The position numbers and the translations under genes are program-made. The notes below the pieces were generated by a model. It searched no databases and had not been told where the DNA came from. It saw only the letters and a list, made by a program, of their open reading frames with translations. Shown piece after piece: positions 1 to 64,000 of a stretch of 64,000 nt of DNA (the first letter of the stretch is position 1; the number at the start of each line of letters is the position of its first letter). This DNA comes from Mytilus edulis (taxonomy: Eukaryota). The stretch covers positions 50,282,001 to 50,346,000 of the forward strand of contig NC_092356.1 of assembly GCF_963676685.1 (NCBI RefSeq), in the 5' to 3' direction.

Positions 1-1271
1 GAGGACATAGCTCCTTTACCAGGAATACCTTGGGGTTCACGAATATTACGAGAATGTCCTTCCTCACTACCGCTGATTACTCCTCTTTGATGATCAAGGG
101 AGCGTCGTATTCTACTCTCCCTTGCAAGTTTATTCATAATTTCACGAGGGGAAGGTTCAGAAAAGTCCTCCCCTACAAAAAGACTGGAAGATTTATTGTA
201 AGAATCCCTACGAGAATCATCCTGACGATTGACTTCTGTAGCACTATTTACCGACTCCGTACCAGAATCAGTATGAACATTGTCTGAATCAGGTTCATCA
301 ATCCTTAATACTTCTACATTGTTTTTAATGTCTTCAGAGTCACACTCTGATGTTTGTTCACTAGAAGTGTCTAAAATTTTAGGTCTATATTCATCTTCTG
401 GTAGTTTTACTTTCAGATCATATTCTTGAGGAATTTCTGGCGGTGGTTTTTGTGGACGAGGCACAGGTTCTACTCTCTGTATGATTTCTGGTCTAGGTTT
501 TGGAGCAGGTATTGGTATATCAGATCGTTTGCTGTCAGGCCGTGGTTTTGGAACTGGTTTCTGATGATAACTCATCTCTGTAAATTGATTAAAATTCATT
601 TCAGGTGGTTCTAAGTCAAAGTCATCTATCATTGCAAGAGGCACCCCATATGTACTATCTTGATGTACAGGAGTAACCTCCCTTCTTTCTGGTGTAACCT
701 CTCTTTTCATTGGAGTTATTTCCCTTTTTGCAGGAGTAATTTCTCTTTTTGCAGGAGTTATATCTCTCTTTGCAGGAATTATTTCTCTTTTCGCAGGAGT
801 AATTTCTCTTCTAACTGGAGTTAACTCCCTTTTGACAGGAGTTACCTCTCTTTTAGGTGGAGTAACTTCCCTTTCTTCAGAGGAGTATGAAGTACCAGAT
901 TTTTCCTTCACAGAACCTCTCATAACTAACTGGTTATAAGCCTCCATTGCTCCAGGAGGAACACTTTCTACTTGATCTGCTTTATTTTTGATCTCCTCGG
1001 AGAAAGTACGTTGACGATCAAGTTTCGGACTACGTTTAAATGAGAATTTGAATCTTGATCCATTCTGTGGTGACCCTGAATCACTTTCTGAATCTGACTG
1101 ATATTTATCAGGTGACGAAGGTTCTTGTGATGATGACATATGAGAACGAGAACTTAATTCATTTGCCATGGCGATAGCATCATCTATCATTTTTTCATCA
1201 GATGCTGACATTGGTTTGACTTTGGCTTGTTTTCGTGGTTCTGGTTTCGGAGGCTCCCTGTTTCGAGGTTC
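1..1271 (-). CDS. Ack-like: Ack-like large C-terminal exon (partial, runs off the window): Pro/Ser-rich disordered tail
   Basis: ccttgcag acceptor; reading frame stays open for >420 codons to position 1 (EPRNREPPKPEPRKQAKVKPMSASDEKMIDDAIAMANEL...KPVPKPRP...). Confidence 0.92.
663..872 (-). repeat. Coding 21-bp tandem repeat x10, encoding R-E-(V/I/L)-T-P-x-(K/R) heptads
   Basis: REVTPPK REVTPVK RELTPVR REITPAK REIIPAK RDITPAK REITPAK REITPMK REVTPER REVTPVH. Confidence 0.95.
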
Positions 1272-1806
1272 CTGCAAGGCAAAAATTGAACATGCATAGT
1301 GATTACATAAATAGATACATGCTGTCTATAATAAAGATATTTTCATATACTCCAGACTTGATTATACTGAAGAAAAGCTGAAGATAATTTCTATAAGAAG
1401 AATATAATAATTACCCTATATCCCTTTTCTCCTAATGAGAATATACAATATTTATATGTGAATGTATATGTAAAAAAAAAAAGGATATTTAATTCAGATT
1501 TATGATTTTTTCAATCTGTCCATTCATCAATTGCTTGTATAGATTGATTGTTCCTTGTACGTCAGAGATTGTAAATTGAGCAACAGCAACATGCAATGCC
1601 ATGCACATAATGATCACAGTTGAATTTTTTTGTGTTTGTTTTTTTAAAGTTTTTTTTTCTTTCTATTTTATATCATAATACACTTTTTTAAAGCAAATTA
1701 AAGAGAAATATATGTTTCATTCCATATAATTTAACAAAATTTTGCAGAGAAGAAAGATTGAACAGCTATAGCTGTTAAGAGGAAGTAGAATTAGAGGCAG
1801 ACATAC

Positions 1807-2007
1807 TAGTCTAGGTGGTTGAACAGGAAGTGGTGGTGGTGGTGACTTTGATCCTCTCCCATTGGTCATCAGTTTAGGAGGCGATTCATGTTGAGGTGTT
1901 GTAGTTGCTGATGAATCATTTGAAGATGAGTTTGCCAACTTTGCCTCTTTGTCGTTTATTGCTTTCAATACTTCATCCATAAATGAAGGTCCGAAATCAA
2001 AAGAACT
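1807..2007 (-). CDS. Ack-like: Ack-like exon: SSFDFGPSFMDEVLKAI...SPPPPLPVQPPRL
   Basis: ttttacag / gtatgt, 201 nt, phase 0-0; DFGPSFMDEV resembles the DLGPSxxDEV segment found downstream of CRIB in CDC42EP/PR2-type proteins; proline-rich. Confidence 0.88.
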
Positions 2008-2705
2008 CTGTAAAATGTCAAGTTTTATAATTAAATATCAATAAAAAAAAAGATATGGTAAATATACAGAAATGACATGTCAGACGGCAATCTTACAACA
2101 ACAAAAAAACAACAAACAAAAACATGTAGAGATCAGTGAAAGTTATTTAATAATAGACTATGCTTGCTATGATATGGACAAATTATGAATAAATGTCAAT
2201 ACATTTAATGATTTGCATTTTTTTTTTAAATCAAAATCGCAATATTTTTCTCAAGAACAAAAATTTAATTGTGTTTTATTTTATAACTAATGGTCTTGAA
2301 TCAGGGAAGACTTGTGCCCACGTAAAACTGATTTTAACAGTTAAACACCCATCATACGTTTTACCTGTCCCTAGTCAGGTTATCTGTTTTAAGTTGTAGT
2401 CTTTGTATTTAACTTTTTGGAGGAATCTGTATTGTCGGTTTATGTGATTTTTTATTTCATTATCTAATATTTTTGGTAATGTCTATTATAGTTTTTTTTG
2501 ACATTATCTAATTTATCTTTTATTAATTACAGTGTATTCTGTTTATCCATCACACAAGAGGACCAGAAAAAAAGTTGGATTAAGCAGGGTATTGGAATAC
2601 TCAGGTTTTTTTCTGCAACAATAGGCATATTTTGGGATAGCCCTAAGATGTTATGAATCATAGACTGTTAGTACAAACGTTTATATATGATTTATTTTTT
2701 CATAC

Positions 2706-2929
2706 CGACATGTCAGGCATTTTGAAGTCAGCAAATATAGAATCATCATCTATATCTTGATACTGGAAATCTCCACTATCAACCTCGTCTGTCCTTGTTA
2801 CATATTGACTGTCTATAGATTCCTGACTTATCCAGGAGTGACCATTAGTACCCAGAGATCCATTCATATTATGTCCATTTTCATCTCTATTAAGACTCAC
2901 AGTTGATATCCGACTTTCACCTTCTTTCC
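2706..2929 (-). CDS. Ack-like: Ack-like exon: post-CRIB linker (GKEGESRISTVS...DDDSIFADFKMPDMS)
   Basis: tcttccag / gtatga, 224 nt, phase 1-0, open frame. Confidence 0.85.
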
Positions 2930-3442
2930 CTGGAAGATAGATCATAATCATCATTACTTACTATAATTGTAATTACTTCTTTCCTTTCAATAATCTATCC
3001 AGGTTGTATTTTCTATTTTTGAACATCCATAAACTATATGGCCCTGTATTAACATGATTTTTTCATAGCATTTTCAAATTAACATATTTTAAGATGGATG
3101 TCTTTTTATCCTAAGCATGGAATTAGATCACCATTAATTTCTTTCCATAAATTAAATACAAAAATTTAAAAGTAAATGTTTCTGTTTTAGGGTCTTGATG
3201 CTATGCAGATATATTTACAACAAAGGCTTATTTTCATTGTTGAAAGCTATACTGTGACCTATATTTGTTGACTTTAATGTCAATTTGGTCTCTGATGGAG
3301 AGTGGTCTCATTGGCAATAATAGCTCATCTTCTTATTTTTACATTATAATATTGTAGTTTTTTCTGCATATTACAAAATGTATAATAAAATATATCATAA
3401 TGAAATATCTTTTATATGATTTTGCAAAATCTAAATACCAAC

Positions 3443-3607
3443 CTGTACTAGCAACTTTGACTGGCAGTTTGTCGTAATTATCACCAATGAAACCAACATC
3501 ACCGAAAATAGCACCATCGTAACCAATATGCCCTGTGTGACGAAGGTCATTCTGTGGACCACTGATCATCTCAGCATTGAACCGCCTTAATGACTTCCTG
3601 TTTGATT
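3443..3607 (-). CDS. Ack-like: Ack-like exon: CRIB (Cdc42/Rac-binding) motif (ESNRKSLRRFNAEMISGPQNDLRHTGHIGYDG...)
   Basis: ttattgcag / CAG|gttggt, 165 nt, phase 1-1; ISxP...xHxxHxG CRIB consensus. Confidence 0.93.
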
Positions 3608-5047
3608 CTGCAATAAATAAATAATAATTTTAATATATTATGGAGATTTTTTTATTTAATGTTTGAAGTCAAGTTCCTGAAAAGTAAAATGTAAACAGAA
3701 ACAGAAATTGCTAAAAATGGAAAATAAAATTTTATATCAAGATTATCCAATGACATTTTTCAACAGAAATTGACGAAACTGATTAATAAAATTATGTTTC
3801 GAAATATTTCCTTTTACATATATAGAGAATAAAAAATAATTCTTATATTAGTTTTAAAACTGATTAAATCATGTGTAAGCGTTGACTGTGTCATTGCATA
3901 TTTCTGTGTATTATTTAAGCATGTGGCCATTCCCATACAATGGAAGCAATATCTGTGGTACAATATATACCTTTAAACCTGTGTCATTTAACTATACTTG
4001 TGTTTCATATTTATGTAAATATCAAATAAAATATATGAGCTTTGACAATCTATAACATATGACAATTTCCTTTGAAAAAAATTTGACTTGGTATGAAAGC
4101 CCTCTGGTCAAAATTTATAAGAACAGAATTTACAATGATACAGGAGTATCTTTTATGATGAACAGTAATATCTGTCTAAATTAACTGTATCCCTCAGGAC
4201 TGTGTTTGGCATAGACACTAGTGTCCACAGTTTACTGGTTTAATTACTACAGAATGTTCTTATTACAAGAGATCAGATGGTTTTAATCAGTTAGTTTTCA
4301 CTGTTAAAATATTTCTCTAAAATAAATTCTTAATAATTGACATCTTTTATAAAACCCTGAACCTGGAAGGAACCTGTTAGTTTGGAAAAGGTCAAGGATC
4401 AGATATAGGGTTCACTCCATTCTAATGTAATTAGTAGAACAGCATGAAGCTTATTTTAGCTCACTTGAATTAATTATAATCAGTTGCAGTTAGCATAAAG
4501 CTTTTTCCTTATTTATTTTTAAGGTTTCAAATTTCACATTTGGATATGATTCCACTGCTTTGTTGTTTAAAATCGCGAAATTTTACACCCTAAAAAATAA
4601 CTCGCTATACGGTATAAATTTAGTGAATGTGACATCCATTTTTTAATAAACTCAAGACAGAACAAATTTTGTTTTAGGGGCCAGTTGAAGCCAGCCTGTG
4701 GCTGTGGGATTTTCTTGCTATATTGAATACCAATTGGTGGCCCTTGGTTGTTTTCTGCCCTTTGGTCAGGTTATTTCATGTGACTTAATTTCTATCTAAA
4801 AAAGCCCATGCCCCACAGACAGATGATCTATTTTGGAGCTGAGACCCAGTTGTCAAAATTATGGTCCATTCTATCTAAGTATCTAATTAAGAGATCATGC
4901 TGCTCCAACTTGTTGAGGATCTGATTAATGACCTTATTTTAAGTGATATTCTAATTTTTTGGCATTATGTGATAAGTCATAAGCTGTTGTCAATATTTTG
5001 TTATAGAAGCCACACTACACATCTATTTGTCCCTTCTCCAATCTTAC

Positions 5048-5092
5048 CTTTCTTACCACCCTTTTTGGGGGATTTTTCTTTCTTGTCTGATT
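5048..5092 (-). CDS. Ack-like: Ack-like microexon F (ESDKKEKSPKKGGKK)
   Basis: atttatag / AAG|gtaaga, 45 nt, phase 1-1; a second in-frame gtaaga donor lies 9 nt inside. Confidence 0.7.
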
Positions 5093-6219
5093 CTATAAAT
5101 AGCATAACCAATCAAATTGTAAAAATAAAGATTTAGGCATAATTGGGGTCTATTGTAGCAAATAGGAGTTAAATCAAAATAAGATTATTCACTACTAAGC
5201 ATCTAGCAAACATTTTTTTTTTAAAATACAATAAAAAGTAAAATCTTTTATCTTTTATTCAAGAATTAATTGTAATTGTAATATTCATTCCACATTTTTG
5301 CATGTCTAACATTTTTTTATCATTAAAAATTTGCAATTCTTTAAAATGATTGTTTTCTTGTTTGCATTTTGGAAACTTGTAGTAAATGTCTGTAGAATTT
5401 AACTCCTCTATTTAAAATATATTCAATGTCTAAGTATGTAGAATACTAAACTACCTATAATACTGTATTTATAAAAATGTAAAATTTAGGACTCGGCATG
5501 CTGGCATAGTTTCATTATATGACTGACAGTGGCTCTCTGCCAGCATGCAAAATGTGCTCTTGTGCTGAAATAAATGCTATTATGAAATGCATATACATCA
5601 AGCAATGATATGATTCTATTCTACAGTATAAATTGTAAGACCCTAAATTCCCAGCTTATAAAAAGAAGAGAAGAAAACTTCTAAATACAGTATAAGAAAA
5701 TCAGAATAAAATGAAGCATATCTAGATAGTAGTATTCCTTTAATCTAACTACCTAACCTAAATGTTTAAAAAATTTGGCTTGCAAAAAAAACAAAAAAAA
5801 CAAATTGGTAATAAATGCAAGAAATAATAAAATCCAATATTAGTGTTATAAAAGAAACAATTGAATGTAAAAGAGTAAAAAAATATTAATGTAAATAAAG
5901 ATGATAGGCAAAAATGTTCATAAAAATTACCCAAAATTTTTATTATAAATCTCTTAAAAAAATTCCACAGCATGAAAGCAAAATTGAGTAAAATCAAAGG
6001 ACAGGTACACTGATGATTTTGATGATTTTATTGAGTGATCTATGTCATCGTCTAAGTGATAGTAAGTCCTTGACTAATATTTTAGACTCATGTCTGGGTT
6101 CAACTTGAGGAAGTTCCAATTTGTTATCAGTATTTTTTGAAGATACTCATAGCAGTTTGTGGATAAAAGCATGATTATGATGTGCAACATTTTCTAGCAT
6201 TTTTGTTCTTTTTTCTTAC

Positions 6220-6276
6220 CTTTCCTTACAAGTTTGACCATAGGTTGGTCTGAGTCAGCTTTTTCTTTTTTAGAGT
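6220..6276 (-). CDS. Ack-like: Ack-like microexon E (DSKKEKADSDQPMVKLVRK)
   Basis: tttcatgtag / AAG|gtaaga, 57 nt, phase 1-1. Confidence 0.82.
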
Positions 6277-6682
6277 CTACATGAAAAATTTACTATTTAT
6301 TTGGGGTTTCCAAATGGAAATTAAACCAATTTTGTTAATAGATAATGATAAGAAATCAAATATACTTGTTCACAAATATTTAAGTGTAAAATTTCATTAA
6401 TCTGTAAGACATTTAAAAAAATTATTATAACAATTTAGACAAAATTTTCTAGTAAAAGAAAGATAACTCTATTATGAAAAGGGTTATAAAAAACAGGTGC
6501 ATTGTATTTTTGGAAGTTTTTAATGTGTATCTTAATCCTCTCTTAAATGGAGCTCTTCCCCTAAAACCATAATTATCATTTAAAAAAAATTTCCATTTTC
6601 ATTTGAATTGTGTTTTAAGTATGGCAAGCCGGGATAAAAGCAAGATAATGATTTGCAACATTTCCGAGCGGCTTTTTCTTAC

Positions 6683-6736
6683 CTTTTCTTGAAAGTTTGA
6701 CTTTAGGTGTGTCCAATTCTTTTTCCTTTTTAGAGT
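6683..6736 (-). CDS. Ack-like: Ack-like microexon D (DSKKEKELDTPKVKLSRK)
   Basis: tttcatatag / AAG|gtaaga, 54 nt, phase 1-1. Confidence 0.82.
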
Positions 6737-7007
6737 CTATATGAAATAAGGATATTTTGTTCTTCACTTTTGGACTGATATTTTTAATAACCATTCACAC
6801 AAAAAACCATGAATTTACCAAATTTTAATCATTGAAAAATAAGTTAATTTCTATATTCTTTCTTTGTTATATTCAATACAAAAAACTATAGTTTTTGATT
6901 TTTGTTGATTTAAAGTTCACTTCAAAAATGTTAAACATTGAAAAACGTGAAATCAAAGTTAAGGCTAATATATATTACTTTGTGAAAAGTTGTGTGTGAG
7001 AGCTTAC

Positions 7008-7064
7008 CTTTTCGACTGAGTTTAATTTTGGGTGTGTTTGATTCCTGGTTTTCTCTTTTAGAGT
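7008..7064 (-). CDS. Ack-like: Ack-like microexon C (DSKRENQESNTPKIKLSRK)
   Basis: gttttcatag / AAG|gtaagc, 57 nt, phase 1-1. Confidence 0.82.
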
Positions 7065-7776
7065 CTATGAAAACAAAGGAGTGCAAATTCACACAAAAGA
7101 AACAATACTTTACAAACTAATATTTAATCTTGCTAATAAAAGCTCCAACACTCTTGATTTTGATATTAAGTTCTCTTCTGATAATACATTAGAAAAAGCA
7201 ATATATAATATGGAATCCAATCCATAATTTTAGGGTAATCCTCAAATATAGAAAAGTCTGTTTCACTGATTATCTTTATTGTTAGCAATATTTTATTAAA
7301 AAGGCATAGAAAATGTTGGATTATCTCTTAAAAACTCCAATTACAATGACCATAAAAGTGGTCATGTTCCCAGCCAATGATCAAAATCGGGTCAGATTAT
7401 TTCATGAGCCAAAAAATATCCAAAACTAATGAATTCAAATTTTTACAGATCCAATGACTTTACTCTATAGAAAATTTATAAATTTTCCTTTTACAATTTT
7501 GATTACAAGCAATGTTTTTTTAATAGCTTCAATAACTATCTGAGCTCCAATAACTGTCTGACCAGATTTTATCACTGGCATGTGAATATTCTGTTATTTA
7601 CGAATCTTTCTTATACATTATCTCTGGCATCCAGTCTAATACTTTCCCGTAGGATTTTAAAAACAAGCAAATTAACAAGCAGGAATTAAATTAAAAACAG
7701 ACGACAGAGGATATAATTAATGCTGAGACCTTTTCTACCCGTTAGCTTGTTAGGAGAGAAAGAGTGTCGATCTTAC

Positions 7777-7833
7777 CTTTACGACTTAGTCGTATATTAG
7801 AGAAGAATGAACTTCCACTCTCTCTTTTAGATT
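7777..7833 (-). CDS. Ack-like: Ack-like microexon B (ESKRESGSSFFSNIRLSRK)
   Basis: tttctaatag / AAG|gtaaga, 57 nt, phase 1-1. Confidence 0.8.
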
Positions 7834-8411
7834 CTATTAGAAATAACGGGAAATAAAATATTTTTATTCATCTGATTTCAAAATTGTAATGAAAAGTTAC
7901 TGAACCCATAAAAATGAAATTTTCTAAAATTCTTGTACATTAATTTTGATTAATTACTTGCATATTCTTATTCAAAACAAATAACAATATTTGAAATAGT
8001 TAAAAAATATTTTACATTAATTCTGAAAATCATCTACTTTTATATACTGATTCAAATCAAATAATAAAATTTGAATTAAACTGTACAATGTGTTACATGA
8101 AACTAAAAAGACCTTTGCTGCATTTAGCATTACATTGGTTTATTTATCACAATATTTGAGATATATTTTAGATTCCATATTACAAAAAAATGTTTAAACA
8201 ACTAAAATCATCACTATGTATACATCTATATAAAAGAAAGAACAGAATTTAAGCAAGAAAAGACCACCCAACTATTTTTGACAATATTTTCCGAAGTGAT
8301 TTTGAATTGCATTTAGTAGTTACATAAAAAGCTGACAAGGTCGATGACAAGGTCAATGACAAGGTCGTAGACAAGCGAGAAAGTAAAGATTTGTTAGACA
8401 TAGAGGCTTAC

Positions 8412-8459
8412 CTTTACGTGATAGTTTTATTTTTGCATCACCATTTTCCCGTTTTGATT
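8412..8459 (-). CDS. Ack-like: Ack-like microexon A (ESKRENGDAKIKLSRK)
   Basis: ctttttgttag / AAG|gtaagc, 48 nt, phase 1-1, open frame, paralogous to neighbouring microexons. Confidence 0.8.
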
Positions 8460-9231
8460 CTAACAAAAAGTTTATACATGTCAATTATACTAACTACCCA
8501 CACATAATAATTAATGGTTTAATTTACAACATATAAGAATAATCTCGGCGAAAACTCTGTATTATTATACAACATAATTCTATTAAACTCTGTAAACTAC
8601 ATGCTGTAGTTCTATGACCAAGACGAAAATTTATAGTCCAACTGGGGCATATGAAGTATCCAGATGTTTATATAAGTAAAAGTTATAGCTGAATCACCTA
8701 TTTCTAGTGAAGTTTTATCCCTACTTTTTTCATAATTCTGACTTATATCTTGGTCAGTTCTAAAATTTGTTTCTTCTTGTTCGAGTCCAGTCTATAAGTA
8801 AAAGTCCTGGTTCATACCTAGTTGATCTAATCCATTAAACTAATACACATAACAATATCTCTAGTTCAAAATTATAAATCAATGAAAATACATTTCCAAA
8901 CACACATGCAAAAATGTCTATTTCTGGGTTATGATGGAACCATGTAATTTAAAAAATACTTTTATCAATTGATATAAAATATTTTAAAGGCAAAAAATGA
9001 ATATCTTTTTCACTTGTTTTTTTACTTCATATTGAAAATTTGTAGAACCAGCTGTAATTTTAAATTCCAATGTAACCAAATTCATAAATTCATAAAAAAA
9101 AACCAACATTCCTTGTATCAATGACTACTGTAAACATTGAAAATCAAAGGTCAAATGTTACCCCCTGATGACAACATCAATGCCATGTTACTATAGTAAT
9201 GCAGTAACCTCCTGACCCCTGTACAACTCAC

Positions 9232-9371
9232 CTTTTCTACTGATACTTTTAGACACACTAGGACTATTCTTGTGTTCAATTATTGGCATAACATTAGCTG
9301 GATCAAAATATCCACATTTACCATTCCCAAGAACACCCTTCCAGAATCCTGACTTCGGACAATCTTCAGGG
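9232..9371 (-). CDS. Ack-like: Ack-like exon: SH3 C-terminal half (PEDCPKSGFWKGVLGNGKCGYFDPANV...SKSISRK)
   Basis: ttttcag / gtgag, 140 nt, phase 2-1; WKG and G.F...V SH3 motifs. Confidence 0.92.
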
Positions 9372-10021
9372 CTGAAAACATATATCTTCAAGTAATTAAA
9401 TGTTATTCCCTAAAACCCCTCCACAAAACTGTCTATGGAAAATATTCTATACTGTGACAGGTAACATATCACCATCAATTTCTCCATTTAAATTTGAGTG
9501 CCTGCAAGCATGTTTAACTCCACCACATTATGTATGTGTTTGTCCCTAGTTAGGGGGCTTGTCATTATCTTATGTTGCTGTGTAACATATTTGTACTTTT
9601 TTTTATTACAAAATGTTTCTGTACCATTTGTATAAACAAGCTTCTAAATTCATTTTTCTTGAATGAACTGTCCCAGTTAACAAGGGTCATTCAGGGGAAA
9701 ACATGTTTACATAAGACATTGTCTCTTGAAGATATTCATTTTTTTTGTAACTACATCCATTTTTTCTCTGTTAAAAAGTACTAAACTGGATGATTGTGTA
9801 TGCACTCCCCTCAGCCTACATGCAAACTTTGTCACATGAATGAAATGGCAAATGGGTCTGTAATTCATTATTTTAAACTTGTAAACAAAATAAGCTTCAA
9901 ATTTTAACCTGAACAGAACATATTCTAATAAACCAAAAATCAGATTCATATCTGTAAGAATAACATACTTTTTATAATCTATGCATGTGAAATTTCTAAA
10001 ATTCTTTATACTCCAACTTAC

Positions 10022-10128
10022 TTTTTATCTAATACATATATGACATCATATGATTTATAATACAGGAAGTCTTTAGGTACAACCACTTCTGGGAAATCTT
10101 TCATAGCTTTAACTTGGGTAGGTCTCAT
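10022..10128 (-). CDS. Ack-like: Ack-like exon: SH3 N-terminal half (MRPTQVKAMKDFPE...FLYYKSYDVIYVLDK)
   Basis: ttacag / gtaag, 107 nt, phase 0-2; VKAxxDF and L.Y...DVI.VL SH3 strands. Confidence 0.9.
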
Positions 10129-10423
10129 CTGTAATATAATCCAGAACTCATAAAATTTTCAATGCTGTGGATTCATTATTATTTTTTGGATACCAATTTT
10201 TTCGTGGATTTCATGGGTACAGGGGGACCATGAATTTAAATGTTCAACAAAATACAAATTGTCTTCAGAACAGTATGCAGACTTTGTCAAAACCACGAAA
10301 TCAAATATCCATGAATATGCAAGTTTCCATCAATCCACAAAAAATTGGTACCCACAAATATAATAAAGTAATCTCAACAATTTTTCCCTGGACATATCTG
10401 GAAGATCTGTACTTTGTGTCTTT

Positions 10424-10681
10424 TACAGCTAATTTCCTTATGCATGTAGAATAAGACTTTGGTAAGCTTGCTTGCTTGCTTTGTTTGTATATTGTACAAT
10501 TGTAATTGGGATAACGTTCTATCAAATTTAAATATAATACATGTATATACAGGTTTAACTATGCCTATTTATATTGCTTGCAGATTTCAATCTTAATTAC
10601 AATGCTTCATCTAAAGTTTATAAAAACAAAGCAAGTAAGCCAACAAAGTCTTACTCTACAACCATTAGGAAATTAGCTCTA
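10424..10681. mobile_element. MITE-like element with ~50-bp imperfect TIRs; second copy at ~46300-46523
   Basis: tacagctaatttccttatgcatgtag... / ...ctacaaccattaggaaattagctcta; homologous copy inside the CACTA element. Confidence 0.65.
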
Positions 10682-11369
10682 ATAGTGTTGTTGTGCTTTA
10701 TATTCAGCTGATAAGTTAAATCCTTTTTCACAGATTTTTATAGTCTTTATGTTGTGCAGTTACACTACCGTCAAAATCTGGGGGAGGGTTGAGCACCTGC
10801 AAACATGTTTAACCCCACCACATTATGTATGTGCCTGTCCCAGGTTGGGAGCCTGTCAAGCAGTGTTTGTCATTTGTTGCTGTGTGTATCATTTGTTTTT
10901 CGTTTATTGTTTTGTACATAAATCAGTAAGTTGGCCATTAGCTTACTCGTTTGAGTTTTACATTAGCCATTTCAAGGCCTTTATAGCTTGCTATGCTGTA
11001 TGTGTTTTATTTTTATTTGTTAAAATCCGTCCAATGGCCTATAGTTGCTAACTTCTACATCAATTGTTCTCTTGAGAAGAGTTGTCTTATTGGCCAACAT
11101 ACTACATCTTATTTCTATCCTTGCAATATGGTATGAAATATTTAATAGGAAACAAAGGATTGAGGAACATAAATTAGTATATAGTGGAATAACAGGAGCC
11201 AACATTAGGCCAAACAAAAAAGTAATTGTGTTTACTGTTACATGCAGAAAAAAATAGGGTAGGCAGGTAGGTAGGGAATTTTTTGAATTTTTAATAATTT
11301 TTAATAATTTTTTTAAGTCTATTGGAGCAACATTGTGACTTCAACAATTGTTAATCAAAAAAGGTAAAT

Positions 11370-11657
11370 ACAAGAATGTGTCCCCAGTACAAGGATGCCT
11401 CAATCGTGCTATCATTTTCTATGTTCAGTGGACTGTGAAATTGAGGTAAAAACTCTAATTTGGCATTAAAATTAGAAAGATCATATCATAGGGAACATGT
11501 GTACTGAGTGTTAAGTTGATCGGACTTCAACTTCATAAAAAACTACATTGACCAAAAAACTTTAACCTGAAGCGGGACAGACAGATGGAACAAACGAACG
11601 GACATACAGACCAGAAATCATAATGCCCCTATACTATCGTAGGTGGGGCATAAAAAA
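11370..11657 (-). mobile_element. Non-autonomous Helentron/DINE-like (HINE) element, nested in a small TIR element (~11208-11722)
   Basis: Subterminal hairpin gcccc..tac tatc gta..ggggc next to an A/T run, plus an internal gaca/gaac microsatellite; outer ends ggccaaacaaaaaagta / tactttttttgtttggtt. Confidence 0.6.
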
Positions 11658-11737
11658 CTTTAGGGTAGTTAATACAAATAAGAGTAGGTAGGGGTATAGT
11701 AAACATACTTTTTTTGTTTGGTTCTAGCTCTACCTAC

Positions 11738-11887
11738 CTGAGGTAACATTACAAATAATTCACTGAACAATGGACGTCTTTCTGGATCATGTTCCCAACA
11801 TTTGGTCATTATCTGGTAGTATTCTTTAGGACATAAATCTGGTCGCTCTAGTCTTTGGCAGTTTGGTGCATCTATTGATTCTAATAT
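11738..11887 (-). CDS. Ack-like: Ack-like exon: kinase C-lobe end (ILESIDAPNCQRLERPDLCP...KCWEHDPERRPLFSEL)
   Basis: tag acceptor, CAG|gtaggt donor, 150 nt, CW..DP..RP.F motif. Confidence 0.95.
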
Positions 11888-12211
11888 CTATCATAGAAAC
11901 AAGAAAATAAATAAACTACATAGAAATGTGTAAATTTTATCATTTTTGTTGAGGTGTAATAGTAACATGTAATACAACACATAACCCAAATAATTCAGTC
12001 CCACTCTGTCTCTCTCATTTCCTAGGGCCAACTTTCTTCATATAGTAAAAATGGGCCATGAATACTAGATTTTGATTGGTGCTTTCTGTGAGAAAGCAAA
12101 TCAGCTGCCAGCATAGTTTTATTCAGTATTCTAGGGTATTTTAGCCACCATAGAGCAACAGTATGAAATGTATTCATCAAGTACAGTTGAAAATTGTTTA
12201 CTTTGGTTCTA

Positions 12212-12409
<198 letters not shown>

Positions 12410-13205
12410 TTATGTTGAAATATTTCTTTGAACATCTTAACTAAACAACTATCAAAACTCAATTTCTGTTTGGTAATATATTGTAAACAAACAAAATTTT
12501 TCATGACTTTGGCAAAAAGAAAAAACACAAATATAAATGGTTAGTTTAAAGTAGTCAACAGTCATCAAAATTTGTTCATACATTATGTTGGTATTGTAAG
12601 ATATATTTATTGGGGTATTTTAAGGAAATCTGGTACACATTGATATAACATATAAAATGGTTTTTTTTCAAGGATTTTGTAAATATTACCATTATGACAA
12701 TTTTATATTCGAAGTTAGAAAGAAATTAACTGACTAAAGAATGGTAGATGTAATCACAGATTCCATTTTATTGTATTCTATTTTTACATGCCTCAACAAA
12801 ATCTAAAAACATGATGACACCAAAGAATTTCAATTTACCCTTTGTGATATGTCTATTGTAATCTTTGGCTTTAAAGTTTGTTGCTGTATCTCTCATTTTC
12901 TTAATTGTTTTTTGTATTGCTCATAAATGAAGCCATTTAGTTTTCTCATTTGATTTGCTTTACATTTGGCATTTCGAAGCACTTATAGCTTTATACTATG
13001 CTGTAAGGTTTTTGCTCATTGTTGAAAGCTTTAATGATCTATAAGCCTTCTACAGCATTTTTCTCTTATATATCTCCTTATTTTTATATTGACCATCATA
13101 TTACATTTCTTAATGTTGTGAGATATTTATTCTATGCTTATAAAACAAAAGAAAATTAAGATTATCTCCCTTATACCAATGACTATAAATATATATGTAA
13201 CTTAC

Positions 13206-13303
13206 CAAGCTATAGGCAATTTTAGGTTTAGACTAAAATTACTCTGATAGTAATCTTTACCGATACCTAAGGCTCGAGATAATCCAAAGTCACTTATTTT
13301 TAC
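13206..13303 (-). CDS. Ack-like: Ack-like exon: activation loop (VKISDFGLSRALGIGKDYYQSNFSLNLKLPIAW)
   Basis: ctttcag / gtaag, 98 nt, phase 0-2; DFGLSRALG..KDYY..NF..NLKLPIAW matches the PR2/Ack-like subfamily as I recall it, rather than ACK1. Confidence 0.96.
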
Positions 13304-13392
13304 CTGAAAGAAATAGAAATATAAATGTCATAAAGTACATTGATGACAAGTTCATCTGATTGAATAATTCTGCATATGAATTTAACAACATT

Positions 13393-13525
13393 TAAGGAAT
13401 GACTGTAATATTTTTTCTGTCTATGAAGAAATAACATTAAAAATGTGGTGCACACTGAATAACGTGTGCACCACATTTTTTATGTTATTTCAAATAGACA
13501 GAAAAAATATTACAGTCATTTCTTA
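13393..13525. repeat. Long near-perfect palindrome (~62-bp arms, 8-nt loop), probably part of an unclassified element extending to ~13673
   Basis: ...aaaatgtggtgcacac tgaataac gtgtgcaccacatttt... Confidence 0.85.
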
Positions 13526-14482
13526 TAATTTAATTCTAAATTCCATTTTAAACCGTAGAAACCCATGAAAAAACGTTGATGATGTCACGGTCACATGACT
13601 AAATTATGTCTATGGGCTCATAACAAAATAACGTCAGCCAATCAGAAGACGCGTTACATCCAAAATTAAATTATTGTCTTAGATTATGTATCTTTTTTCT
13701 CCGATCTAAATTGATGAGGATTGCAAGTTTTCCTGCAGAAAAATTGGTGGTTCTCTCATGATACTCTAGTTTTTTCAATTATTTAAAACTTGCCGTCATG
13801 AAAGAGCAAAAAGTGCTAAAAGGGGCATAAATAATACAGGGTTTGAAATTAGCAGGAGCCCACTCACCAATGGCCCCTAAAATTTGGTGTGGGCTCCTAA
13901 AGTTTCTGCTTTTCTTTAGAATTATTATATATATTATTGGCTACAAAATTGAATCTGTGGGCTACCACTGCCAAAACCTGAGTGGTTACCAACAATCTTT
14001 ACTTTTAAGTATTACATGTTTTGTAAAATAGCGTCTTTTATAATTTGTTGTATGATTTCTGCGTTTAAAAATGATACCGGTGAGTTGAAAGGTGTGTTTG
14101 TAGAAATACCAAAATGAACTGCTTTTATATATCAGATATGTTAGTAAATTAATGTATAACTGTGTTGAACTGTACAAGGGTTTCATAATCCTTCCTGTTA
14201 AACGGTACTTTTTGCATTTATATCATTGTATATAAGAGTACTTTTCAATATATTCCATGAATACCAAAATATCAATTTTCCAAAATTCAGGCAGTACTTA
14301 TTAGAAGTATAGAATTCTAATAAATGGATTGTATTGACATTCTTGATGATGCAAACCTGATGTTTAATATAAACATGTCAAAATAACCTCATCACATTTC
14401 TCTTCCTAGTGGCAATAAGTAAATAAATTTTTGAATATAAAATCAAGAACTTAATCTTGGAAAATTAAGAGAGTTATCTTAC

Positions 14483-14674
14483 CTTAGATTTACTAAACAC
14501 CAATATATTTCTTGCAGCTAAATCCCTATGAATTAAACGTTTACTTTCTAAATAACTCATTCCATCACAAATTTCTTGAGCAAAATCACAAAGTCTTGGT
14601 AAAGGAAAGTCAGTTCGTAATGATTGTTCTTTTAGGCACTCTAATAATGATCGCATTGGAGCTAGTTCTGTGAC
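14483..14674 (-). CDS. Ack-like: Ack-like exon: hinge and catalytic loop ([15 protein letters not shown]...[16 protein letters not shown])
   Basis: cctacag / gtaag, 192 nt, HRDLAARN tyrosine-kinase signature. Confidence 0.97.
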
Positions 14675-15415
14675 CTGTAGGATATTAAATATAAAACTTA
14701 AATTTCTAGTCATTTGAAGATTTCATTCTTGTTCATGATGTGCTTAAGTTCTATGTTTATTTTAATTTATAGAAATCATTACTAGCCAACACTTTACTGG
14801 AACGTGATTATTGTTTCTTCCTACTATTTAAGATACTTTCATACAATATCAAAGTAACATTATTATCTGCAAAAGATGGTGGTATATGTTTTTCAGCAAT
14901 ACTTTAACAGTTTGTGGCTCAAGTGCATTGTTACTGATTTCTATTGCTGTGGGCAACAAATAGAAATATCTAGCTTAAAACATTTGAATAAAAGGTACTA
15001 TCTTATATAATTTGGTCTCTGGTGAAGAGTTGTCTCATTGGCAATCATACCACATCTTCAATTTTTTATTTTGTGTGTATTTTTTTTCTTCTTAAATTTT
15101 GGTATGTATGTTTATCTTATGTATTTCTGTCATAATTCATCATTCTCAGAGAGAATAGTAATCTCCTGACATATTACATGGATCCAATACTCCTAAACAA
15201 ACTGATTATGACTGCAACATTAACATTCTGCACAACACCATAGGTTTAACAAGTGGTCAGAAGCCAAGGTGGACAAAATTATTCTATACCAATGCTATAA
15301 TGGTAAACTTTCCAACCTTGGTTTAATCATAAGATGGAAGTCAGGGTAGATCCATTCAATACTTAAGCTATCCTCAAGCTTTAAACTGGGTATAAGCACA
15401 TATCTTTGTACCTAC

Positions 15416-15568
15416 CAACATTAAGGAATCGTCTTTATCTAACACAACACCATACATTCTAACAATATTTTCATGGTCAACATTCTGCATAATATTAGCC
15501 TCCTTTAAAAATTCTGTCGTTCCTGTGTGCATCTTTTCTTTTGTAAGGCATTTTATTGCAACTTGGAC
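15416..15568 (-). CDS. Ack-like: Ack-like exon: kinase subdomains II-IV (VQVAIKCL...EFLKEANIMQNVDHENIVRMYGVVLDKDDSLML)
   Basis: tttcag / gtaggt boundaries, 153 nt, VAIK lysine and helix-C Glu. Confidence 0.95.
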
Positions 15569-16714
15569 CTGAAATATATAAAAGTTTTAATAAAAGGACT
15601 GCATTTTAAAAGTTCTCCTCGTGTACATTTTTCATTTTTTCTTCAAAAGCTACAGAGGCTTTTAATTGTAAGTTTCTTTTCTTTTTTTATTGTACTGATG
15701 TCATCAACTCGTATTCTAGTGTGTTTTTATTTCGTTGCTTTAATTGTGTTATCACATCATAGTGTAATGTTTGTAAATGTTGCTAGTTCATCCGGTAACA
15801 GTACCCAAAAAGTCCCTTTATTCTACCTGGACCAATATTATTATTCAGAGTTATTAGTCTTTGCTCTAATGCCACTCCCTTCACAAAGAAGCAGCCAGTG
15901 GCAATTCCAGAACTTTTCATAAGGGGGCCCTGACTGACCTAAAAGGGGGGGGGGGGGGGTGCTACAGTCATGCTTCCTATGACAGCAAATACAAATTCTT
16001 ATCTTTCAAGTTCAAAACAACTATTGAATCACTGAAGGTGAGCATATGAGACCACATTGAGGTTGGACACGATTGAGACAGGGGCAGTGTCCATCACTAC
16101 ACAGCTTTTCATTCATTTTAAAGCATTTTAAATCAATAAACAATAAATATGATATGCATAGCCTTATATAAAATAATTAAATGATCAGGTGACATTTACA
16201 GTTGAGATGAGGAAACATGAGATAACATATTGAATCATTCATTATTCTCTGATGGTAGATGTGTGGTCCCAGCACCAATGGCATTAAATATTTACTCATT
16301 CCACACAAATCCATACACTTCATCTATATTTTCTAATACAAACTTGTTACAGTTCTTTTTCAAGTAGGAAATAACTATTTCATGTCTACTATTCATCTGT
16401 AAAATGAGTTTTTATCTACCATTGAGAATTTAGCATCATCATTATACAAAGGGTGTCTTTGTTAGTAAGTTTATATACCTTATCACATATAACATGCGAT
16501 CATGATGATTCAATGGTAGTTCATACATTCATGTATTTTAAATAGAAAGACTGATCTTTTATAGAATATTTGGTAGAATGTTCTTAGTACCTAAAGTTTT
16601 TATGTGTAATTTTTGTGAATGTTTTTAATGTTTTGATTTATTTTCTACATAACTCTTCTCCGTTCATCATGTATTCTTTTTAATAATATCTCCCCAGTTG
16701 CCAATGCTTCTTAC

Positions 16715-16921
16715 TTTTTCTCCTGTCTCTGTAGTCCATAACCCTTGCTGTACAATACCAAACTCCCCTTCTCCAAGAGTTTTATTGATCTGGATTGAAT
16801 TGGCGGGTATGATTTGTTTACAAGGAGGTCTGATGTAGGATGATGGTCGTGGAGATCTTTGTTCTGGAGGTGAAGGACTCAGTGATCGTCCAATGTCTCC
16901 ACCTGATCGAGTTAAAATTGC
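16715..16921 (-). CDS. Ack-like: Ack-like exon: linker and kinase subdomain I (AILTRSGG...LGEGEFGIVQQGLWTTETGEK)
   Basis: tttttcag acceptor, gtaag donor, 207 nt, phase 0-0, GxGxFG loop. Confidence 0.95.
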
Positions 16922-19900
16922 CTGAAAAATAAATAAAATATTTATAAAACATTGTCACCATGGAGTTTGTATGCTAGGCAATATTTTTTTTCTGTATAGC
17001 CATGGGTCCCAAGTCACTTGTAATGTCAAAGAATACAGGTTGCTGTATTCTTTAAAGACACTATACATTTCATTATCTGCCAATTTATGAAACCAATCCT
17101 ACCTATATTTTTTTGTAGCTTTTCAATAAATCTAGTGTGAAAAAAGACAAATGCAAGTTTTATTGTGAGAATTTTAACATCTAAACAAAACTAGAAGTGC
17201 TAGATATATATGTTAATATACATTAAACATTCAAATAAGTCAGTCTTGTCATTGCAGAAACATTCCAAATCTATACTGCTACTATTCATTTTTCTGTCAT
17301 TCTCTCTATTTACTGAGATAAATATTTATACCCAAGTATAACAAGGCCAAAGAATGATAACAGTCAACAATCTATAATCTAATATATCTGCATACTTATT
17401 TATTATTATTGATCATACAGTATTTTTAAAATGTAGGTAGTGAGACATTTCTTTTCTAGGCACAGGCTGGCAAGAAAAATACTTTGTATTATGACCTCTA
17501 AATTGGAATAAAAAAAGTCACCAACATGATGAAAAACAAAAAATTAGCTTTCCTAAACTTGCATCAAAATTCATCTAGATGTGTTATGGAAGGTTGAAAT
17601 GAATTAAGTTACAATTAACTGCAGATCTGTACCACATGGCATGAAATAAAATACTATAGAAATAACTTGTAGTGCATTGCACAAAACAAATAAAATTTGA
17701 ACATCTGCCGATTGTTGATCAACTGTTTGCCCTCAAGCTAGAAAACTGAAAACAAACAATGAGAGTGGAATATTTTGTTTTCATTTCTTCAAATAAAGTA
17801 TACGAATAAGTAATATCTTATGCATGTCCAGCTTGAAACAGAAAGCAATGAAGATTTAATAGAAGAAGATCCAAAATGAACATAAAATTGGTTGAACATT
17901 TTTTTCATTGTGACCCACAAACACAGAATTTATCACCCAATTCCTTAGGTCTCCATAATTCATCCACAAGATGCTTTTCATCTTTAAACATTTCTGTTTT
18001 CGAAAAAAAATAAAACATTTCAAAAGTATGTATTATATGTAATATTATGTTTTTTTTTAAATGACGAAATGACAAAAAATTTACAATTATTTCCTAAATA
18101 TAACAAATTTATACCTTGTTAAATACATTATTAAACAAAGCAGGAAATTTAACATCCTGTCAAATACAACTTAATGAAGAACAAAAAATATATATACATA
18201 CAGGGATACGATTCTTAAGTGACTGGAAATGCTTCTTCATTGTGTAAAATCCTCAAGAATAATAATTCCTTAACTTATTCATAAAATCACACAAAAATAC
18301 ATCTGTTCTATGGGGTATCTTATCTTTTCAAGACATTCCCTAGAGGATATGTGTATATATCTCAACAAGTTTTAAATTTAATCTACACATGAATCATCAA
18401 AAAAGTATAATTAAAGAGAAATCACAAGGCTTAATTTCCATCATGATATTTAATTTAAGAGATTTTTGTGCAGACATTTAAAATTTATTTGGTATATATT
18501 TAAGGTATATTAAAACAGTTTGATGTCTATTATGTTAACTGTATACTGCATTTGTAAAATACTTCTAATTCTTTATCAAGCCTCAGTTGTTTAAATTGTC
18601 CTGAAGGATGGCTTTGTGTCCTTTGTATGTGTAACATGTAAACACTGAGCTTACAAATAGTTTCAAGCTTATTTTCTCCTTTCGAAGGGTTGGAGCAATT
18701 GTTTAAAACATTAAGATGGTATGCAGAAAACAATAAAAAAAAAAATGCAGAATTCTAAGAGAGTCTCAAGACAGACATTACCAAAAGCAAAAGGTACAGA
18801 AAAAAAGTCCTCATAAAATTAAAATTTGAGCAATGTGAACTCCCCCAAAACCAGGGTGCACCACTTATATGCTCCTACCCCCCCTTTTTTTAAAGGATTA
18901 ATACTTTTGAGTTGGGACATATATTTGGAACCCCTTTTTAAAAACGTCCTCTATTTTATATAGATCTAAAACCAACCTTGATCATCTATGTTAATGATGA
19001 ATTTCACACTTCCCTTCTAATTCAAGTAAATAATAAGAATCATCCTAATCTAATTACTGGTAGACGTTTTACTACTATAATATATAATACAAGAGCCAAT
19101 TATCTACTTATAACTTGTGTAACAAGTACTTACTATATCCATCACATCAATGACCTTGACTTTTAGCCATGTTTTTAAGTTTCCTAATTGGTGTCTTTAG
19201 GACAAGGTAATGGCATGCACCTTAACCTCAGACACTTGAACAAAATGGTAGTTGCAAGTATCTTCTATATAATAATGTTAAAAGAAGATGACCTGTATTT
19301 CAGTTCCGTTAGAACTAATACTGTAAACCAAATCATTTTCGCAGTGAATTTATCACGGGTCTAGTCCTTTTTATTCCACTTCGTCCTGATTTTATATTGT
19401 GATTTTCAAATTTATTTGTTGTAGTTAATTAAGGAAGGATCAAAGTTTTACATATTCATAAAGATTTACAGTTGTATTATTTTTCTACTCTTGAAGCTAC
19501 TTCAGGTTTACAGTAATAGTCAACTTTTACTTTGATTACCTCAGATTGACCTTAAACTTGACCTTGAACTTATAATGTATCTCTGAACTTTGTAGGATCA
19601 AGAAACTAAATCTGTTATTAATAAATCATTCATTCACAACAGCAGGGTTCCAACTCACAACTTATAGAGTTGTTAAGCCAGATATCACTGCAGACTTACT
19701 ACTCAGACAATTTGTCCATGAAGGCCCCTTCAGTATAAGAGTTGCTGTCAAAGACAAAGAGGAGAGACAGCATAAAACACTCATAAAGTCTAGAAAAGAC
19801 AGACATTATATGTACAACTCTGTAAAACAGAAAACTATGACACTGATTGAAAAGGAAGCATTCATTATAATTGTAAGCCTTGAACATTACAACAACCCAG

Positions 19901-20103
19901 ACAGGTCCCAGGGTATTATTTTTTAATGCCATTTTGATATTATCAAGACCAAGGGATACAGCTTTGTACAAGGTAACAGGTTCGAAATATAATTTATAGA
20001 CTTTCATCAAAAAGATTTTTGAAGATACTAAGGGGGTATAGATGTGTAAAAAGATTACAGAATCTTTTCAAGAGTCATCCTGTCTGTGATGCATGCATCT
20101 ACT

Positions 20104-20186
20104 AAAATGGTGGTGGAAAGAAGATTTGCTACCAAAATTATGGTGGAAAGAAGATTTGCTTCCAAAATGGTGGTGGAATAAAGATT
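20104..20186. repeat. 30-bp tandem repeat, ~2.8 copies
   Basis: aaaatggtggtggaaagaagatttgctacc units. Confidence 0.85.
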
Positions 20187-23100
20187 AAGTATAATTGAGA
20201 GATTTGAAGACGGGTCCATTATGATAGTTTAATCCCAACCATCTGGAAGGTTGGAAAGAGGACTTATTTGATGCTAAACAAATCCCTGAAGTTAATTGGC
20301 GTTTTCTAGTTTCCATTGTTATCGTTTGTCCTCCAAAGACCTTTCCTGTCATCTACAGAAACATATGTATGACCTAAATTTTGACCCTCACTAAATCAAA
20401 ATGCTAAATCTAAGTCCAAGCTCTCTTATCTAGTTCTGTTATTACAACAATGAAAATATGAAGATTTATTAAAATTCATTTTTACATCAATATATACCTT
20501 CAAGGACAGATGTTTATCTTAAAAATTGAAATATTGTTGAACAGAAGGCCGTAATAACTAAGCCAAATTCTACTTTCCCTTTACAATCAATTTTAACAAG
20601 AATATCAATAGTCTAAAAATCATAAAATAATTCCTTACCAAAAATTTCATTTTCTTGTTCTCACTACTTTTACTCATAACTGTTCCAAAAGGATTGACAC
20701 GCTGTTGTTAATTTTATGATAATGCGATGACTTCATTCTCCCATAACAAATACTTCATACAAGGTGTGACATCATTTCCCTTGACAAGGTGTATTAAAAA
20801 ACGTAAATGTACGACCACAAAATGTGGAGAATTATAGTGATAGTAGTATACATGTAGTATGTGGTTAGTATGTGGTCAGACACTGTCCTAAATGAAGGTA
20901 CATGTGAAAGGTCATCTTTAATTTTCTCACAATATAAATAGATCTGAAATATCAGTTTATTGATTTGGATCGTGAGTCATATTCAACAAGTAACTTCTTA
21001 CGATCTGCAGACTATCAGTTTTATCAGGTTTTATGCATTTAATCAAGTACTCTGCATGCCTCGTGCATTGTGCATCAGCTTGCAAAAATTCTAGAATGAC
21101 AAGTCGAGTTGCAACTCTATTTTTTTTTAAATGTTTTAAAATAGTACAAATTATATCAGATTTGATTAAATTTTGTTTTGCTATTTTTGAATGTTTGAAT
21201 ACAATGACATGATAAAAACTTTTTATTTTTGTCATGACGAAAACTTTTGAGATTACCCCTAAACAATAAGACAAGGTCAAAATCTATTTGAACGAATTTA
21301 AAAGAAAGTGTTAACGGAAATGAATACCCAAAACTAATTGATTTTCAAAAATTACTCTTTAATTTTAATTGACAAAAAAGTCTGAGACCATAATTTTCCA
21401 ATTTTTTAACACATCATGTTTTTAAATTTTGACTTAAATTACGTTAATTTAATTATTTTTTAATCCATAGAACATATAATTACCAAACTAGGTAAGAAAA
21501 AGTGTATGTTATTATTTGTGAATATAATTGATTGGTTTCAAGTGTAAGGTAGAATTTTAAATGAAGTATTGCTCCAATTCCCTTTGATCTTCATGATGAA
21601 ATACCTACTGAAAAGAAAATATTTCTATGTTTTCAAACAACTGTAAAAACTTTTCAAATAATTTTAATGGTGTTGAAGTTTTATTTTTAAAGTTTCTTTT
21701 CCAGTGCACATTCTTTAAGTCAATCCAGGGGGTATGACAAACCAAATTTTGTCATACCATATATTTTATGTTGCTCCAGGGTCAAAGAGTGCCATGTCTA
21801 GAGTCCTCAGCATTGTCGCCTTGAAGGGTGGAAAAGTGTCAAATCTTGCATTCAATCTTATACATTTGTATATGCAAAGGGTTCCAACTTGAAAATCTCA
21901 GTTTCCAGGTATCAAATGTTATAAACTTATATCTCTCAAGCAAGCAAGCAATTCTGAAGCGAAAACTAATACATGTAACTGTTATCATGTTATGACTTTG
22001 TCTTTGTTTTCATAGCAATAGTGACAAGAAAACTGCTAGGAAATAAGCCAATACTCGTTCTTTCTTTCACTACTATCTGAATTATCACTTGTAATGAACC
22101 ATGTGATTCAATGGCAGTTTTTACATAGACTTTTGATGTTAATGACAAGACACAAATCAAAGCAAGTAGCAAGAACTCTTTGAAGATTAATTATTTCCAA
22201 CAAAAGCATAAATGGATATCAAATTTAATATGGATGGGATTCAGTTATGATAAATATAGAATAAGAATTACCAAATGAAACAACTACCCATAAAGATTGA
22301 TGGACAAAGATGTCTATTTCAATCCAGTTCAGAGTTGGACATGAAAGGAACAACCATTAAAAAGACTAATGCTTCTACAAATTATTAGATGTTGATCATG
22401 ATTATTTTCCCACTTTTGGTAGAAAAAAACATGCTGGTTTTGTAATGTCTAGCATTTCAGACAAAAGACATTAAAGTTCATAGAATATATAAATTATATC
22501 TACATGTCTGATGAAATTTGATTAACCACTATGTCCACTTTACAGCAATCAGATCTAATTATACCCTAATGGTATTATCAATTAACATAATGGCTAGAAT
22601 ATGATACTCGTTTATCTTATGATTCATTAACATGCAGTTTCACTTATTGTGAAGATGTCATGTGCTTTTTTTTTTAGCTCATGAGCTTTTTGTTTATATA
22701 TAATAATAGAGTGGGGCAGGTCCTATTTTGGGACATTGGGATCAGGTGTTTTTAAAGCTTGGGATTTTGGGATTGACCATTTCTGGATCCGGAATTTCTT
22801 TTTTCGAATTTATGGATGTCAGGATTTAATTTATTTTTAATTTGGGACCTCGGGATTTCATATTTTAAAAACATTTCCAGATCAGGACCCCTCTGACCCA
22901 CTCTCATAATAAGTTTCTAGGAGACTAACAGCTATGCTATAATTGTACATCTTTCCATTATACTATTGAGGTGAACACTATTAAGGGAGAAGAAAGTCAA
23001 AGTATCTATAGAGAACCATCAAAAAGATCAGAGTCAAACGCACCTTGTCATGGGGAGGGTTGAGTGATACAAAAAACTAGTTTAACCCTGCCACATATTA

Positions 23101-23618
23101 AAGTGTCAGTCTCACATCAGGAACATAACAACTGCTGGTCTTTATGTTAAATTCATTTTCAAGACTTTTAGGCGATTAAGTGCTTGACCCCTACATGTTT
23201 GATTTTTTAAACAGCTGGGTTGCTGTCATACCATGCATCTTCTTATATTCATATAGCAACATTCATCATCATCATCCATAAATATGATAATGTTTCAAGA
23301 TGTTAAAAACACAAAATATGTAATTATAAAATAAAAAAGAGGACACCTGGCCAATTTATTGTTTATGTAGTGTGATAATAGTTAAACATTTGGTAAAACT
23401 TGAGGTTAGGTGTAATTTGATTTGAAATCCATGTGCAGTACTTGAAAACTTAATCTACAAATACACCAATATAGAATGACCTCACAAATTATCAGGCTAT
23501 AAGGGACGGGCTATAAAGAGTAAAATGTTGAGGTCATTGGACAAGTAATTCTATTTCACTATTTTTTTTTGTTTTCATATATATATATAAGACATCCCTT
23601 TCTCACAAAGAAACCAGC

Positions 23619-23846
23619 TACTGTGGACTCATTATTATTTTTGGATACCAATGTTTGTGAATATCGTTGGTACAGGTGAGACAAACTTGAATGTTCAATA
23701 ATAAATAACAATTATTCTTTAAGGTTGTATGCACACTTTTACAAAACAACGAAAATCATATGCATGTATCCACAACAGGGTATGTTTTCCTCAATCCACT
23801 AAAATAAGTAATTTAGTATCCACAAAGATAAATGAATCCAAAATAG
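23619..23846. mobile_element. MITE family with tactgtggattcatt TIR; related copies at ~10165-10370 and ~61189-61380
   Basis: Shared termini and shared internal ggataccaatttt..gtggatttc sequence in three copies. Confidence 0.6.
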
Positions 23847-24065
23847 TCATATTAACAACACTGGCAGATCAAAGTGTGTGTGCATGTGTGTGGGGGGGTT
23901 GCAGGGGTTGGAACCCCCCTTTTTTTGGACGATCAATGCATTTATATGGGGATATATAGTAGGAACACCCCTTTGTCCTGGGTTAGAAAATGGCTGGATC
24001 TGCCTCTAAACAATTTAGTCTAACAAATCTCCTCTACAGAATCTTTTTTTCATATTCCTGCTCAC

Positions 24066-24287
24066 CTTTTTTAACTTTCCCAGAGCACCAGCAGGAAATT
24101 CTTTCTTGTACATTTTCTTGAGCCGTCTCATCTCCGGCTTTGTCATGCCTATGTCATTAAGGTCTTCTTCCTCAACATACTTTAATTGGTGGATGGCATT
24201 TATCTTCAGTTGGTCCTTCAGAGCTTGGTAGTAGTGGTCCAACTCCGCCTCCTCCATAAACTCAAGGAGGCTCTTCTCTGTCGTCAT
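24066..24287 (-). CDS. Ack-like: Ack-like/PR2 tyrosine kinase, first coding exon: N-terminal SAM-like domain (MTTEKSLLEFMEEAELDHYY...GKLKK)
   Basis: ATG at 24287; acceptor tctttttcag just upstream (exon starts 24308, so at least one non-coding exon lies further upstream); donor AAG|gtgag; 222 nt, phase 0; FMEEAEL..YY, LKYVEEEDL..IGMTKPEMRRL is typical of the ACK-family SAM region. Confidence 0.93.
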
Positions 24288-27122
24288 GGTGATAGGGTAT
24301 CACCTGACCTGAAAAAGAGATATTTATTTGTAAACTTTATTTGAAATCCTGAGCAAAAATTCATAATCAGAAAAACTTAATAGTGAAAGGGGAAGAGATT
24401 GAACCGTCTCAGTATTTCATCATCCGATCGTAGCTTCTTCCGATGTTTCTTTTATTTTAAAAATGTTATGTGCTGTATATTTCTTTTTTCTCATTGTATC
24501 TTTTCTTTTTCTTTCAATGTTTTCAATTATTTAGGAGGAAAGTTATCCATTCTCATTGGAATATTTGCTGCTTGGTGTATTTTAAGCATCCACCAATAAG
24601 TCAATAATCCTATTAGTTTTTTTGGACAAAAGATTATGTAAGAAAGAAGGTGTATATGTGTACAGGAACTCATATGGTGTAAAACCAAGTCAGCTTAGGA
24701 TTGTAAACTGCTGAATGAAAAAGTTGAAAATTGTTTAAACACATCACAAACCTTCTTATCCAACTAAAACACTTAAATTATGGGTTGGTCTTTTACTATC
24801 AGATTTTTGAAACTTTGATAACTTTTCTTTGAATTAAGTGATTGTTATTTTGACAAGAAAAATATTTGAAAACAGTTTTACACCCAATGCTAATATTAGA
24901 TTAAACTTCATGGCAACATTTCAATTTCTTGCTGATCCTATCTACAAAGCTATTCCGTGTTTTTTACAGATTACAGTACCGACATCCTTCTGACAGAAGT
25001 TCTGCAATTAACATATGTGTGTAGTCATCATTACATGAAGTTTATTGGCTCTCAGTAAATATAATATTTGACATTTTCTTGAAATTATAAAACTGAAAAT
25101 AATTTTCAGACAAATCCAGACCCACGATGCCACTTAAAAGAGTGATTTGCCAACATCTCTTGGAAGCATTATAATATGGTAATTCAGAGGGCCCTTCCGC
25201 TTTTTTAATACTATATGGGATAGGCAGTTATATTACCAGAAAATTTTGCATTGGAAAAATAAAATAAGGTGATTAATAAAACCAAAACTGAATGAATGAC
25301 AGGCATTACTTCTATGAACTATATCCCAATCTACCATTTGGTCATTGGCTTTCAGAGGAGGTCATATGTCACAATTGTAAAATGACGGTTTATGGACCCA
25401 TGCACACAAAAGATAGCAAATATGCATTTTAGACACTGCATTGTCTGAATTCTATCTGGAAGATTATTTTTCCCTCAAGATATGGATCTATTTGTATCAA
25501 GACTTCGGTCTACATGAGAAAGAAGGATGGACCAAAATGATAACAAACAAGAACAGTTGTTACTATAACCAATAATCTTGCCACTACTCTTCCCTTACTA
25601 GGGTGTCACCCTTAACCTCTCAAGGTCAAGTTCAAAACAATCCAGTCACTAGGATGTCTCCCTTAACCTCTTGAGGTCAAGGTCACAACAATCCAGTCAA
25701 TTTACTCCATTAGAATAATGTTTAATTATGCAATCCCATTTACATGAAAAAGCCTGAATTAACAGGCTGTATCCCTGGTTCCCTTTTGCCAATTCTGTTA
25801 TTCTATATATCTGATTTTAATCAGATAGTTAATCCCCAATGAATGCTATGTTATCAGAAGGTTAAACTGCCAATCCACCTGTTGAGCATTTCTATTTCTG
25901 ATAAAAACAGGTGATGCAAATAGTCAAAGAGATTTCTTATCTCTTATGTTTATATTGATAGGAAACATCTAATGCCTAGAAGTATCTCCCCAAATACTGT
26001 TTGACACACTACTTCCTCTCATTATAAACTTTGGAACTCTCAAACTGATCTAGTATGCCAAAAAAAAAATCTATTCATGCCAGAAATAAAATAATTTCTT
26101 TTTACTACTGTTTTTGAGAACAGTCATTGTTATGATCATCACAATCTTAAGGTGCACTCTATTGTTTTCATTTTTCATGATCATTAAACCATTTCTTATC
26201 AATTCACCAAAAGAAAAGTCAATATTCAATCAAATTTGAAGGTTTGAAAGTTGGTAGACAGGAATGAAGAGACAATGGAGTGGCCGTAATAGAAGGAAGG
26301 AATGACTGCAGTCACCTTTGGTCCCCCTGAATTTTGAATTCCAATAAAAAAGTATTTTGGCTACAGTTGTAAATTCAGCCTTGCAATATCTCCTCAGTTA
26401 ATGCAAAGCTTCTCTATGTACAGAGAGTGTCTCACCTCTACCAAGGTGAGGCATTAAACACCCTATTAATGGCTTGGTAATCATTTATCCACTATGGTAA
26501 CAGACTTCATTTTAGCATCTTGCAACTTGGTGAAGACGTACAAGTCTGACCTAAAAATCAGTAAAAGGTAAAGGATATGTCTACACCCAATGGGAGTTGG
26601 CTTCTCAGTTTCAAAATAATTAACTTTTCAAAACACTACAAATTATTGATAGGGGAGTAATAAAGGAATCAAAAGAGCAAAAAAATATATAGGTCATCGT
26701 GCTTGTTTTCGAGATATTAGCCATTGAAATGTTGGCGGGAAAATGTTCTCTCTTGACGTTTCATAGCTTTATTAATTAACATTGACAAGTTTAAGTCCTC
26801 AAAAACTATTAAAAAATACTTAAAATTTTATAAGACTTTAACAGACAGCCTATCATTCTACATGTTAAGGAATTATAAAAAGAAAAATGGGGGTCACCGG
26901 GCAAAACTTGTTAAGGCATTCAAATGGATAAAACCAGAGGATTCCGAAAATCTGACCAAAATTCCAAAACATGACAAGCGAGCTTATAACTATAAGCAAA
27001 ATAAAATTTCAAAGCCAAAATTTTAAGCATTTAGAATTTGAGAAATTCACTGTAAAATACAAGTCTGACATAAAAATCACTTCTTATGTATTATAGATAA
27101 TTAATAAGCTACTACAAATTAA

Positions 27123-27680
27123 GGTTTATGTACCCTTCTGTAGCCATTTTTGTACGAATTTTTCAAACCTCAATTGTATCAAAACTAAAGATATAATAAA
27201 TAATAGAGATAGGACATTTAGTACATTTTCCAAGGGGAAACTTGATGCAAAGCATTATTTTTTACTGTTTCATTGCATTTGATAGAAAAAGAGGACTTTG
27301 TGGCAAATAAATCAAGATTTTTATAGAAAATCCACAGCCTTTATCCTTGTACTCTCATATTTGGCAATTTGATGACTGATAGATATAGGATTATTCTATG
27401 CAGTGCTAGCATTGATTTCCTTAAAACAAGTTTATAAATGTAGTTATTGGTTAGGACAAGTATAAATATGGCCAAAATCAAGTACACCTTTTAGGGTGCG
27501 CTCGACTTTAGTGACTCAGCACGAGGTGTTTTGGAATTTACAGGTTACTTAGAACTTTTTGTAAAAAATATACTCTAGCACATCATAGAAAATCCTCTAT
27601 TATTCATAATATCTGTAGTTTTGATACAATTGAAGTTTGAAAAGTTCGTAAAAAAATGGCTACAGAAGGGTACATAAACC
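27123..27680. mobile_element. Kolobok-like non-autonomous DNA transposon (558 bp)
   Basis: ~65-bp TIRs ggtttatgtacccttctgtagccatttt... / ...aaaatggctacagaagggtacataaacc; flanked by TTAA on both sides; GG..CC termini. Confidence 0.8.
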
Positions 27681-28728
27681 TTAAGGAATTGGCTCGTTCT
27701 TACATCAACAAAGAACATCAATCATCATGCATACACTTTTACTCTGTTCTTCTAATTAATATTTAGTAAATTCCTAAGGGGAGGTTACTCTACATGTGTT
27801 GATAATTTATACCATCTGCTTTATGCCAGGATTTTTTTTGCTACTTGCCTTTTTGTTTCCTAAGTTTTTCTCTGTGTAGTTAGTAACTTTCCCCTATAAG
27901 AACGATGGGTGTTCAATCTGTTAAGTTTATGATTCAGCTAATTTTTCATGCCAACATTTCATTTTGATTACATATTCCATCTGTAAATGTGTATTTGCAA
28001 AAGCTAACCATTCTATATCTGGTGCATGCACCTAACAACAAAAACACTGTAGGACTCCTAGACATACATTTGGTAGCCTAAATGCTACGAAATTCAGAGA
28101 AATTCTCCATTTTTCCTTTTTATTTCAGTTTATTCCTACATTAAACACCTAGAAAGACACTTTCAAAACCTTCATGTCACACTTGAAATTGGACAGAAAT
28201 TTATTGAAGATGATCTTTCAAATCAATAATCAAAGGGGTTCCAATTCAGCAAATATCTCGCTCCTTAAAAACCATTTTCAAACATGACTTAATCAATCAT
28301 ACTTATTAAACTTTCAATGATTTTATTCATAGTTGATTTATTTTCAGTGAAAACAAAAGAGACAGGTTATATAGTACACAAAAGAAATTATCAATGGAAA
28401 AATGTATTACATATGTGATAACAATCTTTTTTACTGATATAATAGATATAACCAGTCAAATCTAAAACATTTCATATTTAATATATATGTATATCATGTA
28501 TTGAATATCAATGAATTGTAATTGTCCTAGTGATTTTAACGATTGTGAACGAAATCTTGGCACTTGACAATGTTATCCTACTTCCTCACTTCAACTTTTT
28601 AAGTATCAAAACTTCAGTAAAATCTAATCTTTAATTGATTTCAGCTTAATATTTCACACATATTGATATCTGAACCCAGTTAGATTTTCCATTTCCAAAG
28701 GGACATTACTGTCTAACTACATATCTTA

Positions 28729-28936
28729 TAGACTTGCTACAATTCCCTTTCTAATATTTCTCTCTTACTAATTTATATGTTTACTGATAAGTGCCAGCCT
28801 ACTGATTGCCCTTGGAGAAAGCCTTCCTCCTGCAGATGTCAGTATAATTGTAATCTCCTAGTTATAGCAGTAAAATTATTAAAGGGGCAAAATTGAAAAA
28901 ATAATAATAATTAGGAAGGGACATGTAGCAAGTCTA
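28729..28936 (+). mobile_element. MITE with 9-bp TSD (Mutator-like), copy 1
   Basis: TIR tagacttgctaca / tgtagcaagtcta; TSD catatctta on both sides. Confidence 0.85.
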
Positions 28937-31900
28937 CATATCTTACAACATACATGTATTTGACAAAGGATAGTTCAGAATGGGTTTTTAGACAGTTGAG
29001 TTTTTTTTCCATAACTGAAGGCTGTATATTAATTGTAGTGTAGAAGTATATTTTATCAACTTGTGCTCTTGGGTACCTCTGCTTTGAAAAGTGGTATAAG
29101 AAAACTATTTAACAGTATGCAAATCACCAAATTAAAATTCACAAAAAACACATTTGTCTGTTTGCACTTTATTTCTATTCATGTGCAACTTTAATTATAT
29201 ATCTAAGAAGTATAAAGAAGACTTTGTTTTGACACAGCAGGTGAAAACATAGTATTTGTTAAAAAAAAAAAAGAACTGCTGTTGTTCAGACAGAGTTTGT
29301 CTGAGAACATCATATTATTAATAGATATTGACATCTTGAGCATAAAAATTGGTACTGTAACAAATTTATATACTTTATTTGATTCCCTAAAACTCCAATA
29401 AAATATTAGCGAGTTGAAAAAAAAAAGCTTGGAGTAGGAAGACCTAAAAAGGATGAAGATTATCTTTCATTAAAATATTGTCTTATAAGTTAAAAGAAGG
29501 TTACAGTCCATACGTGTTTCCAAAGATAAATGACTCTCTTCTTATGCAAACTAAACACTCCTAGTTTGTAGTGCTTTTCACAATTCCAGGTGCAAATGCC
29601 ATACCTGTATAATTATAACCATATAATGAAATAAAACAAACCAAAGAGGTCATCTTCAAAAAAGACCACAGTAAACCATGAGGAACCAGGCATTTAATAG
29701 AGAGAAAATTTCATGTCCTTATATCTTATTTGTGGGGCTGAGGTTTCTATCAATGAAAATTTTGTTACGCACAGTCAAGATGAGGTCCCAATGTATTAAA
29801 TCAAGTCTAAAGTTGTGTTGTCCATACTATAGGCTACTGTAACTGATAACTCAACAATATTTACCAATTAAATGTAATTTTCATGTCATAAACCATTTAT
29901 CTCCTGAATAAATGTTGACATTTATGTGTTGTTTAAATACTAGTCTACCAGGCCAAGGGAATACAGTACAGACTTGTAAATATACATGATATAAAATGGC
30001 AAAAAAACTAATACCTTTTTAAAAATCAAAACTCAAAACACTTCAAATCTAAATAACAGGATCTTATTAAAAGAACTCTTGTATAAGATGCCTCTCTGAT
30101 CATTCAATACACTGCAGTTTATACTGGCCTGTAAAATATTAAAGTTTAATGAGAAATTCTTCAATTTTTAAGATTTTTTTAATGGAAATCCTTATATTTT
30201 TTTTTAACAAAACTGAAGAAGCTGATTTGGGCCAAAATAAGTTACTCCCTCATCAACGTGTTTACCCTATTGGTCCCCCAAAGATGATCAACAAACTTCA
30301 AGAATATGCAAATGATCATGTAACTTATGTATGAAAGAATTATGTAATGTTGCATTACACACAAAGAAGCTGATTGTATCCTGTTAACAGGTTAGTTAAC
30401 TGGTCCCGCATTACTGTTTTACCCTGTTGGTTCCCTCAACATGATCTACTGACCTCCTACACACAAGTTATATATGAAATTATCATAAGATTTATGGCAT
30501 AACATAACCTTGAGAAGAAAACTTATTGCATACAGGATTATATATGCTTTTAAAAGGTTAAATTGGTTATAAACCTGGAGATCTGAGCTGAATACCAAAT
30601 GTTTGATATTTTTCCATGGTTGATAGATTAGACATTGATAGACATACATTTCACACTCAATTTACACTAATAAACAGACACAAATATGTTTTTATGATTC
30701 TTACTTTGTAAGGCAAATTATCTTAAGAAAATTATGAAGTAAAATAATCAACAGTAGTCTGTTTGTACCGACTGTGGGACACCAAGGGAAATATGTAGAA
30801 GTGTTAAAAACTAGAGAACTTGTGAAAACAGTAATAAATTTTCACTTAATTGGACTACAGTGACCTATACTTTGCTAACTTCTACATCATTTGGTCTTTG
30901 GTGGAGAGTTGTCTCATTGGCAATCATACAGTACCACATCTTCTCTATTCCATGTGGAACACAATAATCTGAACTTTTAACAAATCTGAATGGAAGAGCA
31001 AACGTCAATATAAAATGATTGAACTGTTAAGTAAATTAATCCTATTTGTCAGGAAATCATTTCCCTGTGAGCCTGAAGGAGGGGGTGTAGTGCTCTTAAT
31101 CCAATAATAATCAATATTTGTTCATCCTAAGATTGTTTTTTTTCTCTCAGAAAGACTTTTTCTCTTATCACATTGCATTGGCCTTGGTTTGTTTCATTAC
31201 AGCTATTAAGGGTGTAATGTTTCATGTGTCAGTTTCATGCTCTCCGACTTTTAAAACATAAACATGAAATTAAGTCAGTATTTATAAAAAGACACAAGAT
31301 TAGAATCTATATTTACATTAAAATTTTACACCACACCTGCAGTTACTCTAATAAATAAAACAAACTCAAACATTTACTGGGGAAAAAAAACTAAGAGTGC
31401 ACGTGTTGTCAGAAATGTTTCCCCCTGCTTTGCTAAATCTAATCATGTTTGAATTTACATTGAGCATGTTGAGTCTTTAAAATTAAGTATCCTAATAAAT
31501 GATATAAACTATTTTGCTAGTTAATGTTGTTTGCATCTTTGCCAATAAATCATTAAAATGAGGTGAAGGTCAGATGAGTGATTGACTGATTGGTGTTTAA
31601 TGTCACTTTCAAAACTATTTCAATATTTCTTGTCAGTTAGTTTTTATTGGTAGAGGAAGCAGGAGTGCAGAGGTGAGAATCGACCTTTAGTAGGAAATAT
31701 TTAACTGACAATCCTAGGATAAAACTTGCCAGAAATCATGCACAGTCCTTACTATCATTCAAACCAAATTCCATTGACCTATTGCTTACAGTATCTGAGA
31801 AATGGACTTAACCATGAAAATTTAAAATTGATCAATGAAGCATAAAAATGAAATCAATGAAGCTTGAAAATGAGGTTAAGGTAAGATGAAACCTGCAAGA

Positions 31901-34900
31901 CATACATACACCTTACAATCATTTAATGCACTTCATAGAAGACGATCAAAAAGCAAACAAGCCTCTTTACAAAGAATTTGTTTGTAATATACATGCTGAT
32001 TAAAAAACGATGTATAGTACATAAATCAAGTATAAATATTTAAATAAGACTAATTCAAGTCAATGATTAAGTATAAGAAATGACACTTCCCATAAACAAT
32101 CTAACAGATCATGTACTAGATCGGTTTGTCAAGTCATGGTGAGATTCAATATTTCTTGTAAAGAAAGTTACGATGAACTTTAGACATTTTTCACTGTTTT
32201 ATGTTAACCCCTCCCCTCCATAAGTAATGTGTGTAAGGTCAAAACTCCCACTTTTTTGGACTCTGAGCTGGACAATCTTTGCAAATTCTATATTGCACTA
32301 TAATTAACATCCACATGAAAACAAACAGCTGAAAATATCTGGATAAATAACATAGGTATTTCTCAATTTTGAAGGTGGAACTTATCAACGAAATCAAGGA
32401 GGGGTTAGAAATTCAAGTTTGAGGAAAAAAAATCAAGGATTAACAACTTATTTTCCTATATAGTTAACTTGGCTGCATACCTTAGTCTATAATGTTATAT
32501 TAAACTGAATTCTTGTTATGTATGCAACCACAATTTAGGTTCAGACAGTATTTGGACCTCATGCAGTCACAGGTCTTTTGGCCCAGTCTTTTTTTAGCTG
32601 TATTTTACATTACAAGTATTACAAAATTCTTACATCTACGCTGGTCATTTGGTCCATTAAATTGCGACATTTGACTGGACCTAATCATTTATTACTGGAC
32701 ATTGCCACATGTCAGATATACCTTGGGTATGACTGCAACCATGGATGTTCAAGTATTTGAATCTCTAAAAGAATACTCCCAATTCATGATACAGCTGAAG
32801 GTCATAATATATTCTGCAAAATTTATATAATTGTCAAAGACAATATTCTGTAATCGTCAAAATTTTTCAAAGCTGGCTATTTATAGCCGTTCTTTCTTAA
32901 TCTCCAGACAAACCAAATATGGATATATGTTATTTTTCCCCATTGATATAATAAGTGCACATGTGCATTTGGCAGATGCATATGACTCTTTGTCATAAAT
33001 CAATAGTGTTTTGAAAGGCGGTAAATAATGAAGCGATAAAAGCTATCCAGATTTGCTCAATTAAGTTCTTTCAATCAGCTGTGTTTTATTCTACATGTAT
33101 TGATATTTTATAATAGAGGAGATGGAATGTGAGGAATTTTACTGATTAAAATTGATATGAAAATCCATAAATATTGAAGATTTTCAACAGTTGGTTTGTA
33201 TTGATTTAAGAAACTTTCTAAAAATAACCCTGTCAGATTAAGCAGACTTTTTTATATGTATATCTTTTCCTTTGATTATGTATGAAGGGTTAATCATCAA
33301 ATGCTGCATGTTGTACTTTTGAAAGAAGCCAGAAGACAAAAATGCCTGTTTTATACTAAACCAACCAATCTTTGCTGATTTAAAGATTCAATACAGTCAA
33401 TGGCAGTAACAAAGTAATGCATGCAGAAGTACAATTGTCACCTTACTCAGACTCCAATCCAACTAATGCCCTCCCTTACTTCTGAATTCAGCTTGACCTT
33501 GGCAAAAATACTAATTTAAAGTTGTTGGATTGACCCAGCCAAAGATCCAACCTACATGTAAATAAACAACCTATCTAACTGAAGGCAAGCAAACAACATG
33601 TACAGCAAACCTACCAAAGGCAGAGACATGTAAAAGTAATTGGATTGGGGAATACCAGTAAAAGCACCAGAAGGTCACAAACTAACACATTCCATGAATA
33701 AACCAATTAAAGTACATTTCAGAGATAACTCAACATATAATTACATACTCATCACTTGTTCATTATAGAATACTTTACTTTTGAAGCAAACTTTTCAGTA
33801 AACATGATAAAAGTATTTGAACTTAACCATTTTCACCTTTTGATAGTTCAAAGACCGACTACATGTAAACAACACATTTAATCAGGTTTATATAATCTTT
33901 GTAAGTAGTTACATGGCCTCAGTTTAGTTATTATAATACTTCACAAGTATAATAAACTGTTATAATCTTGACTAATTGGTTCTTCCTAAGAACTCTATGT
34001 AATGAATTGAAGCCACTGTGAAATTAAAGCCTTTGTTTTGCTAATATAAAAATAAGATGATGTGGTATGTCAGCAAATAAGACAACTCTCCACAAGAGAC
34101 CAAATGACATAGAAATTAACAAGTACAGGTTATCATACGGCCTTCAACAATAAACAAAATCATACTGCATAGTAACTATAAAAAGGCACTGAAAATGGCA
34201 AATGTAAAATAATTCATATAGGAAAACTAAAAGACAACCTCTGACTAAAAAAATACCACACACAAAATAGGCAAAAGTTTGCTTTCTTCACATTGTTGAA
34301 TTTCTAGTCCTTCTTCAAAGCTGACTTTTAATAGTCCTATCAGACATAAGCTTCTGTCATACTTTTTCAATGGTAGAGATATAAATGTAGGTATTTTCTT
34401 GGTGCACCATGATGTAACATGCTGTAGACGTTACACATGTTGCACAATTTGCATAATTACTAAGGAAGTCAACAACCAAACAATTAAAAATTGTTGAAGT
34501 TATTTCTTTTAAGTCAATTTCTACTAAAAATAATTTCTTGTGATCTTCAAACAAACCATTAAATTCATCATCCTTTCTTTCTCAATGTATATATTCTTTT
34601 TTGTATTTTAAAAATGTTATAATTTCTTCATGCATCAAAACCCTGACTTCATGTTTGCTTTCATGTTAAATTGATCCTACTAAAAAGAATAACTAAAAAG
34701 AAAAGGCAACTACATTGTACTAATAGATATGCTTCAAATCTTTAAAATTTAAATCCAATATATGCCTTATGATATGCAAATATGAGATGTTCACTTGTAG
34801 GTGTAAAAAAGAAGATGTGGTATGATTGCCAACAAGACAACTCAAATAAGAGACAAAATTGACACAGAAATTAACAACTATAGGTCACCATATCATACAG

Positions 34901-37900
34901 CCTTCAACCGTGTACAAAGCCCATACCAGATAGTCAGCTATAAAAGGCCCTGAAATGAGATGTTCCATTGTAGGGTTTATTTGTGTTTTCCTTTGTAAAT
35001 AATCACTTGAATTCTTCATTGAGTATCTCTGATTTGCTCTTATTAACATTTTGTAGCAATCCATACCTATTCTTTGACAGTCTGCACAGAAAACTTTTTC
35101 ATCTTCTAGTCCAGAAACTAAATATCAAAATTTGTCCTTATATGACTATATTAAATTTTGAAAATTTTCACTAGTCTGAATCAATATTTACTAGTCTTGG
35201 GCATTGGACTAGTGGCCAACCCTGCAGACTGCTTTGATAGTGCTACACCTGTCCTTTCTTGACCTTTGCACCTTGTCCCAGTTGTCTTTATTGTTTATGC
35301 TTACTTCTTCCATATTTTTTTTGTTTACTTGTAGGTTTAATTTAATTTGTTTGTTTGTAATTATTAATTGTGTGCATACAAATTATCTGGTTGTTGGCTT
35401 GCTATTTGCTCAAGTTATTTCTATTTTGGGGGAAGGGGACTAATAATATAAAATGGATCAAAACCAAAAGAATAATACCACTTTAGCAATAAATTATATA
35501 GGCTTCTACTGGCTCCAAAGTATAGTTTAACTTAAAACAGAAATTTGTAACTGCATCATATTTACATGTACATGTATGGCACATTATAAACTGATATATT
35601 AGCTTCAATGACTAGTACTGACCTATATAATAGTAACATGACAAAAAATCATTTAATTGATTGTTGTATTGCTTTACCTCCAGTGACAAGTATTTCATGC
35701 ATGCTCTGAGAACAATTACTTCATTGGATGTGAGACTAAAAGACTGAACTTTTGCATTAATATGACAAATGAGACAGTATTTACAGAAAACTATTACTCA
35801 AAAGCATGCACTGAGTTAAAGAACTTTGCAGTGGTTGAAAAGAGCAATTGTTCTGGTAAGGTTCTTTTGAAGCCTGTTTAAAATCATACGAGAGATCATG
35901 CATAATATAGAAATAACCCAACCCACAAAAAGGCATTAATTTTATTTTAAACGATATCAACATTGGTGGTCAACATTGAAAAGACCTGGGTCGGTCAACA
36001 TTGAAAAGACCTGTTAAGTATACTTAAAAGATAAAAGTAATGTTTTTACCTTTAAAGTGTAAATCCCAAACAAATTAAATCCAAGACTTGTCAACACTCA
36101 CTATTTACACAATTCATTATACATTATTCCACATAATTAACTAATTCTATTATTCCCAATAGATTACCAACACATTCCTTTTATATGGGACAGAAAATGT
36201 AAACAAACTACACATAAAACAATCAACAAAAATAAAGATCAAAGTGAATATATCCAATTTACCAGGTAAGACATCCAGGTATAATCACTGTGCTATTTCT
36301 TGGTACATCTATTTACATATATTTTTACATTGATAAGTAGTCAAACATTCACATGATCCAGACAAAACATCTCAGACAGAAGCTTGGGGAGCGTTTCAAA
36401 ATTTACTTTAGTCCTGTAATTTAAAACTGTTCGATATCCTTTTTATTAAAAATTAGAATGCATGAAATAAAATCTTGATCAAACTCATTTGCATATAATC
36501 GGAATAAAATAATAGTAAATTGACTGATTAATCTATAAAATGAAAGAGAACAATGTCTTCTCCAGCGCAAGATTTTAACTTAAGATTAAATCTTGTAACT
36601 AATTTTAGCCTCCAATGACTTTTAGTGATCATCTTATACTTGGTCATCAAGACTGTCACATTTCAGTTCTCCTCTTTGAACCGAACATCAAAAAGTTATC
36701 AATTTCCAATGGGTTGTGATCATTTGGTCTTATTATGATGATATACTACTACCCTAAGTAATAGTACTCTATTTGTAATGACCCTAGATTGACATTGAGG
36801 ACACCTTAAGTTACACCTGTAAACTTTACACCACAAATCTGTAAACAATTAATTATCTCAGGTAACACAATAAGATGATCGATCATTCTCTGCCCCCAGG
36901 GGACTTATTGTTGCTTTTTCTCGTTAAAATTGTCCACATTTTTTATATTGTTGATAGATAAAACACCCTGTTTTTCCAATAAAAAATATATGAAGGAAAA
37001 AATTTGTATTTTACCATGTGTGATACTCTCCAATTTTCTATAAAAGAAGAACTAAATATAATTTAATGACACAGACAAATTTAAATACCACAGTGTCTGG
37101 TTCTTCAATGATTTCCCTATACTCATCAATAGTTTAATTAATCCCGTCTGGGCTCTCCACTCAATGAACCTAGTACACAAAATCAAGTTTACAAACCATG
37201 AACTTATATTGGTTAAATCATTTTTTTCTCTGAATTTTCATCTATTCCTCCTAATTCAAAGAAAGTTAAAGGACATAAAGCCTACATTGACTTCTGCTTT
37301 AGATCTGCAACCAAAAACAGCATTTTTTTTATTTCAAATTTCTTAAACATTTTCAGGGGAAAAAACACTAATTAGAGAACTTCATAACATGGGCACAAAT
37401 TATTTTTAAGTGAGGTGCATTTTGGGATGTCAATCTCAAATTTTGGTGAATTTTATTTCATTTTGCCCACTGTTCAATCACTTTTTTATTCATACGTATA
37501 AAAACAATATGATTTCTCATACCACTTCTATGCTAAAAAAATCCACTAGCCTCTACCTTGAAAATAAAATGATTGGCGCCTAAATGATGTATGCAGGATT
37601 TCCCCTGAAACCCACTCCTGATTCAGGGACTTAACTTCACTTTATTCTGAATAATGGAAAAAGACAGCTAGACTAAAATAAAGTGAACAAAGATTTGTTT
37701 TTCTAAAGCAACTACTTAATTCTAACATAAGAAGCGATAAGATGACACACTTTAAAGAATGCTGAAGGACAAATTCTTCCGAACCTCATTTAAATCATTG
37801 AGTGACAAATGAATCCAAAATTCTTATGTAAAACAATTAGTTCAATGATGGATTTAAATGCATGTACATGTAAACAATGAATAAATTAATTATTATACAA

Positions 37901-38750
37901 TCGGCCGCATAAAATTTATTAGTATAAATAGCATGACAAACTTATATAAATTAATAGAGACTCACCTCAAATCGCTTCTTAGGTAGACCAATTCTTACAT
38001 ATCCAATCTAAAATATCAAAATATTAATTTAATATGATTTATATCTATTGATCTGAGTGATCCTATTGTTTAAGTTATTGACTTATCTCGTTAGTATATC
38101 AAAGGCATACCTATCACAGGTGTGATGGGGTAAATCTTTGAGAATTTGTTAGATCTTTTTATCTGAGTAAAGAGACAAACCATACCTAGCGCTAACATCA
38201 GTTCTTTACTTTGGTTTCCTACTCAAGTATGTGATCATCATGAACATAGAAACATTGGGCATGAAATAAAATGCAAAATCATGTAACCATTAAGTGTTTT
38301 CAAAATTCTAACAAAACTTATGCATAACTGTGGTAATACTATGTATCATCATTATTTATTGGATATACATTTACATGTATTTAGTTTGTAGACAAATTTA
38401 TTTAAAAATATCTAAAAATATACCATGTATACAGACTAAGCCATATGTGGAGTCGGATCTGCTTTACCTTTCCAGAGTACCTTGCTTTTTTTATGTTCAT
38501 GTTACTCAGTTTTTAGTTTTCAATTTTGTGTTTTGTATGCTGTTGACCCTTTCTTTTTGTCACGGCATTGTCAGTCTTTTTCAAATTATGAGTGTGAAAG
38601 TCCTTGAGGTATCTTTTGCCTCTTTTTTTTAAGCATACTAACTATCCATGGAAATACAAGTTTTCCTCAATCCAAAAAAATAGTAGTGCACAAGAAAATA
38701 AAGAATCAACAGTACTCAGTTTTTTTTCTACATACAGTGCTGAAAGAATG

Positions 38751-38968
38751 CCCTGTCAAAATGCAACCATGGTTGACTATGGTTACAATCATTGACCATT
38801 GATAACCATGGTCAAACCATGGTTGACCGTGGTTTAAACCATGGTTAACTATGGTTTTCCTCTTTTGTGAGCATGGTTGACCATTGTCATACATCTGAAT
38901 ATGGTCGACCGAGCTCAAATCACAAGGGGTAGACCATAGTCAATTTGACAACCATGGTTTTCTACCTG
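38751..38968. repeat. Array of palindromic (A/G)ACCATGGT(T/C) decamers
   Basis: aaccatggttgactatggtt...aaccatggtcaaaccatggttgaccgtggtttaaaccatggttaactatggtt. Confidence 0.75.
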
Positions 38969-40007
38969 TGTAACTAAAATAAATGCACATGAGGTTTGTT
39001 TTTTTTATAATGAGGACATCCAAGCATGATGATTGAGCCAACAGTTAGCCTTAACAACAAGAAAAAGCAGAAATAGACAGAAAAAGCTCTGGTTAAAAAA
39101 ATGTTTTTTCTCATGTCGATCATTAACATGATTTCACTGCATGTATAGGTTGGTGAGCACCCAACCTTTCTTCTGTATCTCTCTCTGTAAATAACAAGAT
39201 AAGTGAAGCAGATATGAAGCATATAACACCTTAAAGTAAACACAAATCATACCAGAAAATTATATAATCGCGGTAAAGAATACCTGAACACAACAAATAA
39301 CAAACAAGGACTATTGTACTAAAACCATCTTAAAATACTCTATAAAAATAAAATTGAACCATTAAAATTTTTTGCTTCTATTTTCATCAGGTTGTCATGG
39401 CAATGTTACCACAATTTAAATCCTATAAACATTTTATTTCTTCAGAATTGTAAGGTGTAAACTTGAGATGCAATGAACAAGTTACCACATCAAAAAGCTA
39501 TCATTAGTTCGTAATACTTTTTGGCAAACACTTTGAATTAAGTCTTTTTATGTAATAGATCATGAGGTATGTTTCCTTAGCAGCTCATCTGTAAACAAAG
39601 TGTAGAGTTGTAAGAATGATCTATAACATGTTCAAATGTTATTACTTAAACATTTAAGTATCACATCAATTAACCGATATCAAACTACAGTCAAACCTCA
39701 GAGTTCTTGAAATCTTTTTCCCCTGGTGGTCCAAGAAGAAAATCATTTCTATACTTTCTAAAGCAAAAAATCAAAATTGCATCCTTTGCAAAATTTTAGT
39801 GTACATGACCTTCGACCACCACTTTTTGAAAACTCTGAATCTGTATTCAAATTCAACTTTGATCTCTGAAGAAACTTGACCTTTGAGACATATGAATTGA
39901 GATTCAATATACATATAACCAGAGTGGGTAAAGAACAGGGAATTTATAACTAACATCACATGTTAATGCTTAAAGAACTCAACCTTCATAGCAGGTCTCT
40001 GACCTAA

Positions 40008-40225
40008 GGGCTATCCCAGAAAAAAAATGTATGGAGGGGTTAGAAGGCACATTGTATTAATAATACATGGGTGATGGGTATCAGAGCAACTTTTCACACT
40101 ATAATGCACTATAATTCTCAATTACAATTGTCTGGGTGGCGGGTGCTGACAAAAACACAGCCTTCCACCCACCTAACCCCCCCCCCCCCCCCCCCCCCGC
40201 ATACATTTTTTTTCTGGAATAGCCC
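40008..40225. mobile_element. PIF/Harbinger (Tourist-like) MITE
   Basis: TIR gggctatcccagaaaaaaaatgtatg / catacattttttttctggaatagccc; TAA TSD. Confidence 0.8.
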
Positions 40226-41198
40226 TAATCACAAACTTTGACATTTTCAGATGTTGGAAATGGCAAACTGATAGAAAGAGTATAATGCTTTGGGGACCCA
40301 GTCACATAAAAACCAATACTAAGTACAAATAAGTGAAGTTTTACTCTGTATGATGATAAACTGATGACAGATATAAGGAGAGACTGGTGGATTGTAAAGT
40401 TGGTCTTTAAAACAGCATAACAGTATAACAGTATAGAGTTTGACTGATATAATGGGGTCAATTTTAGAGGACTTGAAATTCAAGCTTTACAGGTGCCAGC
40501 AGCCTACAATACATGAACTTGATCTAAACCTTATCATATACAAATGAACCAAAAGCAGTAACATATAGTCATTATAAGGCTCAGGGAAAAAAATGTGTAT
40601 GGCTAACTGTTGGAATACTGGGATGACACAATAATGCCCTTCCTCTTACATGTGTGAGGAGAAGATACAATGAAATAAGAGATACAGTATAGTGACATAA
40701 CAAGCATTCATTTCTAAGAAACTTGTTTTGAGTTATTTCATATACATTTTCCCCTTCCCCTTTCCCTTTTAATTCATTCATTAAAATAAAATAATGTTTT
40801 ATAGACAAATGAATTTCTACATGTATTCTAACCCAATTTGAAGACCCCATACTGTAACCACAATGTAACCATACCTAATCTTTAACACACCATTTATTAC
40901 CTTTTATCACCTATTTACCAACAAACAAACCACTCAGACACAATTATTTTAATCAGGTGTTAACTTAATTGATGTTTTTGTGAAAATTTAATGGTCAATT
41001 GGTCAATCTATTTTACCTTCTGATTATCTTATCAAAAATCTACACCTATATCTATGACCTAAGGCTACTTTAATACATGTATCTAAATGGCTAAAATCTA
41101 ACTGTCCCTTTGAAATAATAATGAACATAAAAAAGATAACAGATAAAAGGAATTATAATCAATGAAAGAAATATGGAACCTAGGTTTTGTATTCTGGC

Positions 41199-41392
41199 TA
41201 GACTTGCTACATGTCCCTTCCTAATTATGTTTTTTCCTTTTTTTTCAGTTTTGCCCCTTTACTAATTTTACTGCTATAACTAGGAGATTTCAATTATACC
41301 TTTCTCCAAGGGCAATCAGTAGACTGGCACTTATCAGTAAACATATAAATTAGTAAGAGAGAAATAATAAAAAGGGAATTGAAGCAAGTCTA
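41199..41392 (-). mobile_element. MITE with 9-bp TSD (Mutator-like), copy 2, inverted relative to copy 1
   Basis: Same body reverse-complemented; TSD tattctggc on both sides. Confidence 0.85.
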
Positions 41393-42883
41393 TATTCTGG
41401 CCTCATGACCATTTGTGATTCTTGATTATTAATTATAATTAATGTAAGGACCTCATTGGAAACAAGCGTTTTGTTTTCATTGGCCATTCTCAGCAGAAAT
41501 AAGGCATACAATATAACTGTGATCTCATCCATTACTATATCTCAAGGTTTTATGTAAATATGTTTTCATTTGCATTTGTATATATATTGCTTTTACTTAT
41601 ATAAATATTTTTATACTATTATTTAATGAAGATTAGATATTTAATAAAAATATAAAGATCCAGGTGTTGAAATATTTCACAATGAGCATTAAATGGAGTA
41701 TCACATTTTTATTATTGTACATTTAAAATTCCTTTCTTTTTCTTTTTTTGAAAATTCATATCCTAAAGATTTTTTCTGGTGATGAGTAAGCATTGGCAGA
41801 TGTTTTTAATGTAAATCTATGCTTGTATACAACATTCTCTTATCTTGGTGCAGCATTCATACTTTGTGACATCCAATGGCTTGTAAAACCAATCAGATAT
41901 ACAGATAATGATAAAAATATTCCCATGATCTAAACAATATGATGCTTTAACATAACATCAGAAAAGTAAGGCAGGTCTTTACAAAAAGCCAGTGGAAGAC
42001 TCAAGGATTTTCAAGAGGGACCAGATCAAGAAAATGTATTAACTTTCTTTACTTTTTAACCTTAAGTACACCCCTCCCCTCCCCCCCCCCCCCAAAAAAA
42101 AAAATAGCAACCCCAAAATGTTTTGACCCTTAGGTGTTAATTCTTTTGGAATTCATGTAAAACAGGTTAAGCCTTGACACCATTACAGTAATATACACAA
42201 TGTATAGCAATGACCTGAGCATCTAAGAAATCTTTTTAATTCAACAGAAAACTGTCATTAATTCAATTATTATACATTTTCAACTAATTTAGTAACTTAC
42301 CCTTACAGCCTAGAATAAATTATATTCCTAAGTTTTTGTATAAAATCCTAACATGGAATGTTCCCCTTCAGTTAGTTCACAGATAATAAGACAATTTGAT
42401 ATATCATACTTTCTCACACTAATGGACTTTCATGACCAAAAAGATAAACCCATTTACATATTAATATATAAACAACATGCATATGAAATAATTGTAATAA
42501 ATTATTTATAACTGTCCAGTGAACTACCCCCTGCAGGCTACTTGTTGGTCAAATAAGGTCAATAAAATATCACCAGCAGAGGTGTCGGACATAGATCAAA
42601 CTTTATAACTGTAAATGATATTCTAGTGGGTTTTTTTCTAGACTTGGATGACATAGATATTTTCTTGAATCTATGAGTTTCAGATGTCCGCTAATTGGTA
42701 TCTTCCACCTATGTTTTAAGGTACAAATCATATAAAATAAAGTTGTTATTTTAATAAGTATTCATTATATAGAAACAAGGAAATATACCACAAAGGACTA
42801 TAGAACAAAAGTAAGTCCAGTTAGGCAAACTACAGGTAAAATGAATCAATGGACAACAGGACAAAAGTTGGTAAACTACCTTG

Positions 42884-43263
42884 GTTAACTACCATGAAGG
42901 ACTACAGGACAAATGTTAGTTAAGAAAGGTAAACTACTATGAAGGACTACAGGACAAATGTTAGTTCAGAAAGGTAAACTACTATGAAGGACTACAGGAC
43001 AAATGTTAGTTCAGAAAGGTAAACTACTATGAAGGACTACAGGACAAATGTTAGTCCAGAAAGGTTAACTACCATGAAGGACTACAGGACAAATGTTAGT
43101 TCAGAAAGGTAAACTACCATGAAGGACTACAGGACAAATGTTAGTTCAGAAAGGTTAACTACCATGAAGGACTACAGGACAAATGTTAGTTCAGAAAGGT
43201 AAACTACTATGAAGGACTACAGGACAAATGTTAGTTCAGAAAGGTAAACTACTATGAAGGACT
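42884..43263. repeat. 45-bp tandem array, left part (~8.5 units; degenerate units extend back to ~42790)
   Basis: unit aaactactatgaaggactacaggacaaatgttagttcagaaaggt. Confidence 0.97.
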
Positions 43264-45917
43264 CACTAGTAGCCAGATTAAAGTCTGAAACGGTCATTTT
43301 GGTCTGATCAAGTCTTGATTGACTCAATTTACCGCTAGAGAAATACGTTGAGACTTTTCAGATTTTAAGACACTGTTCAGATATGTTATGTCAAGTCTGT
43401 TCAGTCATGTCAAGTTAATCAAGATGGAAGGCTCTAGCGTTCAATCAAGTCTGTTAAGACTGTTTTGGACAAATTAAGACCAATCATAAAAAGTATCTTT
43501 CAAAACTTTCAGATCGGGTTAAGATCCGTTTAGTGTGTTAGAATGATATTAGGAGTTACGCCCCTTTATGTGGATGATACATTGTATTATAAATGCTAGA
43601 ATAAAAAATGTATATTATTTTGAATTATTAAACATAAAATCATTCGTTGGCTTTTTATTTCTGTTGGTCTTTGTTTAAGGTGTAAGAGAATAAATTATAT
43701 ATTATACAGTTTTGTTAGCTTGTTTTGTTGTAGAAATAAATTATTCGCCAATAACTGTTTCTGATTTTATTTTTTATTTTTTTATTTTCTGGTGTTAATT
43801 TATGTATTTATCTACTTATTCTTTGAAAAAAGTAATTGCAAATTTTGGACGTAACACTAACAAAAGAGTGACAACAACATCTTATAAATTTCATACGTCC
43901 AAATCATGTTTCTGGATTATACTTCATCTGGAACGATCAACGCAAAATACAAGTATTTTATATGTCAGATAATTTATATCGTTAATTTCGTTATCCTCAT
44001 CAGGCCGCATCAGGGAACCATGTCTCCGTTTGAACTAAGCTTCTGAAACTGCTCTAAGGCTGTGAAGTGAGAGTGTTAAAACTATAAATAACATACCATC
44101 GGAAAGAGAAGGATGTCGATAGGTTTTACAGAAAAGAGAATGATCGGCTATAAATATGAATAATAGAGAAAATGGAAAAAAATATAAAGAATGGAGAATA
44201 ATAAGGTGCTTGAATATAACGAATTGATAATAATAGACAAAAAGTATAAAGATAAAACCCTGCCTACTAAACATTAAAGAATACAGAAATGAAGGACCCC
44301 AGATCCTCATAGATTAAAACAATATAACCTAATTTTAAGTTCAGCATCGAGTATATGTCTTAGTACATCTTTTTGTAAATGCGCTTATCCTTTCTTTCAT
44401 TTGAATAAAAAACTTATTTGATATAAAATATGTATTTATTTGTTTTTTCAGATTGCACTATTATAAATAATTCTTCTTCGTCTTCTCCTTCTAAACTGTA
44501 AAAGTAACGTATGTATGCGTAATATTCGGTCTATAAAGATTAAGTTCGATGGCACGTGCCAATAATCCAAAGGTATTAAAATCAACGATCCATAAAATTA
44601 CGTGGCAATTACAATGGCTATTTCACAGTTATATCATACGTGCACCTGTCATGGTATCATACATGTACCTCCGTATGTGTAGTACAAGGTTCTAAATCAT
44701 TTTTGATATCTTCTTTCTAACACTATTGACGACATTGTTTAAACTACATGCTCATGTCACAAAACCGCAAATTTAGTATAGTTATTAAAAAGATAAACGA
44801 TATTGAAAATGCATTTTTTTCTATCAAAAATGTATGGTCGTATATTTGTAACTCTAGGTGTTTACCTAAAATGTATTGAATATGTAAAAGTTGAGATTTT
44901 TTTTTCAAATATTTGCCAAAAGAAACATTTTCCGAAAAAAAAACCAATCCATATAATAACGTTTTGTCCTTTAAATCTTTTTTTGGGGGTCCGTAGAAAT
45001 ACCGCAAAAGACCCCTTTAGTGCAAAGAACAAAAAATTGCACTACGGACCTGATGGAATGATAAAATTGACACAAAGGACATTGCATAACTAAGTTAACG
45101 TTTTAGAAATAAATAATTTCAAGTTTTATAATCATATCTTGAGTAATAAGAAAGTTATTTAATGTTCTATCGACACGCGCCACACTCAGTTGATTGTAAT
45201 CTATAGAAATTCATTTTCGTTCAACCATGACCCGTTTTGATTAGACTAGTATACTTATTAAAAATGTATATATTATGTTATTTTATGTTGTTCTTATTTT
45301 TTATGGTATAGTTATTACTGCCGTATCTATTTTGCTTTTCTGTCTGCTATAGTTTTTACTTCCATGTAAAAGTGTATTTTCTACTTATTTTTGTTTCTTT
45401 TAATTTCGTTTGCTTGTTCCGTGAGATCACTTTTTTAAGTTTTCTAGTAATATTTTATAAAGATATTTTAAAATAGTAAAAAATGTATAGAGTTTGTTTA
45501 CCAACACATACTGACATAGAAGATACACATGTTTCGCAAAGTATCACAGTTTATTACATTTTTGTTGAGCCTGCTACTTTTGTTGCAAAAGCGAGACATA
45601 GCGATCCACAAACCACAAATATTCACTTTGTGGTTAAAGTGTTTGAGACTATAATAACTTTCTTAAACTATCCTGGATTTCTACTAAACTAGGACAGAAG
45701 CTTGTTTTTGATCATAAGATAGCTGGAAAAAAAAAAGAATTGTTTATCCGTATTTTTATTTATAACTGACTTTTTGGTTTTTCTGTAAGCTTATATGAAT
45801 TCACTCTGTTTAATAAAAATCACATTTTTATGTCGGGGCCTTTTAATGATCGGTCGACTATATGGCAATGTTTTTCTCGTTATCGAAGGCCGTATTGTTG
45901 CCTATAATTGCTTTTCT

Positions 45918-46093
45918 ACCTCAGGCATAGATTACCTTAGCTGTATTTGGCAAAACCTTTAGGAATTTTGGTCCTCAATGCTCTTCAACTTCGTACTTTA
46001 TTTGGCCTTTTTAACTTTTTTGGATTTGAGCGTCATTGATGAGTCTTTTGTAGACGAAACGCGCGTCTGGCGTATATACAAAATTTAGTCCTG
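45918..46093 (+). mobile_element. Retrozyme/Penelope-associated repeat unit carrying a hammerhead motif
   Basis: Contains the type I hammerhead fold at 46030-46073; the outer boundaries rest on my recall of this repeat family. Confidence 0.6.
46030..46073 (+). ncRNA. Type I hammerhead ribozyme motif (C3->U variant)
   Basis: gcgtca-tTGATGA-gtct(tttgt)agac-GAAA-c(gcgc)g-TC^-tggcgt: stems I, II and III all pair; cleavage triplet GUC ends at 46067. Confidence 0.75.
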
Positions 46094-47551
46094 GTATCTT
46101 TGACGAGTTTATTTGCTATAAGACGTCTATGACTATTTTCGACCTTGTCGTCTTATTTTTTAAATTACGTCATTGATGAGCTGATCACTACAACGTTTAA
46201 ACAAAATATTCGTTCCCGTGAAAACTATAAGATTTGTTTAACTTTCAAATTTCATCGTGATCTCTTCTCAGGATATAACGGCTATCTGTATGTTAGTTTT
46301 ACAGCTAATTTCCCAATGCATGTAAAGCTTAGTTTGTATATTTTACAATTGTAATTGGGATAATATCCAATCAAATTTAAATATAATATGTACAGATTAA
46401 AATGTGCCTCTACATTGCTTGAAGATGTCAATGTTATTTACAAAGCTTGAATTCATGTTTATACCAACAGAGCAAGCAAGCCTATCAAAATTTTACTCTA
46501 CAAGCATTAGGAAATAAGCTGTAAAGTCGACAAGATAACAGGTTAATGTATTCAAGTGATTTTCAGAATTTAAGATTTGTTGCAATTCTAAAGTACAATG
46601 GTTAAATCAATCTTATTATCTTTGATGTGCCACATGGGCATCCCTATAAAAAAAAGACAGTCCAGTCCATGCGTGGCCCATGACATTAGATATTATGCAT
46701 GTCAGTGGATATTTTCTTTGTGAAGCTAGCACTAATAACCTATATTATTTACGTGTCTGAAATATTTTGAAAAGTGTAACTTAACTCTTGAACAGACCAT
46801 TTATAAACGTCGTTTGTGTGAATTCGGGATTTACACGTATTAAAAACTCTTCACTTTTCGGCATTCGAGAAAACATATATTCAGCAAACACTATTGAGGA
46901 ACACAAATAAAAAATAAATTTAATTTGTTAATATTTGCAACTCTTAAACCCAGCTGATATTTTTTTTATTTCTCACTTGACAAATGGGATATACACGACT
47001 TCCCAAATTTAATCTAATATTCACCTAATATATGCTCAAAGTCAACTTATTTTAAAGAAGTTTTAAAAATAAAATGGTTAAATGCATTTTTTTTTTTACA
47101 TAAAGCACAAATATATTTACATGTTTCATTATCAGATCAAAATATCTTAAATACCCCAGTCCAGAGATACTGTGTATACATGTACCATATCGAGAATTTC
47201 ACATTCATACTTGTTACGTAACGAGATATGTGCTCATGTAAAAAGATCCAGCAGGTGGTGTATATTCTAAAGTGTTTATCGTCTTCTATTATACATGCCG
47301 ATGGCGATGACATTTAGCTTGAGTGCCATTTTGTTTTCGCAAAGAAAAACAAAAAATTAAACAATTTTATAGATATAATATTCTGTTGAAAAATCATTTT
47401 TAAAGGTGAACAGATAAGCATAACGTCTTCGCAATTTCTTGTTAACAGCCATGGACACAGATGTCAGAATGAATAAGAAAACACTAAATTCTTAAACAAT
47501 ATATTGTAAAATGGACACCAAACACATTTTGATAGAATAGTGTACTGATAG

Positions 47552-48145
47552 TATAAAAAAGAAGATGTGGTATGATTGCCAATGAAACAACTATCCACAA
47601 AAGACCAAAATGACACAGACATTAACAACTATAGGTCACCGTACGGCCTTCAACAATGAGCAAAGCCCATACCGCATAGTGAGCTATAAGAGGCCCCGAT
47701 AAGACAATGTAAAACAATTCAAACGAGAAAACTAACGGCCTTATTTATGTAAAAAAAATGAACGAAAAACAAATATGTAACACATAAACAAATGACAACC
47801 ACTGAATTACAGGCTCCTGACTTGGGACAGGCACATACATAAATTATGTGGCGGGGTTAAACATGTTAGCGGGATCCCCACCCTCCACCTAACCTAGGAC
47901 AGTGGTATAACAGTACAACATAAGAACGAACTATAAAAATCAGATGAAAAAGGCTTAACTCATCAGATGGACAAAAATACAAGTGGACGCGGCCCGGTAC
48001 TTATACATCCCGACACAAAAAGACACAATGAACAAATCTGAGAGCATTCGCAGTTATCTGACAGCTAGTTCAAAGTCACTAACAACTAATAAAAAAATCA
48101 TGTAACTAAGACTAAACTATCAATCCGTACACATCCAACATCCAT
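47552..48145 (-). mobile_element. Longest copy of an abundant dispersed repeat (class unassigned, retroposon-like); more than 10 partial copies in the window
   Basis: Common end ...ttgtctcattggcaatcataccacatcttctttt also seen near 3340, 11115, 15065, 30945, 34050, 34805, 49945, 50010, 55297, 61395. Confidence 0.75.
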
Positions 48146-48505
48146 CTATCTTTTTCAGATATTTCTTTTCCGCCATTCATAAGTTTAAGGTTTACTTTGA
48201 CTTAATGCTATACATGTATAATGTGTGTTCAGAGATGGATTTATAAACTTTATGCTTAAAATAATAAACCCAAACAGACAATAAACAGGTGATTTTGGTG
48301 ACCATTTAGACTTCGTTTAGATAACACACGTCTTCAAAATTAATAGTTTAAAATAAAATGTTGGGGATTTAAAATGTATATCCAAACCTATTCTATTACT
48401 TTCCTCTGAGCAAAGTCTTAAGAAAAATATATATTGAAACTGTAGGAGATCATAGTGGGTTGAACGACAACGAGACACTCGCAACCAAACAACAAAAATC
48501 ACATA

Positions 48506-50239
48506 GTCACGTTTTTCCAACATTTGATAATTAGACTAAAACAACATAAGGGATTAGGAGGTCCTCATAAGGACTGGCATCGTGATAATTACCTGTAATT
48601 CACCTATATCAGGTCTTAACTCAAATATTGTAAAAAGGGGGATATTGTTAAAAAATATTTATATCAAAACATCAAGGATTTGTATAGTACTATACAAATC
48701 CTTGAAAACATTAACAAACCATATATTTTTGGTCGAGTATAACCAGAAACGGTTACGTAATTATTTTCATCCGCCGTATTTGATTTACAAAATTAAAAAG
48801 GTTATTCAACAAAAAAATCCTTAAATAAACAAGGGAAATTCTAATCAAACTGAAAATTTCATAAAAAATTATGAAGAAATAATCTCGAAATTATTTTTTT
48901 TAAAAGATATTTTTTTATTGAAAGTAACATGTTCACTGACTGTACCTCATTTTAGTAATTTATTCCATTACATGATATATTTTTGTATTTCTGTTACATG
49001 TAGATGTTAAAATCTAAACCGATGCAAAACAGCAAAGTTTTATTTATGTAAAAAGTCACCAAAAGCGATTGTCTTCTAGTGCGAAGAACCATATATTTAC
49101 CTAGTCGTTCTGTCTGTATATCACTAGAGCCGAAGCCAGTTTTCGTGGTATGCTGTCTTGGCAGATGAAATAGTCAGTCGTATATCTGTTCACTTTTTCC
49201 TCGAAAACGGAGCTGATACAAATTGGGTACATCACGTCGCGTCATGATCTATATAGTGTTGAACTGTGGGAACTGGCTTGGTGAATATTGTGCACTACTA
49301 GTATTTTCGATTTGTTACTTAAGCTTTGGACAAGTTGACTAAGAATTTTGAATTAAACTGTATAGGTAATAATAAGCTGCGTTTTGTACTTTTATATAAG
49401 ATTAATGACTCAAGATATATAAATTCTTAATAGCTCTCAAAATATTAAATGTTAATTTTTATTCAAGATCGCAACATTGTAATCTATAATACATTATTGT
49501 GAAAAATAGAGAACAAAATTATGAAAAAAAACAAAAAATTGCTTCCGGCCGTACGGTAACGGATACTGGATGTGTAGTGATTGATAATTTAGTCTTAGAT
49601 TATTTGTTGATTGTTTATGTATGTTTTTGTACAGTTCTTTTATTGTTCTGTTGCACCAATGTCTCAAGATAAGGGGGAGTGTTGGAGCCTGTAATTCGGT
49701 GGTTGTCGTTGCTGTGTAATATATTCGTTTTTCGTTCATTATACTGTACATAAAATAGGCCGTTATATTTCTCGTTTGAATTGTTAAACATTTGTTTTCT
49801 CGGGTCCTTTTAAAGCTGACTATGCGGTATGACTTTGCTCATTGTTAAAGGCCGTACGGTGATCTATATTTGTTAATGTCTGTGTCATTTGGTCTCTTGC
49901 GAATAGTTGTCTCATTGGCAATCATACCACATCTTCTTTTTTATGTATAATTGTTAACTTCTATTTCATTTGGTCTCTTGTAGAGAGTTGTCTCATTGTC
50001 TATCATACCATGCACATATAAAATAAAAAATTACATCACTGTGTTAGACTATATGGACTTTTACAATTTTGGGAGACTATTAAAAAATATTTATTTCTTT
50101 AAAAAATATATACCTTTTTAACAATATTTTGGTCAAGAACAGGTGAATTACAGGTAGATATCAAGATCCAGTCCTTAAGAGGACCCCATAATCCCTAGTG
50201 CTGTTTTAGTCTAATTACCAAATGTTGGAGAAACGTGAC
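48506..50239. mobile_element. ~1.7-kb element bounded by ~100-150-bp imperfect inverted repeats, nested in the CACTA element
   Basis: gtcacgtttttccaacatttgataattagactaaaac...acctgtaattcacct (48506-48605) vs its reverse complement at 50141-50239. Confidence 0.7.
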
Positions 50240-52744
50240 CACAAGGACGGCTAGTGGGCAACATATAAGTGTTCACCAATAGATAGGTGTATACACAACA
50301 TGCCATTTCTAAATCATCCCTTATGTCTTTATTATTGTGAATAATTTATCCCGGATAATAGAATACATGTTCTAGTCATGTCTTTGATTTAACAGAACAA
50401 ATGATAAAAGATTCAAAAATTTGTTGTTTGTGATTATTCATAGTTGACTAGTTCTATATTTACCAGTGACACGAGTCCTAATTTTCAAGAAAAGGGACAG
50501 AAAAAGTATTAAACAAAAATAACCGGTTTTTCAAAACTATATTTTTGAAAATTCACTGCATGATTTAAACAGCTTTAAAGTGTTTCATTTAATTCTATCT
50601 TTTAGCGTATACGAAAAATTGATAACAAGTTAAACTTCAGTGTTCATGACTTACGACTATTTTATATTTCTTGTGAAATTGATAGATGAGAAGGTTTTCA
50701 CAAATACCGAACAAAAAATATAGCGTAAACGTCAATTAATGGACAAGCAACACAACGAGAAAAATAAAATTTATATGAAATAAAGTAACAACATAAGTTT
50801 ACAAATACGTACTTACATGTTGTAGGTGCATTTAATAAAAACAACATTTGAACTTATTATTAACATTTTTTTTTTTCAATTGTAATTTTATGTGTATGTA
50901 TATTTAATGTTACCCGATATGGAGTTCTTCTAAAAATAAAAATCACTTGAATGGGTATTTCTGGTGTATATACATGTATCACACGTGCTATCTACATGTA
51001 CAATATACGGAAATGACACGGCTGGGTATTGTAAAGTTACTGAAGGAAGATTAATGTCAGCTGCATATCCCCGGACGAAGAATTTACTGGTTTGTCAAAA
51101 CGGTCAGTTGTAATTTGTCAAATTGTAAAGGTTTGAATCGCGCCCATCTCTTCTTTCTTTTTTATAATATGAATTGCGCCAATAAATGGAACTTTACACA
51201 TTCCCCATTTCCATTTTCCATTTTATTAGTTGTGTCATATTTACCTCGAAACGATTTACTTATTTGCACGTACATGTTACATTAGAATACTGACTTCAAC
51301 TGTTAAATACCTAAATATAATTACTAAAGATATGATTATAAAATTTGAAATTAAGTACTTTAAGAAAGTCTCCATTTTATGTCATGTTTTTGTGTCAGTT
51401 CTATCACCCCATCAGGTCCTAAGTGCATTATTTTGTTCTAAGTGCACTAAGGAGACCCTTTGCTTGTACCTGTCAATACCGGAAAGGACCTCATCAATGC
51501 ACTAAGAACAAACATCTGAAAACAAGTCTATAATATTTGCGCAATTAAATGGTTGTTTTATTGGCGCAAATGAATGCTGCAGTTTTTACAATAAAGCATG
51601 TAAAATAAGAATTGGCGTAATTAAGTTGTTGCGCAAATTCATTCTTTTTCAGTGAAACTAGATATCCAGTGGCAGATTCAGAGGGGGCGTAGAGGATGTA
51701 CGCCCCTCTTCAATGATATCTCAATGTAAATGTAGTCCTGCTTTTTTTTAATTTTACACTTTATTCTGTCCTGCATTTCTTAGTTATTAATTTATCCTGA
51801 CTTGTTTTTCATTAAGTCATCATGACTTTTCTATTTCGCAAGATGGCCATACTGCCTTTTTTCTCTTAACTCCCGTCATGCTTTATTTCAATTTTTATAC
51901 GTCAGACAAACTTCTTCATGCATGTAACTTCATATTTCAAAATGGATACGAAATGTCTTAATTGATACGTTCTACATTGCATTTAAAACATCCATTGGAA
52001 GAATATTGTATAATAAGAAATCCTTGTCCGCTGTTGGAAGTTCTGTTTCGCCATTTTTCGTTCTTGTCATGAGACGATATTTCAGGGGTTTTGATTGTTA
52101 AACTCGTTAAATCAAATAACGAACATATTCCATCTCAACATGAGAAAGAGTGGCTCATTTACATTTATCAATGATTATCGTTTATAAGATGTTGTACTTT
52201 CAATGCTATTTATAAACGCCGAGTAAAATTTTAAAAGTTTGGTATACAAATTTTAAATTATAATTGATCTTAAAAATATTCAGTAGACAATGGGACATAT
52301 CAAACAATCATTATTCATCTATTATATTATAACAATTTTTATTCACAAAGGCTTACAATGATAAATGAAATCAATGTTTTGTTGTCAATGTTACAATTTA
52401 TGTATTGTTCTATGGTGACGAGTCTTTGAGTTCTGACGAAAATTATAGTGTTTTTCTATCTTTCCACAAAGTATATAAAAGTACCAAGCGTTTTTCTCAA
52501 CTTTGACAACCTTCTTCTGTAACAGATGTTGGCAAAATTTGTCAACGGCAATGTTCAAAGCGCTTAGACAATTCCAGTGCGATTCAAATATGATGTAATG
52601 GTATAGAAAAACCTTGCAGCTGAGTAACTTTTGACAAAAACATGCTACATTTGAGAAAAAAGGGCTGTAAAAATTTTACATATATCTGCCGTCGCCATAT
52701 TGGGATAGTCGTAATTCCAGTTACGGTTACCAGTTTAATACCAG

Positions 52745-53053
52745 TGCAGTTGAGAAATATGGTACATTTATTCAAATGCAGATATAAACCTTATCAATAT
52801 TAAACCCAATCCCGCAAGCAGCTGTGGTCATCCTGTTGAGGATAGTATTCACTATTTGTTAAGTGCCCTTTTATCAACGAAGCAACAGAAATATTGTTTT
52901 CAAAATTAGAAAGATCTACTATATCCATTTTGCTTTCATTGGCTGGTGACGGTGACCTTTCCTTTCAACTATTGTATCTGTAATTATAATGTATGTTTCT
53001 CTGAAAACTTGTATTTAGTTTTTAGAGAATAAAGTATCTATCTATCTATCTAT
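52745..53053 (+). mobile_element. 3' fragment of a CR1/L2-type LINE
   Basis: Degenerate NADINLINIKPNPASSCGHPVEDSIHYL/KCPFY, resembling the C-terminal Cys/His region of CR1/L2 ORF2, followed by aataaa and a (tcta)n tail. Confidence 0.6.
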
Positions 53054-56000
53054 TTCAGAAAAACAAAGATATGTTTGAGTCTGTACAATCATATATCAGA
53101 AATACACTAAGATTTAGAACATTCAATTAAAATTCGAAATTCCAACTTCCTATCTCTTCACTCTAGTTCAGTTTTAAATATTACTCTTATACGTTTTGTT
53201 TTTGAAACAAGGCTATTTTTTTGTCAAAAGACAAGCGCAATAACCCCAAAGCGAATTGCGAGAAGTGGTTTCGTATTTCGTTAAAGAAAGAAAATACTAA
53301 TAGTTTATGTAAAATAACGTACGGTGTCGCGTTTATATCTTTTTAATGCATTGGTGCAATTGGATGCAAACAATAATGACCATAAAATATCAGGTTTGCG
53401 AGATCAGACAGTAACCTAACAACTAAACAATTGAAAACTTAGAGATCAATGTTTAACATTCGCCAGCAATGAGCAATTTTCATTAATAAAACATGATTTA
53501 GTCGAATACTTTGCGAGTAAAGAAGAAGAGACTACCATAGATTTGTTATTAACCCCAAATGCTTGATGGGTAAAAATCAGTATTCAGGAATTAACTTTTT
53601 TTTGCATTACACCTTGAAGTATTTCTAATACATTGTTGTTTTCCTGTTCTATGTAGCTTTCTTTCTGGCAAACACGGTTTTATAAATGCTGACAGGCACC
53701 GACCATTGAAAAACAATCGATCTGTTATGTAATGCAAATAATTGTTTTTTTTTTTATGGCAAATAAGAAAAAATACCGTTTGATTTAAAATTGTTTAAAA
53801 TTATTTAGAATAGATTTATGAAAATAACGTATATCAATGTGAAAAGGCTAAACTTTAATTTGTGCCGTAGGGATGTTATTGAGTGGTAAAGTTTTGTTTA
53901 CAATTATTTCCCACGTATTTCCCTAGTGAAATCTGCAATAATTATTATATCATCATGTTGTTGGATTTTCACATTATAACAAAACTAAGAATATGACGGA
54001 TGAATTTATAGTTAGCTGTTTCAATGTCCAGTGGCAACTATTAGATGTATCATTAGGAGGACATGTACAATGTTATAATAACATTAGATATATGTTTCAT
54101 TATAATGCGTTATTCTAATTGGCTTCTCTGCAATCTTGCGTTATTCCTTAATCAATTTAAATACACAATAAAATGTATCATTCATGATGACACGAGGTCC
54201 CACAATAGAGTGCACAAGTAAATAAACACAACCGTCCTTTTGATGATCAATTTGTTAACTTGCTGGGACTATCATTCTAATAGCATAATAGTCCCCGTTA
54301 AATCTGAGCTCTACCGTTAAATAGTACTGTAATTGTATTAATGTTATTATTTTATTTTTACGCTGTCTTAATTTGTAATTTAATATAGTTATTTTTAAAA
54401 GTATAATATAGTGGTAAGTCATTTTTGGGCAGGATATTGTTTGTTTTAGAGTGTATGAATAATTTTTATTGCAATCAACTTAAAAAAAACTAAACTATGT
54501 GGACCGTATGTCATCAAATAAATTTTACCTTATACAAGACAGCTGATTGGATAAATATGATAGGTTGTTACGCCTACATTGATACTGATGTCCAATCGAA
54601 TACCAGCAGACACCTGTCAGTAAAAAACAAATTGCAAGCGTGGCCGATTTATGTGTTTATTCGATATTTGAAAAATAATTTAGATAGCCGCTATTCGTTT
54701 ACTCTTTTTCAGGTGAATTCCAATAACTGTTTTTTCACTTTCTTATTAAACAGATGAGAAAGGTATTTAAATATGAGCGTACAACCAGTAACGGAATACT
54801 ACAAGCATTTTATATACCGTGTGTATAAAAAACATTATCAAATTATATTTGTAGATTGTAAAAGATTAAGAATATTTTTATATCTGTTCTAAATCATCTG
54901 AAATAAAATAAAACATATTTCTCTCTGCCTGAATGCAATCGTAAGCAAATTTTTTTTTACTTTTTTTTTGTTGTCTATTTGCAAATGACGAAGAATTCTC
55001 CTTAAACTGAAATATTAAACAGACAGACTAACTTTAAAGGACAAAATACTAGCGTGTACTTTCATCCAAGGAAATGAATTTCTATAAAGTAACTAATCTA
55101 AGTGGCCATCGATGTGTAATATTTGACACTGGACATTATTTTTGAAGCAATGCAATACGTATAATGTATACTATCAATCAAAATTAAAGACTTTTGAATG
55201 TAACAATATGGTACAAATCCATTTGATTTATTGAATTTTTATATATATTTTTTTTTATCTAAATGAAAATGTTGTAAACTGCTCCCAGTTAATATAAATA
55301 AGAAGATGTGGTATGTGTGTCAATGAAACAACTCTCCATCATTCAAGTCACATGGTATAATTTAATAAGAGGTCAAAAGTACGACCTCAACACGGAGCTT
55401 TGACCCTCATCGAACAGCAAGCTATAGCGGTCCCTAAAACGACAAGTGTAAAACAATTAAAAATGAAAAACAAAAGTCTAATCTATAAATACGGTCATTT
55501 CGCTACGTTATTTTATAGCTTTTTGGTCAATTTCGAAATAGCAAGTAAGCGTCTCACTGTTTTTCAAAATGAGTAGTAACACTGGTGCTTCAAAATATCT
55601 GATACGAAACAGAAATATAAACCGTACATTAGATTTTATCAATCGTGTCTTAACTAACGTTGTTTGGTATTTTTCTATGATATGATTTACTCTTGTATTT
55701 AATTCGTGCTAAAAAAAAATGGCGAAAAAAAAATTCAAATGAGTTATCGACATCGGTCTTTATATGTATATAATGGTCAATATAAACTGTCAATTAAATT
55801 TAAAAAAAAAGCTAATATAATTGTTGCATTTATTAAAAAAAATATAAAATAATGTTTTATTTGTAAATGTAATAATTTAACCCGGTTTAACCTTATACAT
55901 CTTATATTAAAGATAAAACGTGGAACTTCATTCATTATACGTCCAGTGACACGAATGCGTAATTATTTAGGTAGTTTATGCTTATCCGTTTCGGTTGACT

Positions 56001-56301
56001 GCTTAAATAATCCGTTTATTAAAATGTAAATAACTTTCACCAAGCATCTGTCATCTGTGTACAATTTTAAAATAAAAAGTAAATCATATACTTAAAATAT
56101 ACGTTACTTGACCAAATATAGATAAGAACTATTACTCTACATTAGAAACAAAAAATGTTTAAGAACATCTTTGAGATATATTTAATACTGATCATTATAT
56201 CTTTAGAGGCGGAATGCATACATACAGGACTACTTTATGTGAGACTGTAAAGTTTTTATGACAAATTTTCCGGTTACAACAATTAATCTTTTCTCATATA
56301 A

Positions 56302-56528
56302 GGGACGACATCAAAAGATCGATGTAGGATAAAAAACTTAAATCAAATAGTTTGGGGGTGGGGGGTCAACATTGCTGCAAGTTTTGTTAATCTAAAATCG
56401 AGTTTACCTATATTCATATAGGTAAATCAATTTTTCCCAAATTAAGTTAAGAAGGGGGGTAGGAGGGTCAGCGAAAAAACTATGTGAATTAAGTTTTTTA
56501 TCTTACATTGAACTTTTGATGTCGTCCC
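56302..56528. mobile_element. PIF/Harbinger (Tourist-like) MITE nested in the CACTA element
   Basis: TIR gggacgacatcaaaag / cttttgatgtcgtccc; TAA TSD. Confidence 0.85.
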
Positions 56529-57008
56529 TAACCAATGAAATGTTAAAGATTCTATCGGAAATAAATGAATTGTTTTTAAAGTTTGCATACTTTATTTAAT
56601 TAAATAGATATACAGTCATATTAAAAGATCACAAAAGAATATCATCCAAGATATAGAGATTATATTCATAAAGGGGGAGTAACCCCTGATAAAAACAGAT
56701 AAAGTGTCGCCCGTTTTATTCAAAATATTTAAAATCTTAACACAACTGAACACGATCTTACTGCAACTAGACAAGTTGTTCGCCGTTGGTCTTATTTAAT
56801 CTGAACGTGATCTAATCAAGTCTTATTTGGATGCTAGACGAATCTGTCTTATTTATCTTGACACGACTGATCTGACTGAACACAATATATCTTAACAGAG
56901 TCTGAGTGTCTAAACAGGTCTTAACGTTTTTCTCTAGCGGTAAATTAAGTCGATTAAGACTTGATCAGACCAAAATGACCGTTTCAGACTTAAATCTGGC
57001 TACTAGTG

Positions 57009-59560
57009 ACTACAGGACAAATGTTAGTCCAGAAAGGTAAACTACTATGAAGGACTACAGGACAAATGTTAGTCCAGAAAGGTAAACTACTATGAAGGAC
57101 TACAGGACAAAAGTTAGTCCAGAAAGGTAAACTACTATGAAGGACTACAGGACAAAAGTTAGTCCAGAAAGGTAAACTACTATGAAGGACTACAGGACAA
57201 AAGTTAGTCCAGAAAGGTAAACTACTATGAAGGACTACAGGACAAAAGTTAGTCCAGAAAGGTAAACTACTATGAAGGACTACAGGACAAAAGTTAGTCC
57301 AGAAAGGTAAACTACTATGAAGGACTACAGGACAAAAGTTAGTCCAGAAAGGTAAACTACTATGAAGGACTACAGGACAAAAGTTAGTCCAGAAAGGTAA
57401 ACTACTATGAAGGACTACAGGACAAAAGTTAGTCCAGAAAGGTAAACTACTATGAAGGACTACAGGACAAAAGTTAGTCCAGAAAGGTAAACTACTATGA
57501 AGGACTACAGGACAAATGTTAAAGTTCAGCAATGCAAACTACTATGAAGGACTACAGGACAAATGTTAGTTCAGAAAGGTAAACTACTATGAAGGACTAC
57601 AGGACAAATGTTAGTTCAGAAAGGTAAACTACTATGAAGGACTACAGGACAAAAGTTAGTCCAGAAAGGTAAACTACTATGAAGGACTACAGAACAAATG
57701 TTAGTCCAGAAAGGTAAACTACTATGAAGGACTACAGGACAAATGTTAGTCCAGAAAGGTAAACTACTATGAAGGACTACAGGACAAATGTTAGTTCAGA
57801 AAGGTAAACTACTATGAAGGACTACAGGACAAATGTTAGTCCAGAAAGGTTAACTACCATGAAGGACTACAGGACAAATGTTAGTTCAGAAAGGTAAACT
57901 ACCATGAAGGACTACAGGACAAATGTTAGTTCAGAAAGGTTAACTACTATGAAGGACTACAGGACAAATGTTAGTTCAGAAAGGTAAACTACTATGAAGG
58001 ACTACAGGACAAATGTTAGTTCAGAAAGGTAAACTACTATGAAGGACTACAGGACAAATGTTAGTCCAGAAAGGTAAACTACTATGAAGGACTACAGGAC
58101 AAATGTTAGTCCAGAAAGGTAAACTACTATGAAGGACTACAGGACAAAAGTTAGTCCAGAAAGGTAAACTACTATGAAGGACTACAGGACAAAAGTTAGT
58201 CCAGAAAGGTAAACTACTATGAAGGACTACAGGACAAAAGTTAGTCCAGAAAGGTAAACTACTATGAAGGACTACAGGACAAAAGTTAGTCCAGAAAGGT
58301 AAACTACTATGAAGGACTACAGGACAAAAGTTAGTCCAGAAAGGTAAACTACTATGAAGGACTACAGGACAAAAGTTAGTCCAGAAAGGTAAACTACTAT
58401 GAAGGACTACAGGACAAAAGTTAGTCCAGAAAGGTAAACTGCTATGAAGGACTACAGGACAAAAGTTAGTCCAGAAAGGTAAACTGCTATGAAGGACTAC
58501 AGGACAAAAGTTAGTCCAGAAAGGTAAACTACTATGAAGGACTACAGGACAAAAGTTAGTCCAGAAAGGTAAACTACTATGAAGGACTACAGGACAAAAG
58601 TTAAAGTTCAGCAATGCAAACTACTATGAAGGACTACAGGACAAATGTTAGTTCAGAAAGGTAAACTACTATGAAGGACTATAGGAAAAATGTTAGTTCA
58701 GAAAGGTAAACTACTATGAAGGACTACAGGACAAAAGTTAGTCCAGAAAGGTAAACTACTATGAAGGACTACAGGACAAATGTTAGTCCAGAAAGGTTAA
58801 CTACTATGAAGGACTATAGAACAAAAGTTAGTCCAGAAAGGTAAACTACTATGAAGACTACAGGACAAAAGTTAGTCCAGAAAGGTAAACTACTATGAGG
58901 ACTACAGGACAAAAGTTAGTCCAGAAAGGTAAACTACTATGAAGGACTACAGGACAAATGTTAGTCCAGAAAGGTTAACTACTATGAAGGACTATAGAAC
59001 AAAAGTTAGTCCAGAAAGGTAAACTACTATGAGGACTACAGGACAAAAGTTAGTCCAGAAAGGTAAACTACTATGAGGACTACAGGACAAAAGTTAGTCC
59101 AGAAAGGTAAACTACTATGAGGACTACAGGACAAAAGTTAGTCCAGAAAGGTAAACTACTATGAGGACTACAGGACAAAAGTTAGTCCAGAAAGGTAAAC
59201 TACTATGAGGACTACAGGACAAAAGTTAGTCCAGAAAGGTAAACTACTATGAGGACTACAGGACAAATGTTAGTCCAGAAAGGTTAACTACTATGAGGAC
59301 TACAGGACAAATGTTAGTCCAGAAAGGTTAACTACTATGAAGGACTATAGAACAAAAGTTAGTCCAGAAAGGTAAACTACTATGAGGACTACAGGACAAA
59401 TGTTAGTCCAGAAAGGTTAACTACTATGAAGGACTACAGGACAAAAGTTAGTCCAGAAAGGTTAACTACTATGAGGACTACAGGACAAATGTTAGTCCAG
59501 AAAGGTTAACTACTATGAAGGACTACAGGACAAAAGTTAAAGTTCAGCAATGCAAACTAC
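57009..59560. repeat. 45-bp tandem array, right part (~57 units, with 47-bp and 44-bp variants); degenerate units continue to ~59780
   Basis: Same unit as 42884-43263; marker variant ttaaagttcagcaatgcaaact at ~57519, ~58601, ~59538. Confidence 0.98.
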
Positions 59561-59993
59561 TACAAAAGACTACCAGACAAAAGTTAGTCCAGTACGGAAA
59601 ACTAATAACCAGGAAAGGACTATAGGACAAAGTTAGTCCAGCATGACTAATAGCCACAAAGGACTACAGGACAAAAGAATGTCCAGCAAGACAATCTACC
59701 ATAAATTGGACTACAGGACAAAAGTATGTCCAACAAGGCAAAGTAAATATGAGGACTACCAGACAAAAGTTTGTCAAGCAAAGCCAGAAAACTTAGTTAT
59801 AATACCAAATGTAGAACAACGGTCAATTAAAGCAAAATGACATGAAGACAACTAAATAGTATCTAGTAAGATGATTTGAAGGTAAAATTAACAAACAGCT
59901 GACACAAAAATGAAGAACAAGCTAGTCTTTTATTAGTTAATTTACTAATGAGAAACAAGTTAGATTAGTAAATAAACTACAGGTTTATATGAG

Positions 59994-60810
59994 TTATTGC
60001 GAACCCTATGATAGTTTTCCATAGATTCACCTGCAAGTTACCTGTCAATTTAAACTTTTGGCAGTTCTATTGTCCCATCTAACAAATACAACAGGTATTG
60101 TTCTCTGTGTAGTTTATTCACTGGGACCTTTAAATTTCTTCCAAGAGAAATATATCACTCATTGATTAATTTACCTGAACAAAAAATTGAACTGTCAATG
60201 ATGAAAAAATACTTATACCAATACTAAGTAAGGACTCACAAAACTGCATGTGGTGTTGTATTTATTCAATACCAATAACTCGTTTTTAATGTGTTCAATA
60301 TTAATACTGATTCAAAAATTAAAAGTTGATTTCTGATCAAATATTCAATATTTTTGTGTGTTTGATAATTAAAAATATGAATATTATTATTTTTAAATTA
60401 AGGTCTTTATAAACATAAGTCTATAAATGAACAACAAAAAAAAACATGTAAATTCATAGGAAAATACTAAAAAATGTGTCTGAAATAAACTTTTTATTAT
60501 TAAACCAGATTTTATATTGAACAGATTGAAAATATATTAATGATATATTGAATAAATATAATATTGCATACAGTTTTTGTGAGTTTATAGAAGTATTTCA
60601 ATAAAAAAAGAAGGTAATTTTTTGGTCAGGTAAATTAATCAATGAGTGATATATTTCTCCTAGAAGAAATTTAAAGGTCCCAGTGAATAAATTTCACAGA
60701 GAACAATACCTGTTGTATTTGTTTGATGGGACAATAGAACTGCCAAAAGTTTAAATCGACAGGTAACTTGCAGGTGAATCTATGGAAAACTAAGATAGGG
60801 TTCGCAATAA
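59994..60810. repeat. Foldback structure: 195-bp inverted repeats around a 427-bp AT-rich spacer
   Basis: 59994-60188 is the reverse complement of 60616-60810 with few mismatches. Confidence 0.9.
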
Positions 60811-63457
60811 TTATAAAACTGATAGACATCAATACAATTGTACTACAAATGAGCTTTCCATGGAATTGTTATAGCTTAAACATTGTTAAAAGGTGCAATT
60901 AATTGCTGTAATAATGCCAGGTGATATGGACAATTAAATGAAGCTTCAATAAATCATTAACACCAATTTTTGTCTGGTTCATATCAGTGTTTTCTTTATC
61001 TGGGTGTGAATGGTAACAAAGCACTCAAATAACACTGATTAGTTGTGCAGACAAATTATTCAAACATGCATCAAGCTATTTTAGACTGCAATTAATTATT
61101 ATAGGAAGGCACATAGAAGGTTTACAGTTTGCTTTGAACAAGCTGAAAGAGAAACAAAAGAAAATTGAATCCTGAGGAATACAGATAATACTGTGAATTC
61201 AATAGGATACCAATTTTTCATGGATTTCTTGGTTACTGGTGAACCACCAATGAAAGAGCAACAAATTGAAATTTTCCATAAGGTTGTATCATTATGCAGA
61301 TTTTGGCAAAATAATGAAACCAAATATCCATGAAAATACTTGTTAAATCCTCAATCTATGAAAAAAATGAATCCACAGTATATGATTTATAAAAGTAAGA
61401 AGATGTGGTTTTGATTGCAAATGAGACAACTATCCTCCTGAGACCAATGACATAGAAGGTTAGGAAATGTAGGTCACCATAAGGCCTTCAACAATGAGCA
61501 AAATCCATACTACACAGAAAACCATAAAAGGCCCTCATAAAATAAATGTAAAACAATTCAAACAATTCTCTTGTTTCAATCATTGCATCTTTTCAAGACT
61601 GATTAACTTGAAAAAAGTAAAAACACAAAAATACCGAACTCCGAGGAAAATTCAAAAAGGAAAATCAAAAATCAAAAGGCAAATCAAAAGTCCAAACACA
61701 TCAAACGAATGGGTAACAACTGTCATATTCCTGACTTGGTACAGGCATTTTCTAATGTAGAAAATGGTGGATTGAACCTGGTTTTATAGCTAGCTAGAGT
61801 GAGTTCTGTTTTACATCACTTTTATGCAAGAACCAAGATGTTGATGTTTATCTGATATGACAGATTATGACATGTGCAGCATGCAGATATGCATACACTG
61901 AAACATAGTGCACCTGCCTAATACATGTGTAGAATGTGTGTTATTACTTGTTTTTCAGGAAGATTATATTAGTTTTGAGTTTTGTACATGTAAATATGTC
62001 TTTGTACATGTATCTATGATTTAACAGACATCTGTTTTATTTCTTATTCCTTTATTTTGTAGATGTTTTGATCTTTTTCACAGTGACATTCTTGCTGTCT
62101 TTAGATTTTTACATAAATTCATATATGTAGTGCTCTTATACATAATGCAGACGAAACCATTCATTTATGCATGCTATTTTCCACACTTTTATGCCCCCAT
62201 TTGTTCCCAATGGCTTTAAATATTTGGCTTCCAAAATCTTAAAAAAAAGTGTGCTAAAAAATTTCAAAAACACACCAGGAACTGACATTCTACCATTTAC
62301 TCAACAAAATAATTGAAGAAGAACATATTTCTTCTTATCTTCAACAAAAACCTTCCTCTAGAAAGAAACCAATTGCTAATTCAAGTCCGCATTATACATT
62401 ATATTTCATTTGTTGTAGAAAAATCAGATATGCGTAGATTCTGTAAAAAATTGCTGAACCTGTATTCAAACTTATTTTACAGGTCAATTTCTTCACAAGT
62501 AAATTAAACATTGGTAATCATCAAAGAAGTTGCAGAACTTCTACTTGAAACCAAGACACGTTTTTCCCTGTATATTTCCTTCCCATTGTAAACCACATGG
62601 CCATATCTTTCAGACTAGACTGGTGATGATGATGTTGGTCTAATGTAAATATAATATATATCTCTAGCATCATTAACCACTAATTACCTTACATTGTTGA
62701 TAGCAGGCCTGCTCAAAAATTCTTCTTTACAAGCCTCCTGATTCTTTATTACTTTATTGTTATAATTAACATGTTATGAGGTGGTAGACATGGGCCTGTT
62801 TTTGATTTACATGTTCATCAATGGTTGAGATTCTCACAAAACATGTTTAACCCTGCGGCATTAATGCCTGTCCAAGTCAGAAGCCTGACTGGCCTTTCTC
62901 TAATTTAAGTTCTTTATGTGCTTTGAATTTTAGTATGATGTCCATTTTCACTCAACTAGGTGAGCAGCTGAGGCCCATCTCTGAGTGGGATTTTCTCATT
63001 GGGTTGAGGACCAATTATTGGCCTTCTGCTGTTTTCTGCTCTTTGGTCGGGTTCTTGTCTCTTTGACATATTTCCCATTTCCATTCTCAATTTTACATGA
63101 AATTTGTCGTTCTATTTTTTACAAGGTATTTTGCAGATGAATTATCTTAATTTTTTTTTACACAGTATTAAACTCACATAAAAAATGTAAAGTATCTATT
63201 TCTGGTGGTGAAGTCTTCATGGTACATTTAGCAAAAATACCATTAGACAGAATTATAACAAATACTCAAGTTAATTGTTAGAATTCTGTTACATTCCTGC
63301 AGATATTTAGATATGGCTTCTTATTTCCAATGAAATAAATCTTTAAAAAAGAAGTTTAAAGCGGTCAAATTCTGGTAAAAATAGTTTTTAGTTCCTACTT
63401 AGACACAAATGGATAAGACAGACAGAAAATTCAGTCTACACTGACTGCATTTTATTT

Positions 63458-63802
63458 AGTTTAAACATTTTTATTTATAGTGGATTGAAAAACTAGTTTT
63501 GCAACTTATATTAATCCCTTTCCACTTTGCGGGTGCGAGTGCTGCCTTGTAGCGGCATTAGCCTGCTCTTTTTCGAAATCTATAAGGGTGTCTTTAACGT
63601 GCAAGAGATATGGCTCTCTCTTAACATGGGTCAGCCATTTATCGTCCCCTTCCGACAGACTAACATTGTTTTCTCGAGACCATACTCCCAAATGGTGTCA
63701 AGGGAGAGCTGAAAATTCAGTCCCTAAAATTTTCATCCCAGACAGGAATCGAACCAGGAACCTTTGTGTTAGTAGTTCGATGCACTAACCACTACACCAC
63801 AG
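63458..63802 (-). mobile_element. tRNA-derived SINE, full length, with a Deu/Nin-like central domain
   Basis: Minus strand: A box tggtgtagtgg, B box ggttcgattcc, central gacgataaa...gcacgttaaagacaccc...ttcgaaaaagagcagg, A-rich tail; 13-bp TSD ctgcattttattt (63445-63457, 63803-63815). Confidence 0.85.
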
Positions 63803-64000
63803 CTGCATTTTATTTGAATGTGATACAAGTTTCTTTTATAACTGATTTTAACTTCCATCATCAAATCTGATATAAACATAGACATAATGTCCTTATGTTT
63901 GAGGGCATGCACTTGTTAACCCCATTTGGGCCTCTATTCCAATGAAGAACATATGGTCCAGTGTTTAATAGATTACCCAACAGAAAATGAATTTGATTTT

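Follow-up and report, generated by a model that had tools for sequence, protein, structure and literature searches.

The locus considered here lies in a window of 64,000 nucleotides of Mytilus edulis DNA (contig NC_092356.1), this being the whole stretch analysed, and it raises the question of whether the number of small exons included in a transcript can set the number of phosphorylation sites in the protein. On sequence grounds, the region is the linker between the SH3 domain and the CRIB-like motif of the Mytilus Ack-like (PR2-type) tyrosine kinase. Its relatives are annotated as 'activated Cdc42 kinase-like' or 'PR2-like', and Pfam finds both a SAM domain (SAM_TNK, E 3.5e-23) and a tyrosine kinase domain (PK_Tyr_Ser-Thr, E 5e-88) on the protein P0061, each exon of which maps onto the window. 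While Pfam gave no SH3 match on P0061, the model of P0059 has a confident all-beta module C-terminal to the kinase, which by Ack family architecture is the predicted SH3 domain. Likewise, the Cdc42-binding region (CRIB) is a predicted one: the PBD profile of Pfam scores 16.7 bits on it against a cut-off of 21.3, the motif agrees with the consensus quoted in PMC10047419 (the Phe position excepted), and its I, P, H, G, H and G are invariant in 52 relatives. A sequence search of the PDB with the CRIB exon as the query returned only two chance matches. In the AlphaFold2 model, made with 52 sequences, the whole cassette array (P0059 residues 393-519) has a pLDDT below 50 beside the confident kinase-SH3 part, and the SH3-CRIB linker is accordingly predicted to be disordered; P0001 folded from its single sequence (mean pLDDT 34) was unusable. 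The coding exons of this gene, in the order of transcription, are as follows.

10024..24287, minus strand: coding exons lying upstream in this gene, for the SAM domain, the tyrosine kinase domain and the first half of SH3
9232..9371, minus strand: SH3 exon, constitutive, for the second SH3 half and the linker start; its tail carries the first motif half (I-x-R-K and the G of the split codon)
8412..8459, minus strand: cassette m1, 48 nt
7777..7833, minus strand: cassette m2, 57 nt, in both included and skipped forms
7008..7064, minus strand: cassette m3, 57 nt, with m4 as its sole downstream RNA partner
6683..6736, minus strand: cassette m4, 54 nt, with m5, m6 or the CRIB exon as its downstream partner
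6220..6276, minus strand: cassette m5, 57 nt, found in 1/4 runs, likely a younger duplicate of m4
5048..5092, minus strand: cassette m6, 45 nt, with the serine half only, an S-P-K-K motif and a tail without L-5/R-3
3443..3607, minus strand: CRIB exon, constitutive, with the second half of the ancestral motif (E-S-x-R), a basic stretch and the CRIB-like motif
3..2930, minus strand: coding exons lying downstream in this gene, for a long disordered C-terminal part that runs past the window edge

All exons from SH3 to CRIB have AG/GT flanks and both ends in phase 1, and the six cassettes, whose lengths are divisible by 3, each add 15-19 residues with a net charge of +2 to +4 and with 2-4 acidic residues among them. 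They had been called microexons; by the limits that available accounts quote (27-30 nt or less in the strict sense, 51 nt or less in the broad one), lengths of 45-57 nt place 0/6 in the strict class (≤30 nt) and 2/6 in the broad one (≤51 nt). A scan of positions 3608-9231 for further cassettes (in phase 1, 21-90 nt long and followed by a GTRAG donor) gave only shorter variants inside m5 and m6. The introns downstream of m4 and m5 are still alike (z 8.9), and it is only for this pair that flanking introns align clearly above shuffles. Elsewhere in the genome, the m3-m4 stretch has no copies, the matches being to itself and m5 only. Among splicing-factor motifs, TGCATG, TGC, TCTT, YCAY and ACTAAC are not enriched in the array, where TGCATG and TGC are as dense as in the other introns of the gene.

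How these exons are joined was read from contigs of four runs, none of them recorded as RNA, which nonetheless hold spliced transcripts, since their joints correspond to GT..AG ends. Here, we observed 11 different joints, covering both co-inclusion and skipping: SH3-m1 (4/4 runs); m1-m2 and m3-m4 (3/4 each); m1-m3, m1-CRIB, m2-m3, m4-m6, m4-CRIB and m6-CRIB (2/4 each); and m4-m5 and m5-CRIB (1/4 each). Moreover, one X4 contig joins SH3 to CRIB with 48 letters between. Neither an m5-m6 joint nor a direct SH3-CRIB joint was seen in the four contig sets (where absence is no proof), and the skipping of m1 occurs in gene models only. The contigs span only a few cassettes at once, and their depth gives no isoform levels. 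The exons are combinatorial cassettes, in which the symmetric phase keeps the frame and for which inclusion and skipping are both seen in transcripts; mutually exclusive splicing is out, as neighbours are co-included (m1-m2, m2-m3, m3-m4 and m4-m5). Among 22 mytilid proteins, mostly gene models and from several species, there are 14 cassette combinations, and these isoforms are already present in automatic annotations. The RNA joints fit 2-6 copies of the junction motif, with a one-copy form in gene models only.

This motif, [LI]-x-R-[KR]-[ED]-S-x-[RK], has a codon split by the phase-1 intron. We confirmed the seven junction hexamers listed in the earlier note, namely, ISRKES, LSRKES, LSRKDS (three times), LVRKES and GGKKES. 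The Arg codons at the junctions are AGA, CGT, CGT, CGA, AGA and AGG, and three codons are used for L-5, four for R-3 and two for S0, all outside the splice consensus. Between cassettes m1-m5, pS is 0.72 with no residue change for the three motif codons, and 0.76 against a pN of 0.20 for the whole termini; synonymous sites between cassettes are saturated. While the exon ends are indeed kept, as had been noticed, the conservation reaches from -7 to +3, beyond L, R and S, and divergence is therefore confined to 5-8 interior residues. Four mytilid proteins provide 22 junction units, in which there is L/I at -5 in 22, R at -3 in 22, S0 in 21 and a basic +2 in 22, with six different residues at -4 and with N, K, E or S at +4 in 22/22. 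A 23rd unit (in P0083), missed by the pattern, also keeps L, R and S; P0083 shows one K-to-Q change at -2, and at the m5-m6 junction of M. coruscus (P0060) S0 is Leu. Outside the array site, [LI]xR[KR][ED]S occurs once in 147,827 background residues (three matches, two of them being the orthologous site), so that six copies in about 100 residues are not due to chance, the copies being duplicates rather than independent. None of the 9 loci found in metagenome contigs was genomic DNA of another mytilid. As a separate observation, the conservation at -7, -6, +1 and +3 exceeds what kinase consensuses need, which counts against a phosphosite.

Outside the mussels, a single ancestral copy of the motif is kept in about 31/34 orthologues, mostly from molluscs and also from nemerteans, annelids and a brachiopod. 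Across the 34, the conserved positions are L/I at -5 (32), R at -3 (33), K/R at -2 (33), E/D at -1 (31), S0 (31) and R/K at +2 (34), and in the variable ones the top residue reaches 13 at -4 and 12 at +1. S0 is lacking from 3/34 orthologues and is Ala in the loci L006 and L010, and a phase-1 intron splits the motif likewise in the genomic loci L003 and L009. The other molluscs examined have one motif copy each and a constant SH3-CRIB stretch of 50-57 residues, as against 50-156 in mussels, and the motif is absent from the majority of remoter Ack-like representatives, which, like the S0 losses, speaks against a phosphosite. As judged from these relatives, the junction motif is ancient and was multiplied in mussels. 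The check put forward earlier, that L-5, R-3 and S0 should persist despite codon change, thus came out positively, L/I-5, R-3 and S0 being kept across orthologues and paralogous cassettes with synonymous change saturated.

For the kinase fit, nine human matrices of the 303 in PMC9876800 (supplementary table 2) were entered to two decimals and set against a crude background of 13,360 serines of kinase-like proteins, and the ranking is therefore a lead. The best of the nine were CaMKI, PKC and PKA, and the junction serines are among the top basophilic scores of the linker. Those with K+1 stand at the 99.5-99.9th percentile of all serines for CaMK1G, the 98.2-99.7th for PKC delta and the 97.6-98.4th for PKA. 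When ranked among R-3 serines, the five K+1 junctions conform to a CaMKI/PKC-type motif (CaMK1G 93rd-98th and PKC delta 88th-96th percentile), and the m5-m6 junction falls behind them (72nd and 60th). The PKA motif (R-3 plus R/K-2) is present as well, at the 96-98th percentile of all serines and the 71st-84th among R-3 serines, and the K-to-Q at -2 of P0083 lowers the PKA percentile to the 27th. The conserved basic +2, which the earlier note had missed, points to CaMKI/PKC-type kinases. Of the kinases named there, AMPK and MARK are the weakest of the nine matrices (35th-68th and 10th-65th percentile among R-3 serines). Although the hydrophobic -5 and Arg -3 of the AMPK/MARK motif are present, these kinases fit poorly because +4 is never hydrophobic, Leu at +4 being preferred 2.7-fold by AMPK and 4.9-fold by MARK1 (PMC9876800). 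The acidic -1 is disfavoured in all nine matrices, yet conserved, and so the motif's true reader may be none of these nine kinases. Mussel phosphosite data were looked for and not found. In the covered part of an oyster table of heat-regulated phosphosites (PMC13280272, file 2), the Ack-like orthologue is listed with two sites elsewhere in the protein and the junction serine is absent, a negative that weighs little because its fully tryptic peptide has 3 residues; a standard tryptic workflow in phosphoproteomics would tend to overlook the junction motif.

With regard to origin, we infer that each cassette is a chimera of a CRIB-exon head (E/D-S-K-R) and an SH3-exon tail (L-x-R-K), as would be expected from a tandem duplication that took in the ancestral phase-1 intron, with exon duplications afterwards. 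Being such chimeras, the cassettes would rebuild whole motifs in any combination. Since five of them each add a motif copy, splicing likely sets the predicted phosphosite number beside the predicted Cdc42-binding region. The earlier proposal that the included exons set one to six phosphosites holds in so far as the splicing is combinatorial and in frame, but m6 adds no copy and the one-copy form is without an RNA joint. Moreover, the last junction still reaches the 98.9th-99.8th percentile for PKC alpha and delta, as does a constitutive serine four positions further along; the count is therefore not strictly 1-6. We give about even chances to the reading that, with combinatorially spliced cassettes of which five add a likely basophilic site each, splicing would control how many phospho-switchable basic modules lie next to CRIB. 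Phosphate placed on the junction serine by a kinase of the CaMKI, PKC or PKA type would offset most of the cassette charge and thereby tune membrane or Cdc42 engagement. WASP and PAK have basic residues directly before CRIB, and their site number is fixed. The cassette m6 strips L-5/R-3 from the CRIB-proximal serine and likely acts otherwise, in that the last intact motif would be moved 15 residues from CRIB. In a fuller version, which we find possible but doubtful, this would be a splicing-encoded phosphosite counter: an ancient, intron-straddling regulatory site of Ack-like kinases would have become self-completing cassettes through duplication across the intron, mussel tissues would choose 1-6 charge-cancelling sites ahead of CRIB, and the sixth exon would separate the last of them from it.

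Alternatively, the 11-residue unit could be a phosphorylation-independent binding or targeting element (a basic-hydrophobic signal for membranes, partners or import), with splicing tuning its valency and the SH3-CRIB distance. Such an element would suit the conserved span of -7 to +3, the retention of an acidic -1 that the scored matrices disfavour, the net basic charge of all cassettes and the replacement of S0 in a few relatives, but we regard it as unlikely given that 31/34 orthologues have Ser0 at a constant distance from R-3 and L/I-5, with differing residues at -4 and +1, which is the usual basophilic-site pattern. Still less likely, in our estimate, is that just one site is relevant, with cassettes that lengthen the linker, ends kept so that any exon meeting the SH3 or CRIB exon restores the ancestral motif, and internal copies as by-products. 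The single copy in all other molluscs examined and the direct joints of m1, m4 and m5 to the CRIB exon agree with this, yet conservation is just as good at the end of m3 and at the starts of m2-m5, even though the four runs have no m3-CRIB joint and the SH3 exon is joined in them to m1 alone; moreover, m6, which disrupts the motif nearest CRIB, is itself conserved in the distant mytilid. As for the caveat that splice-donor preference constrains the exon ends, this does touch the -2 and -1 codons, but only those, where the residue choice is narrower than a donor needs; as the sole cause, donor bias is rejected, because synonymous sites are saturated with L, R and S unchanged, and L-5, R-3 and S0, outside the donor, are largely kept in orthologues as well as in cassettes. 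The wider notion that the end similarity is a residue of duplication plus nucleotide constraint (donor AAG and exonic splicing enhancers), with the extra peptide copies unselected, would accommodate the -2 Lys codon AAA before G|GT in 7/7, the donor-compatible K-to-Q of P0083 and the visible m4/m5 duplication, but is very improbable and largely refuted by L-5, R-3 and S0, which lie outside the splice consensus and, with 3, 4 and 2 codons, are fixed despite synonymous saturation.

To return to the cassettes as putative carriers of phosphosites, an abstract-level search, with subscription journals largely outside it, found no paper on the array or on junction-built kinase motifs. The Ack-like/PR2 branch (Drosophila Ack-like and C. 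elegans ARK-1), as outlined in PMC10047419, shares the SAM domain, tyrosine kinase, C-terminal SH3 and CRIB-like motif, and the accessible sections of this Ack-family review mention no regulated SH3-CRIB linker, cassette array or junction motif. The short conserved motif in the Ack-like kinases of invertebrates (molluscs, nemerteans and annelids) is apparently undescribed. It exemplifies an intron-split motif that is multiplied with every splice combination whole, and the mussel isoforms form a natural series in motif number, making a ready test of whether multisite phosphorylation reads as a count. As summarized in PMC12216845, the Lgl-aPKC multisite switch is a basic disordered stretch with several basophilic serines, as predicted for the mussel linker; however, the Lgl site number is fixed, whereas the mussel motif number is splice-variable, and the mussel cassettes also hold acidic residues. 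The variable linker of CaMKII is likewise a kinase interdomain linker made from several alternative exons in combinations, but the available text of PMC9772828 does not present those exons as copies of a single motif, whereas the mussel exons are paralogous and complete their motif only across a junction. The tissue-specific, disordered, motif-bearing cassettes outlined by Buljan et al. (PMC3437557) resemble those of mussel in their protein-level conservation and tolerance of synonymous change; there, the site is internal and either present or absent, while the mussel motif is interrupted by an intron and reaches up to six copies. Finally, mutually exclusive tandem exon duplicates, as summarized in PMC8373072, are homologous tandem exons too, but the mussel cassettes are instead co-included.

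The minus-strand gene in the window is an Ack-like (PR2-type) non-receptor tyrosine kinase. Window 24287-3 on this strand corresponds exon by exon to protein P0061, Pfam matched SAM_TNK and the tyrosine kinase domain in the product (with a sub-threshold PBD/CRIB match), and the CRIB exon is, at the protein level, 100% identical to Mytilus trossulus and 98% to the M. californianus 'activated Cdc42 kinase-like' protein, which identifies the organism as a Mytilus mussel. Six cassette exons (m1 to m6), already in automatic annotations, lie between two bordering exons:

9371-9232, minus strand, SH3 exon, 5' border of the cassette stretch
3607-3443, minus strand, CRIB exon, 3' border of the cassette stretch

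The cassettes (48, 57, 57, 54, 57, and 45 nt) each have AG/GT flanks, phase 1 at both ends, and no stops. On re-reading these exons, we recovered the junction hexamers and four Arg codons of the earlier note, though its 'microexon' label suits them less well, as none is ≤30 nt and two of six are ≤51 nt; short cassette exons is the better term. Aligned to window 2600-9600, the contigs of four runs, each from a different study, gave 11 joints with GT..AG ends among the SH3 exon, m1-m6, and the CRIB exon: SH3-m1 (4/4 runs), m1-m2 and m3-m4 (3/4), m1-m3, m2-m3, m4-m6, m4-CRIB, and m6-CRIB (2/4), m1-CRIB (2/4, plus one contig bridging m1-CRIB), and m4-m5 and m5-CRIB (1/4). The cassettes are spliced in combinations, 14 of which occur among 22 mytilid proteins (mostly automatic gene models), including none and m6 only. 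As to the proposed range of one to six motif copies, two copies are found in a 2,770-nt contig of run X7 (SH3-m1-CRIB), while six can be reached by chaining joints of run X6 but in no single contig, and neither a direct SH3-CRIB joint nor an m5-m6 joint was seen in the four-run contigs. Inside m5 (6220-6276) an acceptor 27 nt downstream, and inside m6 (5048-5092) a donor 9 nt upstream and an acceptor 6 nt downstream, could serve as in-frame alternative splice sites, with no use seen in these contigs.

The junction motif, (L/I)-x-R-K-(D/E)-S, is numbered here from its serine (0), and the codon at -1 is split by the phase-1 intron. In the 22 junction units that four mytilid proteins supply (the four m6-CRIB junctions counted apart), L/I at -5, R at -3, and a basic residue at +2 are invariant (22/22 each), -4 takes six residues, and Ser occupies 0 in 21, the sole exception being Leu in M. 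coruscus m6; one further unit, from the distant mytilid-like protein P0083, escaped the pattern and conforms too. Across m1-m5 of the window, the three motif codons show a synonymous difference of 0.72 with no residue changes, and positions -7 to +3 give 0.76 synonymous versus 0.20 non-synonymous. Similarity among the introns flanking the cassettes is at shuffle level, except for m4/m5 (z 8.9; next highest 4.2). The splice donor, raised as a caveat in the earlier note, does account for the uniform AAA-G ending, and a single K-to-Q at -2 is donor-compatible, but L-5, R-3, and S0 fall outside the splice consensus.

Moreover, we aligned 34 orthologues over the full SH3-CRIB stretch, hand-picked at about one per genus or lineage, with fragments and repeated isoforms left out, the rows not being phylogenetically independent. 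Here, -5 is L/I in 32, -3 R in 33, -2 K/R in 33, -1 E/D in 31, 0 Ser in 31 (missing in three), +2 R/K in all 34, and +4 Ser in 29, with -4 and +1 variable; the motif is therefore [LI]-x-R-[KR]-[ED]-S-x-[RK]. Lingula has a four-residue insertion inside the motif, genomic loci L006 and L010 have Ala at 0, and loci L003 and L009 have the identical phase-1 intron within it. Since L-5, R-3, and S0 are kept in orthologues and mytilid units, with synonymous sites diverged and these residues beyond the splice consensus, the conservation on which the earlier note had staked its motif holds, and selection acts on the peptide.

By its distribution, the motif is old and the mussel array young. Among the matches listed, named oyster, scallop, clam, abalone, snail, octopus, chiton, nemertean, and annelid proteins have a short linker with at most one copy, and of 40 CRIB-bearing proteins, also among the matches listed, a few distant ones have F-x-R-x-[ED]-S and the motif is absent from most. 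The array is present in three Mytilus proteins and P0083 (five cassettes; overall identity 82-84%) and, as far as seen, is confined to mussels. The starts of m1-m5 resemble those of CRIB exons in other bivalves (E/D-S-K-R), and their ends resemble that of the SH3 exon (L/I-x-R-K). We infer rather than prove, because the introns are too diverged, that a tandem duplication across the ancestral intron produced a head-plus-tail cassette, whose motifs would therefore complete themselves in any order; further exon duplications, m4/m5 latest, would have extended the array. Patella vulgata has, at the corresponding SH3/CRIB junction, a 5-residue insert (P0034, P0150-P0152; absent from P0153 and P0154) that still completes L-x-R-K-D-S; it is an independent alternative event, through either a microexon or an alternative acceptor.

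For the kinase class, suggested to be AMPK/MARK/SIK/CaMK/PKD or PKA, we used nine human matrices from supplementary table 2 of PMC9876800 against 13,360 background serines (774 with R-3). Among R-3 sites, the five K+1 junctions ranked at the 93rd-98th percentile for CaMK1G, 83rd-94th for CaMK1D, 88th-96th for PKC delta, and 80th-84th for PKA. The CaMK and PKA suggestions thus fit, but AMPK (58th-68th) and MARK1 (49th-65th) fit poorly, their preferred hydrophobic +4 being absent from every junction, and PKD1 spans the 32nd-79th. The m5-m6 junction scores weaker on all nine matrices, and all nine disfavour the conserved acidic -1. At m6-CRIB, the CaMKI/PKD fit is lost and the PKC fit kept in Mytilus, and the junction of P0083, whose m6 ends acidic, ranks at the 0th percentile among R-3 sites on six of nine. 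This ranking is offered as a lead only. The accessible part of the oyster phosphosite table (PMC13280272) lists two sites elsewhere in the Ack-like orthologue, which is therefore a phosphoprotein; the motif serine is absent from the sites listed in these supplements, a blank that does not refute its phosphorylation because its tryptic peptide is three residues long.

The cassette array is a real feature, and its phospho-function is predicted. Each cassette contributes 15-19 residues of net charge +2 to +4, and a predicted model of the six-cassette isoform is confident for kinase-SH3, with pLDDT below 50 over the array. Most likely, at about an even chance, is a tunable phospho-switched basic linker before CRIB, in which extra cassettes would add basic modules neutralisable by a basophilic kinase and m6 would uncouple the CRIB-proximal site. 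That the array is a binding repeat working independently of phosphorylation is rather unlikely, though conservation wider than L/R/S favours it. Somewhat more doubtful is that cassette ends are preserved so each isoform keeps one essential site, and it is very improbable that the motif similarity is duplication residue. As outlined in the respective sources, the CaMKII variable linker (PMC9772828) and motif-bearing disordered cassette exons (PMC3437557) work like the predicted phospho-switched linker, and so may multisite polybasic switches, for instance that of Lgl (PMC12216845); in contrast to all three, the mussel exons are paralogous and their motif forms only across junctions. The accessible text of an Ack review (PMC10047419) mentions neither array nor motif. 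Our literature searches found no paper on the mussel array.

Ahead of the motif, an S-P pair in the linker (SH3 exon, window ~9262-9270, minus strand) is kept in ~31/34 orthologues and is a candidate proline-directed site. In the long 3' exon of the gene (window ~680-885, minus strand), a 21-nt tandem repeat encodes about ten heptads with T-P-x-K/R, a CDK-type consensus; these heptads make up a second multisite array of the mussel protein. The C-terminal region of P0020 from Ostrea edulis (residues ~837-891) carries four R-Q-D-S repeats, a basophilic-type serine repeat. At window 56990-58620, two blocks of a ~45-nt tandem repeat with long minus-strand open frames are probably a minisatellite.

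What the first reader, a model, noticed from the sequence alone, without database searches (positions are those of the whole stretch)
5048..8459. Cassette of six paralogous, frame-preserving microexons between SH3 and CRIB: a candidate splicing-tuned linker for a Cdc42 effector kinase
Seen: six exons of 48, 57, 57, 54, 57 and 45 nt, all multiples of 3 and phase 1-1, with AAG|GTAAG donors and tag acceptors. None appears in the ORF track. They encode related Lys/Arg-rich peptides: ESKRENGDAKIKLSRK, ESKRESGSSFFSNIRLSRK, DSKRENQESNTPKIKLSRK, DSKKEKELDTPKVKLSRK, DSKKEKADSDQPMVKLVRK, ESDKKEKSPKKGGKK. Any subset can be skipped without frameshift (2^6 = 64 combinations, 0-106 aa). Established: basic stretches just N-terminal to CRIB motifs (WASP, PAK1) affect Cdc42/Rac association and phosphoinositide binding. 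Inference: alternative splicing of this array could tune SH3-CRIB spacing, charge and GTPase or membrane engagement. I know of no such array in Drosophila PR2 or vertebrate ACK1, but I have not searched.
Basis: partly seen in the sequence, partly recalled or inferred. Interest (0 to 1): 0.88.

Follow-up and report, generated by a model that had tools for sequence, protein, structure and literature searches.

The report
Spliced basic-linker exon array in mussel ACK
In mussels, the gene for the Cdc42-binding tyrosine kinase ACK carries six small duplicated exons that RNA data show are spliced in or out in many combinations, which puts zero to six copies of a positively charged, floppy peptide module just in front of the Cdc42-binding motif; what this does is untested.

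Summary
Six short exons (48, 57, 57, 54, 57 and 45 nt; minus strand; all phase 1-1; TAG acceptors, AAG|GTAAG donors) lie between the last SH3 exon (ends 9232) and the CRIB exon (starts 3607) of an ACK/TNK2-like kinase gene.

RNA-derived reads and contigs from four runs give 12 GT..AG junctions exactly at the predicted borders. Seven are neighbour-to-neighbour joins. Five are skipping joins: E1-E3, E4-E6, E1-E6, E5-CRIB and SH3-CRIB.

Public gene models of Mytilus species, including this genome, already hold 13 different exon combinations, from none to all six.

The array occurs only in Mytilus and in one unnamed protein cluster, 83% identical overall, which has five modules. About 45 other ACK-like proteins (molluscs, annelids, nemerteans, a brachiopod, a bryozoan) have a short linker with the single junction ..SRK|ESKR...

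Each module is basic (net +2 to +4) and predicted disordered, and each join recreates an RK[DE]S motif.

Vertebrate ACK is described in the literature as lacking the basic region that WASP and PAK have next to their CRIB motif. The tunable Cdc42/membrane-engagement idea is therefore reasonable, but it remains inference.

I found no paper describing the array. I class it as a new member of a known kind: a combinatorial array of cassette exons.

The parts
9232..9371 (-). Last SH3-domain exon of the ACK-like gene. It ends ..SKSISRK and its donor is AAAAG|GTGAGT (phase 1).
   Evidence: Sequence. The own-genome protein P0204, residues 115-446, aligns in one stretch to the solved ACK1 kinase-SH3 chain 4hzs_A (E 1.3e-81). 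Joints run from 9232 to 8459 and to 3607.
8412..8459 (-). Cassette exon E1, 48 nt, ESKRENGDAKIKLSRK, net charge +3.
   Evidence: joints SH3-E1 in X1, X2 and X9, plus E1-E2, E1-E3 and E1-E6. Present in proteins. 15/16 residues identical in the second cluster (P0226).
7777..7833 (-). Cassette exon E2, 57 nt, ESKRESGSSFFSNIRLSRK, net charge +3. It is the only module with aromatic residues (SFFS).
   Evidence: joints E1-E2 and E2-E3, the latter also in one raw RNA read of X24. It is skipped in the E1-E3 joint (X1, X2, X9).
7008..7064 (-). Cassette exon E3, 57 nt, DSKRENQESNTPKIKLSRK, net charge +3.
   Evidence: joints E1-E3, E2-E3 and E3-E4. Protein models.
6683..6736 (-). Cassette exon E4, 54 nt, DSKKEKELDTPKVKLSRK, net charge +3.
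   Evidence: joints E3-E4, E4-E5 and E4-E6. Its downstream intron flank is homologous to that of E5 (local alignment z = 12).
6220..6276 (-). Cassette exon E5, 57 nt, DSKKEKADSDQPMVKLVRK, net charge +2. It is the youngest duplicate, paired with E4.
   Evidence: joints E4-E5, E5-E6 and E5-CRIB. It is skipped in the E4-E6 joint. Flank homology to E4.
5048..5092 (-). Cassette exon E6, 45 nt, ESDKKEKSPKKGGKK, net charge +4. It is the Lys-richest module and, when included, lies directly in front of the CRIB exon.
   Evidence: joints E6-CRIB (X1, X2 and one raw read of X24), E5-E6, E4-E6 and E1-E6. It is skipped in the E5-CRIB joint.
3443..3607 (-). CRIB / GTPase-binding exon, 165 nt, also phase 1-1. 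It starts ESNRKSLRRFNAEMISGPQNDLRHTGHIGYDG.
   Evidence: Pfam PBD 22.2 bits (cut-off 21.3) and the ACK-type GTPase_binding family at E 0.0058 (17 bits, below its 23-bit cut-off). Joints from 3607 to E6, to E5 and to the SH3 exon.
3..24287 (-). The host gene as far as the window holds it: SAM_TNK exon (24287-24066), tyrosine-kinase exons (16.9-11.7 kb), SH3 exons, the array, the CRIB exon, and a long disordered C-terminal exon (1271-3) that runs off the window.
   Evidence: Pfam hits and a tblastn map of the own-genome protein P0209 on the window.

Best explanation
This is a mussel-lineage (Mytilidae) tandem array of six paralogous, frame-preserving cassette exons in the ACK/TNK2-like (activated Cdc42 kinase) gene. 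It sits in what is, in all other surveyed animals, a single phase-1 intron between the SH3 exon and the CRIB exon. SHOWN: the exons are transcribed, and they are joined in genomic order in many combinations. The result is 0 to 6 copies of a 15-19-residue module ([DE]SK[RK]E...K[IV]KLSRK) between the SH3 domain and the Cdc42-binding region. Each module adds +2 to +4 net charge (+18 for all six). Every exon-exon join recreates the same ..SRK|[DE]SK.. junction, with an RK[DE]S motif, which other lophotrochozoans carry once. The region is predicted to be disordered. INFERRED, origin: the founder exon arose from the SH3/CRIB exon boundary region and was then multiplied by unit duplication, with E4/E5 the latest. 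The 5' end of the modules resembles the CRIB exon start. Their 3' end resembles the SH3 exon end and, in part, the CRIB exon end. INFERRED, function: the array works as a splicing-set, graded polybasic spacer in front of the GTPase-binding region. Vertebrate ACK lacks the basic region that gives WASP, and probably PAK, electrostatic steering towards Cdc42 and phosphoinositide binding. Inclusion of modules, above all the Lys-rich E6 and the basic-aromatic E2, would raise the association rate with Cdc42 and/or affinity for acidic membranes. It would also lengthen the SH3-CRIB tether. I rate the structural part at about 0.95 and the functional part at about 0.35.
For: Exon anatomy. Twelve spliced joints at the exact borders, five of them skipping joints, come from four runs in four studies and two species labels, one of them raw reads on record as RNA. 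The host gene is ACK-like: SAM_TNK, PK_Tyr and PBD hits and alignment to the ACK1 kinase-SH3 structure 4hzs. Thirteen exon combinations occur in database proteins of this genome, M. californianus, M. trossulus and M. coruscus. A five-module version is present in a second cluster with 83% overall identity, where E1 is 15/16 and E6 13/15 identical. The array is absent from all other ACK-like proteins found. Intron-flank homology survives only between E4 and E5, while all the exons stay alignable. All length differences between paralogues, and the E6 indel between species, are multiples of 3. Charge and motif counts. pLDDT is about 30 with no secondary structure across the array and CRIB. The literature states that ACK has no basic region and that adding a positive motif N-terminal of its GBD could raise the on-rate to WASP levels (PMC5500802; PMC6166713).
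Against: No binding, lipid or localisation data exist for any isoform. Mollusc ACK-like proteins already have a basic start to the CRIB exon (ESSRKSGRK..), so extra modules may be redundant. The modules also contain 2-4 acidic residues each, so they are not a clean polylysine patch; only E6 comes close. Conservation is concentrated at the exon ends, which are purine-rich, and may reflect splicing enhancers rather than protein function. The middle of the modules and E2 evolve fast (E2 is 8/19 identical between the two clusters). Contig depths cannot give inclusion levels, and no tissue information was available, so regulated rather than noisy splicing is not shown. Some annotated combinations may have been assembled by the annotation pipeline from separate junctions rather than seen in single molecules.
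Confidence: 0.6

Rival explanations
1. The exons are real but the variation is neutral. A recently expanded, disordered, low-complexity spacer has weak TAG acceptors that make the spliceosome skip exons stochastically. Under this reading, isoform diversity has no length- or charge-specific function.
For: All six cassette exons use TAG acceptors with poor pyrimidine tracts, whereas 7 of 8 checked constitutive exons of the gene use CAG. The region is predicted disordered. The array is lineage-restricted and other animals do without it. The module interiors and E2 diverge fast.
Against: The frame is preserved through every duplication and indel. E1 and E6 are 94% and 87% identical between two clusters that are 83% identical overall, while intron flanks have lost all similarity except between E4 and E5. 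The junction sets differ between runs: the direct SH3-CRIB join and no E2 joints in X9, against E2-containing and E1-E6 forms in X1 and X2. That difference hints at regulation.
Confidence: 0.25
2. The array is functional, but through multi-site phosphorylation or localisation rather than direct Cdc42 or lipid engagement. Each join recreates an RK[DE]S (AGC-kinase-type) site and S-x-[KR] (PKC-type) sites, giving 1 to 7 copies. KR...K.K..RK spacing also resembles bipartite nuclear-localisation signals. Under this reading, splicing sets the number of switchable sites or the nucleo-cytoplasmic distribution.
For: There are seven [RK]K[DE]S and fourteen S-x-[KR] matches in the full linker. The single RK[ED]S at the SH3/CRIB exon junction is conserved in most surveyed lophotrochozoan orthologues. 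E2 combines basic residues, Phe and Ser, in the manner of a MARCKS-type effector domain (my own knowledge).
Against: These are motif matches only; short basic Ser motifs are common in disordered regions. No phospho-proteomic or localisation data are available. This reading is not exclusive of the best explanation, since phosphorylation could switch the charge off.
Confidence: 0.1
3. The effect is through geometry and autoinhibition. Lengthening the tether between the SH3 domain (which packs on the kinase C-lobe in ACK1) and the CRIB and downstream regulatory regions changes intramolecular inhibition or dimerisation, independent of charge.
For: The array lies exactly at the end of the region that aligns to the ACK1 kinase-SH3 crystal chain. 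The linker length varies from 0 to 106 residues. ACK regulation by intramolecular contacts involving the SH3 domain and the Mig6-homology region is discussed in PMC10047419.
Against: According to PMC6166713, ACK is not thought to be autoinhibited through its CRIB region. More than 600 disordered residues already separate the CRIB from the Mig6-homology region, so 106 more should matter little for that contact.
Confidence: 0.05

Closest known systems
Combinatorial cassette-exon arrays at a single site (CD44 variable exons v1-v10; NCAM muscle-specific-domain mini-exons; titin PEVK exons). Comparison from my own knowledge.
   Same: A run of short, phase-symmetric exons in one intron position. They are included in genomic order in many combinations and encode a flexible or disordered insert whose length and composition are set by splicing. 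The PEVK exons likewise arose by tandem duplication.
   Different: The host is a cytoplasmic signalling kinase. The modules are paralogous basic peptides placed next to a GTPase-binding motif, and every join recreates the same junction motif. The array is restricted to one bivalve family and has not been described in a paper I could find.
Tandem duplicated, mutually exclusive exons (Dscam1-type; human events reviewed in PMC9741552)
   Same: Origin by tandem exon duplication, paralogous exons, preserved frame.
   Different: These exons are not mutually exclusive. The E1-E2, E2-E3, E3-E4, E4-E5 and E5-E6 joints and the all-six proteins show additive inclusion. The exons add to one another rather than substitute.
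Basic region N-terminal to the CRIB motif of WASP/N-WASP and PAK1 (PMC5500802, PMC6166713, PMC2150699)
   Same: A cluster of Lys/Arg in a disordered segment immediately upstream of a CRIB motif. In WASP this drives electrostatic steering to Cdc42 and contributes to PIP2 responsiveness.
   Different: Here the basic segment is modular, optional, up to 106 residues long, and interspersed with acidic residues and Ser. Its effect on Cdc42 or lipid binding is untested. It sits in ACK, which in vertebrates has no basic region.
Vertebrate ACK1/TNK2 and Drosophila PR2/Ack-like
   Same: Same domain order (SAM, Tyr kinase, SH3, CRIB, long disordered tail with a Mig6-homology stretch) and the same exon boundary position between SH3 and CRIB as in other lophotrochozoans.
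   Different: Their SH3-CRIB linker is short and fixed. No surveyed orthologue outside the two mussel clusters has inserted modules.
Neural microexons (3-27 nt, Srrm4/eMIC-dependent). Comparison from my own knowledge.
   Same: Short, frame-preserving, alternatively spliced exons that modulate interaction surfaces of signalling proteins.
   Different: These exons are 45-57 nt. No consistent UGC motif lies upstream of the acceptors. Tissue specificity is unknown. They form a paralogous array rather than single conserved exons.

Membership tests
ACK/TNK2-family non-receptor tyrosine kinase (host gene) | N-terminal SAM_TNK domain | tested here: met
   PF22931 at 87.5 bits (cut-off 25) on window:24021-24290:-.
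ACK/TNK2-family non-receptor tyrosine kinase (host gene) | Tyrosine kinase domain followed, not preceded, by an SH3 domain | tested here: met
   PK_Tyr_Ser-Thr hits on two exons. P0204 residues 115-446 align in a single stretch to the ACK1 kinase-SH3 chain 4hzs_A residues 12-330, E 1.3e-81.
ACK/TNK2-family non-receptor tyrosine kinase (host gene) | CRIB / Cdc42-binding region directly after the SH3 domain | tested here: met
   PF00786 PBD at 22.2 bits, against a cut-off of 21.3. PF09027 (ACK GTPase_binding) reaches E 0.0058, below its cut-off. Sequence: ISGPQNDLRHTGHIGYDG. Binding to Cdc42 itself was not tested.
ACK/TNK2-family non-receptor tyrosine kinase (host gene) | Mig6-homology region and C-terminal UBA | tested here: inconclusive
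   The block ..SEPSPREIMNKLARESRIRRSLDHQRG.. is conserved across the orthologue alignment, but no Pfam hit was obtained on window:3-1325:-. The UBA lies outside the window; long database isoforms end in a UBA-like tail.
Combinatorial cassette-exon array (CD44 v-exon, NCAM MSD, titin PEVK kind) | Several adjacent exons, each phase-symmetric so that any subset keeps the frame | tested here: met
   All six exons are multiples of 3 and phase 1-1. All 13 observed combinations are in frame.
Combinatorial cassette-exon array (CD44 v-exon, NCAM MSD, titin PEVK kind) | Independent inclusion or skipping seen in RNA | tested here: met
   Five skipping joints and seven neighbour joints. Whole-molecule combinations are known only from annotated models, not from long reads.
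Combinatorial cassette-exon array (CD44 v-exon, NCAM MSD, titin PEVK kind) | Tissue- or state-regulated inclusion | not testable with these tools
   Only one read-laying run was allowed, sample descriptions are coded, and contig depth is no measure of inclusion.
Mutually exclusive tandem exons | Only one exon of the cluster appears in any transcript | tested here: not met
   Joints between neighbouring array exons, and proteins that hold all six.
Microexons in the strict sense | Length 27 nt or less (or 51 nt or less in the loosest usage) | tested here: not met
   Lengths are 45, 48, 54, 57, 57 and 57 nt. Only two are 51 nt or less.
CRIB-adjacent basic region (WASP/PAK type) | Cluster of Lys/Arg in the disordered segment just N-terminal of the CRIB motif | tested here: met
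   E6 has 7 Lys in 15 residues and ends 14 residues before ISGP. Each module is net +2 to +4, and the region has low pLDDT.
CRIB-adjacent basic region (WASP/PAK type) | Raises the association rate with Cdc42 and/or binds phosphoinositides | not testable with these tools
   This needs kinetics and liposome assays. Only the literature analogy is available (PMC5500802, PMC6166713).

The most novel reading that the evidence does not exclude
Mussels have evolved, by exon duplication, a splicing-encoded rheostat on a Cdc42 effector. The number of basic modules (0-6) placed in front of the ACK GTPase-binding region would set, in graded steps, the on-rate for Cdc42 and the affinity for acidic membranes. 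Phosphorylation of the RK[DE]S sites recreated at each join would reverse the effect. Inclusion would be tissue- or state-regulated. This would be a natural version of the experiment proposed in PMC5500802, which suggested giving ACK an electrostatic steering region. It would also be a rare case where copy number of a linear motif is set post-transcriptionally.
Probability: 0.25. Interest if true: 0.7.

Novelty: new member of a known kind. Interest (0 to 1): 0.5.

Why it matters
The array is a clean, RNA-supported example of how tandem duplication at an exon boundary can build a modular, combinatorial linker in a signalling kinase within one animal family.

Vertebrate ACK is the CRIB effector noted for lacking a basic region. 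The mussel isoforms therefore offer ready-made natural constructs (0, 1, ... 6 modules) for testing how polybasic segments next to a CRIB motif affect Cdc42 recognition and membrane engagement.

There is also a practical point for annotation. These exons are invisible to ORF-based reading. They multiply isoform counts (19 or more RefSeq isoforms in M. californianus), and about half of the possible array junctions were recovered from just four runs.

If the splicing turns out to be neutral noise, the locus is still a useful dated series for studying the birth of cassette exons.

Tried and rejected
- The repeat finder on the minus strand returned an error. I replaced it with my own pairwise alignments.
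The genomic exon structure and the organism of the second (P0178/P0226) cluster could therefore not be examined.
- The one metagenome scan, with P0224 as query, returned four loci. None covers the linker. L004 holds a CRIB exon of an unrelated invertebrate with only 739 bp upstream and no module.
- The search of earlier findings by place found nothing near the window.
- Paper searches for mussel ACK isoforms, microexons and tandem exon duplication found no description of this array.
- I looked by eye for a shared UGC (Srrm4-type) motif upstream of the acceptors. It is present only before E3 and E6, so I rejected it as a common feature.
- I tried to decide the founder exon's origin from exon-end identities. 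The 5' ends are closest to the CRIB exon start. The 3' ends resemble the SH3 exon end (E2, E3: 11-12 of 18), but those of E4 and E5 also match the CRIB exon end (13 of 18). A-rich composition inflates all the scores, so the two scenarios are not resolved. The scenarios are a chimeric exon from a duplication spanning the intron, and a duplicated CRIB exon with an internal deletion.
- I considered and rejected an assembly or haplotype artefact, because several species and RNA junctions agree. I also rejected chance ORFs, because the exons are spliced and conserved.
- I built and searched no joined spliced model of my own. Searches used single exons by reference or proteins returned by the databases.
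- Complex prediction was not used, because no by-reference Cdc42 of this animal was available without joining exons.
Full report
**What is in the sequence**

The stretch 3400-9500 was read on the minus strand. A mechanical scan looked for AG|exon|GT[AG]AG units that are open in phase 1-1.

| Exon | Window coordinates | Length (nt) |
|---|---|---|
| E1 | 8459-8412 | 48 |
| E2 | 7833-7777 | 57 |
| E3 | 7064-7008 | 57 |
| E4 | 6736-6683 | 54 |
| E5 | 6276-6220 | 57 |
| E6 | 5092-5048 | 45 |

- All six have TAG acceptors and AAG|GTAAG donors.
- They encode the quoted peptides, which total 318 nt or 106 aa.
- The window holds no N.

**The host gene**

The surrounding gene runs on the minus strand from about 24.3 kb to beyond position 1.

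- Pfam finds SAM_TNK (87.5 bits), two tyrosine-kinase exon pieces, and the P21-Rho-binding (CRIB) domain on the exon 3607-3443. The CRIB hit scores 22.2 bits against a cut-off of 21.3. The ACK-type GTPase_binding family gives a weaker hit.
- An own-genome database protein, P0204, aligns over residues 115-446 in a single stretch to the solved ACK1 kinase-SH3 chain 4hzs_A (E 1.3e-81).
- The exon ending at 9232 is therefore the end of the SH3 domain, and the gene is an ACK/TNK2-like (activated Cdc42 kinase) gene.
- The CRIB exon is itself 165 nt and phase 1-1.

**RNA evidence**

The look-up of sequencing runs listed 24 runs. I laid four of them, from four studies, on window:3420-9400:
- X24: raw reads on record as RNA-Seq, species label B, the same label as the best DNA holder of the window.
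- X9: Logan contigs, label B.
- X1 and X2: Logan contigs, label A, evidently a very close relative.

Twelve joints were reported. All are CT..AC on the + strand, which is GT..AG on the gene strand, and all lie exactly at the predicted exon borders.

| Joint | Type | Seen in |
|---|---|---|
| SH3-E1 | neighbour | X1, X2, X9 |
| E1-E2 | neighbour | X1, X2 |
| E2-E3 | neighbour | X1, X2, one X24 read |
| E3-E4 | neighbour | X1, X2, X9 |
| E4-E5 | neighbour | X1, X9 |
| E5-E6 | neighbour | X9 |
| E6-CRIB | neighbour | X1, X2, one X24 read |
| E1-E3 | skips E2 | X1, X2, X9 |
| E4-E6 | skips E5 | X2 |
| E1-E6 | skips E2-E5 | X1, X2 |
| E5-CRIB | skips E6 | X2 |
| SH3-CRIB | skips all six | X9 |

- The paralogous exons share no 31-mers, so de Bruijn chimeras cannot explain these joints.
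- The contig runs are only guessed to be RNA. Precise GT..AG intron removal in twelve alternative forms is itself the signature of spliced RNA.
- Depth over the exons is 25-250, against 0-20 over the introns.
- Contig depths are means over whole contigs and give no inclusion levels. Sample descriptions are coded, so tissue regulation could not be assessed.
- The junction sets do differ between runs. X9 has the direct SH3-CRIB join and no E2 joints. X1 and X2 have E2-containing and E1-E6 forms.

**Relatives**

I searched exon by exon, by reference.

- The C-terminal exon (window:3-1325:-) against 1.84 billion representatives gave full-length ACK-like proteins.
- With the oyster protein P0001, region 385-530, the search for homologous proteins returned 56 named or unnamed orthologues.
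- Extracting the SH3-to-CRIB segment gave a short linker in every surveyed orthologue outside the two mussel clusters: oysters, Pinctada, scallop, Mya, Mactra, Dreissena, Sinanodonta, Solemya, gastropods, a chiton, cephalopods, annelids, nemerteans, a brachiopod and a bryozoan.
  - In most it measures 65-77 residues from the W.G motif to HTGHIG, reaching 86-97 in the bryozoan and one unnamed protein.
  - Most have a single ..[ST][IL]SRK|[ED]S[KSG]R.. junction.
- Mytilus proteins differ.
  - RefSeq isoforms of M. californianus (X11, X12, X16-X19) and M. trossulus (X18, X19), the M. coruscus TNK2 entry, and the models of the window's own genome carry different subsets of the six modules.
  - Among about 25 proteins I counted 13 combinations, always in genomic order: none; 1; 6; 1-2; 1-6; 1-2-6; 1-3-4; 1-3-6; 1-2-3-4; 1-3-4-6; 1-2-3-4-5; 1-3-4-5-6; and all six.
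- A search with the full linker itself (P0209, residues 455-585) found only the Mytilus clusters and one further unnamed cluster, P0178/P0226.
  - That cluster is 83% identical overall to the Mytilus protein.
  - It has five modules: E1 15/16 identical, an E2-like module 8/19, two E3-like modules, and E6 13/15. One transcript-derived member skips the E2-like module.
I take it to be another mytilid on sequence identity alone.
I did not verify that beyond the 100% linker identity with M. trossulus models.

**Evolutionary anatomy**

- The exons are 60-80% identical pairwise.
- Intron-flank homology survives only downstream of E4 and E5 (local alignment z = 12; all other pairs z < 3). E4/E5 is therefore the latest duplication. 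The older duplicates have kept their exon sequence while their introns decayed.
- Length differences between paralogues (45, 48, 54, 57 nt) and the E6 indel between species (KKGGKK versus KKGKK) are all multiples of 3.
- The module starts ([DE]SK[RK]E) resemble the start of the CRIB exon. That exon starts ESKR/DSKR in other bivalves and ESNRK in Mytilus.
- The module ends (K[IV]KLSRK) resemble the end of the SH3 exon (..SISRK here; TLSRK, SLVRK and QLTRK elsewhere).
- Ungapped DNA comparison supports the first resemblance. For the 3' end it is ambiguous, because E4 and E5 also match the CRIB exon's own 3' end in 13 of 18 positions.
- Two scenarios remain open:
  - A tandem duplication with breakpoints in both flanking exons, which automatically creates a chimeric internal exon.
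  - Duplication of the symmetric CRIB exon followed by loss of its middle.
- Either way, the consequence is that every join, whatever the subset, recreates the ancestral ..SRK|[DE]SK.. junction.

**Properties of the insert**

- Each module has 5-7 Lys/Arg and 2-4 Asp/Glu, for a net charge of +2 to +4. That gives +18 for the full array.
- The full linker has seven [RK]K[DE]S and fourteen S-x-[KR] matches.
- E6 is the most Lys-rich module (7 Lys in 15 residues) and sits 14 residues before the ISGP of the CRIB motif.
- E2 is the only module with aromatic residues (SFFS, kept in both clusters).
- An AlphaFold2 model was built for the all-six M. californianus isoform with a 28-sequence alignment. 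It is confident for the kinase and the SH3 domain. Residues 391-640, which span the array, the CRIB and beyond, have pLDDT about 30 and no secondary structure. That is consistent with intrinsic disorder.
- Splice signals fit regulated cassettes. All six exons have TAG acceptors with weak pyrimidine tracts, against CAG in 7 of 8 checked constitutive exons, combined with consensus donors. Because the six are paralogues, this is descriptive and not six independent observations.

**How it most likely works**

- Shown: splicing places 0-6 basic, disordered modules between the SH3 domain and the GTPase-binding region.
- From established knowledge:
  - In WASP the basic region N-terminal to the CRIB drives electrostatic steering to Cdc42. 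Removing it halves kon.
  - Human ACK has the lower on-rate and 'lacks the electrostatic steering mechanism'.
  - The authors proposed that adding a positive motif to the N terminus of the ACK GBD could raise its on-rate (PMC5500802).
  - ACK 'does not possess a BR' (PMC6166713).
  - N-WASP responds jointly to Cdc42 and PI(4,5)P2 (PMC2150699, listed).
- Inference: module inclusion gives mussel ACK a graded polybasic segment that raises Cdc42 association and/or acidic-membrane affinity and lengthens the tether. Phosphorylation of the repeated Ser sites could reverse the charge.
- Rivals, each with its own test given in the structured fields:
  - Neutral splicing noise in a young disordered spacer.
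  - A phospho-site or localisation rheostat.
  - A pure tether-length effect on autoinhibition.

**Comparison with the known, and novelty**

- As a kind, this is a combinatorial array of symmetric cassette exons, like the CD44 variable exons, the NCAM MSD mini-exons and the titin PEVK exons (my own knowledge).
- It is not a mutually exclusive cluster; this was tested and not met.
- It is not a strict microexon set; the sizes are 45-57 nt.
[quoted passage not shown] No other surveyed orthologue has the array, and no paper found describes it. The isoforms are, however, already present in automated RefSeq annotation.
- I therefore file it as a new member of a known kind, of moderate interest. It is a confirmed, tidy, lineage-specific system with a directly testable but unproven functional hypothesis.

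- There was one reads call only.
- The metagenome scan gave nothing usable.
- I made and searched no joined spliced model of my own.

Noticed in passing
window 57008-59783 and 42883-43263: A 45-bp satellite with 61.6 copies (93% matches), and a second block of 8.5 copies of the same unit 14 kb away. On the minus strand it reads as a long open frame of a 15-residue repeat. That is almost certainly a non-coding artefact of the period being a multiple of 3.
   Followed up: no
window 699-874 (inside the C-terminal coding exon 1271-3, minus strand): A 21-bp (7-residue) tandem repeat gives about 10 copies of KRE[IV]TP[AV]. This is a run of Thr-Pro motifs in the disordered tail of the kinase.
   Followed up: no
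database proteins of this gene (P0168, P0202, P0213 versus P0204, P0209 and others): The isoforms fall into two C-terminal classes. One is about 1077-1172 aa and ends ..GQGRRTARK. The other is about 1441-1555 aa and ends in a UBA-like tail..SSPEIIDV. This is a second, independent alternative-splicing choice downstream of the window.
   Followed up: partly
P0199 versus P0200 (Watersipora subatra ACK-like isoforms X6 and X3): This bryozoan also has two isoforms that differ by an 11-residue, unrelated insert inside the same SH3-CRIB linker. The site may be a recurrent target of alternative splicing.
   Followed up: no
window 5048-5060: E6 contains an internal in-frame GTAAG donor, 9 nt upstream of the used one (GGGTG|GTAAGAAAG|GTAAGA). 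It would give a 36-nt version of the exon. No read or contig used it.
   Followed up: partly
window 8331-8368 (intron just downstream of the E1 donor): Three direct copies of GACCTTGTCA lie about 45-80 nt after the E1 donor. This could be a splicing-regulator binding cluster or could be chance.
   Followed up: no
G000:C13:13605219-13613480: There is a second SAM_TNK-encoding gene (another Ack-family paralogue) on the same chromosome-scale contig, 36.7 Mb away. Whether it has a CRIB motif or any array was not examined.
   Followed up: no
PDB 9p9u_A: The best PDB sequence hit of the full-length protein is a 678-residue chain titled 'Epidermal growth factor receptor' that matches in two stretches. 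The second stretch may correspond to the Mig6-homology region. This was not examined.
   Followed up: no

What the first reader, a model, noticed from the sequence alone, without database searches (positions are those of the whole stretch)
43261..57011. 13.7-kb CACTA-ended element with no intact transposase inserted into a minisatellite
Seen: CACTAG...CTAGTG termini, 91-bp TIRs (1 mismatch in the first 53 bp) and an exact 3-bp ACT duplication. Removing the element and one ACT restores a perfect 45-bp unit. No ORF of 100 aa or more lies within the interior, which is a patchwork of MITEs, a Helentron-like piece (~45560), a retrozyme-like unit, dispersed repeats and a LINE end. Established: CACTA termini with a 3-bp TSD are the plant-type En/Spm signature; animal CMC members (EnSpm, Chapaev) have CAC ends with 2-4-bp TSDs. 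Inference: a very large non-autonomous, cargo-carrying element mobilised in trans. It is a plausible source of kb-scale hemizygous presence/absence variation.
Basis: partly seen in the sequence, partly recalled or inferred. Interest (0 to 1): 0.8.

Follow-up and report, generated by a model that had tools for sequence, protein, structure and literature searches.

The report
Giant gene-less CACTA-type transposon in mussel
This is a real, recently mobile 13.7-kb jumping element of the blue mussel that carries no gene of its own, belongs to a family of at least 31 similarly large copies, and must be moved by an enzyme encoded elsewhere that I could not identify.

Summary
Window 43264-57008 (13,745 bp) starts CACTAG and ends CTAGTG. 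It has 91-nt terminal inverted repeats and an exact ACT duplication. Removing it restores the 45-bp minisatellite register.

It is one copy of a family. The terminal 39 nt (up to 3 mismatches) occurs 126 times in the 1.37-Gb genome, which is named Mytilus edulis by an identical protein. These ends pair into 31 elements of 9.8-19.9 kb plus two short deletion derivatives. All 11 copies checked have different flanks and a 3-bp duplication.

The interior is a shared core of about 12 kb, not private cargo. Two nested elements lie in it:
- a 1.73-kb TIR element that marks a five-copy subfamily only 0.42-0.57% diverged;
- a 227-bp MITE private to this copy.

Open frames are no longer than in shuffled sequence, and no Pfam or transposase remnant was found.

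The genome holds 53 Transposase_21 (CMC/EnSpm) matches, but none lies near a family end, so the partner is not identified and the superfamily call rests on termini and TSD alone. Hemizygosity could not be tested.

The scan noted other CACTA elements in this genome before, including an 18.8-kb one without transposase; I did not check those.

Verdict: new member of a known kind.

The parts
42883..43263 (.). Left part of the 45-bp minisatellite (8.5 units), the target of the insertion
   Evidence: TRF, period 45, 96% matches; register restored after removal of the element
43261..43263 (.). Left copy of the 3-bp target site duplication ACT
   Evidence: Sequence; matches 57009-57011
43264..57008 (+). 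The element proper, 13,745 bp, CACTAG...CTAGTG, non-coding
   Evidence: The boundary is fixed by 30 other loci where the base before CACTAG varies and by contigs of other runs that break exactly at 43263/43264
43264..43354 (+). Left terminal inverted repeat (91 nt; weaker similarity to about 43452), rich in AAGTCT/AGACTT and TTAAGAC motifs
56918..57008 (-). Right terminal inverted repeat (weaker similarity from about 56819). It differs from the left at position 17 (TTTAAG against TTAAAG) in the listed pairs
57009..57011 (.). Right copy of the TSD ACT
57012..59783 (.). Right part of the 45-bp minisatellite (TRF row 57008-59783, 61.6 units)
48506..50239 (.). Nested 1,734-bp TIR element (72-nt TIRs). 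It is present at the same site in 5 family copies and absent from 7, and occurs on its own elsewhere in the genome
   Evidence: (I2)
56302..56528 (.). Nested 227-bp MITE (GGGACG...CGTCCC ends, TSD TAA), private to this copy
   Evidence: (I5)
46030..46073 (+). Single hammerhead type I-like motif, below Rfam's gathering score, with U where the consensus CUGA has C
   Evidence: 28.3 bits against 34
50760..51666 (.). Piece of an older dispersed repeat built into the family core (independent copies at 84-88% elsewhere)
   Evidence: query 521-1427
47546..47980 (.). Dispersed repeat piece in the core, with relatives elsewhere in the window and inside the nested 1.73-kb element
   Evidence: (I3, I4, I7)

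Best explanation
Window 43264-57008 is one copy of a young, non-coding, non-autonomous cut-and-paste DNA transposon family of Mytilus edulis. Its core is about 12 kb.

Shown:
- defined CACTAG...CTAGTG ends with 91-nt TIRs;
- a 3-bp target duplication at every checked insertion;
- dozens of large copies at unrelated sites;
- continued movement after the core had taken up a 1.73-kb nested element;
- a 1.1-kb internal-deletion derivative that also moved, so the ends suffice in cis.

Inferred: a DDE transposase made by another element binds the TIRs and the subterminal AAGTCT/TTAAGAC motifs, excises the whole 12-14 kb and reinserts it with a 3-bp staggered cut. The hallmarks fit the CMC (CACTA/EnSpm) superfamily best, and this genome encodes intact transposases of that superfamily. 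The specific partner is not identified.
For: - Ends, TIR, TSD and restored minisatellite register.
- Copy number: 126 matches to the terminal 39 nt at up to 3 mismatches (60 forward, 66 reverse; 0 for the reversed control).
- Hand pairing of ends gives 31 elements of 9.8-19.9 kb (24 on chromosomes, 7 on unplaced contigs) and two short ones (546 and 1,113 bp).
- All 30 loci fetched with the TIR share at least 1.0 kb of the left interior at 95-100% (27 of them align over about 1.6 kb). The base before CACTAG is T, A, C or G.
- TSDs in 11 of 11 copies checked: ACT, AGA, ACA, TTT, TCT, TTA, TTA, TAG, TTT, TAA, TAT.
- Colinear core in 11 other copies.
- The nested 1.73-kb element sits at the same site in 5 copies.
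- Substitution-only divergence is 0.42-0.57% within that subfamily, 0.51-0.57% in a second one and 1.6-2.0% between groups, over 11,131 columns shared by nine copies.
- Non-coding: 22 open frames of 60 aa or more against 15.2 in shuffles, longest 114 aa against a shuffle maximum of 134. 0 of 20 frames reach a Pfam cut-off.
- 8 of the 14 AAGTCT/AGACTT sites lie in the two terminal 250-bp bins.
- Contigs of three other public runs break exactly at 43263/43264 and continue into unrelated sequence.
- 53 Transposase_21 matches in the genome, with open frames up to 1,015 aa. One was read as an intact 973-aa ORF.
Against: - No autonomous partner was found.
- None of the 100 listed TIR ends (of 126) lies within 30 kb of any of the 53 Transposase_21 matches; the nearest is 40 kb away on C12. 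This was a comparison by eye.
- The 973-aa mussel CMC transposase leaves no tblastn trace in the nine full-length copies, the eight further family loci searched or the window, nor in an older 16.4-kb relative.
- The 8 kb around that transposase shows no similarity to the family's ends.
- A 3-bp TSD is not unique to CMC: Zator and AcademX also make it (PMC10045372, passages), and both are reported in bivalves (PMC10294476, passages).
- Movement is inferred from copies. No excision footprint or empty allele was seen.
Confidence: 0.72

Rival explanations
1. It is a non-autonomous family of another superfamily that also makes 3-bp duplications (Zator, AcademX or PIF/Harbinger) and is moved by that transposase. 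The CACTA-like end would then be a coincidence.
For: - The partner was not found among Transposase_21 loci.
- Zator and AcademX make 3-bp TSDs (PMC10045372, passages).
- Academ and Zator are reported almost only in bivalves among molluscs, with 100 curated Academ against 2 CMC consensus sequences (PMC10294476, passages).
Against: - The ends read CACTAG...CTAGTG in the copies checked.
- Only 3 of 11 TSDs are TAA or TTA, the Harbinger preference as I recall it.
- The nested MITE in the same element shows what a TAA-duplicating, GGG-ended element looks like here.
- The scan's earlier notes describe autonomous CACTA elements in this genome, one family starting CACTAG. These are leads that I did not check.
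Confidence: 0.15
2. The family is autonomous after all. It would encode its mobility function in many small exons, in a protein type unknown to Pfam, or in only a few master copies that I did not fetch.
For: - Only 13 young copies (9 whole, 4 in part) and parts of 5 older relatives were read.
Against: - Open-frame content equals shuffled sequence.
- No open frame of 100 aa or more is shared by all the young copies read.
- The extra DNA in the 19.9-kb copy has no open frame over 128 aa.
- No Transposase_21 match falls inside any paired copy (compared by eye).
Confidence: 0.06
3. The copies arose by segmental duplication or assembly error, not by transposition.
For: At least 9 copies on unplaced contigs share one flank, a telomere-like tract, and recur every 28-36 kb. 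Those copies are duplicates of one insertion.
Against: - Ten further copies have unrelated flanks and their own 3-bp TSDs.
- The minisatellite register is restored exactly.
- Contigs from other individuals end at the same terminal base with other flanks.
Confidence: 0.02

Closest known systems
Non-autonomous CMC-EnSpm elements of animals, e.g. zebrafish EnSpm-N49/N49B (PMC13189230, passages read)
   Same: CAC-type ends, a short TSD, no transposase, still mobile and mutagenic, and thought to be moved by an autonomous element with near-identical TIRs.
   Different: The zebrafish insertion is 2,469 bp with 15-bp TIRs and a 2-bp (CA) TSD. This family is 12-14 kb (up to 19.9 kb) with 91-nt TIRs and a 3-bp TSD, and its partner is unknown.
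Large non-autonomous CACTA elements of plants (recalled, no call)
   Same: CACTA ends, 3-bp TSD, subterminal short repeats, a multi-kb non-coding interior, amplification to many copies.
   Different: The host is an animal. No sequence relation was tested, and the plant comparison comes from memory only.
Autonomous CACTA/EnSpm elements of the same mussel genome (earlier scan notes s1-841846, s1-839805, s1-837393; unchecked leads)
   Same: Same genome, CACTA-type ends (one family said to start CACTAG), sizes of 12.9-32 kb, young copies.
   Different: Those are said to carry a transposase and a second gene; this family carries neither.
MITEs
   Same: Non-autonomous, TIR-bounded, moved in trans. 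The family's own 546-bp and 1,113-bp derivatives are MITE-like.
   Different: The main family is 15 to 50 times longer than a MITE.

Membership tests
CMC (CACTA/Mirage/Chapaev) superfamily | Termini 5'-CACTA...TAGTG-3' (CAC at least) | tested here: met
   CACTAG...CTAGTG in the window, in 30 loci, in 10 further copies with both ends read, and 126 genome matches to the terminal 39 nt at up to 3 mismatches
CMC (CACTA/Mirage/Chapaev) superfamily | Target site duplication of 2-4 bp, 3 bp for EnSpm (definition recalled) | tested here: met
   3-bp TSD in 11 of 11 copies checked
CMC (CACTA/Mirage/Chapaev) superfamily | Mobilised by a CMC-type DDE transposase (Pfam Transposase_21), encoded in the element or in a partner with matching ends | tested here: inconclusive
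   Nothing is encoded in the element. The genome has 53 Transposase_21 matches, but none lies within 30 kb of a listed family end (by eye). The one transposase locus read (8 kb) does not reach its own termini
CMC (CACTA/Mirage/Chapaev) superfamily | Arrays of short subterminal repeats (typical of CACTA elements; recalled, not exclusive to them) | tested here: met
   8 of 14 AAGTCT/AGACTT sites and 5 of 10 TTAAGAC/GTCTTAA sites lie in the two terminal 250-bp bins of 13.7 kb
PIF/Harbinger | 3-bp TSD with TAA/TTA preference (recalled) | tested here: not met
   3 of 11 TSDs are TAA or TTA; the rest are ACT, AGA, ACA, TTT x2, TCT, TAG and TAT
Zator / AcademX | 3-bp (or 3-4-bp) TSD plus the superfamily's own transposase and termini | not testable with these tools
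   The TSD length fits (PMC10045372, passages). I had no reference termini or profiles for these superfamilies, and the paper on Academ was not held
MITE | Short size, under about 0.8 kb (recalled) | tested here: not met
   13,745 bp here; 31 paired copies of 9.8-19.9 kb
   One motif only, 28.3 bits against a gathering score of 34, with U at the consensus C of CUGA. No direct repeat bearing a second motif

The most novel reading that the evidence does not exclude
Mussels would have a transposition system that routinely moves 12-20 kb of gene-less DNA. This family's driver would be either absent from the sequenced haplotype or not a recognisable CMC transposase. If so, such orphan giant non-autonomous elements could be a direct and datable source of the large hemizygous segments typical of bivalve genomes.
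Probability: 0.15. Interest if true: 0.6.

Novelty: new member of a known kind. Interest (0 to 1): 0.42.

Why it matters
Non-autonomous DNA transposons of animals are usually described as short MITEs. In the passages I read, the bivalve survey (PMC10294476) treats non-autonomous DNA elements as MITEs and curated only two CMC consensus sequences.

Here a 12-14-kb element without genes has spread to at least 31 large copies, and one subfamily is under 0.6% diverged. Each new insertion therefore adds or removes about 13 kb at once. Oyster work links hemizygous segments to TE insertions, CMC-EnSpm among them (bioRxiv 10.64898/2026.02.10.705023, passages).

The family gives a clean test case. Its ends are exactly defined and its subfamilies are datable by nested insertions. 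A natural 1.1-kb derivative shows which parts are needed in cis.

Its share of the genome is small: roughly 0.4 Mb for 31 copies in 1.37 Gb.

Tried and rejected
1. Autonomous partner among family relatives. I read 10 kb inward from four older left ends (88-92% alike). They share only the first 1.1-2.2 kb. Their long frames are a nested LINE-type reverse transcriptase piece, simple repeats and a neighbouring CARD-like frame. The centre of a 16.4-kb pair with more diverged TIRs has no frame over 113 aa.

2. Partner among CMC transposases. There are 53 Transposase_21 matches. One locus was read. Its flanks run off the 8 kb I could fetch, so its termini stay unknown.

4. Empty allele. The unique left flank occurs once in the assembly, so there is no alternative haplotig.

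5. Public runs. Of 24 runs listed, the best hold 4 of the 7 sampled words of a 90-nt junction probe. In four runs laid as Logan contigs, none of the 32 listed pieces bridges 43263/43264 (745 pieces were not shown), so presence or absence of this insertion elsewhere is undecided.

6. Rejected: a tRNA-derived SINE inside (0 tRNAs). Also rejected: an Rfam family other than the weak hammerhead.

7. Papers. Searches found no description of a large non-autonomous CACTA family in bivalves. I opened no supplementary TE library; the additional files of PMC10294476 may hold a consensus of this family.

Full report
**1. What is there**

The element proper is window 43264-57008 (13,745 bp).
- It begins CACTAG and ends CTAGTG. 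ACT at 43261-43263 is repeated at 57009-57011.
- The ends form a 92-nt inverted repeat at 93%. There is one mismatch in the first 54 positions. Weaker similarity runs to about 190 bp at 81%.
- The insertion sits in a 45-bp minisatellite, with 8.5 units to the left and 61.6 to the right.
- With the element and one ACT taken out, all 13 unit spacings across the junction are exactly 45.
- The window has no N and is 31% G+C.
- The flanks from 30000 to 43260 and from 59700 to 64000 hold no ORF of 110 aa or 90 aa or more respectively. The target is therefore non-coding DNA.

**2. It is one copy of a mobile family**

The window is C13:50282001-50346000 of a 1.37-Gb genome in 2,368 contigs. A transposase read from another contig is 100% identical to a protein named Mytilus edulis on a contig of the same length as C12.

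The terminal 39 nt, with up to 3 mismatches, occurs 126 times (60 forward, 66 reverse); the reversed control occurs 0 times.

All 30 loci fetched with the TIR share the left interior at 95-100%, over at least 1.0 kb and in 27 of them over about 1.6 kb. The base before CACTAG is T, A, C or G, which fixes the terminus.

I paired left and right ends by hand. This gives:
- 31 elements of 9.8-19.9 kb, 24 on chromosomes and 7 on unplaced contigs;
- one 546-bp and one 1,113-bp derivative.

I read both flanks of 11 copies. Every one has a 3-bp duplication at an unrelated site: ACT, AGA, ACA, TTT, TCT, TTA, TTA, TAG, TTT, TAA and TAT.

The 1,113-bp copy keeps 1,037 bp of the left end and 77 bp of the right end. 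The ends therefore suffice in cis.

In Logan contigs of four other public runs, the first kilobase of the element is covered in every run. In three of them, contigs stop matching exactly at 43263/43264 and run on into unrelated sequence: X5 has 2 and 4 such records, X4 has 3 and 5, and X1 has 3. One of these runs bears a different organism label.

**3. The interior**

Eleven other copies are colinear with the window over a core of about 12 kb. Two pieces are later insertions.
- Window 48506-50239 is a 1,734-bp element with 72-nt TIRs. It lies at the same site in the window copy and four others, and is cleanly absent from seven. It also occurs on its own elsewhere at 87-95%.
- Window 56302-56528 is a 227-bp MITE with a TAA duplication. 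It is found only in this family copy and has more than 2,000 candidate places genome-wide.

The core also contains older repeat pieces: 50760-51666 and 47546-47980. Other tiles match essentially only family members.

Older relatives share the first 1.1-2.2 kb and then differ or are rearranged. The core was therefore assembled stepwise in a lineage that stayed mobile.

Divergence counts substitutions only, over 11,131 columns shared by nine copies:
- The four copies with the nested element differ by 0.42-0.57%.
- A second group differs by 0.51-0.57%.
- The groups differ from each other by 1.6-2.0%.
- One copy stands at 6.5-7.7% because of a divergent or misaligned block at 52264-54263.

The two tiles covering the last 515 bp of the right end are the least variable (0.33% and 0.63%, against 0.93-1.94% in the other well-aligned tiles).

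**4. No coding capacity**
- The window copy has 22 open frames of 60 aa or more, the longest 114 aa. Fifty shuffles give a mean of 15.2 frames, a mean longest of 102 aa and a maximum of 134 aa.
- 0 of 20 frames scanned reach a Pfam cut-off.
- No open frame of 100 aa or more is shared by all twelve copies. Frames over 150 aa (188-255 aa) occur in only two copies, near copy-specific DNA.
- ARAGORN finds no tRNA.
- The only Rfam match is one hammerhead type I-like motif at 46030-46073. It scores 28.3 bits against a gathering score of 34, and has U where the consensus CUGA has C.

**5. How it most likely works**

Shown: defined ends, a fixed 3-bp duplication, many unrelated sites, and movement both after nesting and after internal deletion.

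Inferred: a transposase supplied in trans recognises the TIRs and the subterminal motifs. 8 of 14 AAGTCT/AGACTT sites lie in the two terminal 250-bp bins. The enzyme would cut out the whole unit and reinsert it with a 3-bp stagger.

The left and right TIRs differ at position 17 in the listed pairs, so the two ends are distinguishable.

The genome has 53 Transposase_21 matches with open frames up to 1,015 aa. One was read as an intact 973-aa ORF with that domain.

**6. What speaks against, or is missing**
- None of the 100 listed ends (of 126) lies within 30 kb of a Transposase_21 match; the nearest is 40 kb away on C12 (compared by eye).
- The 973-aa transposase leaves no tblastn trace in the copies searched or in an older relative.
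- The 8 kb around that transposase does not resemble the family ends and does not reach its own termini.
- Zator and AcademX also make 3-bp duplications (PMC10045372, passages), and both are reported in bivalves (PMC10294476, passages).

**7. Presence/absence**

This could not be tested.
- The left flank is single-copy in the assembly, so no second haplotype is present.
- The best of the 24 runs listed holds 4 of 7 sampled words of a junction probe.
- None of the 32 listed contig pieces bridges the junction, and 745 pieces were not shown.
- Short contigs cannot see an empty allele inside a minisatellite.

**8. Comparison and verdict**

The closest described things are non-autonomous CMC-EnSpm elements of animals. 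The zebrafish example is 2,469 bp with 15-bp TIRs and a CA duplication (PMC13189230, passages). From memory, the large non-autonomous CACTA elements of plants are also close.

CMC-EnSpm insertions are polymorphic in oysters (bioRxiv 10.64898/2026.02.10.705023, passages).

Earlier notes of this scan describe autonomous CACTA elements of 12.9 and 32 kb, a family starting CACTAG, and an 18.8-kb CACTA-like element without transposase in this genome. I did not check them.

Searches found no paper on a large non-autonomous CACTA family in bivalves. Supplementary TE libraries were not opened.

I file it as a new member of a known kind: real, young and unusually large for an animal non-autonomous element, with ordinary mechanics and an unidentified driver.

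Noticed in passing
L007-L015, L024, L056 (unplaced contigs C1778, C1585, C1582, C1192, C944, C705, C671): One family copy lies inside a short telomere-like (CCCTAA)n tract with TSD TAA. The insertion together with its flanking DNA recurs every 28-36 kb on several unplaced contigs, which looks like a tandem segmental duplication of about 28 kb.
   Followed up: partly
window 56264-57008 against the rest of the element: The two tiles covering the last 515 bp of the right end vary least among nine copies (0.33% and 0.63%, against 0.93-1.94% in the other well-aligned tiles). This fits selection on cis sequences in the source lineage, but it could also be chance.
   Followed up: no
L054:8135-8485 (+), C6 about 93.80 Mb: A 117-aa open frame next to a truncated old family copy looks like a CARD/death-fold domain by eye. 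No search was run.
   Followed up: no
L052:1938-3067 (+), C12 about 66.99 Mb: Two adjoining open frames (223 and 164 aa) have a LINE-type reverse transcriptase look (YADD motif). They are nested in an old, rearranged relative of the family.
   Followed up: no
L055:1344-1900: A 550-bp piece upstream of the CMC transposase ORF matches arrays with a spacing of about 1,748 bp on C2140, C1589, C2 and C3. This is a long-period tandem repeat.
   Followed up: no
L055:1145-1290: A dense run of GTCTTAGGAC / GTCCTAAG palindromic motifs lies upstream of the 973-aa transposase ORF. It resembles a subterminal binding-site array and loosely resembles the TTAAGAC motifs of the family studied here.
   Followed up: no
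window 41199-41393: A repeat of about 195 bp in the unique left flank has many copies at 83-94% across the genome.
   Followed up: no
C8:4744176-4744721: A 546-bp derivative is bounded by two right-type TIRs (both TTTAAG) rather than one left and one right.
   Followed up: no
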